Positions 1-64,000 of a stretch of 64,000 nucleotides of DNA are shown here, piece after piece. The first letter of the stretch is position 1. Each line of letters begins with the position of its first letter. The DNA is taken from contig MNCI01001925.1 in NCBI GenBank assembly GCA_015680685.1, positions 279,573-343,572 on the forward strand, written 5' to 3'. This DNA is from Gnetum montanum (Eukaryota; Plantae; Gnetophyta). The notes beneath the pieces were generated by a model. It had not been told where the DNA came from. It saw nothing but the letters and a program-made list of their open reading frames with translations, and did not search any database. The position numbers and the translations under genes were made by a program.

Positions 1-120
1 TCACATTAACTACTGAGTTATTTGGAGGTATCTGGGCCTTGGTGTAGCCAGAGACCAGCGGGCACCTAAATCCTGTTCGAGGACACTCGTTGGCGGTCGC
101 GTCCCAAACGGTCGCCAACA
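1..120. mobile_element. Terminal fragment of an unrelated element (X), probably an LTR end (...CGCCAACA / TGTTGGCG...), inserted into the gag of element Y
   Basis: Y gag homology (..IIHVFAMSLVG) stops abruptly at 121/120. Sequence 1-120 is CpG-rich and ends in CA (TGTTGG on the minus strand). The candidate TSD CCTAC at 121-125 has its partner outside the window. Confidence 0.6.
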
Positions 121-1544
121 CCTACCAGAGACATTGCAAAGACATGGATAATCATATGGGGCCATTGTTGTAGTAGCAAGGATTTAGACCTAAAGGTAAC
201 GAGATGAGCATTAGGATCACCTTCCCCATTGTATTTAGTAAAATGGGGCAAATACATCCCTGGAGGCAATGATAGCATAGGGACTACTGGGCTGATGGGG
301 TCATCATGGTAGAAATCCATGACCTGTATTGTATAAGAGCCAGCAGCTTTAAGATGCTTAACTTCCTCGATGAGGGTTTGAATAAGCAAAAAATCTTGAT
401 CCAGACCTGTTGATGATGAAGTTGGTGCTGGAGGAGCAGGGGGTTGGGCTGGAAGAGTAGTACTGGGCAATGGAAAGGGAGCGATAGCTTGGCTAACAGA
501 CGGTGCGATGGGGACTTTCCCCGCAGACAAAGCTGCCTGTGAAACCCACCACCCGATAGGCTATGTGGAAAAATTGCCCATCACTGGATGTGTATGATGG
601 AAGGTGTAAGGATGTTGTGTAGTTACCTACGGGACGTGTGTGGTAGATGCGTCCAAGGATTGTACACCATAGAACGCAGATTAATTGTGTTGTGTAATAG
701 GCGTGATCCACTGACCAGCTGTAGGTTGTTGAACAGATCGCTGCGATTGAATGGTGGTTGCGATCTGTTGCCTTGCAATGGGCTGCAATGATAAGGTTTG
801 CACTGGATTTTGCACCGGGCGGGTTATAGGCGTGGTATGGACCTGCACTTGGGGAATGAAATGGAGGGTAGTAGACACAGGTATCACCAATGGAATCCTG
901 ATTACATGTCGTGAGGGGGTTACTGCCACGTTATTTTGAGGTGGCATTTGTACCTAGAAGATCAAGGATTACGTGGTGGACTATGGGACAATGGGAATAT
1001 GCGTTTGGGTGGTCATGATTGGGTTGAGATGGGCAGCTTCTCTGGTGAGAGGATGAAATAGGGGATTCACATATGTATGGGGGCTAATGGTATGGTATGA
1101 ATCCGCGTGTTTAGACTGAGCTACAAATTCATCTTCATCCTCCTCCTTGTTTTGAGGCTCTAGAGTAGACTGTGTAATCTGATTCTTAACCATAACCAGT
1201 TGGGATAGGAGTTCATGATAATGATCAGTAAGGGGGATGAAGTCATATGCAGTAGGGGTGAAGTCTTGACCCCCTTTGTAGGTCAGCTTGTAATTTCATT
1301 TTGCCCCCATCTCGGCTCGACTAAGGGCAATATTTTCCTGGATCTTAACGTAAATGAAATTATACTCTTCAGGAGTCAAGACGGTGAATGAAGGATCCCT
1401 ACCTTGTAATCTCAATGAATGACGTGACTGTCCCTGAGGTCCTGTCACGTTGAAAGCTAATTCAGGAACGGTGATGGGATTTACGGTTGTGGCACCCAAG
1501 TCAGTGGCGATCATAGCAATAGTAGTTGTATGTGTAGAATCCAT
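121..1544 (-). pseudogene. gag: Degenerate gag N-terminal part of element Y
   Basis: ORFs 1296-1544 (RHSLRLQGRDP..EEYNFIYVKIQ) and 66-530 (LPHFTKYNGEGDPNAHL..F) are homologous to the gag of A, B and C; stops and frameshifts present. Confidence 0.85.
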
Positions 1545-1769
1545 CTCTTAGATAGATCGATAACAACAAATGAAAATATTTAAAAGGTGATGGAAAAACA
1601 AAACCATGATTGGGCTTTCTACCTTGTAGGATTCCAAAGGAATCATTACTATGACCAATCTACACCACACGATTTCGTAAACTTCCCTAGAGGTATTATG
1701 TTTACGTTATGTGAACGTGGGTACGGATTGCTTACAAGGTTACCCGTAAAATATGGATTGGAGCTCTGG

Positions 1770-1786
1770 CCCTCCTTCTAGCATTA
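1770..1786 (-). promoter_or_regulatory. Primer binding site (tRNA-Asn), degenerate, element Y
   Basis: Minus strand reads TAATGCTAGAAGGAGGG, 6 nt after the LTR end; compare the intact TGGCGCTAGAAGGAGG in C. Confidence 0.8.
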
Positions 1787-1792
1787 GAAAAC

Positions 1793-3424
1793 TGTAACGA
1801 CAAAAAATGTTGATTGCTAGAAATACCGAGCGAAGATCCATGTACATAGTCTTAACCATGGATCCGTGCGAGGGCCGTGATGGAGAAAACAGATCCGAGG
1901 TGCCCTGAACAGTCATGTTTGATCAGACAGGGACTTACGTAATTAGTAAATTATCAAATTTCATGATAGTATATATTATATATATATATTTCATGAAATG
2001 AATTAATTCGGTTAATCGTAGAAGGAGTAGAGAAAAATGTAAAGAACTTGAAATAACGATAACGTCAACACGACAAGGAAGATCAGATTTAGGAAAGATG
2101 CGTAATTCCAAGATCTATGATTTGACTCAAAGCTAAATATATTGCATAAAATGTTCCAATGGCAGAATTCTCTTATCTTTGTGTGAAGCATACACGAAAC
2201 CTCAAGAGAACTATTTAAAAGGGAGAACAGAATGAAGGTTGATCTACCTCGTAAGCCAAAAGTGGAATGCAAGGAAGGTCAAGCCTAGATGTTTATCGAT
2301 CAACTGTTTCTGATTAATAAACCTTACCAATCATACCAGATGATCTCTCAATCTTTGATCTGCTCCTTTTTCCCTCGGTAATCTTTGCTTAAAGCTGCTA
2401 ATGATCGCCAAGGAAGAGGATAATGTTTTCGCCAAGAAGACTGATCGCTCCCATTGCCAATGCTCAAACAATGCCTTATGTCCTTTAAAAGAAGAAAATC
2501 CCCTCTCTCCTTCTTTTTCTTTGTCAACTGGGGTATTTATAAGTTCAGCATCATATGGGAAGGCATGGTCTTGATGACACATGTCTCAAAATTTCAAAAC
2601 ACTATTGACTTGACAATTTTTATGTTAAAGTTGGTCATGCCACATTACGTCTTGGGGGCAAGGTGCGCTGTAAACCACTCTTGGTGAAACTGCCTCATGA
2701 TTATGCTATGATATGCTGATGAGCATATTGCCATGCATGGATAACAAGTGCATGCCTAGTACTACCTTAGCTGACTTTATACTTCATTACGCTCTTTTAC
2801 GCTGCGTAGCATAGCAGAGCGTAATGTGATGAATTCCACATGTGTTACACTTATTTATGTTGCAGAGCATAATAGAGTGTAAATGTGGTTAACTCAAGTC
2901 GGTTTTGCACTTATTTATGCCGAAAAGCATAATAGAGAGTAAAATGGTCAACTTTTTAGCACGTTACGCTTACTTACGCTACGTAGCGTAATAAAGCATA
3001 AAGTGACCAATCTACCATGCTTCTTTTGACGTTGACTTTGATTTTTTCTATGCTCATTATGCTCCTTTGCGTAATGGAGTGTGAATATAGTCGTGATCAA
3101 AAGACTTGGTGGAATATGTGACAAGTCGTAGACCGCTGCTTAGGCCTTAAACTTGTCATATTTGCAGAAGTTCCAAATTTCTGCTAACTTCATTACTATA
3201 GTAAGCTACCTTTGTTACATTGCATAGAATTACGCTGGGTGACATGATGCTATATTGCGTAATGTAGCATAAGGAGCAACAAAGTTAGAATTTTTTTATG
3301 AAATTTGGAGAATTGATGTTGCATGCCCTTTTTCGTTGTTCTACCTTTTGGATTTCTGCTGTGAGCTTTTGCTTGAATTGTGAATCTTTGCCTTAGGCCG
3401 ATCTGTAATTTCCATGGTGTTTCA
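1793..3424 (-). repeat. 5' LTR of element Y (1632 bp)
   Basis: Minus strand starts TGAAACACCATGG (3424) and ends CGTTACA (1793) next to the PBS; TATA-like CTTATAAATACC at about 2532-2543. Confidence 0.8.
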
Positions 3425-4431
3425 GTAGCATATTATCTAAATCTCCAAACAATTTTTAAGATTTTCTATAAAAATGGTGTACTATATAGTAAATTTAAAT
3501 AACCTACCACTTAGATCTAATTTGAGCTTGAAGGTTAGGCTTATTTCTATTAAAGATCAATAAATGAAGAAATTTTGGAATAAAACCATTATTGAAGTAC
3601 TTTTCTAGTGATGAAATTGTAGTTAACAAACTTGGAAAAACTAGAAGTTCATCCTCAACTCATATCTCTATCTTTTTTAGCATCATGATAATAGCTAGAG
3701 TTAATTACTTATTTGAATATTAAAAATTAGGAACTAATATTTAGTTTTTATGCAGATGATAATAATGAAGCTATATATGAGAAGTACACTAAGGATGTAG
3801 CTCTTGAGAAATTATACATTATATAATCGCTCAAGGATTAGTTAGATTCTTAAGTGGGGGCCTAGTGGTTAAATTATAATGTATCATCTCTTATATAGGG
3901 TAAAGTTATATTATATTAATAATGTAGTTAACCTTTGAAAGATGGGATGCCTTATTATGAGGATTTGTAACTATTCATAGTACCCTTTGGGAAGGGGGTT
4001 TGACCTATAATATTTAAGATAGGGACTTAGATGTTGTACCATGCATGAAGTTGTAGAGCCAACAATGATAAGTAATGAGAGCTAGGTGAAGTGGAAAAAA
4101 AAGGGATTAATCACCACTTTAGTCTTGTGGCCTAACCATAGCTGTAGTGCTAGTATCAAATGAAGATAATCCCAAGGGCATTTGTATCCAAATAATTTCA
4201 TTAATAAAGTCTTCTTCTCTTTTTCTTTTCTATTAATTCAAATTGTCATTTCTTTCATGTTTTAAGCACATTTAATGAGTTATTCATGACATTATATAAT
4301 GATTATACATAATGAATGAGTATAATTATTAACATCCTAGATGATGATTTCATAATGGTAATTATAGCTATATTAAATATATCAACATGGATGATGTTCC
4401 AACTTACAAAGAGCTTATCAATGATGATCCC

Positions 4432-5944
4432 TAAAACACCACCAAAAATTCATGTTGTACATTGTAACCTTCTTTTCCTCCATTTTAGGCAAGACCTTAT
4501 TCTAAATGTAAGATATGTAGTCCATGAGCTACAATCTTGCATACTTTAGCTTTTTAGGACCAAAAAATGCCCCAAAATTTGTTGTTGCCTCACTTCATAG
4601 GTGGAAAAATGTATCTCATGTTTATATTCAAGTTTGGGAAGGCTAAAAATGCCTTAGGAGTGGCCAAACTCGGCATTTTATGGGTTTTTGTAGGGATATA
4701 GCCTCAACTACGTTGGAACCATATACTTCGTAGTGTAGATGGGATTGATGGGATTTCCCATTTTCAACCGAGTGTAGTCACCACTAAAACCTAGTGAAGA
4801 TGCAACATTGGAATTCTTGGGATTTTTCATTTTCAATTTTCCAATAATAACCAATGTAGTTACCCCATGTTTTTCGTCGTTGTAGCATCAATGAATCAAT
4901 GGAATAGTGGAACAATAGAATAGTGAAACAATAGAACAAGGGAACAAGAGAACAATGGAGCAATGAAATATGTAGCATTTCCCAATGATGGAGTTGACCA
5001 CATTTTTTCAGTAACTTTAGTGTAGTTGAGATGGTTAGTATAGTTGTTATGGTTAGCATAGTAAAGATGGTACCAACATAGTCACAAGTATCCATTTACT
5101 ATTTATAGAAAACAAATGGATTTTGGTGGCTACAATATTATGGAATTAATATAAATGGGAACCACATTGAATATGGATGACCATTGATACCTATAAATTG
5201 ATACCAATATCTCAACAATCATGTCAATGGTGTGCAAGCACCAAAATAGCCAATTCCACCCTATATAAATCACATGTAAATATCCTAATTTGATGCCACT
5301 ATTTTGACAAAAAAGAATACTTTGCAACCTTTTTTCAATAGCCAAGAGCACTTTGCAACAAACACCTATTCACAACCTTATAGCACTTTTGAGAAAAACT
5401 AGTGTCTACACTAGGCACAAAGACTCGCATCTGACACCATTGCACCAAAAGTGTAACATCTTCCCATAGCCATAGTTGTACATCTTGGTGAAAACTAGTG
5501 GGAGTTGCAAAAAAATGAAGCTTAAAAACATTTGGATCGTGGAGCTTCAAGTACAAATTGCAAGTTCCAACAAACTTCAAGCACATTGCTTAGCAACTCC
5601 ATTTAGACCCAACACATAATGTGTACCTCTCAAACATTGTACTTTATTTTCAATTTTAATAAATTCATAGTTTATTATGTGTAGATTGGATTTTATATAT
5701 TCACTTTTGTGTTGGTTTTTATCCTAGATCTACAATTTCATTTCTATTTCCCATTTTTTCATTTTGTCATCTTCTTATCTTCTTGTTTTTGTTAATACTT
5801 TCATAAGTCCCTAGGTGATCAGCCATACCATCAAGGGTACCTTAAATCCTATTTTCAAACACCCTTGCGATTCAAGGTTAACACTATTCTAGCACTTGGG
5901 ATTTTTGGTTTCTATTCCAACAACCAAAATTTCTATGTCCAATA
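4432..5944 (+). repeat. Old, degenerate 5' LTR of element Z
   Basis: Starts TAAAACACCACC (G>A variant of TGAAACACC); CTATATAAAT at 5261; carries the U5 block shared with the other LTRs at about 5830-5885; followed by a PBS. The left boundary is inferred. Confidence 0.55.
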
Positions 5945-5950
5945 GTTTTT

Positions 5951-5967
5951 TGATGCTAGAAGGAGGG
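5951..5967 (+). promoter_or_regulatory. Primer binding site (tRNA-Asn), element Z
   Basis: TGATGCTAGAAGGAGGG. Confidence 0.75.
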
Positions 5968-6479
5968 TCTTCATCCAAAACCTTGGCCAAAACCTTTTTT
6001 CCAATTGCCACATTTTCAAGTTTCCAAATCTATGAACATATTCCATTAAAAAAATTGGAAACTAGAGTAGGTATATTTTTATCATATTTTCATAGTAGTT
6101 GTTGGTTTACTTGAAGCCATCATAGTTAATTATAATACCTATCCACTATAATACTCATCTACTATGATAACTATCTATTGTAATACCAATCTACTATGAT
6201 AATTGCCTACTATAGTACCTATATACTAAAATACTTATTTACACAAATACTTGTTTTCATTTAGTGAGATAAACCTCTTTCCCCTTTTCACCACCCAACA
6301 ATAGTTCTTCATTACCTATCCATTTATAAACACTTACGGTAGTGGATTATCCCACTTATTACACTTTTACTAAAAATAGAAAAAATGCTAAAATGATAGA
6401 TTTCACTATGTCTTTTTAGCCAATTGATTGTTCTACCCTTCAAATTCATTGACAACAAATCCATCCAATAACCTATGAG

Positions 6480-6862
6480 GGTATATGACTCTAAGGACCT
6501 TATTCTGATTGTGTAGATAGTCCTTGAGGCTTAGGGGGTGAAGGCTTGATTTCTTGATCATAAATGAATATCACTACAACTTTATTTATGCTAAAATTCA
6601 AGCTAGCATGTTGATTCCTCACATGGAAGTTAAAGCCAAGAGGAAATTCAAACTTATACAATGTAATGGGAAGGAGTATATCCCTTCCTCATATGTCCAA
6701 ATACCCCTTAACAAAACTCATGTGTACATCCTATCTCAATTAATTGAGATGGATGATAAGGGTAGAAAGGCTATCTTAGATGAGTAATAGGAGGAGAAGG
6801 ATGAGTTTAGGATGCAATCTGAACATGAGAACATTCTAGGTGCACTCTTCCAATACGCCATT
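6480..6862 (+). pseudogene. gag: Degenerate gag N-terminus of element Z, cut by the insertion of A
   Basis: ORF 6554-6787 (YNFIYAKIQ..EVKAKRKFKL..GKEYIP) matches the gag N-terminus of Y, A, B and C; start approximate. Confidence 0.7.
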
Positions 6863-8652
6863 TGAAACACCCCAAAATTTCAAGACCCTCTTGCTTCACC
6901 AGGGTCTTGGAATTTAGGCAAGGGATTTCCACATGTGCAGCATCATGGTAGTTTGATAGGAAATGAATGCATTGAGTTTAGACTATTCAGTTTAGTAAGT
7001 TTTCTACCTCCAGAGCTAACAGGCCCAATGGACTCTCTGGCTTGTCCACCTAGGTGTTTCACCTGGCTGACGGTCTATTTAGAAACCATGTGTGGAGTTG
7101 TTAGCAGTGCTTAGGATGTGCAAAATAATTCGAAAAGTTTTCTAGTAAAGAAGTTTGCTACGCTATGTAATGTAGCATGCCTTAGAAGATAGTTTCTCAG
7201 GCAACCAAACTATTGCAGAACCGGGTGCTATGCTATGCTATGCTAATAGCATAGCACAATGTAGCAAAGGAAAAACAGAAAGGCCCAGCTTACCAAGTGA
7301 TTCCAATTGCACTTGGCAAGCACTCCAACCTTGAAAACTAGTTATCTTATTCAACTTCAAGTCCTTAGCAAAGCTTCTCGTTAGAAAGTGGCTGATTGAA
7401 CAAAAAGCAGGATGCGCTAGCTGCTATGCTATGCTATGCTACATAGCGTAGCACAACATAGCAATGATGCAAGAATAGCAAAAGGTGCCTCAAATGCAAG
7501 ATTATCAAGTTCGAATTCTTCCCTTAGCAAAAGAAAAAGTTGTAGTTTTTGGCATGATCAAACTTCAAGCAAGCATTTGCAACTGCAACACAGGTCGCAT
7601 ATGAGGTCGGCTGCTATGCTGTGCTACGCTATGTAGCATAGCATAGCATAGAAAAGATGCAAAACCAAAAGGGGATGCTTCAAAAGTTAGCCTAAAATGC
7701 ACCAAGGCTTCCAGTAGTTGACTTCAACACAATTTTCTTCTTCAAACTAGTGGCTACGCTATGCCACGCTACATAGCATAGCATAGTGTAGCAAGTTTCT
7801 ACGCTACACGAACATGCTATACTCCATAGCATAGCGCAGCTTAGCAAGCAACTACACTACTCCTGTGCCCTTCACTCCTTATTTGCATTATTGGCATATT
7901 TGAGTCTAACATCTCTAGTTTTGATAGAATAATTGTAGTGACTTTGCATGTTCATGCAGAGTAGACATGTCATCATTTCATGGGTCCAAGACATGCATAA
8001 TCCAAACTACATCTATTGCGTGCTCCTAGCCCTATAAATGCCCCAACGAGCAACGCTCAAGGGGTTGGAAAAAATTTGTTAGTTAGCAATCTTGAGCATT
8101 GTTGGCATTGGTTGGAAAATTGGCAATTCAAAGATTTGACAAATCTAAGCAGTTAGCACTTTAGCATTGACACTTGGCATTAGCTTTTCACTTGTTGACA
8201 CTTTGTACTATTGGCTCCTAAGCTTATGCTCAAAAACATAGTTGAGGAATTTCTAGCATCCTGGTCATTCCTAGGCTCTCTATGCACCTCTAGCATTATA
8301 TAACTTGTAATACATCTCCAAGCAGAGAAGAGAATCGAACCCATGATTTTGCGGTGGTGCATTTTCTCATCCCAATTACTCTTTTATTTCTATATTGTCA
8401 TCATTGTTTAGAATTATTTTCTTTATTATCACATTTATTAATCATCAATTAGATCTCACATATTTCACGCTTAAAACGATGTCTACATAAGGTTAAGCTA
8501 CACTCACCAAGTTGTTGTTTAATTGACAAGACCATTCAAGGTGCCCTGTTTCTATTTTCTATCCAGCACGGCCCTTGCACAGATCCAGGGTTAAAACTGT
8601 TCACCCGATAACCTCTCAGTGTTTCCAGCCACTGACATTTTTAGTCACTATA
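6863..8652 (+). repeat. 5' LTR of element A
   Basis: TGAAACACCCC...CACTATA (CA>TA); colinear with the B LTRs; TATA CCCTATAAATG at about 8030-8040. Confidence 0.85.
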
Positions 8653-8658
8653 GTTTTT

Positions 8659-8675
8659 TGTTGCTAGAAGAAGGG
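8659..8675 (+). promoter_or_regulatory. Degenerate tRNA-Asn PBS of element A
   Basis: TGTTGCTAGAAGAAGGG, 6 nt downstream of the LTR. Confidence 0.75.
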
Positions 8676-8891
8676 CGTTCAGTGCCTTTTACATGTTTCA
8701 TGATAGTCCTGTACATGTTCTGTACCTCATTTAGCACTAGCGTAAATGTGACAACCTTTTGTGGTTCTTTATGCATAATGCGGTACAAATGGGTCGCTCT
8801 AACGGTTCCTTTGGAATCCTGCAGGATAGAAATCCTTTGATTGTTTCTTAATCTCTATGTCTCATTTGCAAACCCTTTTAGCTTTACAAAA

Positions 8892-11800
8892 ATGATTTCC
8901 TCAAGCACCACAGCTACTACCTCTAATGTTGAGGTCCCCCTCTTGGTTCAAGGCATCACAGGTGCCGAGTAGGTTCCTAGCCCAGTGTTGGGACCATGCT
9001 GATCTCTCAAGATCCAAAACTAAGGACCTGAGGGCTTAGCTTAGTAATACGAGTAGTATAACTTTCTTTGTGCTAAGGTTTAGGCAAACCTACCCTTAGA
9101 TGCACATGAACTCGAGGACAAACCTGCCTTCGAGTTCGTTTATTGTAACGGGAGGGAATTTATTCCCACTCTTGGAATTTCCATTCCTTTGACACAGATG
9201 CATCAATGGCTCAGAGACCAGTTGATAGTGACCATTAGGCCTAGGGTGCCGTGAGACATAGCTTCTCACCGTGATGAGACGTTCCAAGATGGGCAAGAGG
9301 AACTAGATTCCCAATCTGAAGGTGGGGGTCAAAACAACCCTACCACCATCCCTTTGACTCTGTCTTTCTATACAAACCCACTATTTACCCCCACTCCCTT
9401 GATGATGACATCTGCACCATCATAGTCAACGATTTCATTGGCAATGGATAGCCATGCCATGCCCTCGGTGACTACTCACCTATCTCATTCTTAGCCACTA
9501 TTCCTTCACAAAATGTTCCGTAATCTATTCCCTCAACATATCGTGCACCCATCATGGCCACCCTATCATACGTTCATACCATACCTATATCGCACTCGCA
9601 TGCAACTTCCGTTTCCATTCCCTTGTCTACACCTATCCCACCATTAGTGATGTGCCCAGTCCTACCCCCATGGTGGACCCCATTCACTTCTCTTGTTTCA
9701 CAGCCATCGCAAATGTCCCACTACATTTGCCACCAAATGTACCAAGTCCTGCAAATGGTACAACCAAGTGCAAGACCATGGTCTCTTCCACTAGCCACAT
9801 AAGTGGCTTATCCCATGGTGCAACTAGTGGCTACTTCTTGAATAGCACCACCTACCGGGTGGTGGATATCACAAGCAACACCTTCTATAGGAGCCACCCC
9901 GATGGCAGCTCTTATGGGCCAAGTTGTTGCCCCTGCCATGCCACAAATGGGGGCTACCTCTATAGCTTCCCAACCATCCACAGCATCCCCAGGTCTAGAT
10001 CAAGCATTCTAGCTTATCCAGACCATCACTAAGGAAATCAAATGCCTCAAGACTACCAACTATGACATAGTATAGATCATGGATTTCTACCATGATGACC
10101 CCATTAGCCCAGAAGTATTCATGCTAACTTGATCCCCTAGGATGTCACTTCCCCACTTTACAAAATACAAAGGGAAGGGTGACCCCAATGCCTATCTTGT
10201 CTCATTCAGATCTGAGTCCCTTCTTCTGCAACAATGGCCTCATACGATCATCCACGTCTTTGCTATGTCTCTAATGGGGAAAGCCCTAGACTGGTACAAG
10301 ATGCTTCAATGCTCCTCCATCTCAACCCTAGAGGAACTCCTAACCTATTTCGTAACATGTTTCAAGTACAAATTAAGACCAGAAGTTATGCTAGATCAAC
10401 TAATGAGTGTGAAGCAAGATCCATTGGAACGAGTCCAGAAATTCATACAGTAGTGGAGTGCTACCCTTAACAAAATCTACGAGCCCATCACAGAGGTCCA
10501 TTTGCTAGCCATCTTTAAGGGTGTAGTGAATGACTTCATCAAGTCTAAATTGTACTATCTCGCTTCCCAGACCCTTAGCTAGGCTTTTGCCTAGATAAAG
10601 AGAATACAGTATGCGGCCAAGCAAAGCAACGACCTAGCTTATGTTGCTTACAAGAACATGTTTGCAAAGAAAGACAAGGGTAAGGCTGCAACAGCCACAG
10701 TAGCCGCTGTGGCAAAAGAAGCCAAACCCAACAACAACTAACCCGATGCCTATCTAGGGCAATGTAGCTCAACCCTCCATGTCTGCATCTAAAGCATCCA
10801 CACCGCCCAAGCCAAACTTTGCGTGTAAGGATCACTCTAAATATACCCCACTGCCTCTTAAACCTTCAGAACTCCTAAAGAAATTACTAGTAGCAGGGTA
10901 TATCCAACATAAGTGAATGTCAGAGGAGGGAGTCAAAAAACATCAATGGTACTACGAACTTCATAGGAACCCCTCCTTGGCCTTGCCTAATGAGCTGCTA
11001 GTTCCTAAGAATTTTACACTAGAGTGGTTTTGTAACTATCATCAACAATGTGGTCATGACATAGATTACTGCATAGCATTAAATTACAACATCCAAAGAA
11101 TGATTGATCAATGGAAACTGGTCTTAGACGAAAGCAACCCAGTCCACCCGAAAAATTAATCCTTACATGTCTATACATATCCTCTTAATGCCAAAAATTC
11201 TAGCTACATCATCAACACCATCGATGTTGACAGTAATCCTAAACTACCCCAGTGGCCATTTGTGGTTCGTGTGCCTCAATGTAGCACACTAGCACCACCA
11301 ATGGATAACCAAACTCTGCAGTAGCCATTTGTCCTGAGAGTCCCTCCCTAGACATCCACCCCTACATTGCCCATTAGCACAACCACTCCACCCCACGCAT
11401 TAACATCATTAGCATCATTTGTCATTAGGGAGCCGAGTCATTCAACCACCTTTGCCCCACATAAGACCAGCCTTGTCATCCAAAGAAACGAGAAGAGTGT
11501 TTCACAAGTGAGGCATCTATGGAAAGTACTGCCCTAGGTACTTTCAAACACACGCCCTCACCCTCTACATCTATGTCCTCATTACTGAAGGATGATATTT
11601 CTACATGTGCACGGTCATCACCACCTCACTCGAAAGGGTCTAATCGTAGACCCGAAGCTATCCCTCCTGAGGAAATTCATTTCCTAGTACAAATGGAAGA
11701 GGAGAAAGGCAGTAAACAGGAAGGTGGCCCTAACCTTTTAAGCACTCTCACTCAGGTCAAGTAGTCTCTAAAAAAAATATACAACATTGAGCCTATATGA

Positions 11801-12614
11801 CCTAATTATGACTTCTACTACACACTGTGAAGCTTTGCTTCACGTGTTAATGGAAATACCAATTGACAAAAACATGCCAGTAGAAGAGAAAGAAATTCAC
11901 TTAGTTATGCTTCCTTTTTTTGCTGCTAGACCAAAGCCATCCCAATTGACTTTTTATGATGATTCAATTAGGAAAGACCCTGAAAAGGGTCAGGTGACTA
12001 CATCTCTTTTCATCAAAATTTAGGTTGGCCAACATAGGATCCAAATGATACACGTTGATGATGGGGTTGCTACAAATGTCATCCCATTCCATATAGTGGA
12101 TAATCTAGGGTTGGTCGACTAGACCAGACCCACGATGATGTCATGCCTAAAGTCATTCAACAGGGCATGAGTCGTAGTGAAAGGCACAGTTCACATTGAC
12201 TTTGTGGTAGGAGACTAGTTCCCCACTAATGCAACATTCATCATGGTAGAAGAGATGCTCGGGTTTAACCTGATCTTGGGGAGATCATGGTTAGCACAAC
12301 TTAGGACTGTATCTTCCCCCATACATTAGGAGATCCATCTACCCTATGCAGGGAAGATGGTGGTAATCCATAGTGATGAGGTAGTAATGCAAGTGATCAA
12401 TAACATAGATATAGAGCAAGGCTCAGAGGTCATAACCTCTGAGAATGAAGTGCTTGTCTCCATAGATACTAACTACTTAGCAAAGGAGGTGGTACAACAC
12501 ATCGGCTTAGAAAACAAGAATGGGTGGGCCAAGTTTCCCTTCCAAGTGGAGGGAAATGATGTAGATGAATGCCCTAGCAAAGTGTCTCAACCTTATGATT
12601 CACCCAATCCATGA
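8892..12614 (+). pseudogene. gag: Degenerate gag-protease of element A
   Basis: Retrotrans_gag-like FTKYKGKGDPNAYL / KALDWY; zinc knuckle CNYHQQCGHDIDYC; protease HVDDGVATNVIP and FNLILGRSW; many stops. Confidence 0.9.
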
Positions 12615-12774
12615 TGGGTTAGAAAGTAGTTATGCATAGCGTAGCAACCCAACCACTTCATGCCCAGTCAACATCCTTTGTACATTTACCACTTATTAGC
12701 TTTGCATTCATCCATCTTAACTAGGTACGCTAACTCACTTTTCTAAAATCATTGACATACCTTCTGTTTACGTC

Positions 12775-13098
12775 ATGGCCCGAAATGGCCTAAAACTAAA
12801 ACATCATCCTGTGGCTTGAAATGGCCTAAAACTATGCATGGCCCGAAATGGCCTAAAACTATACTATTACATCATGGCCTGAAATGGCCTAAAACTAGTA
12901 ATGGCCTGAAATGACCTAAAACTATACTATTACTGTATGGCCCGAAATGGGCCTAAAAGTACGCATGGTTTGAAATGGGTTGAAACTATCCATGGCCTGA
13001 AATGACCTAAAACTATGCATGGCCCGAAATGGCCTAAAACTAGTGATGGCCCAAAATGGCCTAAAACTAGTGACCGCCCAAAATGGCCTAAAACTAAA
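12775..13098 (+). repeat. Tandem array (about 11 units of 26-36 bp, core ATGGCCCGAAATGGCCTAAAACT) between PR and the 3' end of the antisense gene, element A
   Basis: Direct inspection. Confidence 0.9.
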
Positions 13099-13235
13099 AC
13101 CCATTAAAAACATAAAAGTGAATAACATAAATAACATGTAAGCTAGAATAGCACCAAACTTATCATAATTTATTTTTCAAACAATGGTTCCAGTTTAACA
13201 ATGTTTACAATAATTTTTCTAGAATAGCCCTTCTA

Positions 13236-14020
13236 TCATATGTCATCTTCATCTACATTGTTTCCTTCCAAGTTGTTTCCTTCCGCATCGTTTCCTTCTG
13301 CTTCACCTTCCTCTACACTACTTCTGCCATTGTTTCTACCCTCTGAGGGACCTACTTCTTCACCTGGGATTTGCACCACCAAAAAAATGAAGTAGTCAGC
13401 TAGAGTTGCACATAATAGTTAGAAAAACATAAACTGTTGCATCGTAAAAAGTGATCAAACTGAGACAACCCCTCATCTGTCTTGAGGGATATGTGATCTA
13501 ATCCGAGCCTAAGGTGGTGCCATACCTCCTCCTCTATGATATTTTCCCAGTGCCTATCACTTAATTCAATGTTTACTACAGCTTTCTCCTTTTTGATTTC
13601 TGTCCATCTTGGTGGTCCCAGAGAAAAGGAGGCGGTGGCGGTCTTACCTATGGGAAAGTCCACTTCCCACTCAGGGTGACTCAGTGACTGTCACTTGCTG
13701 CATGAACTTGTTGTAGGCCTCATAAGCACAAATAGCATCTATGAATGTTTCATAAGTATACAACTTCACTGAAGCATCCTGATATTGTTTATGATAAGTG
13801 GCACGTTCTAGTTTATACATATGGTTGTGATTCTTTTGGGATTGCCCCCACTTGTAGACCCTGGCTCTATAATCTTTCTAGTCTTTGTTATTCTAGGCCA
13901 ACAAATCCATCTACATCTACTATTCAATTATTTCCTGGGTGGTCTTGTTGTTGCACCACACAACCATCCAATATCTTGCATAATCTATGATAGTCGTGCA
14001 CCAATTACCATTGTTGGTAT
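13236..14020 (-). pseudogene. 3' exons of the antisense accessory gene of element A (end of coiled-coil exon plus acidic last exon)
   Basis: ORF 13400-13663 (PPRWTEIKKEKAVVNIEL..W..I.EEEVWHHLRLGL) matches C 40558-41388 (PTWSAVDKGKALANVDL..W..V.EEEILRRLEFGL); last exon is acidic and ends at TGA 13236. Confidence 0.8.
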
Positions 14021-15766
14021 TGAAACACCCTAAATTTTAAAGGCATTCTTGCTTCACCAGGGTCCTAGAATTGAGGCAAACATGTCCACAAGTGTAGCCT
14101 CATGAATGTTTGGTAGGAAATGGATGCTCTGTGTTTAGAATGTCTAATTTGGATGATTTAACTGGCTAACAGTTCATTTAGGAAGCATGCTAAGGGTTGT
14201 CGATGGTGCTCAAGATCAAAAAAATAGTTTGGAAATTTTTTCTAGTCATGAAATTTGCTATGCTACGCTACGCTATGTAGTGTACCAGGCCTCAGAAGAT
14301 AGTTTCTTAGGCAACCAAACTATTGCAAGATGAAGTGCTACGCTAGGCTACACTACATAGCATAGCACAACGTAGCGAAGGAAAAATTAAAAGGCCCAGC
14401 TCACCTAGTGATTCCAATTGCACTTGGGAAGCACTATAGCCTTCAAAACTAGTTATCTTGTTCAACTTCAAGTTCCTCAGCAAAGCTCCTCTTACTAGAA
14501 AATTGGATGATTAAGCAAAAGGTAGGCTATGTTGGCTGCTACGCTACATAGCGTAGCACAACATAGCAATGATGCAAGAACGAAAAAAGGTGTTTCAAAA
14601 TGCAAGATTAGCAAGTTTAGAGGCTTCACATTGCAAAGGAGAAATGTTGCAAATTGTCAGCATGATCTTCAAACAAATGTTTGCAACTTAAATGAAAATT
14701 GCAGTTAAAGCTAGCTGCTACACTATGTTATGCTATGTAGTGTAGAAACCATGCATAACTAGCCAAAACACTTCAAAGGTTTCTAGCACATGAAATTAAC
14801 TCCAATGTAAATTTCTTCTTTGAATTAGCAGCTACACTACGCTATGCTACATAGCGTAGCACAATGTAGCAGGCAGCTATGCTACACCAACATGCTATGC
14901 TCCACAATGTAGCAGGTAGCTAGGCTACACCAACATGCTATGCTCCACAGCATAGCATAGGGTAGCAGGTAGCTATGCTACATCAGTGTGCTTCACTCCT
15001 TGTCTACATCATTGGCACACCTGATCCTAGCATCTCCAGTTCTGACGGTGTAATTGCAGCATGACAACTTTGTGACTAGCTTTGCATGTTCATGCAGTAT
15101 GGACATGTCAACATCTTCTAGGTCTAGGACATGTGTCATCCAAGCCTCACTTCTCATGCCCTCCTAGCCCTATACATACCTCGACGAGCAACACTCAAAG
15201 GGTTGGCAAGTTGGTAATTCAAAAAGTTTGCGAGTTGGCAAATTTGGGGAAAAACTTGGTTGGCAAAATTGGAAATTTTGGTGTTTGGAAAACGAAAATT
15301 AGCAACTTTTTAATAGAATTAACAAGTTTTCTTTGTATAATTTTCACATTATTGGCTCTTAAGTCCATGTTCAAGCACATAGTTAGATTTATTTGAATGT
15401 CCTAGTTACTTTTGAGATCTTTGTGCTTCCGAGTGTTGTGTAACTGATTGTATCCATCTTGACAAAGTAAAGTTGTAATCTTGAAGCAGTGCATTTCTTA
15501 ACTCTAGTTCACTTTATTTTCCTACTTATCATTGCATTCTATATCATTTCCGCTTCCTTGCATTTGATAATTTTTATTTTATGCTATAAGCATTGTTTCC
15601 CAAAGGTTTAGTGACATCAAACTAAGTCCTTCTCTAATCAACCAGACCGTTCAGGGCACCCCATTTTCGTTTTATCTAGCACGACCCTCACGCAGATCCG
15701 GGGTTAGGATTTTCCAACCGACGAACTCTCAGTGTTTTCCAACGACCGATGTTTTTGGTCGCTATA
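14021..15766 (+). repeat. 5' LTR of element B
   Basis: TGAAACACCCTAAA...CGCTATA; direct repeat of 54396-56154. Confidence 0.93.
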
Positions 15767-15772
15767 GTTTTC

Positions 15773-15789
15773 TGGTGCTAGAAGGAGGG
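15773..15789 (+). promoter_or_regulatory. tRNA-Asn PBS of element B
   Basis: TGGTGCTAGAAGGAGGG. Confidence 0.85.
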
Positions 15790-16007
15790 TCTTCAATGCC
15801 TTTTCGATGTTTTATGGTAGTCTTTCATGCGTTCTATACCTCGTCATGCACTAGCGTAAATGTGACACCCTTTCATAGTTGTTTACGCATCATGTGATGC
15901 AGATTGGTCACACTGACAGTTCCTCTAGAATCCTGCAAGACAAAATGCCTTCGATCGCCTTCTGATCTCACTTTTCTTGTTTGTAATTCCTTTTTAGCCT
16001 TATGACA

Positions 16008-19000
16008 ATGATTTCCTTAAGCATCATAGGTACCACCTCTAACATTTAGGTTTCTATTCTGGTTGAAGGCACTATAGGTTCTGAGAAACCACCCAGCTCG
16101 ATACGAGAGTTGAGCCAATCTCTCAGGGTCCAAAACCTGGCACTTAAGGGCTTGACGTAGCAATATGAACAATATAACTTTCTTTGTACTAAGGTGTAGG
16201 GAAATCTTCCCTTAGACGCACAAGAACTCAAAGACAAATGTAGCTTTGAGTTCACCTATTGCGATGGGAGGGAATTTTTTCCCACCTAGCGTTTCCATTC
16301 CTTTGACGCAATCACATCAGTTGATCATAGATCATTTGGTACAATTGTCTAGGCCTAGGGAGCCGCAAGACATAGCATCTGATCATGATGAGGGGTTCCA
16401 TGATGGGCAATAGGAACTGGATTCCCAATTCAAGGGTGGGGGTTAAACAACCCTGCCACCATTCCTCCCACCCCTTCTTTTTAGACAAACCCGCTCTCTA
16501 CTATCGCTCCCTTTATGATCACAATTATGTCATTACAATCTGCAATCCCATTGGCAATGGGTAGCCATGCCATGCCCTCAGTGTACCAACACACCCACTC
16601 CTCTATCTCATTCTCAGCCATTTCCCCCTACAAACTATTCACCAATCCACTCCTACAGTGTATCACGCACCAATCATGGCTACCCTACCCTACATTCACA
16701 CCGTACCTACATTGTAGTTTCATTTAGTTTTTGCTTCCATTCCTACGTTTACAGCTACACCACTATTACCAGTGGGCACAGGCCTATCCACATGGTGGAC
16801 CCCATTCACTTCTCCTTCTATTTTACAGCTATCGTAGATGTCCCTCTATGCTAGCCAGCATACCTACCAAGTTTCGCAAATGATACAACATAGCGTGGGA
16901 CTCTAATCTATCCCTCCGACCATGCAAGCGACCTACCCTGTAGCACAACCAGTGGCTACTGCTACAACAGCACCACCTACCAAGTGGTGGATAGCTTAAG
17001 CAACACTATTCATAGGGGTCACCCCAACGACACCGCCTATGGGTCACGTCACTACCCTTGCCATGCCACAGATGGGAAATGTCCCTGCAACTCCCCAACC
17101 ATCCACATCATCTTTAGGTCCAGATCAAGCATTCCATCTTATCCAAACCCTCATAGAGGAAATAAAACACCTCAAGGTTATCAGTTCTGATATGGTACAA
17201 GTCATGCAGTTCTACCAGGATGATCCCATCAACCTGGTAGTCCTCGCACTAGCGTTACCTCCTAGGATGACACTTCCCCATTTTACAAAATACAATGGAG
17301 AGGGTGATCCCAATGCACATTTTGTTACATTTAGATCTGAGTCCCTTCTTCTACAACAATGGCTGCATATAATCATTTGTGTCATTGGCATGTCTCTGAC
17401 GGGAAAAAGCCTTGGAGTAGTACTGTGCACTTCCACGCTCCTCCATATCAACCCTGGAGGAGCTCCTGACTCAGTTCGTGATGCGTTTCAAGTATAACTT
17501 GAGGCCATCAGTCACACTGGATTAGCTAATGAGCATGAAAGAAGACCCATTGGAACCAATCCAGAAGTTCATACAGTGGTGGAGTGCTACCCTTAATGAG
17601 ATTCGTGAGCACATCATAGAGGCGTACCTACTTGCCATTTTTAAGGGTGCAATAAATGACTTCATCAAGTCTAAACTGTATTATCTCACTCCCCCACTCT
17701 TAGTTATGCTTTCACTCAAACTAAGAGAATACAAGATGCAGTCGAGGCAAGCAAAGACCTAGCCTACGTTGCATATAAGAATACCTTCATGAAGATGGAC
17801 AAAGATAAAGGTAAGGCTACAACAGCCACAGTGGCTGCTATGGAAAACAAGGCCAAACCCAACAACAGTAACAAGAATAACAAGAAACTGGCCACACCTA
17901 TAACTAACCCTACACCCAAATAGGGAAACACACCTCAACCTTCCACATCCATACCTAAAGCATCTACACCACCTAAACCGAACTTTGAGCGTAAAGATCT
18001 CTCAAAGTATACCTTGTTGCCTATCAAGCCTTCAGATCTTCTGAAGCAATTACTAGTGGTGGGGTACATCCAACACAAGTGGATGTCAAAGGAGGGAGCC
18101 AGAAAACATCAGTGGTATTGCAAAATCCTTAGGAACCCCTCTTTGGCTTTGCCCAATGAGCCTCCAATTTTTAAGGTTTTCAAGCTAGAGCAGTTCTATG
18201 ACTACCATCAATAGTGTGGTCATGACACAGATTACCGCATGGCATTAAAAGATGACATCCAAAGGATGATTGATTAGGGGAAAATGCTGCTAGATGAAGG
18301 CAACCCAGTATGTCCCGATAATCAATCCTTACATGTTTACATGGATCCTCTTAATTCCAATAATGCTAATTACACTATCAACACCATTGGCATTGATAGT
18401 AATCCAAGACCGTCCCAGTAGCCATTTGTGGTCTATGTGCCTCAATGTAGCACACCTGTACCACCATTGGCTAATCTAACCCTGCAACAACCATTTTTTC
18501 TGAGAGTCCCTCCCTAGACATCCACCCATGCACCACCTATAAATAGAATCACATCATTCGTTATTAGGGGGCCAAGCCATTCAATAGCCCCTACCCTGCA
18601 TAAGACAACTTCACAGCCTTCTCATCCTAAGAAACGAGAAGTGCACTTCATGGGTTAGACATCAAGGGAAAGTAATACCCTAGGTACTTCTAAGCTTACA
18701 TCCTTTCCCCCTGCATCTACATCCTTGTCGTTGAAAGATAATGTTGCTATGCGTGTAGAGTCTTTGCCACCTTGCCCAAAAGGATCTGAACCGAGACTTA
18801 AAACTATCTCTCCTTGGGAAATTTGTCTCCTTGGACGAATGGAAGAGGAGAAAAGTAGTAAAAAGGAAGGTGGCCAAGACCTTTTGAGCACTCTCACTTA
18901 GGTCAAGCAAGCTTTAAAACCAAAAAATACCACATTGAGCCTATATGACCTGATCATGACATCTACAACACACCTTGAGGCTTTGGTCCGCATGTTAACG

Positions 19001-19765
19001 ACAATTCTCATTGATGAGAACATTCCAGCGGAAGAAAAAGTGATCCACTTGGTCATGCTTCCTTCTGTGCCTGCAAAGCCTCAGCCATCCCAGTTGAATT
19101 TTTGTGATGACTCCATTAGGAAAGACCTTGAAAAGGGTCAGGTGACTACAACACCTCTTTTCATTATAATTCAGTTTGGCCAACATAGGATCTGAAGGGT
19201 ACATGTTGATGATGGGGCTGCTACAAATGTCATCCCATTCCCTATAGTGGATAAGCTAGGGTTGGTCAACCAAATCAGAGCCACGATGATGTCATGCTTA
19301 AAGTCGTTCAATAGGGCATGAGTCATAGTGAAAGGCACGGTTGACATTGACTTTGTGGTAGGAGACTAGTTCCCCACTAATGCAAAGTTCATCATGGTAG
19401 AAGAGATGCCCAGGTTTAACCTGATCTTGGGGAGATCCTGGTTAGCACAACTTAGGATCGTATCTTCCCTTGTACATTAGGAGATCCATCTACCCTATGT
19501 AGATAGGGAGGTGGTAATCCATGGTGATGAGGTAGCAACGCAAGCTATCAACAACATAGATATGGAATAGGGCTCAAAGGTTGTAACCTTTGAGAATGAA
19601 GTGCGTATCTTTGTAGATACTAACAGTTCAGCCAGAGAGCTAGCTCAACATTCCAGATTAGAAAATGAAAACACATGGGCTAAGTTGCCCTGCAAAGTGG
19701 AGGACAATGATGTAGATGAACGCCGTAGCAAAGCATCTTGGCCTTACACCTCATCCAATCCATGA
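16008..19765 (+). pseudogene. gag: Degenerate gag-protease of element B, copy 1
   Basis: FTKYNGEGDPNAHF, knuckle remnant, HVDDGAATNVIP protease motif; many stops. Confidence 0.9.
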
Positions 19766-19936
19766 TGGGTTAGGAAGTAGTTATGCATAGCGTAGTAGCC
19801 CTATTGCTTCCTGCCCTATCAGCACCCGTTGTACAGTTATCGCTTATCCACCTCACATCTATCCATCTACGCTAGATACACAAACTTACTTTCTTTAAAT
19901 TGTTAACATATCTTCTATTTACGTTAAAATTCTCCA

Positions 19937-20148
19937 TGGCTCACTAAGGCCTAAAACTGACAAGATTTCTTCTGTTTACATCACGTCCAATGGCTTGAAA
20001 TGGTCTAAACTAGCAACGACCCAAAATGTCCTAAAACTAGTAGGGGCCTGAAATGGCCTAAAACTAGCAATGGCCCAAAATGGCCTAAAATGAGTGATGA
20101 CCCAAAATGGCCTAAAACTAGCGATGGCCCGAAATGGCCTAAAACTAA
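19937..20148 (+). repeat. About 28-bp tandem array (GGCCCGAAATGGCCTAAAACTAG), B copy 1
   Basis: Direct inspection. Confidence 0.85.
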
Positions 20149-20312
20149 AACATTAAAAAAATGAAAACATAAAACTGATCACATAGATAACACATAAGCT
20201 AGCATAAAACCAATTTCTCTTCCAAAATTCTCTTTTTCATTCAAAGCATTTTCCATCAAACAATGTTTGCAAAAATTTTGCAAAAAATAAAAAAAATCAA
20301 AAACCCATGCTG

Positions 20313-21601
20313 TCATATGTCATCTTCTCCCACATCATTTCCTTACACATCTTTTCCTTCTGCTTTTCCTTCCTCTACACTACCTTCTTTTGCCTCTTCA
20401 TTTTCACCCTCTACAAGCCCTGTGTCTTCACCTTGAATCTGCAACATAAAAAAATATGAAGTTGTCAACTAGAATCATACATAATAGCTAGAAACACATA
20501 AATTGTTGCATCTTAAAAGATGACTAACTAGAGATGGCCCTACATCTGTCTCGAGAGGTATGCAATCCAAAATGAGCTCGAGGTGGTGCCAAATCTCCTC
20601 CTCCGTGATATCTACCTAGTACCAATCACTTGGTTTAGCATTTGCAACAACCTTCTTCTTTTCAATGGCTATCCATCCTGGCGGTCTCGGAGAAAAAGAA
20701 GAAGTGGCAGTCTCACCTATGGGAAGATCCACTACTTGTTTAGGGGATTCACTAATCATCACTTGCTCCATGAACTTGTTGTAAGGCTTAGAAGTAGCAA
20801 TGGCATTCACGAATGCTTCATAGGTAAACACCTTCACTGAAGCATCCTAGTATTATTTGTGGTAGGTGGGAAGTTCTAGTTTATACATATGTTTCTGGTT
20901 TTTCTAGAACTTCCCCCACTCGTAAACTTTGGCATTGTAGTCTTTCTAGTCCTGGTTCTTCTAAGCCAACAAGTCCATCTGCATTTGCTGTTCTATTATC
21001 TCCCGGATGACCTCGTTGTTGTGCCGCATGACTATCTAGTAACTAGCATAATCTATGATAGCTGTGCACCAACTGCCATCATTAGTATCACGAGCTAGGA
21101 AGAACTCATTCTTGGATCAGAGGTTTCCCATCTTAGTGGTCAGGTAAGCCTTCTCTTTCTTAGTCCTTTGGACCCATTTCCATAGATCTTCATTGACGTG
21201 CCTACACTCCCACAAGGAGTGTGCCTAGGGCAAAGTGCATTTGCTAGCCTTGTCGTATATGTGACGAGGCACCTCGGTGACTTAGGGCGGGAATGTAGGC
21301 ATGGTATCAACTTTCAATGCCTATTTTTGGTTGCACTTGAGTTAAGAGGCCGTAATCACACAAAGAGTGCATTAGTAACACTAGCGTAGCAAAGTTAGCA
21401 ACTCAAGAAGTCTAGTGTAGCAACCTCAAAAAGCCTAGCATAGCAACTTTACTTACCCACTTCAAGATCAACCTGTCTGAGATGGCCAATCATGTTGTCA
21501 ATGACCCCTGCATGAAAGTAAGCTTTTCAGGGGTCTTGGTCCATGGTTCCAAGAAAATCAAGGGAGGTTCGACAACGTTAATAGTGGTGTCTATCATACA
21601 A
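20313..21601 (-). pseudogene. Duplicated 3' part of the antisense accessory gene of B
   Basis: ORF 20616-20837 (PPGWIAIEKKKVVANAKP) and colinearity with 25687-26972. Confidence 0.8.
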
Positions 21602-24600
21602 GAACTTGAAAAAAAATGTAGCTTTGAGTTCACCTATTGCGATGGGAGGGAATTTGTTCCCACCCCTAGCATTTCCATTCCTTTGACGCAATCGCATCAA
21701 TGGATCATAGATCATCTAGTACAATTGTCTAGGCCTGGGGAGCTGCAAGACATAGCATCTGACCATGATGAGGGGTTCCACGATGGGCAATAGGAACTGG
21801 ATTCCCAATCTAAGGATGGGGATCAAACAACCCTACCACCATTCCTCCCACACCATCTTTATAGACAAACCCGCTCTCTATTTTTGCTCCCTTTATGATC
21901 ACAACCATTTCATTGCAATCTACAATCCCATCGGAAATGGGTAGCCATGCCATGCCCTCAGTGTACCAACATGCCCACTCCTCTATCTCATTCTTAGCCA
22001 TTTCCCCTTGCAAAATGTACACCAATCCACTCCTGCAGCGTATGATGCACCAATCATGGCTACCCTACCCTACATTCACACCGTACCTACGTCATAGTTT
22101 CATTTACTTTCTACTTCCATTCCTGCATTTACAGCTACCCCACTGTTAGCGGTAGGTACAAGCCCATCCACATGGTGGGCCCCATTCACTTCTCCTCCTA
22201 TTTTGCAACTATTGCAGATATCCCGGTATGCTAGCCAGCAAACCTACCAAGTCCTGCAAATTGTACAATGTAGTGCGGGACTCTAATCTATCCCGTCGGC
22301 CACGCAAGTGATCTACCCTGTAGCACAACCAGTGGATACTGCTACAACAACACCACCTATAGAGTGGTAGATAGCTTAAGCAACACCATTCACAGGGGTC
22401 ACTCCAATGGCCCCGTAGATGGGTCACGTCGCCGTCCTTGCCATGCCATAGATGGGAACTGTCCCTGTAGCTCCCCAACCATCCACATCATCTTCAGGTC
22501 TAGATCAAGCATTCCATCTTATCTAGTTCCTCATAGAGGAAATAAAACACCTCAAGGCTTTCGGTTTTGATACGGTACAAGTCATGGACTTCTACCAGGA
22601 TGATCCCATCAGCCTAGTAGTTCTCGCACTAGCGTTACCTCCTGGGATGTCACTTCCCCATTTACAAAATACAATGGAGAGGGTAATCCCAATGCACATC
22701 TTGTTACATTTAGATCTGAGTCCCTTCTTCTACAATAATGGTTTCATACAATCATTTGTGTGTTTGGCATCTCTCTGACTAGAAAAGCCTTGGAGTAGTA
22801 CCATGCACTTCCACGCTCCTCCATATCAGCCCTGGAGGAGATCCTGACTCAGTTCGTGATGCATTTCAAGTATAACTTGATGCCAGAATTCACACTGGAT
22901 CAGCTAATGAGCATGAAACAAGACCCATTGTAACCAATCCAGAAGTTCATACAGTGGTGGAGTGCTACCCTTAACGAGCTCCGTGAGCCCATTGTGGAGG
23001 CCTACCTACTGGCCATTTTTAAGGGTGTAGTAAATGACTTCATTAAGTCTAAATTGTATTATCTCACTCCCCCCACTCTTAGTTAGGCTTTCTTTTAGAC
23101 TAAGAGAATATAGGACACAGTCGAGGCAAGAAAAGACCCAGCCTAGGTTGCATATAAGAATACCTTCATGAAAAAGGATAAAGATAAACGTAAGGCTGCA
23201 ACAGCCACATTGGCCGCTATGGTGAACGAGGCCAAACCCAACAACAGTAACAAGAATAATAAGAAACTAGCCACACCTGTAACTAACCTTGCACCTAAAC
23301 AAGGAAACACACCTCAACCTTCCACATCCACACCTGAAGCATCTACACCACCTAAACCAAACTTTGAGCGTAAAGATCTCTCAAAGTATACCCCGTTGCC
23401 TATCAAGTCTTTAGATCTTCTAAAGCAATTACTGGTGGTGGGGTACATCCAACACAAGTGGATGTCAAAGGAGGGAGCTAGAAAACATCAGTGGTATTGT
23501 GAACTCCTTAGGAACCCCTCTTTGGCTTTGCCCAATGAGCCTCTAGTTCCTAAGGGTTTCCAGCTAGAGTAGTTCTATGACTACCATCAACAATGTGTTC
23601 ATGATATGGATTACTGCATGACATTAAAAGATGACATCCAAAGGATGATTGATTAGGGGAAACTGCTGTTAGATGATGGAAACCCAGTATGTCCAAAGAA
23701 TCAATGCCTGCATGTTTACACGGATCCTCTTAATGCCAACAATGCCAGTTACACTATCAACACCATTAGCATTAACACTAATCCTAGACAGCCCCAACAA
23801 CCATTTGTGGTCTGTGTGCCTCAACGTAGCACACCAGTACCACTAGTTGCTAGTCTAACCCTACAACAACCATTTGTTCTGAGAGTCCCTCCCTAGACAT
23901 CCACCCCTACACCACCTGTAAATAGACTCACACCATTCGTTATCAAGGGGCCAAGCCATTCAATAGCCCCTGCCCTACATAAGAACGCTGCATAGCCTTC
24001 TTGTCCTAAGAAATGAGAAGTGTGCTTCACAGGTGAGACATCGAGGGAAAGTACTATCCCAAGTACTTCCAAGCTTACATCCTTGCCCCTTCCATATATG
24101 TCCTCGTCGTTGAAAGATAACGTTGCTATGCATGTAGAGTCTTTGCCACCTTGCCCAAAAGGATCTGAACCCAGACCTAAAACTATCTCTCCTTGGGAAA
24201 TTCATCTCCTTGGATGAATGGAAGCAGAGAAAAGTAGTAAACAGGAAGGTGGCCAAGAGATTTTGAGCACTCTCACTTAGGTCAAGCAAGCTCTAAAACC
24301 AAAAAATACCACATTGAGCCTATATGACCTAATCATGCCATCTACAGCACACCTTGAGGCTTTGGTCCACATGTTAATGACAATTTTTCTTGATGAGAAC
24401 ATGCCAGTAGAAGAAAAAGTGATCCACTTGGTCATGCTTCCTTCTATGCATACAGAGCCTCAGCCATTCTAATTGACTTTTTGTGATGACTCCATTAGGA
24501 AAGACCCTGAAAAGGGTCAGGTGACTATAACACCTCTTTTCATTACAATTCAGTTCGGCCAACATAGGATTTGAAGGGTACACATTGATGATGGGGCTGC

Positions 24601-25138
24601 TACAAATGTCATCCCATTCCCTATAGTGGATAAGCTGGGGTTGGTTGACTAGATCAGACCCATGATGATGTCATGCTTAAAGTCATTCAATGGGGCATGA
24701 GTTGTAGTGACGGTCCACATTGACTTTGTGGTAGGAGACTAGTTCCCCACTAATGCAAAGTTCATCATGGTAGAAGAGATACCCAGGTTTAACCTCATCT
24801 TGGGGAGATCATGGTTAGCACAACTTAGGGCCGTATCTTCCCTCGTACATCAGGAGATCCATCTACCCTATGTAGGTAGGGAGGTGATAATCCACGATGA
24901 CGAGGTAGCAATGCAAGCTATCAACAACATAGATATGGAATAGGGCTTAGAGGTTGTAACCTCTGAGAATGAAGTGCATATCTCTATAGATACTAATAGT
25001 TAAGCTAGAGAACTGGCTCAATATGTCGGATCAGAAAATGAAAACACGTGGGCTGAGTTGCCCTTCAAAGTGGAGGACAACGATGTAGACGAAGGTCATA
25101 GCAAAGCATCTTTATCTTACACGTCATCCAATCCATGA
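21602..25138 (+). pseudogene. gag: Degenerate gag-protease of element B, duplicated copy 2 (5'-truncated)
   Basis: Colinear with 16224-19765; ORFs 22584 and 23168; HIDDGAATNVIP. Confidence 0.9.
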
Positions 25139-25309
25139 TGGGTTAGGAAGTAGTTATGCAGAGCATAGTAGCCCTATTGCTTCTTGCCCTATCAACATCC
25201 ATTGTATAGTTATCGCTTATCCACCTCACATCTATCCATCTATGCTAGATACACAAACTTACTTTCTTTAAACTGTTAACATATCTTCTATTTACATTAA
25301 AATTCTTCA

Positions 25310-25520
25310 AGGCCCGCTAAAGCCTAAAATTGGCAAGATTTCTTCTCTTTACATCATGTCCAATGGCTTGAAATGACCTAAACTAGCATTGGTCTAAAAT
25401 GTCCTAAAACTAGCAGGGGCCCGAAATGGCCTAAAACTAGCAATGGCTCAAAATGGCCTAAAACGAGCGTTGACCCGAAATGGCCTAAAACTAGTGATGG
25501 CCTGAAATGGCCTAAAACTA
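25310..25520 (+). repeat. About 28-bp tandem array, B copy 2
   Basis: Direct inspection. Confidence 0.85.
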
Positions 25521-25686
25521 AAACATTAAAAAAATGAAAACATAAAATTGATCACACAAATTACACATAAGCTAGCATAAAACCAATTTCTTTTCCAAAA
25601 TTCTCTTTTTCATTCAAAGCATTTTTCCATCAAACAATGTTTGCAACAGTTTTGCAAAAAATACAAAAAATCAAAAACCCATGCTG

Positions 25687-28600
25687 TCATATGTCATCTT
25701 CTCCCACATCATTTCCTTCTACATCTTTTCCTTCTACTTTGCCTTCCTTTGCACTACCTTCTTTTGCCCCTTCATTTTCACCCTCTACAGGCCCTGCATC
25801 TTGATCTTGAATCTGCAACATAAAAAAATATGAAGTTGTCAGCTAGAATCATACATAACAGCTAGAAAAACATAAACTGTTGCATCACAAAAAGTGACTA
25901 ACCTAAGATGGCCCTACATTTATCTCGAGAGGTATGAGATCCAAGCTAAGCCCAAGGCGGTGCCAGATCTCCTCCTTCGTGATATCTACCCAGTACCAAT
26001 CACTTGGTTCAGCGTTTCCAGAAGCCTTCTCCTTTTCAATGGCTATCCATCTCGATGGTCCCAAAGAAAAAGAAGAAGTGGCGGTCTCACCTATGGGAAG
26101 ATCCACTGCTCATTTAGGGGATTCATTGATCATCACTTGCTCCATGAACTTGTTGTAAGCCTCAGAAGCAGCAATGGCATTCATGAATGCTTCATAGGTA
26201 AACACCTTCATTGAAGCATCCTGGTATTATTTGTGGTAGGTGAAAATTTCTAGTTTATACATTTGTTTCTAGTTTTTCTGGGACTTCCCCCACTCGTAAA
26301 CTTTGGCATTGTAGTCTTTCCAGTCCTGGTTCTTCTAAGCCAACAAGTCCATCTGCATCTGCTATTCTATTATCTCCCAGGAAATATCATTGTTGTGTCC
26401 CACAGCTGTCTAGTATCTAGCATAATCTATGATAGCCATGCACCAACTACCATCATTGGTATCACAAGGAGGAACTCATTCTTGGATCGGAGGTCTCCCA
26501 TGTCAGTGCTTAGGTAAGCCTTCTCTTTCTTAGTCCTCTGGACCCGTTGTCACAGATCTTCATTGATGTGCCTACACTACCATAAGGAGTGTGCCGAGGG
26601 CAAAGCAAATTTTCTAGCCTTGTCGTATATGTGATGAGGCATCTCAGCGACTTCGGGTGGGAATGTAGGCATGGCGTAAACTTTCAACGCCTGTTTTGGG
26701 TTGCACTTGAGTCAAGAGGCGATAACCACACAAAGAGTGCATTAGTCACACTAGCGTAGCAAAGTTAGCAACTTAAGAAGTCTAGTGTAGCAACCTCAAA
26801 AAGCCTAGCATATTGAATTTACTTACCCACTTCAGGATCAACCTGTCTGAGATGGCCAATCATGTCGTCAATGACCCCCTACATGAAAGTAAGCTTTTCA
26901 GGGGTCTCGATCCATGGTTACAAGGAAATCAGGGGAGGTCCTGTAGCATTAATAGTGGTGTCTATCATACAACCAAACGTATCAGTAATGACTGAGATGG
27001 AATACAACAAAGCTATGAGTAACACGAACAACACTATAAGGGCTCCTACCTAGTAAACCCTCAGGGGTGATAATAGGGGGATCACCCATTGACATATCAT
27101 TGAATATATTGTCAAACTCACCAGCATCTAATTGTAGTTCCCCTCCTTTCTGGCTCAAAAATATGGGAGCACCCTTATCATATTCCTCTTTATTTTTTGG
27201 GACCTTTCTTTTCCAGGCACCAACATCTTCCTCATCCATACAAGACTCCTCCTTGTCGCCAAAAGTTTCCTCCTCTTCAATAGGAGTGTTTTCTTTGTCG
27301 GTGCGAGCCCCTTCCTTTGTGAGGAGGGATCCTTCTTCTCTCTTGACTGGGGCCCTTTCTTCAGAGACTGGGGCCTCTGTGCTGTTATTTTCCACCCCTG
27401 TCTTGGGGGTTGACACCTCTTCATCACCTTCTTCTTCTTCTTCTTCTTCCTCTGGTAGCAAAAACATATTCGCCATATAGCTTAAACAACATTAGCTTAG
27501 AGTAGGTGCTACACTATGATACACTTCCTAGCATAGCACAGCGTAGTAAGCATTTAATCAAGAGGTGAAGAAACAAACATAGATAAAAGAATTTACCAAT
27601 GGAGGGCTACATCCTATGTAGCTTAAACCACAGTGTCTTCCCCTCTTCTTCTTCTGCATGGGGAGTCTTCTCGGCTGGATGAGGCCTCTTTCACCATAAC
27701 TTGGTGGCCACCTTCTCAGCAATGAGATGTTTCCCTTGCAACATGCTACCTGTAGCAGCAGGGGGAACCTCTCCCACGCTATCCTAGCCATGGAAGTTGC
27801 GGGCTACCTAATCCTTAGTCATCATGGAAAATGACTCCCTAATAGCTTTTGGGGGATCTTGGGCTACGATGGTCTAGAGGATTTCATAGATCCACAATTT
27901 GGAAATCTGGTTACAAACTCGCATAACCTAGACTCCATTCTCACGGACTACCAAGAACTCTATGAAACACCACAAGCAAGCTATGTAAAATGCATGGTGC
28001 ACCTTGAAATAGGATTCATGCTTCTTATGAGGCACAACTATTTCAGCTTGCAAGCCTTTGCAAAGATGCCTAGCCTAGTTCTAGCGGGCCCCTTCATCCA
28101 TGACCTCCTGCATCACCCAAGCTTGCTCAATCTCAATAATCTTCCCTTGGAAAAGTAGCTTGGGAAACACATGGGCATGAAAGATAGGGTAAAAATATTT
28201 GGCAACACTTGGCTTGACCTTCTCCATGAGGATCCCTTTTCATCCTTTTGCAATCCCTACCCACTCTTCAGTGTCCCTATGATGGTTTGCCTCTTTGATT
28301 GTCTTTGATCCTACGGGGAGACCATCAGTAGGGAGATTGAAAAGATCCATAAATAGCTGGTCATTGATTTCAAGGACCATCCACATGCCGTGTACACATT
28401 TGTATAAGTAGTCTACGTTTTCAAAAAAAGAGTCAGCTAGGGTGAGCATCTTAGTGGCAGGAATGCTCGGGTTCATGGCTAGGAAAAAATCCATGAGCTC
28501 AATATCCTGAAGGTGCTTGATGAGGGATTCCGAGGTTGTGTTGCATAATCAGCGTTGGCTCTCATCTACCCCCGGTACTTGAAGTAGATGTTGGCTTTCT

Positions 28601-30244
28601 GATGCTCAGAGGTGATCACTGTCACCTCCTGGGACTTCTTTTTTGCTATAGAAATTTGCACGAAAATCCAAAATAGAAAAAAATAAGTTAGACAAGGCAT
28701 AAGTAGTAGAAAAAGCCAGAACAACACTCGAACATTTAGTAATTTACTATTTAGCTTACCAGGTCTAAACGGCGATAGGAATGGAGGAACATCAACTAAG
28801 ACATATTCAATAGTGATTGGTTTAAAGGGTGCCCATCCCTCATCCAACCAACCAGACTTGCATCTATCATAGATCTTGGAATACCAGGTTGGATAGGTCT
28901 TGTACTCAATCATGCATTGGCCTATCACACCTACGTGCATATTCTCAGCAGAAGAAAACTACTACAGCATCATCTGTGCTATGGCCAACACATCCATATC
29001 ACTATGAAGCCCATCACCATTGATGAAAAACATGGTAAAAAAAACACACTGTTAACATTTTCCTAGCGTAGCAAACATTGCAGTGTAGCAGAACATGTCT
29101 ACAAAACTCACCCACTGGCATAGTAAACGGTTCCTGGTGGGTTCTGGAAGAACATTCCCATGTGATGTGTAATAAATAAAGTATTATATGGATGGTAGAA
29201 ATTATACTTGGGCATCACCCAGATCCATGCCAAACACCTCACATTTCTTGGACATTGACTGGATCCTTCTCCTTGCTCGCTGCTAATTGCTTCGTCCGTC
29301 AAAAATCTTAGAATACCCCAATTTTCCCTAGACAATAGGGTTTCTGTTATGATGGTCACTACCTCCTCTACCAAGTGTAACCAAATGATCACATTGAAGT
29401 GCTGGAGGAGAAATTGTAGAAAATCTTGCACTCCTTCCCAGAACTAGACCACCTGCTACCCCGCACATGCATGGGGTGGAGGGACATTGGCCATTGGTTC
29501 GCTTATGCACCAGAAGACCCCTACGATTTCTAGGAAAATCAAGATTAGCTTAGTGCCACCTTGAACAATACAATATCAAATGTTAACAACATGTTCAAGT
29601 GTAGTTCAAATATAGCATAGTAGAATTGGTATTTAGTAGATAGCGTAGCATTATTCTCTTCATGCATATAGCGTAGGAAAAAAATATGAAGGGAATAGCG
29701 TAATAGAATTAGCTTAGCGTAGCAACAAGAAAAAATTAAAGACAAATCTTTAAACAAAGAAAAATTTAATGCATTGTATTCATTTAACAGATATGCCTGA
29801 CAAAGCGATTAGCATCACACCATGACAGAACACATGTTACGCTATCACATCACACACATGGCTAAACCCTCCTAAGGGTTGTACGCTACATGCATGCCAA
29901 GTGGTTAAAATCGTCCAAGCCCCTATGGCAATGGTAGCCACAATGATGGCGGTCTAGGCGCCATTGCATGCAACCTTAGCATAGCGTCCATACATTTGTC
30001 GTGGCCAAATTGGCAACAACGACGGTGTATAAGACAAAATAACGACAACACAATGATAGAGAAAGATAGATTTCAAAAAAAATATAAGAATAAAAACAAA
30101 AAGAATAAAAGCAATAACAAAGGCATTGGAAAAATAGAGGGAGCATAGTAGCCTACTGGGTCAACAGTGTCTCCTCTCACACCACAACGTGTACTTATGA
30201 CACACGTCCTAGGATTTCCTTTACTTTGTTGACCTTGACGAGTG
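25687..30244 (-). pseudogene. Antisense multi-exon accessory gene of element B (FCP1/NIF-like, plant-transposon domain, acidic and coiled-coil regions), degenerate; its 5' end lies beyond C at about 48298-48470
   Basis: ORFs 29108-29431 (DFLQFLLQHFNVIIW..NTLFI..FQNPPGTVY), 28566-28940, 28240-28494 (DLFNLPTDGLPV), 26982-27476 and 25903-26106 match the C exons in order; GT donors at equivalent positions. Confidence 0.85.
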
Positions 30245-30249
30245 TCAAG

Positions 30250-31511
30250 TGTACCGCCTGAAATCGTCAGTCTTCGGCTGGAAGGGAAAATAGAGGCCAT
30301 GGGATCGCGGGACTGGTACAGAAGACCCTGCCTTCGCCTGAGGGTGAGCTGGAATGTAACAGAGGTAGAGTACCTTGGGTGGTCCGCACGTGGATCAGAC
30401 AAGGATTTCCCCACGCGTACGCAAAACGCTAATACGCTGGGTTATGCATAAACGACGTGCAGGAGTAAATAGCAAAAACAGCGTGAAACGTAAACGGATG
30501 CAAACGAAGCGTGAGCGTAAACAGACGTAAACGATGTGTGGGCCAAATTGAAGTAAAATTGTAAAAGAACTTGTAGCAAATGTAAATAGTATAGAGTCAA
30601 AGTATAGTGCACCGGTCTAACGCAGTCGTGGGGGGACACAAGGCAGACGAAAAGCCCCGGCGTATGCAGGAATGACTCGGCCTGTTCCCAAGGCAGGCAG
30701 AGCGTAGAAACTGTGCATGCAGCATACAGGGCGTAAGAGGGTTTCAGCTCTTGTGCACATTGTAAATGTTCTCTGGTGTGCTCTGGGATTTTTCCCACCG
30801 TCTTGTGAAAGTGGGAAATGGGGGTTTTTATACAGGTTGTTATGCTAAACTCGGGTTGGACGACACGTGGCGCATTGACCAGGTGCATACACTTTACAAA
30901 TATACAAAATGTTACAACTACTGGGCGTATACGTTGCATCAAGTCGACGTATACATTGAAAATGCTGGGCGTAAACTAGGTGGACATGCTGAGCGCTGGG
31001 CGTATATGCCCACACGCTGGGCGTATACGCTAGTAAATGTTGGGCGTACATGCCAGGCGTATACGCTGATGAATGTTGGCCGTACATGCCAGGCATATAC
31101 GCTAAAGGATGCTGGGCGTACACGCCGGGCGTATACGCTGAAGGATGCTGGGCGTACATGCCGGGCGCATATGCCGAAGGATGTCCACTTGCTTCAATCC
31201 TTGCTCTTCGGTGTTATCTTCATGCTGTCATTGGAGATCTTATCGTCGAGTGTGTGCATCTGCAGTACCTGGGCGTGTACGCCGGAGAGCTGGGCATATA
31301 CGCTGGAGTTCCAGCCGTATACGCTAGACGCATATGCTGGAATGTTGGGCGTATACGCTGTATGCTAGGCGTATACGCTGGAGTGTATACACTGGCACCA
31401 TGTACTTAGCAAAAACTAAGTGTTGCGATCATGCATCCAGCGTCGTTCATGAGTTCCAGGGTCCTGTTTGGTGTCGGACAAGTACTAAGTTCCGAATTTT
31501 GTGGTGTTTCA
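30250..31511 (-). repeat. 3' LTR of element C (1262 bp)
   Basis: TGTACCGCC...GGTGTTTCA; direct repeat of 47039-48292. Confidence 0.96.
30920..31400. repeat. Array within the C LTR (U3): units of about 33 bp with the palindrome GCGTATACGC
   Basis: Repeating GCTGGGCGTACACGCCGGGCGTATACGCTGAAGGAT; also at 47710-48180. Confidence 0.9.
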
Positions 31512-31526
31512 TTGGCACCTCTTTGT
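31512..31526 (-). promoter_or_regulatory. Polypurine tract of element C
   Basis: Minus strand ACAAAGAGGTGCCAA directly before the 3' LTR; B has ACAAAGAGGGGCCAA at the same position. Confidence 0.8.
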
Positions 31527-32519
31527 TGACGCTTGGAGGAATCGATCCGAGAAGCGTCGACAAAGAAGTGCAAAACACCACCAGCAACTCGATAGAGACG
31601 TTGTCTACTGCCACTTGGATGAGATGTCATCGCACCGTGTTCAGTAGTACAGAGGATTGGGGAAAGGAAAATTTTGTATCTGGGAGGTCAGGGAGATTGC
31701 GGGGATTGATGATCGGTCCAGGAGATTAATCAGGGGAAAGGGGATGCTCTGATGTGAGGTATGCCGATCCTTGTCAATAGCCATTGTTTAGCAGACTCGG
31801 AGTTTAGACATGCGAGGTGTGTCTTTTGGTGGAACAAGGCTCTTGGTTAGTGTGCAAGAGAACTTGTTGATGGGACCAAAGCTACAGGAGGATGTGTTGC
31901 ATTCTTTGGGAGAACAGGGCCCATGTTTAATGTTCAGGGGAACCTGTTGGCAGGGAGCCAAAGCCATGTGACTTGATGCTTTTTGACCATTGTGGGCACA
32001 AGTACTTGGTTTTGAGACGACTGCCTTCCCGCCTGGGGCTTACATAGGAAGTGCCCGGGGTCTCTCTCTCTTTTTTTTTACATAAACTTTGCTCTGTTTG
32101 TGTACTCGTGCACAGGTGTTGTACTGTGTGGCGTATTGCAGCGTGCAACAGTGTGCTCAATGTTTTGAATGTACTGGGTGCGTCAAGGGTGTAGTTGAGT
32201 GGAAATTGGGGAATGAATGGGGATGTACTAGTGAATGGTTTGATTTAGTCCTGCTAGGTATGTTGCGAACATTGTCTTATCTTGCTGCTTACGACGGAGT
32301 GCATCTTTGTACGGAACTTCCAGGTGTCATCCTGCAAACATAACGCCAAGGAGATAAGAAAACTATGAGCGAATAGATGAGCTTAGACTTACATGATGGC
32401 TGATGGCACAGAGGTGCTGAAGGACGGCCGACACTATGTGTAGATGATAGCAATATTGATGATGAGCGATGCAGTGAAGCTGATGGACGATCATGATGGT
32501 GGATTGATGTGACGGATGT

Positions 32520-32855
32520 GGATTTGCCAATTTATAGTCTTGGTAAACTATTATGGGTTAGTTTTATGTCATAACCCATTGGACATTGCCTGTTTAGTGT
32601 CATGGCGGATAGTACATTGCCATTTTTTAGTCTTAGCGAACTATGAAGAGGCAAGCTAGCTTATAGTCTTGGCAGACCCTGATGGTTGTGACGGTGGAAA
32701 TTTACTGTCATGCTAGACGGGTGGTAGTTTATTATCATTGCGGACACTGTGGTATTATTTTTAAGTCATAATCCAGGACTGTTCTATGGTATCAGTTTAT
32801 CGTCATGATTCCAGGACAAGCTGTGGTATCAGTTTATAGTCGTGATTCCAGGACT
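32520..32855 (-). repeat. Degenerate array of about 30-35 bp units downstream of the integrase in C (core ATGACNATAAACT)
   Basis: Repeated AGTTTAT.GTC(A/G)TG on the plus strand. Confidence 0.7.
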
Positions 32856-32876
32856 TACACGTACCTGAGCTTATGT

Positions 32877-35800
32877 TTAGATGTAGAATAGTTTCAGATA
32901 CAAATGATTTATCGAATTAGCGAGCTCGTTCCCTTCTATGTCAGCTAACTTGAATGCACCATTGTCGAATGCCTTGATGACCACGTAAGGCCCTTCCCAG
33001 TTGGCTGAGAATTTGTCCGGGTGTTCTCGAACAGCTTTGAGTACGAGATCGCCTTCGTGGATTGGGCATTTGTTAATGTCATGCCGATGTCGCTGTCGTT
33101 GTTTCCTTTGGTACCATTTGATCTGATCGAGTGCGCGTGCACGTTCCTCTTCCACCAAGTCAAGGTCAATGAGACGTAGTTCATTGTTTTGCCCGTCGTC
33201 GAGGAGTCCGGAGAGTGTGATCCTTAACGACAGTACCTGTAATTCCAAAGGTAAAACAACTTATGAACCGTAAACGAGACTGTACGGAGTTTTACCTGTT
33301 GACATTCGGTGAGTAGTGCGGTGAGCCCATAATGCATATAGTAATTGCTCGTGCCATTTCCTTTTGCTCTGGGTGAGCATTTTCTTGAGTATTGTAATGA
33401 TCGTTTTATTGGTTGCTTCTGCTTGCCCATTGCTTTGAGGATAGTAAGGAGAGGAAAACGAGTGTTTGATCCCCAGACTATCGCAAAAGGTTTTTGTGTC
33501 GGCACTGCTGAATTGCGGCCCATTGTCAGTGATAATTGTCAAAGGGGTGCCAAAGCGGGTTATAATATTTTCTAGGATAAAGTTGCACATGTGTTTAGAA
33601 GTCGTTTTTCGAAGGGGAGCTGCTTCTACCCACTTCGTGAAATATTCAGTAGCGGTTATGATGAAACTGTGCCCTGCAGAAGATGAGGGTGTTATCGAGC
33701 CGATAAGGTCCAATCCCCACTTCTGAAAAGGCCATGTTATTTGTGCTGTGTGCAATTCGTTTGGTGGTACATGTGTTAAGTTACTATGTTTTTGACAAAT
33801 ATTACATGTTTTGACTTTGGAGAAGCAGTCGTATTCCATGTGTGGTCAATAATAGCCTAAGCATCTTATTTTCGTGGCCATGGCTTTTGGTGCTATGTGT
33901 CCTCCACATAGTCCCTCATGTACTTGATCAACTATGGTTTGGGCATCGGTATTACTTACGCATGTTAGTAATATACCTTCGTAGGATCTACGACACAGTG
34001 TGTCCCCTATGAGGGTGTATTGCCTCGATCGTTTCCGCACTACATCTTTCTGTGCATTTGTTAGATGTCGTGGTGTTTCACTGCGCAGGAGGTACTCTTT
34101 TATGTCATCGTACCATTCTATTGCGTGTATTGTGCTAACAGATGCGATCGGCAACGTATCGGAAGTTATTGGTTCATCACAGTTGATTACGGAGCTTGGC
34201 AAGGCATAGAACATGTCGGGCGATATATTTAACGCTAGTGTGGCTAACGCGTCTGCGATAGTGTTATCATTTTGAGAGACGTGTTGCACATCAATGTGTT
34301 TGAATTGTTTCATTAAATGTTTCGCCAAGTCACAGTATGGTTGTAAATGTTGAACTTTGCATGTGTAAATGTCTGTAACTTGGTTTACAACCAATTGTGA
34401 ATCCCCTCTGACTATGAGCCGTGTGATATCTAAAGCCAGTGCTGTCATGAGACCTCTAAAGAGACCTTCATACTCTACTATGTTATTAGTATAGTGAAAA
34501 CTGAAGAGATAGGCAAAGGGTCAAATCTCCCTGGAGGGATAAGTGATGACAACAGCCGCACTTCCTCCTCGAGAGGTGGATGCTCCATCAAAGTTTGAAA
34601 TAACATCGTAGTCATCAGGCATTGTGTCTATTGTGCTTATACTTTCATTTGGGAATTCAGGCTCTATGGTTGCTTGGTCATGCGTTGGTGATGCAGCCAT
34701 TTGATTTACTATGGCTTGACCTTTAACTAATGATTTTGTTACGTAGTACAGGTCAAACTCAGCTATCATGGCTTTCCACCAGGCTATTCGACTCGTTTCG
34801 TAAATGTTTCCTATTATGGCTCCCAGTACGTTGTCCTTGCAAATTACGTAGACTTGATTGCGGAAGAGGTAGTGTCGCCATTTTCTTAGAGAAAAGACCA
34901 AAGCTAAACATGACCTCTCCACGTCGTTATATTTCTTTTCATGGGCAACTAAGGCATGGCTCAAGTAGTATACAGGGACTTCAGTTCCGTCATCTTGTTT
35001 CTGATAGAGCATAGATGCGATGGACAATTCTGAAGTGGTAAGGTAGATGTAAAACGGTTTGTTGTTTTGGGGCGGGTAGACCGTAGGCAGTCGGGCAAGT
35101 GCTGTTTTGATATTTTTGAAAGCTTCCTGGCACTGCGAAGTCCATTCGAAATGGACATTTTTACGCAATAGGTGGTTCATAGGTTTTAGTTTGTTTGTTA
35201 ATTTTTCTACGAATCTCCTGATGAACTGCAATTTCTGTAAGGTTGCTTGGTGGTTTTAGGTTTGTTATGGCCTTGACCTTATCGGGGTTCACTCATATCC
35301 CTACTTCTGAAGCTATGAATCCAAGCATTTTGCCTGTTTTGACATCGAAGATGCATTTTTTTGGGTTAAGTCTTAGTTCATATTTTAAACAACGTTTTAA
35401 AACTAAGTCGAGGTCTTGTACGTGTTGTTCGATCATTTTTGATTTAACCACGATGTCATCTACATAATCGTTGAGTGATCGTAGCATGTAATCACTAAAG
35501 ATAAACATCATGGCTCTTTGATATGTGGCCCCTACGTTCTTGAGACCGAAGGGCATCATAGTGTAACAAAAAGTTCCCCATGGGGTCATGAAGGTGGTTC
35601 GAAGTTGATGTTCCAAATTGATGCGTATTTGGTTGTATCCTGAGAAACCATCCATAAAAGATAACAAGGCATGTCCTATAGTCGAGTCAACAAGTTGATC
35701 GATGCTAGGCAGGGGAAAGTCATCTTTTATGGTTGCTACATTCAAATCTCGGAAGTCGATGCATAAGTGAATGCTTTTGTTTTTCTTCGGGACGATGACC

Positions 35801-36338
35801 ATGTTGGATACCCCTTCGGCGTAATCAACAGCCCGAATGAAACCAGCTTGATAAAGCTTGGTGATCTCATTGCGGACTGCCAATGCCACCTCGGGTCGAA
35901 CTTTTCGTGCTTTCTGTCTTATCGGTCTCAGTTTGGGATCCAAAATAATGTTGTGTTGGACAATTCTAGGATCTAGCCCAAGAATGTCCGTATAAGACCA
36001 AGCGAATGCTTTCATGTTTTCCCTAAGTACGTTTTGGATGTCTTGTGCCAAGTGTGGTTGTAGTAGTGTACTTAATTTTAATATTTTTATTTCCCCATTA
36101 GGCATGGTAATGGGTGTTTCAGCTAACGGATCTTCAGTGATGTTTTCGGCCTCTATGTCAAGAAATTTCGTCATGCCTCCATAGTCATCTGTTGTTTGCT
36201 GTGTTGAGGCTATGACCGCATTGTCCATTAGTGGACTTAAATTGATGAAGTTTATGTCAATGTCCCGTGTAATGATGCCGTGTGGTCTGTCAATGGTTAA
36301 CGGTGCGGCTAACTGCAGGCAGTCCATTGAGCTTGCTC
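32877..36338 (-). pseudogene. pol: pol of element C: RT - RNase H - additional (archaeal-type) RNase H - integrase; few stops and frameshifts
   Basis: RT: CIDFRDLN, MDGFSGYNQI, MPFGLKN, YVDD. RH: PVYYLS..EKKY..E. aRH: FDGAS, NNIVEYEG, GDSQLVVNQV, ADALA. INT: HEGLCGGH..CNIC, WGLDLIG, TDNGPQF, NGQAEATNK, WEGPY. No chromodomain. Confidence 0.97.
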
Positions 36339-36479
36339 CTGCCAATAAACCGAGAGTTGCATGAGCAAAGGGATTGTTCTGTGTCTTTTGACAATTTTAG
36401 ACTATGCGTACGTGTATAACAGTGGATTATCGTCACACCTGGATGTATGGCAGTTTTATGCCTTACCGGGCAGTGTGCG

Positions 36480-36560
36480 GCAGTTTAAGGCCATACCAGG
36501 CCAATGGGCGGATGGGGAAATGGCAGTTTAAGGCCGTACCGGGCCAATGGCTATTTAAAC
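36480..36560 (+). promoter_or_regulatory. Putative promoter of the antisense gene in C: two GGCAGTTTAAGGCC..GGCCAATGG repeats and TATTTAAA (36552-36559)
   Basis: CCAAT x2 and a TATA-like box about 430 bp upstream of the predicted ATG; A and B have CTATAAATA at the equivalent position. Confidence 0.5.
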
Positions 36561-36987
36561 CAGCGTAAATGTGTAAAAAGGGGTCTACGGAGGAACTAGG
36601 ATGTAATAATCCTTGTTTTTAATGAATTTTTTGTTAAATTTTATCATTTTGGACAGATTTTGGTGAAAAATAGGAAAAAAGGCAAAAAAGGCGAAAACGA
36701 GGCAATGGCGGCGTAAGCGGCGGTGGCGTCAACGTCAGCATCATCAGGCGCTATTTGTTTTCTATTTTGAAAACGACGGCGTAGAGCGTAACCCGAGCGA
36801 GCGTGAGCGTAAGCGTACAATTGCTAAAGCGTAGGTGTAAATCACCATACCCTAGCGTAAGAGTAAACTGGAACCTAAGCGTAGATGCCGAAGGTTGAAC
36901 CCAGCGTAGATGTCGAGGCTTAAAATTCTTAACGCCAGCATAAAGTTACTCAACGTGAACGTAGATCGCTAGCGTAGACACTCTGAA

Positions 36988-39900
36988 ATGGGCAAGGGCA
37001 AGGAAGTGGAGGACCAGGGGCGGAAGGGTCCCGATCTAACCTTCGCTGAGGAGACGGAGGCCATGTTGCAGGGTTTTCCCAGGCCAAAGATTCCTGTGTG
37101 GCCTGCGACATCCTACAGGTAGGCTTTGATCCCTGCCTCTATTATTGTTTGTGTGCTTCATTGTATTCGTAGTGTAAATGATCTCGGCGTATACGCCGAG
37201 CGCAGGGATTTTTCATCATGAGGGTTTTCGGCGTGCACGCCAGCATAACTGTGCAGCGTAAACGGTGTTCAATCCTGGCGTAAACATTTTTTTGCATTGT
37301 TTTAGCATAAAAGTTCGTCAGCATGTTTTTCATCGGCATAAGTTCTATTTCTTGCGACGGCGTATACGCTGAGGGTTTGTTCGGCGTATACGCCATACGC
37401 GTACAGTTGTCTTCGGCATACCGCTTTATCTTTCTGGCATAAACTGTTTACGTCGAACTTGAAATTGAGCGTATACGCCGAGGGTTTGCTCAGTGTATAC
37501 ACCGTATGCGTGAAGGGGTTGGGGTGTCAGTGTAAAACAGATCGCCGTTAGCATAGACGCTGAGTTAGCTGGCATGTACGCTGAGCTAAATTTCGTTCTT
37601 TACGCTAAGTATTAGTTGGCGTATACATTCTGCAGACAACGTATACGCTGGATTGAATGCTTTTTTTGTGCTAAGTGTAGATCATTGTATACGCTCTGTA
37701 TATATCGTATATGTTAATTCTGAATCGCTCTAAGTGCTAAGTTTGTTCAGCGTACACCGTATGCGGCGTATACGCTGAGCGTGAATCATGGGCGTAAATC
37801 GTGGGCGTATACACTATTGTATAGCATATACGCTGGGCGTAAGTTATGTTTTTCGCACTGTAGAGTTGACATATATGCTCTATGTACAGCGTATACGCTG
37901 GGCGTAAACAGTTAGTTAAATTTTTGATTTTTTTTTGCCGATTTATGATGCAAACTTTCGTTTTGTGACATTGCGATTGGTTACAGGGACAACAAACACT
38001 TCCTTATCATGGTTGAACTCGTCGGGATGCTAGCATGGGCTGGCCGCGTTGAGGAACACGATCTTCCCCCAGCTTTATTTGTGGATGACAAGGGGGTCTG
38101 GTTTAGGGAAGGTGCTGGCGAATTTCTGGCTTTCTTGTTAACCAATTTTGAAGTGGCTATGTGGTCATATTTTGATGAAGTGACCGCACGGAGTGTGGTC
38201 GATGCAATACTGCCCGAGGCCACCGAAGGTGTCATGGTCTTCATGGAAGACATTGATGAGGGGCCTTTTGTTGATGAGGATGGCACTACCCGCAGGCCCA
38301 AGTCAACCCACCTGTTAACGCGTGTGTGGGCATTGCTGCCACCGGGGTTGGATTATGTCAATAATACATTGTTTATAGCTGCCCATGCCCATACCTTATT
38401 CCAGAATCCTCCTGGCACAGTATACCGAATAGCCAAGTGGGACAATTTACATTTATTGCTTTGCTTATTTTCATTTAATGTTGGTTTCTTGTTTTAACGC
38501 ACACTTGTTTGTAGACCGAAGACCAACCCAAACGGGACCCTCATTGAGGATGAAGGGATAGCCCTCGCTTGCGCCACTCTTGAGGCCCTTATGACGGCCC
38601 CCACTCTTCATGGGGCCATACTAGCTCAGACGAAGAGTTCAATGGTCCGTTTGCATAATCAGTTTTCCAGGGTCTTCGCGATGTGCAAGGGTCATGGGTG
38701 GCTTCAGGAAGATTGGACAGATCAGAGGCCAGTCTTTCCTCATAACTTTAGCAACACTTCCAAATCTGCCACTAGCGGTGGGTGATAACATTTCTTAGAT
38801 GCGTTAGTGGGTTTTTTCGACTGTTTGGGGTTATGCTGATATGGTCATCTTGACTTGTTTTAACAATTGACGCACCCTCCGGTGAGGATCCTGTGACGAC
38901 AGGACGAACTGAGATAACTTTGTCAATGAACTTCGGGGGGTGGAGAAGGCATAGAAGTGGCTGCGTAAGAAAGCCTCGCCACTCCTAACTCGTTGCCTGG
39001 ACGATGCCGGCCTCCTGGAGCTTTTTATGATGCCTAGCCCTGATGTCTCAATCGGGGAGATGATAGGGATCGTGGACTCTTTTAATGAGTCTGTTTCTCA
39101 GTACAGTGTCTGGATTAAGGGTGTTAAGGTGGTGTTTCATCTGTCTCCTGTGTTCTTTTCTAATTTGTTTGGTATGCCAGTAGATGGCCTACCTGTAGTA
39201 TTGGACAGGTCTCATAAAGAGCTCCAAACAATCCACGATCTGGAATCTTGGCTTGGCGTGATGAAAAACACCAAGGGATTCTTGATGCAGGGGAAAGCAA
39301 AGGTTGTTGAGGTGAACGAATTGCATCCCCTGTTTCGAGCACGGGTGTTTCCCAAAACTCTTTCTCAGGTGCAGAGTTTTGGGGTTGAGGCGGTACGCAT
39401 CATGCAGAGTATCTTAGAAACTGGCATGTGCTATAACTGGGCTCAGTTTTTGTTGGCGGGCATGCATAAGGAGATAGTGCAGTTGTGCTCGAATATCGAA
39501 GTACAATCACACTTCACCTTTGCCTTCTTCGCTGGTTATCTCCACCGTTTTACCGAGTTCCTTGTGGTGTGTGTGAACAACAAGTTTGTCCTACGGGATC
39601 GGGGTCAACTATCCCGCCTGTGGGTCAAACATTTGTTTGTGACAATGAGATCGCAGGATGCCCCTGAAGGTATCGATGAGTCTGTGTCTATTACTATAGG
39701 GGGATCATCTGGCGGTTCCATCCATACGCGGGATAGTCTAGGGGTGGAGCTAGTGGATGTACCTTTAACCGCCAGATGGGTAGAGCAGGTTATTAAAGAG
39801 ACCATTGGGAAAGCCAAGTCGAAATTGAAAAGACTTGAATGCACCATGGAGGAAGTTGCCGAGATAAACCAGCCACGCGTGAAGTGGATACGCTTCAAGA

Positions 39901-41569
39901 TACCTGGTAAGCGAAGCTCATATGCTTGTTATTGCATCGTTTTCATTCATTTATAACCCCTACAATTGCTTACGTGTCGTTATTGTTTTCTATTTGATGA
40001 AGTGAGGAAGCAGGCCGTAGAAACCATCAGAGAGGAGGAGGATACGCGTACAGAGAAAAACAATGAGGAGGAAAGCCCAGAGAAGAGCCAAGGCGGGGGA
40101 ACGGAGCTATTAACAGAGAGGACTACTGACCCTGAACCTTTAGATGACCCGGACGCTATCAACCAAATGTTCAGTAGCTTCCTCAAGGGTGACTTGGATT
40201 TGGGCGATCCCCCAGAAGGTGACAAGGATCAAGGTATGTCTTCACTTTTAGTTGGTTTTTATTATATTAATTGTGGCTCCTACTTTTTTTATTTTTGTGT
40301 TTGTGGCTTAGATGAAGGCAGCGGTACCAGAACGGTACGGTTGGACGTTCCCATGAAGACGGTTCCTCCTGAGGGGACCGCTGAGGTTAGCTCTTCCTGT
40401 ACTCGTCAGCTGCTTATTTGGTCAGAGATGCCAAATAAGTCGGATTTTGTGGATGGGATCGCGGAAGAAGTCGTTGAACATCTCCAGGAAGTCCATCCTG
40501 ATATAGGTATGAATCATTTAAAGATTAGGAGCTTCGTGTCTTACGTGTACCGTTTTAATGTTCGTGTTCTCTGCGTGGGTAGGCGCTAAACTAAGATGGG
40601 ATCCCTCTGAGGGCATCAGTATGGAAAGCCTAACTACACTCTCCCCAGAAGTAGAACAGGTGCCAAGGCCTGTTTATGAAGGGGTTGCAGAAAGCCTTGC
40701 ACACAATGCCAAGTCGTTGTGGACTTGTAGGCGTTCTGTTGAACAGTTGTGGCTACAAGTACAGGCAAAGGAAAAGGAAGTCTCTGCCGTAACAGAGGAG
40801 CGTGACGATTTAAAGGCTCGATACGAGTTTGCCGCTGCTAGACTAAGTGGAGATCGTTCTTGGCGAACCTCGGAGATTACGTACACCAGGTATTGGAACC
40901 TTCTGAACCGTCATGCGTCACTGACTCGGAGAATAGCGGAATGCAAAGCTCAAATTGATCTCCTGAACCTTAAGTGTCAAGATTGGAAGGCTTTCGCTTC
41001 CAAGGTTCGCAAGTGGGGTCAGGATGAGAAGAACCATAAACATCAGTACAAGAAGTCGCTGAAAGAGGTATCTATTGAAAAGCGGCAACTGGAGATGTTT
41101 GTGGAGGGTTTGGGTTTGCGTTCCGCCTTCGATACCTTTGCCCAAAACACAATTGTGGAAATGGAATCGCCTAAGAGGGTCATCACAACTGCTTCTGGGG
41201 AGGTGTCGGTAGGTGAATTTCCTCTGAAACGCCCTACCTGGTCAGCGGTCGACAAAGGCAAGGCTTTGGCAAACGTTGACTTAGGCCTGGACGGAACAGA
41301 TTGGGCCAGCGTTCCAGAGGAAGAAATCCTTCGTCGGCTGGAGTTTGGCTTAGGGGGATCCCCTATGGTAAACGTTTTGTCTTTATGAAGTTAATTTATT
41401 GGATAATGTTTAAAATGTTTAGCATTTGCTTATTTTTGTGTTGGTTGTTTGTTTTTGGTGTTCTTAGCATGAGGGTGACGATGATACTCACGAGGCTGGC
41501 CCCAGTGGAGCAGGGGCCCCTGACACTGGTGGTTCTAAAGGAGATGATCCTCCTATCACGGACACTTAG
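36988..41569 (+). CDS. Antisense 8-exon accessory gene of element C (about 1065 aa): FCP1/NIF-like pseudo-phosphatase, PMD/Transposase_32-like domain, coiled coil and acidic tail; this copy is lightly damaged
   Basis: Predicted exons: 36988-37118, 37987-38436, 38515-38777, 38867-39906, 40003-40233, 40312-40506, 40583-41367, 41468-41569. Six of seven introns are GT..AG and phase-compatible. The intron 3 acceptor reads TAACAA (inferred G>A). There is a 1-nt frameshift at the G run 38935-38940 and a TAG at 38952. Confidence 0.8.
37180..37910. repeat. Dispersed GCGTA / GCGTATACGC motif array in predicted intron 1 of the C antisense gene
   Basis: Same motif as the C LTR array and the 5' leader (46320-46990). 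Confidence 0.8.
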
Positions 41570-41685
41570 TATTTTTGTAGTTTTTTGTGTTTTTTTTGGC
41601 GGTTTTTTTGCTAATTTAAATTGATACGGGTATTGTAACTAGAAAATGTTGAAGAAAATAGGCACTATTTGTACAACATTGCATG

Positions 41686-41691
41686 AATAAA
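41686..41691 (+). terminator. Putative polyadenylation signal of the antisense gene in C
   Basis: AATAAA about 115 nt after the stop, followed by T/GT-rich sequence. Confidence 0.5.
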
Positions 41692-41826
41692 TATTTTTTT
41701 GTTGGTTTTTAAGTTGTTTGCACACATGACATGATACTAAAGTATTTTTGGGTTCGCTTTTCTGTTTAACTGCAATGCACAGAAGTAATGATAAATAATA
41801 TGTAAACAGGAGAACAAGTTTTGCAC

Positions 41827-42140
41827 TAGTTTAAGGCCATTTCGGGCCCCAATGCATAGTTTAAGGCCGTTTCGGGCCCCAGTACGGACGAGTAATATGT
41901 CATGGCGGATATTTCGTAGTTGACTGACCATTTCTGATCATGGGTTGTTTTATGTCATCGCGGACATGATAGTTTAACGTCTTTCTGGACAAGGAGTGTT
42001 GCAATTTTTTATTTTTTTTTTGCTGTTTATTATTATTTCTTTGTGTTTTTGGGTTTTATCGTAGTTTAGCGTCATTTCAGACAAGTTATAGTTTAACGTC
42101 GTTTCGGACTGTTCGTAGTTTAATGTCGTTCCGGACGTTG
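41827..42140 (-). repeat. Short repeat arrays downstream of PR in C (GGGCCCGAAA(C/T)GGCCTTAAACTA x2 and CCGGAACGACGTTAAACTA-like units)
   Basis: Direct inspection; homologous to the A and B arrays. Confidence 0.75.
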
Positions 42141-42147
42141 TAATATT

Positions 42148-45100
42148 TCATTTTAGTTGTTTCTTAATTTTCTTCATTTTTTTATCAGGGATTGTATTGA
42201 CCGGTATGATTTTGTATTCTCTATCTCCTTCGCTGATCACGTTGAATGGCAATTCAGTCCAGGAGATGTCTATTAGAATGTTTTCGGTATCGATACTTTT
42301 AGGTGCTTCGATGTCGGTTGTTGTTTTTGTGTTGGTTTTTTCATGAGGTGACGCGTGTACAGTGTTAAACACAGGTATTTCGGCTTCAGGCTCTTGTCCC
42401 GTATTCGAAGGTTCACTAACCACCAGTTGCGTTTTGTTTGAGTCCTTTTGACCAGGCTTATCGAGTTCAACCTTGGAGCCTCGATCCTCGTCTGTGTGCG
42501 ATGCAATGAGGGGAGAGGCTGCTTCCCCATGTATGATGATTTCACCACCCTCGTAGGGTAGGTGAATCTCCTGATGTATAGGGGAGGACACAGCTCTCAG
42601 TTAGGCCAATCAGGGTCTTCCTAATATTAGGTTGAATCTTGGCATTTCATCGACGACGAGGAAGTTAGCAGATGTGGGGAACTGGTCTCCTACTACGAAG
42701 TCTAGGGTTATTGTGCCTTTGACTAATACGCGCGACCCGCTAAAGGACTTTAAGCATGTCGTTGTGGTGGGTTTGATCAAGTTGGTGAGCCCCAATTGTT
42801 CAATGATAGGATACGGTATGACGTTGGTGGCTGCCCCATAATCTACATGTACCCTATGTATTTTGAATTGGTTTACATGTATAGTTATGAACATAGGGAT
42901 TGTTCTTGTCTCGCCTGTCTTCTTATCTACTTTGATGTTCTCATCATGGAAGCTCAAGGGCTTAGGAACGGCACCGTGAGATGGATACATTACGGCATGA
43001 ATGGCCGGTTCGCTCGGAGGCAAGTTCTTGCTAACTGGGATTGACGTGAGCATGCGTACTAGAGCTTCTCGATGAGTCTGGGATGTTAGTACCAAGTCAT
43101 ACAAGCTTAACGAGGTGTTTTTCTGTTTTAGGGCTTGAGTAACTTGTGTCAGGGCTATTGCGAAATCTCTACTATCAGGGACGTTTTTATTAGCAGTGAC
43201 TGGGTCCATTGGACCCAATAGTTTTATTTCGTGTTTTGGTGGTTTGTCATTATTGTTAAGGCCTACCATTTTATACGGTTCTTGTGTTTCAGATGACTCA
43301 CTGTTGCTATCCGTGTTCGGTCGACCATTGGATGATGACATGGGGATAGAGTTAAGTGGAGTTGGTTTGGGTGGCCCCATGGCTAGCCATTGGCGTTCCT
43401 TCTCCATGTGCTCATGTGTAAGCCTGTCTACTAGGCGTTCTCGTGTGTTACGCGGAGGTGGAATTGGCCTCGGAGCCTGGGATTGCCCTGGGACCTTTAC
43501 TACATATGGAGCCGAACGGGGTTGCGGGTGGACGGTGGGATATGATTGGGTAGGAATCTGTCCAGGTATCCTGATGACATACAGGATTGGTCTTGGTGGA
43601 GGTTGGACCTCTGTTGTTGCAACGGCGGGTGGTACTTGGACTACAAAAGGGGTAGGCCGAGCATGAGGGGTTGGTGTATCCGCGGGATTGACCGGAGGGA
43701 TGCGCACCACATATGGTTTTTGACGCATTGTGATGTTGGGGGTGGGCACGGTCGGGGGCACTCAAACTACGTATGGCCAGTGCGGGGCGTGGGATGGTTG
43801 AGATGTAGGTGCGGATGCAGCAGGAGGAATTTGAACCATGAATGGCTTTCCAAGTGTTTCTTGCTTATTTTCATGGTAGATGGTGTTGATGTGGGGTGTG
43901 TCGGAATCGTCATCACAATAGATTGCGTCAATTACGTACGCTGCCTCTTTAGTATTCAGGGGGTCTTTGTACACCCCATGGTTTGATTTTGTGGTTGGAC
44001 GGGGTTAGCCCCGTCAAAAGTGATTTTGCCATCATCAATCATCCGCTGGATATCCTGTTTCAAGGTGAAGCAGTAATCCGTTCCGTGCCCATTGCATTGA
44101 TGGTAGTCACAGAAGTGATCCATCCTAAACCATTGGGCATGGGCGGCTCATCTGGCGTTGCTAGGCTTAGGTTCTGTATGAGTTGGCAGAATCGTTCGTG
44201 CCTTTGGATGGCCGCAGGGGATAATTGCTTATGTTGCATGAACCCAACCTTTAAGAGTTGGTCAAAGAGCTGGGACGGTTTCATTGGTAAAGGCGTGTAC
44301 TGAGAAGGTTCCTTCCTCTCGAAATTACGCTCACAGTTCGTCGGGTTTTGTGATGATGACTCTGTGGTTGTTGTGGGAGCGGGTTGATAGTAGTTAGTGG
44401 TGGTTTTGGGCGGTCTTTGTTGATGTGTGGTGTTCATTTGTTGGGTTCCCGCTAATGCTGCTATAGTTGTCTTGGCCTTCTCTTTATCCTTTTTAGTATG
44501 TTGATTTTTGAAGGCCAAGTATGCCGGGTCATGGCTATTTTGAGCCGCTTCCTCTATGTTTCTGATCTATAAAAATGCCTGATTCACATCACGTGCATTG
44601 AGGTAATAAAGTTTGGACTTAAAGAAATCATTGACAGCCACCTTCAGAATTGTAAGCCAATAGGTTAGAGAGATTGGTTCGTGCAGCTCGTTGACAGCCG
44701 CACTCCATCTCTGAATAAACTTCTGTGCAAGTTCAAGCGGTGCTTGCTTGATCTGCATGAGGTTGTCCAGTGTGGCCTCAGGTTTCAAGTTGTACTTGAA
44801 CCGGGTCACAAACTGGCGTAAAAGATCATCCAAAGAGAAAATAGAGCTCCTAGGCAGGGCCCGGTACCAGTCGAGTGCTCTCCCTGCGAGAGACATGGAA
44901 AATACTCAGAGGATGGAGTGGGGACAAGCCTGGAGCAGCACACATTCTAGCCAGAATGTTATAAGGTGCGCGTTGGGATCGGTCTCCCCGTTGTACTTTG
45001 TTAATGTGGGCAAGGGGACACCTTTAGGTAAGGTTAGAGGTGGGACCGAAGAGCTGATAGGGTCATTGTTGTAGAAATCCACTACCTTTAACTCTCCCTC

Positions 45101-46261
45101 AGTGGCCGTTTGGAGCCATTTTACCTCTTCAGTAAGATCTTGCATTATCTTTTTGGCGTCCACCTAGTCTTGGGCGCTTGGTGATGCGGCGGCTTGGGGT
45201 TGTGGTATACTGTACAAGCTAGATTGTTGCGTGTTAGGGTGAAGGGCTGACAGCTGTGCGAGTGCTTGTGGAAAGGTTGCGGCAGGCAGCGCTACAGATG
45301 GCACGTGGTAGGGAAAGGGTTGTTGTTGGTGTTGCTGTAGCTGGGGTTGTGCTTAGGGAACATTGATTAGTGGAACCGCGTGGGGTGGTGTATGGGGATG
45401 GGGAACTTGATGCGACGGTGCTCCCCTTGCTGGCCATTACCCCGCCACATTATGGGCGGGGACTCCCTATTGGGTCACGGCTGTTTGGGGAACTGTATGT
45501 TCTTGGACGTGTGGTATGAAGTGGGTGGATGTGGATGCCAAAATCACATGTGGCACCCCTATCACCCTTGGTGGGAGTGTTGCCCCTAGGTTATCGAAAG
45601 GTGGCGGCACTTGTGAGGATGGGCCCGTAGCGACAGTAGGGACAAACGCGAGTGGGAAGGTGTTGGGTTGGTGATCGCTCAGAAGAGGGACGTGGACTAG
45701 TGCTGCTGTTTCCGGTGGTGGCTATTGAGCCTGGACGAATCTAAGGTGTTGCAAGGGCATGAGTTCCCCTGTGCCAGGATGGAAGATGGGGTTGACCTAT
45801 GCTTGAGGGCTTAAGATATGGTACGACTCTCCTTGCTCGGATTGAGCGGTGAATCCATCCTCATCCTCTGGTTGGGGCTCTAGTGCGGGCTAGTCCAACT
45901 AATTGTTTCTTTGAAGGAGGAGTTGCGTGATGAGTTCCGAATATTGTTTAGGAACGGGAATTACGTTGTACGGAGAAGGGATGAACTCTCGTCCCCCCCT
46001 GTAATATAGCTCAAACTGCCTCTTCACCTCTAGTTCAGCTTGATCAACAGCCAGGTCAGCTTGTATTTTAATACAGATAAGGTTGTACTAGTCCTTGGTA
46101 ATGATGTTAGAGGCTGGGTCCCTCCCTTGCAGCCTTACGGATGGGCGGGGACCCGCTGTGGGTTGCATTCCTGGGTGTTGTGGTATAGGCTGTTGGACGG
46201 CAGTGAGGTCCATGGTGGCGGCGGTGTGAGCGGGGACAGCAGTGTTGTTAACAGGGTTCAT
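42148..46261 (-). pseudogene. gag: gag-protease of element C (interrupted by several stops and frameshifts)
   Basis: ATG at 46261; N-terminal RPSVRLQGRDP domain; KYNGETDPNAHL; RALDWYRALP; knuckle CDYHQCNGHGTDYC at about 44075-44120; protease VHVDYGAATNVIP and FNLILGRP; ends at a stop at 42148. Confidence 0.93.
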
Positions 46262-47017
46262 GATGCTATGTCACGGATAGGAGTAAGTCTGGAAAGGCGG
46301 AGTTGCTCTGTAATGTGGCGTGTAGTGTATACGCTTCAAAGGACAGCATATGGTATCAGCGTATACAACGTGTGCAGTGTATACAGCGTATATGGGCAGC
46401 GTAGACGCTGGAAAGCATATAAGGCGCAGGATGGATCAGCGTAAAGTGAGACGGCGTAAAATAAGAGCGTAAGATAGGGAGTAGCGTACAGCGTAAAAGA
46501 GGTGATCAACATAATGCAAGAATGTAATAAGTTGCAGCGTAAAGGACCACTTAGCGTAAAATTGGTGTTTAGCGTAAAATAGACGAACGTGACAAACTCA
46601 GCGTAAACACCAGCTCAGTGTAAAACAGGCCAGAGCATAAAACAGAAGATAGCGCAAAACAGGCGAGCGTACAATGGGTTGCAGCGTAAACAATTTGCTG
46701 CGTAAAATTCACAGCGTAAACAGTTCATAGCATGAAACAGGCTTAGCGTAAAGGCCGACTCCGATGTAAAGACAGGCACGTAAAACAGGTTGCAGCATTA
46801 ACAGTAGAGCTTAAAATAGATGAACGTAAAACAAAGATGTAGGAGAGCAGGTTTTTAAGAACGTAAACGCTGTGCAGCATAAACACTGGACAATTGCGGG
46901 TTGGGTTTTCGAACCGGACAGCATAAACGCTGGGAAAGTTGGGGCAGCATACCATTAGCAGCATAGACGCTTAACAGCGTATACACTGGGAGTTGCGGGT
47001 AAGGGTTTTAAGGAGGT

Positions 47018-47033
47018 CCTCCTTCTAGCGCCA
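47018..47033 (-). promoter_or_regulatory. Intact tRNA-Asn primer binding site of element C
   Basis: TGGCGCTAGAAGGAGG, complementary to the 3' end (..CCUCCUUCUAGCG-CCA) of plant cytosolic tRNA-Asn(GUU) as recalled; 5 nt from the LTR. Confidence 0.9.
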
Positions 47034-47038
47034 ATTTT

Positions 47039-48292
47039 TGTACCGCCTGAAATCGTCGGTCTCCAGCTGGAAGGGAAAATAGAGGCTGTGGGATCGTGGG
47101 ACGGGTACAGAAGACCCTACCTTCGCCTGAGGGCGAGCTGGAATGCAACGGAGGCAGAGTACCTTGGGTGGTCCACACGCGGATCAAACAAGGATTTCCT
47201 TGCGCGTACGCAAAACGCTAATATGCTGGGTTATGTGTAAACGACATGCAGGCGTAAACAGCAAAAACAGCGTGAAACGTAAATGGATGCAAACGAAGCA
47301 TGTGCATAAACAGACGTAAACAATGCGTGGGCCAAATTGACGTAAAAATATAAAATAACTTACAACAAATGTAAACAGTACAGAGTCAAAGTACAGTGCA
47401 CCAGTCTAATGCAGTCGTGTGGGGACACAAGGCAGACGAAAAGCCCTAGCGTATGCAGGAATGACTCGGCCGGTTCGCATGGCAGGCAGAGCATAGAGAT
47501 TGTGCGTGCAGCGTACAGGGCATAAGAGGATTTCAGCTCTTGTGCACAACGTAAATGTTCTTTGGTCTGCTCTGGGATTTTTCCCACCATCTTGTGAAAG
47601 TGGGAAATGGGGGTTTTGATACAGGTTGTTACGCTAGACTCGGGTTGGACAACACGTGGCACGTTAATCGAGTTCATACACTTTACAAATATACAAAATG
47701 TTACAACTACTGGGTGTATACGCTAGGTGTATATACCACATCAAGTCGGCGTATACGCTGAAAATGCTGGGCATGAACTAGGTGGAGATGCTAAGCGCTG
47801 GGCGTATACGCTGGTGAATGTTGGGCGTACACGCCGGGCATATACGCTGATGAATGTTGGGCGTACACACCGGGCGTATACGCTGAAGGATGCTGGGCGT
47901 ACACGTCGGGCATATACGCTGAAGGATGTTGGGCGTACATGTCGGGCGCATACACCGAAGGATGTCCACTTGCTTCAATCCTTGCTCTTCGGTGTTATCT
48001 CGATGCTGTCATTAGAGATCTTGTCGTCGAGCGTGTGCATCTAGAGTACCTGGGCGTGTACGCTGGAGAGCCGGGAGTATACGCTGGAGTGTTAGGTGTA
48101 TACGCTGGACGCATACGCTGGAATGCTAGGCGTATACGCTGTATGCTGGGCGTATACGCTAGAGTGTATATGCTGGCACCATGTACTTAGCAAAAACTAA
48201 GTGTTGCGATCATGCAACTGGCGTCGTTCATGAGTTCCAGGGTCCTATTTGGTGTCAGACAAGTACTAAGCTCTGAATTTTGTGGTGTTTCA
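47039..48292 (-). repeat. 5' LTR of element C (1254 bp)
   Basis: Adjacent to the PBS; direct repeat of 30250-31511. Confidence 0.96.
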
Positions 48293-48456
48293 CCAAGTGT
48301 TTGCATTCTTTCCTGGGAGCCATCGTTTTGCTCACCAACTCTTTCTTCGTTGCTACGTTGGATCACATTGTTCTTAATTGGCACAATCACTCTATGATAT
48401 GAATGTCGGCTCTACACTATTATAGTGAAAATGATGCGTTTACCAGGGGTAAACCC

Positions 48457-48466
48457 CTATTTATAG
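48457..48466 (-). promoter_or_regulatory. TATA box (CTATAAATAG) for the antisense gene of B
   Basis: Canonical plant TATA in antisense orientation; identical in A at 60167-60176. Confidence 0.65.
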
Positions 48467-48644
48467 CCTCAATGGTAAAAAGAAACCTATCATTCTCTCT
48501 CCTTGATTAATGTGGGATGTTCTGTATAGCGTAGTATGCTGACCATGGCATAGTAGCACTCTTCGCATTAAGGCAGGTGAGCCTAAGCGAAAAGCCTTGA
48601 TATGCTTCAAACTAGCTATTTGCCTTCACAAAAGTATCTCGTTA

Positions 48645-48880
48645 GCGGTCTGCAAAGATCTTAAACTAGCAATCATAACACATAGTTTCAATCTAGTTAG
48701 TGGTTTGTAAAGGCCTTAAACTAAGCTACCTTTCACTCTTCTTAGAATAACCTATCAGCGGTCCACAATGACCTTAAACTAGCAATTTCGACCTTTTACT
48801 CGTTAGTGGTCCGCAAAGACCTTAAACTAGTAGCTTTGAACCTCTTGCATTTTAGTGGTTCAAAAAGACCTTAAACTAAA
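48645..48880 (+). repeat. Array of GGTCCGCAAAGACCTTAAACTAG units upstream of RT in B
   Basis: About 5 spaced copies; equivalent array in A at 60355-60585. Confidence 0.8.
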
Positions 48881-49165
48881 ACTCTAATCTATTGGTAGTC
48901 TAAAGAAATTAGATTGGAAATTTTTCATTTTTAAATTAGTAGTCTTGCATTTTTACAATAGCAGTTTTGCAATTTTACACTAGCAGTTTTGCATCTTTAC
49001 CTCCAGGCAGTCCGTCATGACCTTAAACAAGAAAATCTTAAGCTTTCTATCATACTTTCTACTTATTTCTATCGTGCACATTTCATTGCTACTTTTCAAA
49101 TTTTCACTATGCACAGTTACTACAAATAGGTATCTCTTGACTAGACATTCATCTTGTTTTGGCAG

Positions 49166-52100
49166 GTTGAGTGAGAATGGAAATCCATCATGATCTCTCT
49201 TCACCTTTAGTTTTAGCAGGTCCACACGACAAACTCATGAAACAACTGAACCCAGAGTTAATAGACTAGGAATCACTCATGTTTAGCACCATATCATCCT
49301 TAGAAGCATCCCTAGACTGCCCTGAGCTTCTTGTCCAAGCCCTAGATTTAGAGGCTAGGGATATAACTGAGGACCCTCTCATTGAAACTCCTGTGACCAC
49401 ATCCAAGGGGGAAGTAAAAATGTTGAAACTTAGTTCGCTTCTAGATTCGTAGATGCACAAATATGTAGCCAAAATTTTGCAAGATAACATTGAGGTCTTC
49501 TCATGGTCATACAATGACATACCGAGTTTAGATCTAAGGCTGATACAACACAACATCATCTTAGACCTGCGCATGAAAGCAGTTAAGAAAAAGGATTGCA
49601 AGGTTAAACTAGAGATCACAGTGGCCATACAGGATGAAATCACTAAGCTATATCAGGCTAGTTTCATCTGGGCAGTTGATTATTCGGAATGGGTGTCTAA
49701 CATTATTGTGGTTTCTAAGAAAACAGAAGGGATATGTATCTGTATAGAATTCTAGGATCTGAACAAGGCCACAATCAAAGATGACTTTCCACTTCCAAGT
49801 ATCAATCAACTCATCAACACTATGACTGGTCATGCTCTGTTATCCTTCATGGATGATTTTTACAGCTATAACCAAATTGGCATCAACCAAGAGCATTAGT
49901 TAACAACAACCTTCATGACCCCATGGGGTACCTTTTATTACACTATGATGCATTTTGGGATGAAAAATGCCAGAGCAACCTACTAGAGGTCCATGACTTA
50001 CATTTTTAGCAACTACATCCTAGAAATGCTGAACAACTACGTGGATGATATAGTGGTCAAATCTAAAAAAGACGTTGATCATCCCAATGATCTGGGTGTA
50101 GTCCTCAAGCGTTGCTAGATGCATGATTTACACCTTAACCCAAAAAAGTATGTCTTCAGGGTGAAAGCTAGACACATGCTATGGTTTGTAGTATTGGAGG
50201 CTAGAATATGAGTGGACCCTAACAAAGTAAAGGCCATCGTCAACTTGGCACTTTCTACAAACCTTAAAGAACTACGTGGGCTACAGGGTAGAGTTCAATT
50301 CATCAGAAGGTTTATAGCAAAGTTGACTAACAAGTTACACCCTATGCAACATCTTCTAAAGAAAGGGATTAACTTTGAATGGAAAACTCAATGCCAACAA
50401 ACCTTTGATGATATGAAGAAAGAGCTTTTGCACCTCCCAACTATTTACCCACCACAGAGGAATAAGCCTTTCTTCATCTACCTTGCCACCTTGGACACGT
50501 CTATCGTGGCACTGTTATGTCAAAAATAAGATGATGGTTCTAAGATACTAGTGTACTACCTAAGTCATGCACTGATACCATATGAGGAAAAATACAATGA
50601 GGTGGAGAGAAACTATATTGCCTTATTATTTGCATTGAAGAAGTGGAGGCACTACCTATTTCATAGCAAAATTAACATTATTTGCAAAAGGAACATACTC
50701 TGAGCTATCACAAAAAACCTATATGAAAGCAGTAGGATAGCTCAGTCGAAAGAAATAACAACAGAATTCAATTTACATTATGTGAGCCAATTGTCAACAA
50801 AAGGTCAAGTTGTAGCAATGCAACTTATGACCTCACCTATCAACAACCAGGTGATCATAGATCCCGAATTCCAAGACAAGCATGTTAGTAATATCAATGC
50901 CATCCTGCCACATCTTGAGGCTACTTTGCATTTCAATGACCCCTCGACCACGCGAGGGGGTAGTACAACTACTGTCATTACATTCCCCTCTGGAGAAACA
51001 CAACATTTTGGTTATCATTTTATGTTCCCTTGTACAAACAACATGGTAGAGTATGAGGGGTTACTCAAGGGCCTCTTAGCAGCCCAAGCATTAAGCATAC
51101 AACACCTAGTGATTTGTAGATATTCACAACATTTTGTGAATCAAATCACTGAGGTCTACATGTGCAAGGCTACACACCTACAACCCTACTGCTACTTTGC
51201 AAAAAATAGCTCAAATAGTTTGCAAAAACTAACATACAACATGTGCCACCTAACAAAAACTCCGTAGCAGATGCACTAGCCACCCTGGCATTAAATGTGT
51301 CACCACACTTGTTTGTAAGTTTGACAACTTCAATTACCAAGTGTACAGAGCCTATCACTCAGGTAGGACATGTAGCCTCTATTAGTGCTGTGGATACACA
51401 GGAGTGGCACTCCAACATTAAAGCCTATCTACAACATGGTGAGCCCCCAAGTGGATTGACATTTGCCTAGAGAAATGCAATCCGCAAGCGTGCTCGACAA
51501 TATGTGCTCATGGGAGACAATGTCCTATGAAAAAGCTCCTATGATGGGATATTGCTAGCATGGATAACTGAGGAGCAAGCACAGAAGGTTATTGATGAAG
51601 TACATGAAGGACTATGTGGTGGACACATAGCACCTAGGGCTATGGCTGCAAAAATCAGATGTCTAGGTTACTATTGGCATCACATGGAGCATGATTGCAT
51701 AGCCAAAGTCAAGACCTATGATACATGCCAAAGATATGCAAATCTCATACACATTTCACATATAGAATTACATTCAACGTAGATCACGTGGATTTTCCAA
51801 TGATGGGGACTAGACATCATAGAACCTATCACACCTAAGTCTTCCATAGGACATAGTTTCATCATCACTGCCATTGAGTATTTTACTAAGTGAGTGGAGG
51901 CTATCCCCCTAAGGAATACTACATCTTAGCATATTTTTCACTTCATCTTAGACAACATCGTAATAAGGTTTGGGCTTCCCATGACTATTATGATTGACAT
52001 CGGGCCATAGTTTAGTAGTGCGGAAACCCGAACCCTTTGTAGCAATCTTGGTATCAGACAATTGTTCTCCTCACCATACTATTAGTAGGCAAGCAGACAA

Positions 52101-52646
52101 GTAGAGGCTACAAAAAAGTCCATCATCAACTTGCTGAAGAAAATGCTTAATGAAAGCAAGAGGTAATGGCATGAGTAAATCCTCTATGTGTTGTGGGCTT
52201 ATAGGACAACATGAAGTACTATGACAGGTAAGACAACTTATAGTCTTGTTTATGGATCTGAAGTAGTGTTACCTCTTGAGTTGCTGGTGCCATCACTCTG
52301 GATGAGCCTATCGAATGTCATGAGCAAAGCCTAGAATAATGGGTTAGGGATCATCAACCTCGACTCAATAGAGGAGGAGCATGCACATACACTAAGTTAC
52401 ATAGAGCATTATCAAAACAAGAAGTGGTAGAAACATCATGCAAATCTGCATCAATAACTAATACAGAAGAAATACATCATTCTCAAGGCTATTCATGAGC
52501 ATATGAACAAATTCTCAGCAAATTGGGAAGGTCCATAGATGGTCACAAAAGCCTTTAGAAATAGGGCCTTCAAGTTGGCAGACATGGACGACAATGAGTT
52601 TGAAAATCTGGTGAATCACTCATATCTCAAGATGTACTACATCTGA
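49166..52646 (+). pseudogene. pol: Degenerate pol (RT-RH-aRH-INT) of element B
   Basis: Colinear with the C pol; YVDD at about 50038, TNNMVEYEGL, HEGLCGGH, WEGP; many stops. Confidence 0.95.
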
Positions 52647-52669
52647 TGCATGAAGCAGATTAGCACATG

Positions 52670-53030
52670 TACACTACGACGTAAAACTAGCAAAGGTGAG
52701 CACATGTTCGCTACAACATAAAATTGGCAAAGCACGTCTGCTATGACGTAAAATTAGCAAAGCTCATCTACCATGATGTAAAATTGGCACAGACAGTTTG
52801 CTATGACTATAAATTGGTATAGATAGTCCACTATGACTATAAACTAGCATAGAACATTCGCTATGACGTTATACTAGTGCTACGGTTTGCTGGGACCTTA
52901 AACTAGCTCATCCACTATCCACTATGATGATAAACTAGCATAATTGTCTACTAGGACATTAAACTAGCACATCATGGTCTACTAAGACCTTAAACTAGCA
53001 CGTCATGCTCTACTAGGACCTTAAAATGGG
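52670..53030 (+). repeat. Tandem array (about 28-32 bp, CTATGACGTAAAACTAGCA) downstream of the integrase in B
   Basis: Direct inspection, roughly a dozen units. Confidence 0.85.
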
Positions 53031-54380
53031 TTTGTGGCATGTCCCCAATATGCATCATGACTCATCAAGTAAGTGAACGTGAACACTACCAACATGGGGT
53101 GGGACGTTGTAGTTCCAGAATGTAGTTCATGACGCCAAGAACATACCATCTTGAATATATACAATGCCACTACTCCTGGCATCTTGCTGATCCTTTAGAG
53201 ATGTCTTATGACATCTTGCTGACCTTCCTGAGTATGCGAACATTATGGAAGTAGCTTCTTTGGTCAACGCCTGCTGTTGGAGTTCCAGCAGTATTGTGGC
53301 CCAGTCACAATATTGCTTTCCTCCAGCCCTTGCCAACGTCGAAGCCCAGAAGACGTTCAACTATCGGGTAGCCAATCTCACAGCTGAACTGCATAATTTT
53401 TTCCTTGGGCAGGGAGTCTTGAGCACTTACATCACCCCAATTCCTAGCTACCTCAGTGCTGACCTCTCCATGAAAATGTTGCTAGAACTATTGTTGGCCT
53501 TTCTAGTTTGGACATCAAATGGTCCAGTAACAACGTCCATTGTTCTAGTAGCATTCAAAGAAAGCTAGATGTTTGCCTTCATTTTGCATCATGGTTGTCT
53601 CTCCTGGTTTACTTTCTATTGTGTTTGCAGGGTGGGTACCAAAGGAGCGTTAGTTAGAGGTGTGTTACACCAGGTGGGAGGACACTACATCGTTACAAGG
53701 TGGTCATCTTGATTAGCTTGGCTACTTCGGAGTGCATATCCTATCCTCTCCTGTAGCCTCCTTTACCTCATTCCTTACACTCACAATTCTCACTTTCATC
53801 TCTTTTACAACTTTTCTTGATACTTGTAAAGGCCTTCAATATGCCCAACTGCAAAGTCCATGACGTGCGTAATGCAACTCGCCACATGGGAAGCATCTGT
53901 AGGCAAGTTAAAGCTTCATGTGGATGTAACACAACTCATCCTAGGAAAGATACCTATCCTGTGACAAGGTTATTTGCATATGTAAACATTAGAATAGCAC
54001 AAGCAAAAGCGTAAAAGAGCAAAGCTCATGCAAAAAGAAAAAAAAAACATGCCTAAAAAATGGCACAATAGCTATTTCGCAGTAATCCTCTCTAAGCATT
54101 CCAACAAGAGGTTGAAGATCAGTAAAAGAAAAGATGACCATGAAAACAACTCCCTCAAAAGCATTCCAACAAGGGATCCTACTAAGTTTCATCTTTACCA
54201 TTTTTCTGAACCTCCTTCCCCCTGCTTAACCTTAACCTTTTCCTCGCATAACCAATGCAACACTCTCAAGTATAGCTAAGCGACATCTTGGCAATCACTG
54301 ATGAGCAATGTTAGCATTTTTTCTTTCATGGTGTTTTGTATTCTTTGTTGGCATCTCTCAGGTCCATCCTCCAGACATTG

Positions 54381-54395
54381 ACAAAGAGGGGCCAA
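54381..54395 (+). promoter_or_regulatory. Polypurine tract of element B
   Basis: ACAAAGAGGGGCCAA immediately before the 3' LTR. Confidence 0.85.
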
Positions 54396-56154
54396 TGAAA
54401 CACCCTAAATTTTCAAGGCATTCTTGCTTCACCAGGGTCCCAGAATTGAGGCAAACATGTCCACAAGTGTAGCCTCAGGACCATTTGGTAGGAAATTGAT
54501 GCTCTGAGTTTAGAATGTCTAGTTTGGATGATTTAACCAGTTGACAATTCATTCATGAAGCATGCTAATGGTTTTCGATGGTGCTTAGGATTAACAAAAT
54601 AGTTTGGCAAGTTTTTCTAGTTAAGAAATTTGCTATGCTACACTATGCTACGCTATGTAGCATAGCAAGCCTTAGAAGACAATTGCTTAGGTGACAAAAC
54701 TATTACAAGATGAAGTGCTATGCTATGCAACGTAGTACAGCATAGCGATGGCAAAAAAAAAGGCCTAGCTCACCTAGTGATTCCAATTATTCTTGGAAAG
54801 CACTCTAGCTTGCAAAACTAGTTGTCTTGTTCAACTTCAAGTTCTTTAGCAAAGCTCCTCTTACTAGAAAAGTGGCAGATTAAGCAAAAGGCAAGCTATG
54901 TTGGCTGCTATGCTGTGTTATGCTACATAGTGTAGCATAGTGTAGCAATTATGCAAGAAGAACAAAAGACATCTCAAAATGCAAGATCAGCAAGTTTAAA
55001 GGCTTCATGTTGCGAAGAAAAAAGGTTGCAGATTGTCAACATGATCTTCAAATAAACGTTTATAACTTAAATGAAAATCGCAGTTATAGGTAGCTGCTAT
55101 GCTATGCTACACTACATAGCATAGCATAGCATAGAAAACATGCAGAACTAGCCAAAACACTTCAAAGTTTTTTAGCACATGTAATCAACTAAAACGAAAA
55201 TTTCTTCTTCGAACTGGTGCCTACGCTACGCCAACATGCTACTCTCCACAACGTAGCACAACATAGTAGGCAGCTGAGCTACACCAACATGCTATGCTTC
55301 ATAGCATAGCACAACATAGCAGGCAACTATGCTACATTAGTGTGCTTCACTCCTTGTTTGCATCATTGGAACACTTGATCCCAACATCTCTAGTTCTGAC
55401 AGCGTAATTGCAGCGTGATAGGTTTGTGACTAGCTTTGCATGTTCATATAGTATGGACATGTCAACATCTTGTGGGTCTAGGACACATGTCATCTAAGCC
55501 TCACTTATTGTGCCCTCCTAGCCCTATAAACACCTCGATGAGCAATGCTCAAAGGGTTGGCAAATTGGCAATTCAAAAAGTTTGCGAGTTGGTAAAAAGT
55601 TGGCAAATTTGACATATTTTGGCAAAAACTTGGTTGGAAAAATTGGGAATTTTGGCGTTTGGCAAAAGACAGTTAACAACTTGTTAACAGAATCAAAAAT
55701 TTGGCTTTGTAGCATTTTCGCATTATTGGCTCTTAAGTTTGTGTTCAAGCACATAGTTGGCTTGCTTTGAACATCCTTGTTACTTTTGGGATCTCTGTGC
55801 TTCCCAATGTTGCACAACCGCTTTTATCCATCTTGACAAAGTAAAGTCGTAATCTTGAAGAAGTGGATTTCTTAACTCTAGTTTGCTTTATTTTCATGAT
55901 TATCATTGCATTCTACATCATTTTTTCTTCCTTGCATTTGATAATTGTTATTTTATGCTATAAGCATTATTTCCAAAAATGATGTTTACAAAAGGTTTAG
56001 TGACACCCACTAAGTCCCTGTTTGATCGACCAAACTGTTCAGGGCACCTAGTTTCTATTTTATCTAGCATGGCCCTCATGCAGATCTGGGGTTAGGACTG
56101 TCTGACCGACAACCTCTCGGTGTTTTCTAGCCACCAATGTTTTCAATTACTATA
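54396..56154 (+). repeat. 3' LTR of element B
   Basis: TGAAACACCCTAAA...ACTATA; direct repeat of 14021-15766. Confidence 0.93.
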
Positions 56155-59100
56155 AGTATCACGGGTTAAGAGGAATTCATTCCTAGAATGGAGGTCTCCC
56201 ACCTCGGTGAGCAGATTGGCCTTCTCTTTATCTTGCCTCTAGACCTATTTCCAGAGGTCTTCATTCATGCACCTACACTCCCAAAAGGAGCATGCCGAGT
56301 GTAACACACATTTGCTAGCCTCGTCGTATACTTGATGAGGCACCTCGGTTACTTCAGGTGGGAATGTAGGTACGACATCCACCTTTACTGCTTGTTTTGG
56401 GTCCCACTTGCAATGAGAGGCTATTATCACAGGTAAAAGCACATTAATCATGGTAGCATAGCAAAGTTTGGCAACTCAAGAGGTCTAGTGTAGCAAGCTA
56501 AAAGTCTAGCGTAGTCACTTTACGTACCCACTTCCAGATCAACCTGTTTGAGACGACTAATCATGTCATCGACAACTCCCTACATAAATGTGAGCTTGTC
56601 AGGGGTCTTGGCCCATGCTTCTAGCTGGATAAAGGGAAGTCCTATAGTGTCAAAAATGGTGTCTACCACATAATCAAATGCATCAGTAATGACTGAGGTG
56701 GACTACAATAAAATAGGTGAGTAACGTAAATGACAATTTAAAGTCTCCTACCCAGCACAGCCTCAGGGGTGATAGTGGGGGTGGGGGGGGGGGGGGNACA
56801 CATCAAAATACTATCGAATATACTTTCAAACTCACTGACATCTTGTTGTAGCTCCCCTCTTTGTTGGCTTAATACTATAGCAACACCCTCTACATTCATC
56901 TATTGCTCCGATGCTGAAATTTATTTAGCAAAAGGATCATCGGTAGAGGTTTCTTCCTCATTAACATGAGCTTCCTCTTTATTCACTGGGGCCTTTCTTT
57001 TTAAGTTACCAGCATCCTCCTCATCATCAAAAATGTCCTCCTCATCTATGGAAGGGTTTTCCTCAATGATAGGAACCCCTTCCTTTGTGGTGGGGTTTCT
57101 CTCTCTCTTGACTAAGGCCCTTCCCTCTTTGGCTGGGGCCTCCATGTCTTTATTAACTACCCCTATTTTGGGGGCTGACACCTATTCATCACCTTCTTCT
57201 TCTTCTTCTTTTTCCTCTAGTAGCAAGGCATGTTTGCATTAGCTTATAGCATGTTAACTTAAAATCGATGCTACACTATGCTACTCTTCCTAGCATAGCA
57301 TAGCGTAGCAAGCATTCACCAAAAAAACAAAAAAACAAGTAAACTGCTAAAAGCATGTACAAATGGGGGGCTACATCCAGTGTATCTTGAACTGTAGTGT
57401 CCACCCCTCTTTTTCTTCCATATGGAGAAGCCCCTTAGTTGGAAGAGGCCTCTTCCACCACAACTTGGTGGCCATTGTCTCCGCGATGAGGTGTTTCCCC
57501 TATGATACACTACATATAGTAGAAGGGGATGCCTCTCCCATGCTGTCGTGGCCACGGAAGTTGCGGGCCACCCGATCCTTATTTGTCATGGAAAAATACT
57601 ACCTGATTGCTTCTAGGGATTCCTGAGCTCGAGTGGTCTAGAAGACTTGGCAAATCCATGGTTTGGGAATTTGGTTACCATCTTGCATAACCCAGACTCC
57701 ATTCTCATAGACCACTAAGAATTTTACGAAGTGCCATAAGCAGGCTATGTAAAAGGCATGGTGCACATTGAAATGGGACTCATGCTTCGTATGAAGATTG
57801 ACTATTTTAGCTTGCAAGCCTTTGCAAAGATGCCTAGCCTAGTTGTAATAGGCTCCCTCTTCCATTACCTCCCTCATCACCCAACCTTGCTCGATCCCAA
57901 TAATCTTTCCTTGGGAATGAAGTTGGGGGAAAGCATGGTCACGGAAGAGGGGGTAAATGTCTTTGGCTGCTTTTGGCTTTGCTTTTTCCATAAGGATCCC
58001 CTTTCATCCTTTCTCCACCCCTTGCCACTTCTCAATGTCCCCATGATGGTTCACCTCTTTTTTGATCTTTGCCTGTATGGGGAGGCCATCAGTGGGGACA
58101 CCGAAGAGGTCCATGAATAGTTGGTCATTGACTTCAAGGACCACCCACACATCATGCATGTATGTGTTGAAGTGATTTTCCTTTCTAGAGAAGTATTTAG
58201 CTAGGGCCAACATCTCACTTGTAGGGACGCTTGGGTTCATGGCCAAGAACAAATCCATGAGCCTAGCATCCCGAATGTGGTTGGTCAACGATTCTAGGAC
58301 CTAGTTGCAAAGCCAGCGTTGAGCTTCATCTACCTCCCCATACTTGAAGTAGATGTTGGCCTCATGATGCCTAGAGGTGATCACCATCACCTCTTTGGAC
58401 TTCTTCGATGCTACAACATTTCACACAAAAAACATAGATAAAAAAAATAGCATAAAAATAGAAGCAATGCTCAAATTTTCAAGCAACTCACTATTTAGCT
58501 TACCAGGTTTAAATGGCGATGGGAATGGTGAAAGATTCATTGATACATATTCAACAGTGATTAGCCTAAGGGATTTCCAATCCCCATCCAACCACCCAAA
58601 CTTCTTGCATCTGTTGTAGAGATGGGAGTATCGGGTTGGGTAGGTTTTGTACTCTCCTCCGCATTGGCCTATCACACCTGCGTGCATATTCTCAATGGAA
58701 GAAAACTCTCTCAGTGCCATCTATGCCAAGGCCAATGCATCTGTGTCACCATGAAGTCCATCCTTATTGATAAAAACCCTGGTAACAAAAACATGCCGTT
58801 AACATTTTCCTAGCATAGAAAGTATTGCATAGTGTAATGTGATATGTTTATAGAATTCACCCACCGGCATAGTAAACGATTCTTGGTGGGTTTTGAAAAT
58901 AAGTTCCCTTGTGGCAGGCTATAAACAAGGTGTTGTATGGATGGTAGTAATTGCATTCGAGCATCTCCTAGATCCATGCCAAACGCCTCAAATTTTTTGA
59001 GCACTGACTGGATCCTTCTCCCTACCTGCTCCTGATTTCTCCATTTGTCAAAAATCTCAGGATATCCAAATTTTTCCCTAGGCAACAGGGTTTCTATCAC

Positions 59101-60061
59101 TATGGCTTCTATCTCCTCTGACAAGTGTGACCAAAAAATCACACTAAAGTGCTAGAGGAAAAATTGTAGGAACTCCCATGCACCTTCCCTGAACCAGACC
59201 GCCTACTACCCCACACATGTGTTGGGCAAAGGAATGGTGGCCACTGGTTCACTTATGCAGCACAGGATCCCTATGATTTCTAGGACAATCAACATTGGCC
59301 TTAGCAGCACCTTGCATAACATAATTGCAAATGTTAACCTCATGTTCGAGCAAGATTCACATATAGCATAGTAGAATTAGCAGTTAGCAAATAGCATAGC
59401 ATGACTCTCTTCATGCATGTAGCATAGCAAAAAACATGAAGGAAATAGCATAGTAGAATTAGCCTAGCATAGCAACAAAAAGCTAAACAAAAATATTTTG
59501 ACAAGAAATAATTCAATGCACCGCACTAGTTTTATCAAATCTTCTACTTGAAAAAATGATTTGCATTGCACCGTGATAGACACGTGTTACCTTGTCAAAT
59601 CACATGCATGGCCAAACCCCCTTTGAGGGTCATATGCTATGCTATTTGCATACCAAGTTACTAGAATCGCCTAAGCTTCTGCAGTAAGGTAGCCACAACA
59701 ATGGTGTTCTCGAAAGCATTACATGCAACCTTAGCATAGTATCAATGCACCATTGTAGTCGAATTGGAAACAATAGTGGTGTAACAGCCAAAATAACAAC
59801 AAAAATGATAACAGGAAACACAGATTGCATAACAAAACTTGTAGAAAAAAAAATTAGAGAAAGCAGAAGAAATAGCAGCAACATAGAAAAACAAAGAATA
59901 GCATAGTAACTTATTGGGCCGATGGGGTCTCCTCTCGCATTGCGACGCATGCCTATGACATATACCCTAGGGTTTCCTTCACTTCGTCGACCTTGGAAAG
60001 TGCTAGGTGTTTGTGGTCTTTCTTTAGAGCCATCATTTTGGTTTCTGATTCTTTCTTGCAT
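56155..60061 (-). pseudogene. 5' and central exons of the antisense accessory gene of element A, degenerate
   Basis: MLIVLEIIGIL..VWFREGAWEFLQFFL at about 59150-59295; ORFs 58421-58720, 58004-58288 (DLFGVPTDGLPI), 56921-57181 and 56245-56451 (KWDPK) are colinear with B and C; 5' limit approximate. Confidence 0.85.
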
Positions 60062-60166
60062 GCTATGCTAAATTGGCTTACTCTAAGAGAGCATAATCGC
60101 TATATGCTCTGAATCAAGGCTCTGCGCTGGTACGGTAAAAATGACAAATTTATTGGGGATAAACCC

Positions 60167-60176
60167 CTATTTATAG
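60167..60176 (-). promoter_or_regulatory. TATA box (CTATAAATAG) for the antisense gene of A
   Basis: Identical to the B site at 48457-48466. Confidence 0.65.
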
Positions 60177-60354
60177 CTAAAACAGTGAAAAAGAAATTGT
60201 TATTTTCTCTCCCTGATTAATGGGTGACGTTCCGTATGCCGTAGCATTTCCCCATAGCGTAGTAGCACTATTTGAATTATGACAGGTGGGTCTGAATGAA
60301 AAAATCAACCCACGTTAAAATAGTCATTAACCTTTGCAAAAATAACTAACCAGA

Positions 60355-60585
60355 TGGTCTGCAAAGATCTTAAACTAGTAGCTTCAAACTTTTTCATTCA
60401 GATGGTCCGCAAAGACCTTAATGTAGCAAATTCTAACCCACAGCCTCTATCAAGTTAACGGTCCACACAGACCTTAAACTAGCAGTTCTAACATGTAGCT
60501 TTGATCTCATTAGTGGTCCGTAAAGATCTTAAACTAGTAGTTTTACACTTTTGCATCTAGGTAGTCTGCTATGACTTTAAATTGA
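60355..60585 (+). repeat. Array of GGTCCGCAAAGACCTTAAACTAG units upstream of RT in A
   Basis: Direct inspection. Confidence 0.8.
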
Positions 60586-60720
60586 TGAGTTGCAAATTTT
60601 GCATCATATTTTATAGTTATTTCAACTATTCACATCTCATTGCTACTATACAAAAAACTTACTATGCACTATTGCTACAAATAGGTATCCCTTGACTAGG
60701 CATTCATCTCATTGTAGCAA

Positions 60721-63700
60721 GTTGAACAAGAATGGAAATGCACCATGATCTTTCTTCACCTTTAGCCTTAAGAGGTCCACATAACGAGATTACAAGACAA
60801 TTGAATCAAGAGTCAATAGACTAGAATTCACTCATAGATAGCACTGTGGCATCCTTAGAAACATTCCCAGACTAGCCTCAAAGTCTGGTCCAAGCCCTAG
60901 ACTTAGAGGCTGGAGATGTAATTGAGGACCCTCTCATTGAAATGCCTATGACAACATCCAAGGGAAAAATAAAAATGTTAAAGCTTAGCTCCCTTCCATA
61001 TTCGAGAATGCACAAAGATGTAGCCAAGGTACAACAGAACAACATCGAAGTATTCGTGTGGTCTTACAATGACATGCTAGGTCTAGTTCCAAGGCTCACA
61101 TAGCTCATCATTATCTTAGATCTATGGATGAAAGCAGTTAAGTAGAAAGCTTGAAATATTAAACCAGAGATCACACCATCCATATGGGATGAAATCACTA
61201 ATCTCTTTCAGGATGGTTTCATATGGGCAGTTGATTACTTAGAGTGGGTATCAAACATTTTTGTGGTTTCTAAGAAAATGGGAGGAATACGAATCTGTAT
61301 AGAATTCCAGGATCTCAATAAAGGCACGATAAAGGATGAATTCCCACTACCAAGTATTGATGAACTCATCGATACTATGGCCAGTCATGCTATGTTATCC
61401 TTCATGGATAGTTTCTCTGGCTACAACCAAATTTGCATCAACCTAGAGCATTAGTTAGCAACAACCTTCATGACCCCATGGGGTACTTTTTGTTATACTA
61501 TGATGCCCTTCAGGCTCAAGAATGCTAGAGCAACTTACTAGAGAGCCATGAATTACATCTTTAGTGACTACATCTTAGAAATGCTGAACAACTACGTGGA
61601 TGACATAGCAGTCAAATCTAAAGACGCTGCTGATCATCCAAACAATCTAGGTGTAGTCCTAAAGCATTGTCAGATGCATGATTTACGCCTTAACCCAAGA
61701 AAGTGTGTCTTCGGGGTGAGAACTGGATGCATGTTAGGGTTTGTAGTATTAGAGGCTGGAATATGAGTGGACCCTGACAAAGTCAAGTCCATAGTTAATC
61801 TAACACCACCTATAAACCTTAAAGAATTGTGTGGGTTACAATGTAGGGTACAATTCATCATAAGGTTTATAGCAAAGTTGACTACAAGTTACACCCCATG
61901 AAACATCTACTGAAGAAAGGGATTAACTTTGAATGGACAACACAATGCCAAAAATCCTTTGATGATATGAAGAAAGTGCTTTTACACCTATCAACTGTGT
62001 ACCCACTGCAGAGGGATAAACCTTTCTTCTTCTACCTTGCCACATCAGACACATCTATTACAACACTATTATGTCAAAGACGAGACAATGGATTTGACAT
62101 TCCAGTGTATTATCTAAGTCATGCATTGATAGCGTATGAGGAAAAATACAACAAGGTGGAGAGAAATTGCCTTTCTCTAGTCTTTGCATTAAAGAAATGG
62201 AGGTACTATCTATTTTGTAGCAAGGTTAACATCATTTGCAAGAGCAATGTACACTAGGCTATCACAAACAATCTGTATGAAAGTAGTAGGATAGCCCGGT
62301 GGAAAGCTATAATAGCGAAATTCCCTGATGAGCATGTTAGCACTATCAACGTTGTACTTTCACATCTCAATGCTATCTTGCATTTTGACAGCACCTTGAC
62401 CACATGAGAAGGTAGTGGAGTTGCCCTCATTATGTTCCCCTCTAGGGAAATGTAACCTTTTTCTTATTGTTTCACGTTCCTTTGTACAAACAACATGGTA
62501 GAGTACGAAGGGTTACTCAGGGGCCTCTTAGTAGCCCAAGTTTTAAGCATTCAATACATGGAAATTCGTGGGAATTCACAATTCATTGTGAGTCAAATCA
62601 CTAGAGTCTATGCATGCAAGGCTACACACCTGTAGCCCTACTGTGACCAAGCAAAAAATTTTCTTAAATAGTGTACAACAACGGAAGTTCAACACATGTC
62701 ATGCAATGAAAAAAAAATATCAGATGCCTTGGCCACCCTAGCATTAAACGTTCCACCACACCTATTCACAAGTTTTCTAGTTTCAATTATTGAGTGTATG
62801 GAGCCTATCACTCAGGCGGTACATGTAGCCTCTGTTAGCTTTGCGGGCACCCAAGAGTGGTAGGCTAACATTAAAGCATACTTGCAACATGGTGAGCCTC
62901 CAAGAGGATTGACATCTACCTAGAGAGATGTGATCCACAAAAGTGCTCGGCAATATGTGCTCATGGGAGACAACACCTTATGCAAACGCTCCTATGACAG
63001 GATATTGTTGGCATGTGTAAATGAGGAGCAAGCGTAGAAGATCATTAATGAAGTACACGAGTGACTATGTCATGGACACATAGCACCTAGGGCCATGGCT
63101 GCAAAAATCAGATGCCTAGGGTACTATTGGCCTCACATGGAGTGTGATTGCCTAGCCAAAGTTAAGACATGTGATACATGCCAAAGATATGCAAATATCA
63201 TACACATTTCTACTACAAATTTGCATCCAATGTAGATCACGTGGTCTTTATAGCGATGGGGACTAGACATCATGGGACCTATCACGCCTAAGTCTTCCGT
63301 AGGGCATAGCTTCATCATCACTACCACCAAGTATTTTACAAAGTGGGTGGAGGATATTCCCCTGAGGAAGACTACATCCCAGCAAGTTTTCCAGTTCATC
63401 TCAGACAACATTATGATAAGGTTTAGCCTCCCCATGACTATTGTGACCGACAATGGGCCATAGTTTAGTAGTGCAGAAACCATAACCTTCTGCAGCAACC
63501 TTGGCATCAAGCAGTCATTCTTCTTACCATACTATCCATAGGAAAATAGAAAAGCAAAAGCTACGAACAAGTCCATCATCAAATTTCTCAAGAAAATGCC
63601 TAAAAATAGCAAGAGGCGATGACATGAGCAAATCCTCTATGTGCTATGGGCTTATAGGATGATGTGCAGGACTACGATAGGTAAGACACCTTATAGTCTT

Positions 63701-64000
63701 GTTTATGGATCTAAAGTAGTGTTACCTCTTGGGTTGCAGGTACCCTCACTTTGGATAATCCTATTGACTATCATGATTGAAGCCCATAAAATGAGTCAAG
63801 GATCATCAACCTCGACTCCATAGAGGAGGAGCTTGTACAGACACTTGGTCGCATAGAGAAATATCAAAACAAGAAATGGCAAAAGAATCATGAAAATCTG
63901 CATCAAAGACCGATATAGAAGAGAGACCTCATTCCTAAGGCTATCCGTGAGCACGTGAACAAATTCTTAGCAAACTGGGAAGGTCCTTTCATGGTCACAA
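60721..64000 (+). pseudogene. pol: Degenerate pol (RT-RH-aRH-INT) of element A, running off the window end
   Basis: FMDSFSGYNQI, NNYVDD, FTKWVE, TDNGP, WEGPF at the window end. Confidence 0.95.

Follow-up and report, generated by a model that had tools for sequence, protein, structure and literature searches.

In Ty3/gypsy retrotransposons, the Gag:Pol ratio is set by frameshift or read-through, and Pol enters the particle as a fusion to Gag. The Pol mRNA of foamy viruses is spliced from LTR-driven RNA. Foamy-virus Pol is made via a spliced mRNA without Gag and is packaged separately (PMC3705302), and it retains the protease (PMC6669543). In the Ogre elements of pea and Medicago, gag-PR and RT-INT lie in two frames, and the spacer between them, 274 bp on average, is a short intron that is spliced to fuse the frames and sets the Gag:Pol ratio (PMC6317226). 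Antisense accessory genes with their own promoter and flanking tandem repeats are described for the Tat elements Retand and Grande, where they are located between pol and the 3' LTR (PMC11963269, PMC7264820), and the extra ORFs treated in PMC7264820, PMC11963269 and PMC6317226 are placed upstream or downstream of gag-pol. The gymnosperm lineages Tat J and Tat K with structure #1 possess a dual RNase H in a retrovirus-like order and are sister to the angiosperm Tat L; the accessible text on these lineages describes no PR-RT split, inner antisense gene or splicing (PMC10508981, PMC13468544).

The window analyzed here, a stretch of 64,000 nucleotides from Gnetum montanum, contains three nested LTR elements (A, B and C) that were recognized by self-comparison and are all decayed. 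Their common order is gag-PR, a stop, an antisense NIF/PMD-like gene and RT-RH-aRH-INT, so that the separation of a gag-PR frame ending in a stop from the RT-RH-aRH-INT frame, as given in the preliminary description, is seen in all three. The main features are the following, with the inner parts given for element C.

About 7055-14020 and from 56155 on, continuing beyond the window, plus strand: element A, whose antisense gene is interrupted by B in its 3' part
14021-56154, plus strand: element B, LTRs at about 14021-15760 and 54396-56154, with C inserted at 30245-48297
30250-48292, minus strand: element C, with TG...CA ends and a primer binding site (PBS)
47039-48292, minus strand: 5' LTR of C, TG...CA, 87% identical to the 3' LTR
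30250-31511, minus strand: 3' LTR of C
47018-47033, minus strand: PBS of C, TGGCGCTAGAAGGAGG
42148-46160, minus strand: gag-protease region, Retrotrans_gag at 44570-44905, protease at about 42520-42950, followed by a tail of about 110 codons
41822-42136, minus strand: short tandem repeats behind the gag-PR stop, units of 27-30 nt with a CCTTAAACTA-like core
36987-41500, plus strand: antisense multi-exon gene, 3' end approximate, also carried by A and B
36987-37117, plus strand: predicted first coding exon of the antisense gene
37949-38497, plus strand: NIF/FCP1-like exon
38955-39956, plus strand: PMD-like frame
40522-41388, plus strand: coiled-coil-like frame
41368-41467, plus strand: GT..AG intron of the antisense gene, 100 nt, spliced in reads of related copies
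32877-36327, minus strand: RT-RH-aRH-INT frame with RVT_1, RT_RNaseH_2, RVT_3 and rve, carrying stops and frameshifts

Element C is flanked by a 5-bp target duplication with one mismatch, and its PBS TGGCGCTAGAAGGAGG presumably matches the 3' end of tRNA-Asn. Its Pfam domains are Retrotrans_gag, RVT_1, RT_RNaseH_2, RVT_3 (the extra RNase H) and rve, with an aspartyl-protease match that is weak and under the cut-off. The gag-PR frame ends with TGA at 42150-42148 and is interrupted by stops, and its 5' end is approximate. Searching with the frames of C (tblastn) revealed the same order in A and B, namely gag, PR, three antisense frames, RT, RH, aRH and INT. The spacers between PR and RT measure 5820, 5968 and 5975 nt in the three elements, which agrees with the earlier statement that RT lies about 6 kb from the protease. 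Since the RT of C is 61% identical to that of A (238 columns), the split layout is old and not the accident of one insertion.

Several features are shared with Ogre, as described in PMC6317226: the RT-RH-aRH-INT order with aRH between RH and INT, gag-PR and RT-INT in two frames, an acceptor-like site at a similar distance before RT, the 5-bp target duplication and a PMD-like extra ORF. However, the short Ogre spacer is replaced here by about 5.8-6 kb with an antisense gene. The dual RNase H and the retrovirus-like order are shared with Tat J and K. As in Retand and Grande, an accessory gene in antisense orientation, with a probable promoter of its own, is flanked by tandem repeats, but here it faces RT head to head in the stretch between PR and RT. 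This layout appears to be undescribed so far; in the literature searched, no Ty3/gypsy element is described with an antisense gene between PR and RT or with an RT-INT mRNA of its own, and subscription papers or supplements could hold such a description.

Features of the Tat lineage of Ty3/gypsy, to which the three elements belong, are the LTRs, the PBS and the domain order gag-PR-RT-RH-INT, and the aRH is represented in C by the RVT_3 match between RT_RNaseH_2 and rve and in A and B by homologous segments. In RT trees of 159 and 43 rows, whose reference rows carry no lineage labels and were assigned to lineages from motifs and species names, A, B and C form a clade of their own (100/99) together with one Logan protein. 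This clade lies outside the angiosperm Ogre/Retand group (99/93) and joins angiosperm Ogre/Retand-like proteins at 99/92. A single clade of A, B, C and 14 Ogre-like rows, a group that was defined after the first (159-row) tree, was rejected by the AU test (p 0.001). The nearest proteins reach about 50% identity; those that are named come mostly from angiosperms (30 of 150 looked up). No homolog of the RT N-terminus was found near its own length, and among longer proteins there were only distant ones, from angiosperms where named. The homolog search gave no match in viral contigs. The sister position fits the gymnosperm Tat J or K of PMC10508981, a membership suggested by tree position and that literature.

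The 11 metagenome loci compared are not of the A/B/C lineage, and none of them carries an antisense gene. Ogre-type loci among them (L001 787-1036, L005 7907-8124, L007 1899 onward) exhibit a short Ogre intron with a TTTCAG acceptor about 220-260 nt after the donor; in L005 and L007 the donor AA/GTAATT (the slash marks the splice position) overlaps the gag-PR stop and the intron is about 260 nt long. The elements described here differ from these loci in phase, in having a local candidate donor and in an RT that falls outside Ogre and Retand. In the Ogre-type loci L002 (336-746 and 6449-9277) and L001 (1-1100) RT-INT was found with no PR detected upstream, L002 containing a second integrase fragment; L002 and L001 look truncated or rearranged.

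The sequences and coordinates of the putative splice acceptor and of the conserved Met at which RT had been proposed to start were correct for all three elements. On the minus strand, C reads GGTTTATTGGCAG/GA GCA AGC TCA ATG, with the AG at 36340-36339, 5.8 kb behind the gag-PR stop at 42150-42148, and the ATG at 36327-36325. In B the AG ends at 49165 and the ATG is at 49177, while in A the acceptor is broken, AA replacing AG at 60719-60720, with the ATG at 60732. Phase 1 and the 11-nt spacing between acceptor and Met are identical in A, B and C, as was stated before. Within the PR-to-RT spans, TTNGCAG/G occurs only once among 344 AGs in C and once among 407 AGs in B, each time at the RT acceptor, and by an approximate plant splice matrix this acceptor also ranks first of 344 in C and first of 408 in B.

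All three elements have conserved a short non-coding block, located 25-45 nt before the AG, that contains a motif resembling a branch point. DNA homology therefore does not begin at the AG, as had been assumed; what holds of this claim is that protein homology between C and A/B starts close by, just past the Met (tblastn, from residue 6). The T content of the 200 nt before the AG amounts to 33-43% in A and B compared with 24-28% in the exon, and the enrichment in C is weak (28 vs 22%). Among the 40 of 163 variant rows listed for reads of related copies, none falls within 36323-36350, from the tract to the Met, and 11 fall within the 48 nt below and 10 nt above. That 36340-36339 is a splice acceptor is well supported by these sequence features, including its first rank in C and B; the junction-read part of the check yielded no junction read at the AG among the joints listed, at low depth.

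The conserved Met has a G at +4 in A, B and C and an A at -3 in A and B. Since 10 of the 28 methionines of C are kept in both A and B, its conservation by itself is weak evidence. Between the PR stop and the RT Met, the 5.8-6.0 kb contain 93 (C), 125 (B) and 151 (A) ATGs, so that translation of RT from genomic RNA by scanning, frameshift or read-through appears implausible. A stop located directly behind the acceptor in A and B was dropped as evidence, also against a fusion of the frames: A and B share 12 stops (of 25 in A and 26 in B over 1099 codons) where 0.59 are expected, decay repeatedly strikes the same codons, and this stop thus proves little.

The antisense gene has its start 650-850 nt from the RT acceptor and is oriented in the opposite direction to RT, so that the two are arranged head to head. 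The head-to-head regions are 648 (C), 846 (B) and 684 nt (A) long and contain the following features.

36552-36559, plus strand: TATA-like box of C, TATTTAAA on the plus strand, the sole pattern match in 36340-37000
36436-36441, minus strand: candidate donor CAG/GTG of C, first intron base 36438
36339-36438, minus strand: predicted 5'-UTR intron of the RT-INT mRNA in C, 100 nt, with branch-point-like motif, pyrimidine tract and TTGGCAG
36325-36327, minus strand: conserved Met of C, 11 nt past the acceptor
48458-49179, plus strand: head-to-head region of B, TATA box at 48458-48465 (TATAAATA on the minus strand), donor CAG/GTG at 48577
48577 (donor) to 49165 (acceptor), plus strand: predicted intron of B, 589 nt with tandem repeats, Met at 49177
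60168-60734, plus strand: head-to-head region of A, TATA box at 60168-60175 (TATAAATA on the antisense strand), donor CAG/GTG at 60286
60286 (donor) to 60719-60720 (broken acceptor), plus strand: predicted intron of A, 435 nt, Met at 60732

The preliminary description had named no donor for this acceptor. We aligned the leader, the four gag-PR copies (A, B1, B2 and C), the post-PR region and the pre-RT region and listed the conserved GT sites. Across the three elements this revealed a local donor candidate in all of them and no phase-1 PR donor shared by the four gag-PR copies. Each head-to-head region contains one single [AC]AG/GT, in A, B and C always CAG/GTG, located 114 (C), 112 (B) and 111 nt (A) from the first base of the TATA-like box. 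The distance from donor to acceptor (100, 589 and 435 nt in C, B and A) varies with the number of tandem repeats.

The pattern ATAGC-N(103-110)-CAGGTG has four matches in the window, three of which are the donor sites; 0.29 are expected, and none of 100 shuffles reached four. Among 20,000 shuffles of the C region, the box-donor pattern occurred in 0.08% in its strict and in 1.4% in its loose form. Since the pattern was chosen after inspection, A and B share their ancestry, and the box of C is about 10 nt off in the MAFFT alignment, we take this box-donor association as suggestive only (about p 0.01-0.02). When translated by eye in the RT frame, the residues encoded before the donor are unrelated among the three elements, and A has a stop three codons upstream of the donor, so the first exon looks non-coding. 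Assuming a transcript start 30 nt past the box, it would contain one (C), four (B) and three (A) upstream ATGs, which counts against a separate mRNA unless transcription starts later or these ATGs are a result of decay.

Several other donors were considered and rejected. A leader donor at 46952 is weak in A and B and in C would add an out-of-frame ATG, a gag donor (17811/10680) is absent in C, the donor at 49130/60685 is only 35 nt from the acceptor, which is too short, and the donor at 37040 falls inside the antisense coding exon.

We favor, with a probability of roughly 0.6, that RT-INT is translated at the conserved Met from its own spliced mRNA, which would probably start at a promoter that also serves the antisense gene. 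Of the two options raised earlier, a 6-kb fusion intron or an own spliced mRNA, the latter fits better because of the conserved CAG/GTG, the lack of a shared peptide before the donor and the lack of a shared phase-1 PR donor. The full-length LTR-driven RNA would serve as genome and as message for Gag-PR. A second sense RNA would begin with a short non-coding first exon ending at CAG/GTG, a 5'-UTR intron of 100-590 nt would be removed, and RT-RH-aRH-INT would be translated from the conserved Met. The promoter of this RNA is probably shared head to head with the antisense gene, which would likely put both donor and promoter close to RT, outside PR and the leader. Alternatively, a small exon might be joined from the 5' LTR leader without an own promoter, giving the same protein product. 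By analogy to foamy-virus Pol, RT-INT without Gag or PR might be taken into the particle through binding to RNA or Gag, and Gag-PR might cleave it in trans. The likeness to foamy viruses is proposed from sequence and has its limits: PR remains here in the gag frame, about 6 kb upstream of RT, and the candidate donor, unlike that of foamy Pol, adjoins an internal TATA-like box. A caution against an own promoter may be drawn by analogy from Candida Tca2, where a promoter exists at the gag-pol junction, yet Pol is made from LTR-driven RNA (PMC2194720).

The other option is a fusion of the Ogre type, in which an intron of about 6 kb with the whole antisense gene would be removed from some genomic RNAs, Gag-PR would be joined in frame (phase 1) to RT-RH-aRH-INT, and the Met would be incidental. 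We consider this unlikely but worth serious attention, since this mechanism has been tested in the nearest relative (splicing removes the spacer between PR and RT in the Ogre elements of pea and Medicago, PMC6317226), the acceptor lies at a similar distance from RT (by our own count about 70 codons before the first RT motif, about 58 in L001, L005 and L007), and joining to Gag, the usual entry into the particle, would solve packaging. The absence of indels in the 11-nt spacer is also what a coding junction requires, and AA/GTAGTT, found at the stop behind the PR tail in A, B1 and B2, resembles the Ogre-type AA/GTAATT. However, this site is in phase 2 and is absent in C, whereas the acceptor is in phase 1. 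None of the phase-1 GT codons in the alignment occurs in all four PR/tail copies; the best case, where the protease fold ends, shows GT in just two of them, C and B2. Moreover, the Ogre-type introns among the loci compared measure about 260 nt and are in phase 2 in two of three cases, and a fusion would leave the conserved CAG/GTG unexplained. If it should occur nevertheless, it would imply a regulated 6-kb intron housing a spliced antisense gene, which is undescribed in the literature searched.

RNA reads came from runs of the same species, one set covering 31520-47030 (X1, X4, X5, X7) and a second one 35950-37150 (X1, X4, X6, X7). The intron at 41368-41467 is spliced in four reads of X4, four reads of X5 and one contig of X7, and in none of X1; relatives of the antisense gene are thus transcribed and processed. 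Among 15 of 31 joints listed for 31520-47030 there is none at 36339 and none from PR to RT, the latter speaking against a fusion. No joints are listed in 35950-37150, which holds both predicted intron ends, and none of 13 of the 32 loose ends listed there lies at 36339-36340. In the poly(A) runs, the depth is similar on the intron side (36351) and the exon side (36322), with 3 vs 3 reads in X4 and 4 vs 5 in X6. As depth was low, the listing of a joint needed three reads and most reads were less than 90% alike, the missing junction is weak counter-evidence; the reads may derive from dead copies. X1 says little on splicing, since it is without a junction at the antisense intron too. In X1, reads of one orientation seemed to become fewer upstream of the AG; this was discarded, since the losses between 36322 and 36351 are proportionally similar for the two orientations.

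In addition, eight reads of X4 and one contig of X7 join 34064 in the aRH region to 40417 in the antisense gene, with 6352 nt left out. The ends are non-canonical with seven other letters between them, and the join is probably a transcribed deletion copy elsewhere in the genome.

Two-step or mixed schemes seem improbable to us. CAG/GTG could be a recursive site, acting as acceptor and then as donor within a long intron, and in A it scores high as an acceptor (10.0; 6.8 in B); however, every CAG/GT donor partly scores as an acceptor, and that of C lacks a tract. Otherwise, splicing from the phase-2 site, present at the ORF end in A and B, would bring the stop of gag-PR to a position closely behind the RT Met, and Pol could then arise by reinitiation or a +1 shift, but this site is missing in C and no read supports its use. 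Least probable of all is that there is no splicing, RT-INT being made from an unspliced internal transcript or by internal ribosome entry and the motifs being kept by chance or as promoter elements of the antisense gene, since, even though every listed read crossing the site is unspliced and the comparison covers two independent lineages only, the branch-point-like block, tract, AG and donor occur in correct order and strand in both lineages.

If RT-INT is indeed made from its own spliced mRNA, this stand-alone RT-integrase would be a plant counterpart of foamy-virus Pol, divided at a new place, between PR and RT; in addition, one promoter would tie the expression of the polymerase to that of an accessory gene. 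The split might also explain gymnosperm elements that lack Gag and protease in a domain survey. In the supplement table of PMC10508981 (97 rows by our own count), all five structure-#1 Tat-J representatives are without GAG and PR, compared with 7 of the 92 others (Fisher p 1.2e-5). The search tool of that study takes flanks of 7,500 bp (PMC8775202), so a spacer of about 6 kb would make such rows appear without GAG and PR. Divergent Gag and PR missed by the profiles would have the same effect. The table fits an unnoticed lineage-wide PR-RT split. Tentatively, one could assume that the whole gymnosperm lineage Tat J (Ginkgo, yews, cypresses, redwoods) has a three-gene genome, in which Gag-PR is LTR-driven and a single internal bidirectional promoter serves both the NIF/PMD gene and a free RT-RH-aRH-INT gene, transcribed back to back, the polymerase never being fused but packaged and cut in trans. 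Our literature search found no description of such packaging and cleavage for any Ty3/gypsy element.

The phosphatase-fold exon of the antisense gene is NIF/FCP1-like (Pfam NIF E 9e-4, under the cut-off; Atlas 0.94, 30 of 30 matches NIF), with counterparts at 29123-29551 and 58872-59292, both on the minus strand. The homolog search returned no homologs of this exon. A frame resembling PMD/DUF1985 comes next (Atlas 0.87), which we regard as no more than a lead. A predicted RNA-polymerase-II CTD-phosphatase-like domain in an accessory gene of a retrotransposon may be of interest.

On the sense strand, repeats with a (C)CT(T/A)AAACTAG-like core are found behind the gag-PR stop and before the RT acceptor, and in B and C also behind the integrase stop.

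41822-42136, 36450-36540 and 32760-32855: tandem repeats of C
19948-20163, 48657-48870 and 52662-53025: tandem repeats of B
12774-13096 and 60366-60525: tandem repeats of A

Element B contains a tandem duplication (16220-21600 and 21598-26972, 89% identical) that covers the end of the leader, gag-PR and the 3' part of the antisense gene and that arose after insertion or during reverse transcription. Both nested insertions (30245-48297 and 14016-56159) struck the antisense gene of their host element: C is inserted in the first antisense exon of B, in opposite orientation, and B in the 3' part of the antisense gene of A. A fourth related element on the minus strand occupies positions 1-1940 and leaves the window at the left, with a gag fragment at 120-386 and leader similarity at 1770-1937.

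Follow-up and report, generated by a model that had tools for sequence, protein, structure and literature searches.

A predicted inactive FCP1/NIF-type HAD domain in the antisense gene of a Tat/Ogre-like retrotransposon of Gnetum montanum

Why should a large plant retrotransposon carry, on the strand opposite to its polymerase, a gene with a phosphatase-like exon in which the catalytic residues have been replaced? The question is raised by a stretch of 64,000 nucleotides of Gnetum montanum (contig MNCI01001925.1; hereafter the window) that consists of nested LTR retrotransposons, among which three elements, A, B and C, are recognised. Element C (18 kb) is inserted in the first exon region of the antisense gene of element B, and element A lies to the right of this nested pair. 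The structural features of C are the following.

30250-48292, minus strand: element C, delimited by an LTR pair and a target duplication of 5 bp with one mismatch
47039..48292, minus strand: 5' LTR, followed by the primer-binding site; 87% identical to the 3' LTR
42150..45700, minus strand: gag-protease, with its own stop near 42150; 8 stops in the two frames read
32877..36396, minus strand: reverse transcriptase (RT), RNase H, second (archaeal-type) RNase H and integrase
30250..31511, minus strand: 3' LTR; flanks TCAAG / CCAAG

The LTRs, the target duplication and the order RT-RNase H-archaeal RNase H-integrase are those by which Ty3/Gypsy elements of the Tat clade are recognised, and with its gag-protease (of which the aspartic protease scores weakly) set apart from this block, element C has the layout of the Ogre/Retand type within that clade (PMC6317226). 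Its primer-binding site, which we take to resemble tRNA-Asn, differs from the tRNA-Arg or tRNA-Lys sites given as typical of Ogre/Retand in the sections of the literature on which we draw. Common to C and to Ogre/Retand elements, in the available sections of their descriptions, are the separation of gag-protease from the RT block, the archaeal RNase H between RNase H and integrase, the 5-bp target duplication, the 18-kb size and an accessory gene in antisense that is in part coiled coil (PMC6317226; PMC4408406). That Tat elements carry coiled-coil genes of this kind in antisense is well documented (available parts of PMC4408406, PMC11963269 and PMC7264820), and the last of these sources, in the part available, describes the antisense extra genes of plant LTR retrotransposons as mostly unexplained in origin and as unexplained in function (PMC7264820). 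In A, B and C alike the gene lies in the spacer between gag-protease and RT (5.7 kb in C), opposite in strand to pol and head to head with RT. In C it comprises eight exons from 36988 to 41569 on the plus strand, with about 1,060 codons and seven predicted introns.

36988..37118, plus strand: exon 1, from the ATG, 43 codons; predicted junction
37987..38436, plus strand: exon 2, FCP1/NIF-like HAD domain, 149 codons, stop-free; acceptor AG seen, donor predicted from the phase common to A and B
38515..38777, plus strand: exon 3, 87 codons, which copies A and B also conserve; unmatched by the cellular profile
38867..39906, plus strand: exon 4, some 340 codons; unmatched in Pfam and PDB
40003-40233, plus strand: exon 5, acidic; junction 4-5 in RNA, junction 5-6 predicted
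40312-40506, plus strand: exon 6, acidic; junction 6-7 in RNA
40583-41367, plus strand: exon 7, weak matches to coiled-coil families; junctions 6-7 and 7-8 in RNA
from 41468, plus strand: exon 8, running to the stop at 41569; junction 7-8 in RNA
29112..29560, minus strand: NIF-like exon of copy B; two in-frame stops
58861..59310, minus strand: NIF-like exon of copy A; stops and one frameshift

Copy C is damaged in exon 4 (a frameshift near 38934, a stop at 38952 and no canonical acceptor), the other seven exons being stop-free. In related copies the antisense gene has its own spliced transcript, read from its own strand, as three downstream junctions show: GT..AG joints on the plus strand were found at 39905-40002, 40503-40580 and 41366-41467, each in two or three of four RNA runs and represented by 1–5 reads or 1–2 contigs, the reads coming from related copies and being mostly less than 95% alike to copy C. 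One RNA library had a strong strand bias, of the sense that a plus-strand transcript would give. RNA depth over exon 2 is low (about 1–5), and no read joint for junctions 1-2, 2-3, 3-4 or 5-6 is among those listed for the four runs; the joining of the NIF-like exon to exons 4–8 is therefore predicted from splice signals and from the phase shared by A and B, and the product would be one fused accessory protein of about 1,060 residues. TATA-like boxes lie upstream of the antisense gene at 36501-36559 (+) in C, where CCAAT boxes also occur, at 60175 (-) in A and at 48465 (-) in B, and represent a candidate internal promoter between this gene and RT.

Exon 4 includes a conserved domain of about 300 residues, with 33% identity between C and both A and B. 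It gave no Pfam match at E values up to 5 in C and B (one weak, unrelated match in A) and no PDB sequence match, and its structure model (pLDDT 32) is unusable for fold assignment. A plant mobile domain (PMD, PF10536) was considered for this exon on a resemblance by eye only, and in view of these results we make no such assignment.

Exon 2 is an FCP1/NIF-type HAD domain. The peptide on which a preliminary description of this locus had based its case for a retrotransposon-borne phosphatase-like domain is in frame at 37988-38434 (+) with zero stops, and the hmmscan against PF03031 that it proposed does return the Pfam NIF family, with E = 0.0011 and 19.1 bits, a score below the 21.8 cut-off and confined to residues 36–79. 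A phmmer search of 1.84 billion proteins with exon 2 yielded six matches, four to NIF proteins and two to unrelated repetitive proteins. On a profile of 59 cellular homologues C scored 44.8 bits, B 26.3 and the first piece of A 30.4, compared to shuffle maxima of 0.3, 4.5 and 0.6 bits respectively, and exon 2 is colinear with its cellular relatives over about 145 residues at 25–35% identity. Word-index searches yielded no homologue, whether the query was exon 2 alone (56 candidates) or the alignment of the elements with longer lengths (6,080 candidates), and a PDB sequence search with exon 2 alone returned chance matches only.

The AlphaFold2 model of exon 2 (pLDDT 75.6, pTM 0.71) leans towards the NIF fold through its input, a 6-row alignment including two cellular NIF proteins; with Foldseek all ten of its matches at E ≤ 0.001 were CTDNEP1, Tim50 or Scp-family chains (CTDNEP1 at E 1e-4), and its top match by VIA was Scp1 1t9z (Z 9.0, rmsd 3.9, 121 residues aligned), followed by other HAD proteins. 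The model has the HAD fold in common with UBLCP1, Scp1, Fcp1, CTDNEP1 and Tim50 at 12–18% identity, and differs from them in that the element product lacks DxDxT and showed no ubiquitin-like or BRCT domain. The element structure of C and the Pfam, phmmer and profile scores thus bear out a retrotransposon-borne HAD/NIF domain, but of the span originally assigned to it (37987..38777) only exon 2 stands, exon 3 (38515-38777) having no score on the cellular profile. A likeness by eye between exon 3 and the cellular C-terminal extension that follows N-P-P was likewise set aside, its profile scores lying at or below those of shuffled sequences in A, B and C.

The catalytic positions of this domain fall in three motifs.

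38015..38029, plus strand: motif I, which reads E-L-V-G-M instead of the D-x-N-G-L of cellular relatives or DxDxT
38309..38311, plus strand: motif III Lys column, His in C and Arg in the other two copies; 87 of 91 homologue domains have Lys
38372..38386, plus strand: motif IV, F-I-A-A-H in place of L-I-D-D; His common to A, B and C

Motif I is replaced in all three copies where the preliminary description had placed the change, reading E-I-V-G-V at about 29530-29516 (minus) in B and E-I-I-G-I at about 59280-59266 (minus) in A. The nucleophilic Asp has become Glu in each, encoded by GAA in all three and reached by transversion from Asp codons. The loss of the motif IV acidic pair, which had been reported for C (F-I-A-A) and B (F-I-T-H), extends to A (F-I-A-C), so that Asp-Asp is replaced by AA, TH and AC respectively; among 91 homologue domain cuts the first of these aspartates is kept in 90 and the second in 80. 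The motif II Ser is absent in copy B. In SpFcp1, according to the part of the source available, Asp170, Asp172, Lys280 and Asp297/298 are catalytic, and D170A or D170N is inert (PMC4436666). The equivalents of all these residues are replaced in A, B and C, and none of the copies has the DxDx(T/V) motif I, the motif III Lys or the motif IV Asp-Asp of an active CTD phosphatase; the domain is predicted from its residues to lack phosphatase activity. Near the former active site, the motif I Glu and Gly, a W-F-R-E-G-like strand, the motif IV His and F-Q-N-P-P are nevertheless common to the three copies.

The preliminary description derived the domain from a DxDxT-type CTD phosphatase, and here the evidence points elsewhere. 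All four true phmmer matches have D-x-N-G as motif I, and exon 2 of C scores 44.8 bits on the profile of 59 non-DxD domains compared to 10.4 on a DxDxT profile (n = 13), where 200 shuffles reach 0.3 and 2.7 bits respectively. The W-S and N-T-L signatures of exon 2 are those of UBLCP1, in place of which Scp1-type chains have F-T-A and D-N-S, and among solved structures it is UBLCP1 that comes nearest in sequence (E 2.4e-07, compared to 0.35–1.4 for Scp chains). A follow-up profile search, whose query included DxNG proteins and was therefore biased towards them, gave 81 matches, of which 60 lack the second Asp (42 of them DxNG), 15 are DxD, all among the weakest, and 6 have no motif call. In a tree of 36 rows (33 hand-picked cellular domains, 7 of them DxDxT, with A, B and C, and without plant CPL, SCP, TIM50 or UBLCP1) the element domains group as a single clade, which falls on the DxNG side and has a very long branch (2.84). 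The DxDxT proteins compared, 13 in the profile and 7 in the tree, are other than plant CPL, SCP and TIM50 proteins. The phylogeny that had been proposed as a way to the donor thus gives a single A/B/C clade and its side of the family, but no single donor.

Since the DxNG matches, the profile scores, the proximity of UBLCP1 and the side of the tree agree, the ancestor most likely already lacked DxDxT, and the link to the CTD is weak. It seems likely that the domain was captured once by the element, from a cellular DxNG subfamily related to UBLCP1 and not to CPL/SCP. The cellular DxNG-type FCP1-homology proteins (PF03031; green plants and other eukaryotes) have W-S, N-T-L and N-P-P in common with exon 2, but for the most part retain the first Asp along with the Lys and the Asp-Asp, all of which the element domain lacks. 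This cellular family itself drifts towards pseudo-enzymes, with 13 of the 60 non-DxD matches lacking the first Asp, and several of its members have been automatically named TIM50 or CTD phosphatase by their sources. No element-borne relatives were recognised among the 81 follow-up matches; those belonging to multi-member sets were considered as transposon-borne and rejected, as they have the look of host genes of prasinophytes (Ostreococcus is the label of one of them).

Were the replaced residues merely decay of copy C, related copies should restore the motif, and the preliminary description had named a family consensus with DxDxT as the outcome that would make this an active phosphatase. Contigs of three DNA runs, carrying three organism labels and showing high copy number under each, were aligned to C (1,183, 1,439 and 1,149 contigs, the more divergent ones aligning less well). 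At the codons covered for the Glu, the Val and the Ala-Ala, no change reaching at least 30% is among the 40 of 43 differences listed, and thus no common reversion to DxDxT; at position 38310, within the motif III codon, more than 90% of the DNA depth differs from C. As no common reversion is listed for the related contigs, we consider the catalytic replacement ancestral to the family and not decay of this copy.

The dN/dS ratio between B and A is 0.40 (0.25–0.66) for exon 2, 0.48 (0.25–0.90) for exon 3 and 0.34 (0.24–0.49) for exon 4, compared to 0.26 (0.19–0.37) for RT; in other frames it is 0.61–1.21 for exon 2 and 0.58–1.21 generally. For exon 7, compared between two decayed copies, it is 0.59 (0.35–1.11). 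Among common DNA differences in exon 2, 16 of 35 fall at third positions (p = 0.087, five RNA-only differences excluded), a mixture of private decay and shared variation, while 20 of 21 exon 7 RNA differences do so (among the 40 of 478 listed). These ratios point to moderate purifying selection on the exon 2 domain. Because the catalytic residues are replaced in A, B and C, common reversions are absent from the differences listed and dN/dS is 0.40, exon 2 likely encodes a selected pseudo-phosphatase, and we hold it highly probable that the domain is an inactive module maintained by selection.

What such a module might do is less certain. The reading we prefer, to which we give somewhat better than an even chance, is that the dead NIF-like domain acts as an adaptor or decoy at the front of the element's accessory protein. 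A HAD domain would have been captured once from the cellular DxNG subfamily by a Tat/Ogre-like element. After capture its active site would have been remodelled, with Glu for Asp, Arg for Lys, loss of Asp-Asp and a His newly common to the copies, whereas purifying selection continued to act on the fold. The introns would likely survive reverse transcription because the gene runs antisense to its template, the genomic RNA. The dead domain may still bind the partners of the cellular DxNG protein, which the exon 4 domain and coiled coil might tie to the chromatin, RNA or integration complex of the element, and the outcome would be higher expression or mobility.

Alternatively the fold may be vestigial, stabilising or spacing the fusion protein while binding nothing specific. 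The weaker constraint on exon 2 than on RT is consistent with this, as are the very long tree branch and the identity of only about 30% between C and copies A and B; however, the residues around the former active site that the three copies have in common are not drifting freely, and we think this reading unlikely. Less probable still is the role put forward in the preliminary description, that of a putative binder of the phosphorylated RNA polymerase II CTD, or a decoy for host CPL/SCP phosphatases, that counters silencing. The Scp1/Fcp1 fold of the model speaks for it, and the available part of PMC7264820 proposes a role as nuclear regulators for the antisense proteins of Tat elements, but the fold matches reflect which family members have solved structures, the nearest relatives are DxNG proteins with UBLCP1 far ahead of the Scp chains, and the phosphate-binding Lys and the metal site are gone. 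That the pocket has been rebuilt as a different active site (Glu, Arg, His) for another substrate is very doubtful: the replacements are conservative and common to the copies, with His at one motif IV column throughout, but both Mg-binding aspartates and the general acid/base have been lost and B lacks the motif II Ser. A passenger gene of no benefit to the element, whether a host or a DNA-transposon gene inserted in the spacer, could account for the retained introns and the apparent promoter, but is already largely refuted, and hardly credible, given that its position is the same in elements with only about 30% protein identity, the purifying selection between copies and the high copy number under three organism labels.

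Both the NIF-like cargo and its position between protease and RT are apparently undescribed. In the sections of the literature available, the extra ORFs of Ogre/Retand elements flank the polyprotein region on its 5' or 3' side, unlike the gene of element C, and carry PMD, Transposase_28, DUF390 or SMC-like domains, NIF/HAD being absent from the list of 12. The domain and lineage tables of the largest survey (supplementary tables, PMC6317226, as available) likewise have no entry for NIF, and every position given in them is 5' or 3'. That survey, as described in the available part, covered ORFs of at least 250 codons situated upstream of the polyprotein or downstream from it (PMC6317226), and would therefore have missed a gene in the protease-RT spacer. 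In the literature searched, subscription papers apart, neither a retrotransposon with an FCP1/NIF domain nor one with a gene placed between protease and RT came to light.

The captured AlkB demethylase of orchid Gypsy elements is a similar case of a host enzyme domain fixed in large plant Gypsy elements, but is active in vitro, whereas the domain of C lacks its catalytic residues (PMC9289625, available part); the main text of that screen, as far as available, makes no mention of NIF. By analogy only, MAIN/MAIL1-PP7L and MAIL3 (PMC7156037) combine a transposon-associated domain with a phosphatase-family domain in transposon control, with the differences that PP7L is a host PPP-family protein and that exon 4 of C has no PMD match.

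The locus provides an accessory-gene domain whose cellular source can be traced and which clearly bears the marks of conversion from enzyme to putative binder, in a high-copy family that is still transcribed. It offers a concrete handle on the accessory gene and, equally, on a phosphatase-like host family that is uncharacterised. Genes of this kind would escape surveys based on ORFs because of the protease-RT position and the many introns. More tentatively, and with a probability we would put well short of even, the elements may represent an undescribed Gypsy lineage in which pol is split around a nested, intron-rich antisense gene, and whose pseudo-phosphatase mimics a conserved but little-studied host protein as a counter-defence against a pathway that restrains retrotransposons; if so, the mimic would point to the function of the DxNG family itself.

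Several further observations concern the organisation of the window. An acceptor-like TTGGCAG occurs at 36342-36335 (minus) in C and at 49160-49180 (plus) in B, about 10 bases ahead of the first ATG of the RT frame in both, and is degenerate in A; its location suggests that the message for pol may be spliced, with either the entire spacer removed or a leader exon joined on. A gag fragment of another, related element lies at 81-944 (minus), and a single assembly N at 56797 falls within the antisense gene of element A. Between approximately 7000 and 27000 there are three tandem units of 5.4–7.1 kb, 73–89% alike and with 27-bp tandem repeats, each holding gag-protease together with the antisense gene's 3' end; these units may have arisen by internal tandem amplification or as nested copies.

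Follow-up and report, generated by a model that had tools for sequence, protein, structure and literature searches.

The locus analyzed here, a 64-kb stretch of the Gnetum montanum genome (the window, from whose first letter all coordinates are counted), raises the question of whether a phosphatase-like domain and the conserved exons downstream of it belong to a single gene of a transposable element and what the product of such a gene may do. An earlier note had described a pseudo-phosphatase fused to a plant mobile-type domain (PMD), a coiled coil, and an acidic tail, and had proposed an anti-silencing or chromatin factor encoded by a transposable element. The underlying observation proved real and larger than described: exons 4–8 are part of a predicted accessory gene of eight exons (copy C; 36988–41569, plus strand; about 1,065 codons), with donor and acceptor phases consistent at all seven introns. 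The earlier description began at position 38867, which is the start of exon 4. The exons of copy C are as follows:

36988–37118, plus strand: exon 1, from the ATG to a GT donor; its phase 2 fits the exon 2 acceptor; not seen in RNA and the least certain exon.
37987–38436, plus strand: exon 2, NIF/FCP1-type HAD domain with the catalytic aspartates gone (Pfam, atlas, own profile, hhalign, and motif mapping).
38515–38777, plus strand: exon 3, likely the C-terminal part of the HAD-like domain and a linker; conserved in copies A and B, with matching phases 2 and 1.
38867–39906, plus strand: exon 4, conserved domain of ~240 aa and a linker; 5' end broken in copy C; a PMD/DUF1985-like family is a lead.
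40003–40233, plus strand: exon 5, acidic low-complexity linker (30% Asp + Glu); longer in A and B, with the phase unchanged.
40312–40506, plus strand: exon 6, 3' half conserved in A and B; donor confirmed by an RNA joint.
40583–41367, plus strand: exon 7, two segments of probable coiled coil, followed by motifs conserved at the C-terminus; RNA joints confirm its two ends; weak Pfam coiled-coil matches.
41468–41569, plus strand: exon 8, acidic tail (27% Asp + Glu), then the stop; acceptor confirmed by an RNA joint.

The peptides quoted previously were located in this model: the exon 4 frame from 38955 contains all three, and exon 7 contains both heptad-like stretches. Exons 5 and 8 are indeed acidic. 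Copy C is damaged in exon 4, where the acceptor of intron 3 reads AA, a frameshift is located near 38934–38940, and a stop is present at 38952–38954.

The gene is placed antisense between the protease and the RT of a Tat-type Ty3/gypsy LTR retrotransposon (element C). The host type and the position of the gene, inside the LTRs, are identical in all three nested, diverged elements of the window (A, B, and C). The following features were delimited:

30250–31511, minus strand: 3' LTR of element C, 89.6% identical to 47039–48292.
47039–48292, minus strand: 5' LTR of element C, with a sequence resembling a primer-binding site after it; the 5-base target duplication has a single mismatch.
42148–44905, minus strand: gag and protease of element C (Pfam Retrotrans_gag, Asp_protease_2); a stop closes the frame after a conserved extension.
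32877–36327, minus strand: pol of element C (RT, RH, additional RH, integrase); ATG 327 bases before the RT anchor, conserved in three of three elements.
25700–30237, minus strand: copy A of the gene, decayed, from part of exon 1 to exon 8; element C splits exon 1, the remainder of which is near 48297–48330.
20440–21340, minus strand: duplicate of the exon 7–8 region of A, within a 5.38-kb internal tandem duplication.
56153–60040, minus strand: copy B of the gene, decayed, from exon 1 into the 5' part of exon 7; exon 7 holds the inserted element A.
13300–14018, minus strand: copy B, exon 7 (3' part) and exon 8.

All gene copies within the window are decayed (pseudogenes). According to Pfam, element C contains the additional RNase H (RT_RNaseH, then RVT_3, then rve), and the order is unchanged in A and B; the Tat-type RH order is also described for ferns, clubmosses, hornworts, and gymnosperms (PMC10508981). 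The stop after the protease extension and the separate pol ATG, found in three of three elements, resemble the organization of Ogre from the Tat clade. However, the spacer of Ogre averages 274 bases and is an intron, whereas the protease–RT spacer here is 5.8 kb long and holds an antisense multi-exon gene. An acceptor-like AG is located 11 bases upstream of the pol ATG in C and A. No spliced joint removing the spacer was detected among the RNA reads, at low depth; no extra ORF was recognised upstream of gag, the RT showed no match with phage records, and no tRNA was found. Two other origins of the locus were rejected, namely a host gene that transposons happen to flank (its place is within the LTRs, with an identical junction in three elements) and chance ORFs or a shadow of gag-pol (there is no gag-pol overlap, and conservation is at the protein level).

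Conservation was assessed by comparing the three copies. The sites and phases of introns 2–6 match across A, B, and C. Protein identity of C with A and B is 31–36%, with synonymous sites saturated (pS 0.73–0.88), and intron 1 of C is unalignable with that of A and B (score 34 vs. a mean of 28.6 and a maximum of 42 in shuffles). Exon 4 is conserved far beyond chance (tblastn 8e-37 vs. A and 4e-42 vs. B), with an overall identity of 30–31% among its three copies, 69 invariant columns out of 328, and dN of 0.23 at dS of 0.77 between A and B. The motif L-F-x-x-P-x-D-G-L-P-(V/I), pointed out previously, is kept in A and B. Raw identity between A and B is 74–77% in exons and 72–78% in introns, an uninformative comparison, as this equality is explained by decay after insertion. 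The gap between exons 3 and 4 comprises 89–114 T-rich bases, is bounded by GT..AG in A and B, and has phase 1 on either side in all three copies.

Fifteen spliced RNA reads of relatives, on the strand of the gene, fall at two predicted GT..AG introns (6 and 7); among the RNA reads, no joint was found for introns 1–5, including the exon 3–4 junction, where depth is 0–3. The best reading is that the gene has been kept by selection and is spliced at introns 6 and 7, the rest of its structure being predicted. Of the fusion claimed earlier, one gene model within a Tat-type element stands, while its exon 3–4 junction is unseen in RNA. The data support a model in which one gene joins two conserved domains, the first of them a dead HAD/NIF domain, with acidic linkers and a probable coiled coil.

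The similarity of exon 2 to Pfam NIF (PF03031) has an E-value of 0.0011 and a score of 19.1 bits, below the 21.8 cut-off. In the atlas search, all 30 of 30 matches were NIF (score 0.92, 192 shared features), and hhalign gave 92.5% against NIF over 41 columns. Our own profile from 12 viral NIF proteins scored 17.4 bits for C and 10.4 bits for A, values reached by none of 300 shuffles. The profile match covers the core strand–helix region, and motifs I to IV are collinear with those of the NIF/FCP1-SCP HAD phosphatases. In contrast to these enzymes, none of the three copies has the nucleophile and the acid of motif I, DxDx(T/V), where C reads ELVGM, A reads EIVGV, and B reads EIIGI, or the Mg-binding aspartate pair of motif IV, where the residues are AA, TH, and AC, respectively. 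The predicted model of exon 2 has a pLDDT of 47; Foldseek placed SCP1/SCP2 at ranks 2–4 and 6 with E-values of only 1.4–1.8, and the VIA comparison (Z 3.8, rmsd 3.7, 105 aligned) was level with unrelated folds. An alignment search revealed no relatives of greater length and did not find the closest host subfamily, and PDB sequences gave chance matches only. Judged by sequence comparison, exon 2 encodes a HAD/NIF-derived domain without catalytic aspartates, as the term pseudo-phosphatase had implied. Loss of the aspartates through decay of copy C was rejected, since three lineages share the loss and exon 2 of C is open.

As for exon 4, its earlier likening to PMD, Transposase_28, and Transposase_32 was not confirmed. 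In Pfam, none of its three copies has a match at E up to 10, including PF10536; as a control, 8 of 8 known PMD fragments match PF10536 at E 1e-34 or better. Transposase_28 (PF04195), Transposase_32 (PF20167), Athila ORF1 (PF03078), and DUF1985 likewise gave no Pfam match with any copy. The full HMMER scan returned 0 matches among 1.84 billion representatives, and no homologue was found in two word-index searches (a single sequence against proteins near its length and the three-copy alignment against longer proteins), in metagenome and viral contigs, or in PDB sequences, among which no PMD relatives are detectable either. The AlphaFold model of exon 4, with a pLDDT of 30, is too poor for a fold search.

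The hhalign comparison of exon 4 with the PMD profile exceeded 134 of 134 column shuffles (P 0.002, probability 14%) in a comparison set itself chosen by the short shared motif. With this motif masked, the score was 14.1 vs. a background of 14.4, and 39 of 134 block shuffles reached the unmasked score, so that the profile match reflects one short motif. With the PMD HMM, copy C exceeded the shuffles, while A and B did not. The PMD residues E-R-W, T-H-T-F-H, and I-T-L-x-D-V are absent before G-L-P-x-D-G, and the 85-column alignment shares only G-x-P-x-D-G. Filing exon 4 under PF10536 was rejected. In the atlas, a DUF1985 cluster was found at 0.89 (145 features), behind unnamed plant clusters at 0.91; a PMD/DUF1985-like family is a lead for exon 4.

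Exon 7 had been called heptad-like. The corresponding peptides are present, and eight Pfam families, mostly of coiled-coil proteins, match it, all weakly and below cut-off (E 0.01–0.9). Its crude heptad score exceeds 199 of 200 shuffles, but the RT scores equally high, and the score cannot tell coiled coils from amphipathic helices. A coiled coil in exon 7 is probable.

In addition, one 21-base motif, absent from the earlier note and new here, forms same-orientation arrays in non-coding spots of all three elements:

36452–36545, plus strand: array between the pol start and the accessory-gene start of element C, 3 copies.
41828–42137, plus strand: array between the accessory-gene end and the protease end of element C, 5 copies.
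32560–32861, plus strand: motif variants after the integrase of element C, 3 copies with a longer spacer.
12777–13095, minus strand: array located downstream of the gene in B, 9 copies.
19938–20146, 25391–25519, 48702–48877, and 52668–52996: equivalent arrays in A.
60460–60480: single motif copy in B.

The motif was matched 55 times vs. 9.3 expected (0 of 100 shuffles). Its strict form occurs 34 times in nine non-coding segments, which were delimited after the motif was noticed, always on one element strand, and 0 times in 16.7 kb of controls (LTR, intron, exon, gag, pol, and leader). No match was found in Rfam. The motif contains an inverted repeat that covaries: at stem pair 3, 10 of the 28 distinct copies have C:G and 13 have T:A. 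The three copies after the integrase retain complementary arms around the longer spacer. A covarying inverted repeat that tolerates longer spacers is easier to reconcile with an RNA hairpin than with a fixed site for a protein.

Tandem repeats are described as common in Tat non-coding regions (PMC6317226, PMC11963269), and the MAIL2 motif is reported to be palindromic (bioRxiv 2024.09.27.615353). The targets of VANC, an anti-silencing accessory protein of VANDAL transposons, are likewise described as short motifs in one-orientation arrays of non-coding regions, arisen via tandem repeats (PMC5735166). The same-orientation arrays, present in non-coding DNA of each of the three elements, lend circumstantial support to the anti-silencing idea. 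VANC is also predicted to contain a coiled coil, through which VANC21 would oligomerise (PMC13547354), comparable to the probable coiled coil of exon 7, and among named clusters, DUF1985 is the best lead that the atlas gave for exon 4. However, VANDALs are Mutator-like DNA transposons rather than LTR retrotransposons, and the gene studied here has no DUF1985 match in Pfam, includes a pseudo-phosphatase, and is accompanied by a motif whose inverted repeat covaries.

Closer in element type are the antisense ORFs of Retand, Grande, and RIRE2 (Transposase_28, SMC-like), which share with this gene the antisense orientation, a promoter of their own, regions resembling coiled coils, and tandem arrays close by (PMC11963269, PMC7264820). 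These genes, described as ORFs, occupy the stretch from pol to the 3' LTR, whereas the present gene lies between protease and RT, contains a HAD domain and seven predicted introns, and lacks a Transposase_28 match. Among host proteins, PP7L is an inactive phosphatase. In MAIL3 (a PMD-PP7 fusion) and MAIN/MAIL1-PP7L, a phosphatase-family domain is joined to, or works with, a mobile-element-type domain (PMC7156037), but these are encoded by host genes, their phosphatase has the PPP fold, and their mobile domain is a true PF10536 domain, while here a HAD-type domain is placed first, in a retrotransposon, and its partner domain has no assigned family. The parallel is an analogy only.

By analogy with VANC in VANDALs, we tentatively propose, with a probability of about 0.4, that the selected antisense gene encodes a nuclear regulator that binds the motif arrays of its own element and keeps transcription on. 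The exon 4 domain would be the DNA-binding part, the coiled coil would oligomerise the protein on clustered, partly palindromic sites, and the dead phosphatase could provide docking, one example of a partner being a phosphoprotein like the tail of RNA polymerase II. The introns would be retained because the genomic RNA is the opposite strand, from which they are never spliced out before reverse transcription. The protein may also control pol output, given that the arrays flank both the promoter of the gene and the separate start of pol. A more specific version is doubtful, in which an LTR retrotransposon has VANC-like, sequence-specific anti-silencing through a DNA-binding domain of PMD/DUF1985 fold, fused to a coiled coil and to a dead domain captured from a CTD phosphatase. 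The protein would come from an antisense gene that retains its introns within the polyprotein locus, and it would bind palindromic motif arrays surrounding the promoter of this gene and the start of pol. If true, this version would represent an independent invention of the mobile-domain and pseudo-phosphatase module seen in MAIN/MAIL1-PP7L.

The main rival of the regulator bound to motif arrays is a role at the RNA level, which we consider unlikely: a selected, Rev- or CERV-like accessory factor would act on genomic-RNA hairpins formed by the motifs and guide export, packaging, or long-spacer splicing. Changes on both sides of the stem occur in 15 cells vs. 6.2 in shuffles (0 of 500), the arms stay complementary around the longer spacer, the motif has a single orientation, as an RNA signal would, and the 5.8-kb spacer with a separate pol ATG calls for RNA-level control, for which CERV of Cer1 is a precedent (PMC10309623). 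However, the copies are related by tandem amplification, so that the covariation may represent two or three events, the 4-base stem is weak, and neither an RNA-binding domain nor an Rfam match was recognised.

It is similarly improbable that the gene encodes a selected accessory factor of another kind (tethering integration complexes to chromatin or acting as a host-phosphatase decoy), with the arrays independently serving Gag, RT, or a host factor. In favor of this reading, gene and motif are linked by nothing more than co-occurrence in three of three elements. One array follows the integrase, distant from the gene, and coiled-coil and acidic accessory proteins are described as common in Tat/Athila elements (PMC11963269, PMC7264820); nevertheless, two of the three arrays directly flank the gene, and both motif and gene were kept across lineages in which other non-coding DNA is unalignable. 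Finally, a pair of genes (one a NIF remnant, the other coding for a downstream protein) or a passenger that was captured and has no role for the element would agree with the lack of RNA joints at introns 1–5, the pseudogene state of all three copies, and the similar raw identity of exons and introns between A and B, but are very improbable given an exon 3–4 gap that is intron-like in phase and, in A and B, in its GT..AG ends, dN well under dS, and a raw identity equalised by post-insertion decay.

To our knowledge, catalogues of plant Tat elements place the extra ORFs, each a single ORF, either upstream of gag or downstream of pol and nowhere else, and no precedent for the position and intron structure of this gene was found in the literature searched. 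A conserved, spliced, intron-rich gene at the protease–RT junction would escape ORF-based surveys, and this class may be under-counted in large plant genomes, most of which consists of retrotransposons. One element contains both the candidate protein and a motif that is its candidate target, which provides a direct handle on function. If the VANC-like reading is true, retrotransposons would have their own sequence-specific counter-silencing.

The accessory gene that runs antisense between the protease and RT of three nested Ty3/gypsy elements is real, selected and in part confirmed by RNA, and both its position and its structure are unusual. The window is made of plant-type DNA, in which the elements, here termed A, B and C, were delimited by self-comparison and domain scans:

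~6862-14020 and 56150 to the window end: element B, interrupted by A
14021-56143: element A, inserted in B
30250-48292, minus strand: element C, inserted in A

According to the domain scans, all three elements have the order gag, protease, RT, RNase H, second RNase H, integrase, which is the layout of Tat elements with dual RNase H. This order is described as extending beyond angiosperms (PMC10508981; PMC13468544).

In element C, the accessory gene lies on the plus strand in a 5,821-base gap between the protease frame (ending at 42148) and pol (starting at 36327). Its model comprises 8 exons (36988-41569; 3,197 bases), with donor and acceptor phases agreeing at all seven introns; GT..AG holds for six of these, the exception being intron 3, which terminates in AA. 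Exact placement of introns 1 and 7 failed in A and B, and the comparison with C covers introns 2-6. In B, these are GT..AG throughout, 59-144 bases long and phased as in C; A has GT at each of the five donors, with decayed acceptors at introns 2 and 6.

RNA reads with the same species label (4 runs) were placed on 32800-46500 at 85% likeness, nearly all of them coming from relatives (in run X18, for example, 4 of 498 reached 99% or more). GT..AG joints were found exactly at the predicted sites of intron 6 (6 reads, 2 of the 4 runs) and intron 7 (9 reads, 3 of the 4 runs). No joint was detected for introns 1-5 in the four runs over this interval, where depth across exons 2-4 was only 0-3. Splicing is thus demonstrated for two of the seven introns. 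The fusion of the NIF domain to exon 4 is inferred because the intervening intron is short, T-rich, in phase and kept in three lineages. In two runs, first mates over 32800-46500 were mostly minus-strand, over gag and pol and the accessory gene alike; the choice between antisense and genomic RNA hinges on library orientation.

Exon 2 gave an E-value of 0.0011 with Pfam NIF (PF03031), under the cut-off, and an atlas search returned NIF in 30 of 30 matches. In addition, a viral NIF profile was constructed from 12 of 19 viral loci retrieved by a HAD motif, those with a matching frame of 130 residues or more being kept. In both C and A, the central part of exon 2, which lies clear of the motif used for selection, outscored 300/300 shuffles against this profile; hhalign gave a probability of 92.5% for exon 2 and no match for exon 4, used as a control. 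HAD motif I and the aspartate pair of motif IV are replaced in C and A (global alignment) and likewise in B. A structure-based comparison using the exon 2 model yielded no significant fold match. These profile matches and replaced motifs bear out the pseudo-phosphatase proposed in the earlier note, an assignment that is well supported at the sequence level.

The peptides quoted in that note were all found at the locus, the L-F-x-x-P-x-D-G-L-P motif of exon 4 is retained in copies A and B, and exons 5 and 8 are indeed acidic (30% and 27%, respectively). The suggested coiled coil of exon 7 agrees with eight weak Pfam matches, mostly to coiled-coil proteins, but a crude heptad score gave no discrimination.

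The plant mobile domain (PMD) label given to exon 4 is tentative: no Pfam family was found in any of the three copies, membership in PF10536 fails, and the profile score depends on one short motif. Of 66 loci retrieved by a PMD motif, 39 had a matching frame, and the 29 frames with at least 110 residues were aligned; PF10536 was present in 8 of 8 examined. With hhalign, exon 4 was collinear with the N-terminal half of PMD over 85 columns (P 0.002, probability 14%), the controls exon 7 and exon 2 giving P 0.12 and 0.42. The score exceeded 134/134 column shuffles, yet fell to background once the short motif was masked, and 39/134 block shuffles attained it. No homologues of exon 4 were found in any search made, metagenome and viral contigs included, and its AlphaFold model had a pLDDT of 30. 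The atlas ranking, which serves as a lead only, had unnamed plant clusters at the top (0.91), a DUF1985 cluster scoring 0.89. By eye, the order of helix, glycine-turn hairpin, helix and G-x-P presumably resembles that of the PMD/DUF1985/Transposase_32 group. For exon 4, remote homology has about even odds.

Protein identity between C and A or B was 34-35% for exon 4, 31% for exon 2 and 36% for exon 7 (pS 0.73-0.88), against 62-67% for RT and integrase; intron 1 gave no alignment between C and A/B. Between A and B, exon 4 showed dN 0.23 and dS 0.77, and raw exon identity equals raw intron identity because both copies decayed after insertion. Judged from these comparisons, the gene is old, maintained and faster-evolving than pol. 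All three copies are broken at present: the reading frame of C shifts near 38934-38940 and meets a stop at 38952-38954, and exon 4 has 10 stops in A and 7 in B.

The CpG observed/expected ratio is 0.81 in the gene of C (36988-41569) versus 0.32-0.34 in those of A (25700-30200) and B (56150-60000), which is consistent with a younger age or lower methylation of C. LTR identity is 89.6% in C and 85% in A. Nesting is three-deep across 6862-64000, where C interrupts the accessory gene of A in exon 1 and A interrupts that of B in exon 7, the accessory gene being the site struck by both insertions. Element A also contains an internal tandem duplication of 5.38 kb (16220-26972, 89% identical) spanning gag, protease, a motif array and exons 7-8. 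At the left window edge (126-441 and 1770-1937, minus strand), there is a piece of a fourth related element with gag-like DNA and leader.

The gag-protease frame closes at a stop codon, and in each of the three elements the pol ATG lies exactly 327 bases ahead of one shared RT position:

36327: pol ATG of C
49177: pol ATG of A
60732: pol ATG of B

The site 11 bases upstream is an acceptor-like AG in C and A and AA in B. Given the stop, the conserved ATG and the acceptor-like site, pol is therefore likely expressed from an mRNA that is either spliced or initiated internally, and may have its own spliced message. A donor-like site was seen by eye 100-160 bases above the acceptor-like site. The coding extension after the protease ends in the short, conserved motif W-x-x-(L/F)-P-F-x-V in all three elements (42148-42600, 24780-25150 and 12250-12620).

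The flanks of the gene contain a repeated 21-base motif (AGTTTWA, then a 4-base arm, a 6-base spacer and the reverse-complement arm), with 55 matches versus 9.3 expected. Its strict form was counted 34 times, each time on the accessory-gene strand, in nine non-coding segments of C, A and B, which were delimited only once the motif had been spotted; it is absent from ten control segments (16.7 kb in all). Arrays of the motif in one orientation lie at the following positions:

32560-32861, 36452-36545, 41828-42137: arrays of C
19938-20146, 25391-25519, 48702-48877, 52668-52996: arrays of A
12777-13095: array of B
60460-60480: copy in B

The relaxed form falls in the nine segments in 39 of 43 matches, and a de novo count gave the motif six-mers as the top shared six-mers. 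The motif is preserved between C and A/B, unlike other non-coding DNA. Among 28 distinct copies (after exclusion of identical ones and of 5 from the duplicate in A), the third stem pair is C:G in 10 and T:A in 13. Both-sided changes in the inverted repeat fill 15 cells versus 6.2 in shuffles, which is not a probability because the copies share an origin in tandem amplification. Three copies after integrase have complementary arms and a longer spacer.

Among described systems, Ogre has split frames, often with a PMD extra ORF, and a 274-base intron between them, whereas C has the 5,821-base gap with its gene; extra ORFs are assigned solely to the 5' or the 3' side of the polyprotein in that study (PMC6317226). 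Retand-type antisense ORFs are located after pol, in contrast to the position between protease and RT (PMC11963269; PMC7264820). In a screen of plant Gypsy elements, PMD, G-patch and AIR1 were the most frequent non-canonical domains (PMC9289625). PMD clades and capture (PMC5418596) and PMD-PP7 fusions (PMC7156037) have been described, as have the structural likeness of PMD to DUF1985 and the palindromic MAIL2 motif (bioRxiv 2024.09.27.615353). Motif arrays are known for VANC, the anti-silencing proteins of VANDAL transposons (PMC5735166), coiled coils for VANC and Athila (PMC13547354), and CERV of Cer1 is a precedent for an RNA-level factor (PMC10309623). The available portions of PMC13468544 do not mention antisense genes or introns, nor do those of PMC13317346 and bioRxiv 2026.08.24.746577 contain the protease-RT antisense layout. 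In a literature search of mostly freely available main texts, neither a NIF domain within a Gypsy element nor a multi-exon gene placed antisense between protease and RT was found to be described; the novelty of the gene may be affected by the supplementary table of extra-ORF domains in PMC6317226 and by the domain screen in PMC9289625.

The best reading, a testable guess with a probability of roughly 0.4, is that the accessory protein would act in the nucleus on the arrays: exon 4 would bind them, exon 7 would oligomerise the protein, and the dead phosphatase would dock a host phosphoprotein. A factor working at the RNA level on the hairpins is an unlikely reading of the same inverted repeats, and it is also doubtful that the accessory role is unrelated to the arrays. 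That the locus holds two genes, or a passenger, is very improbable. Antisense orientation would allow the introns of the gene to survive reverse transcription, and a spliced or internally started pol message would give room for the 5.8-kb insert.
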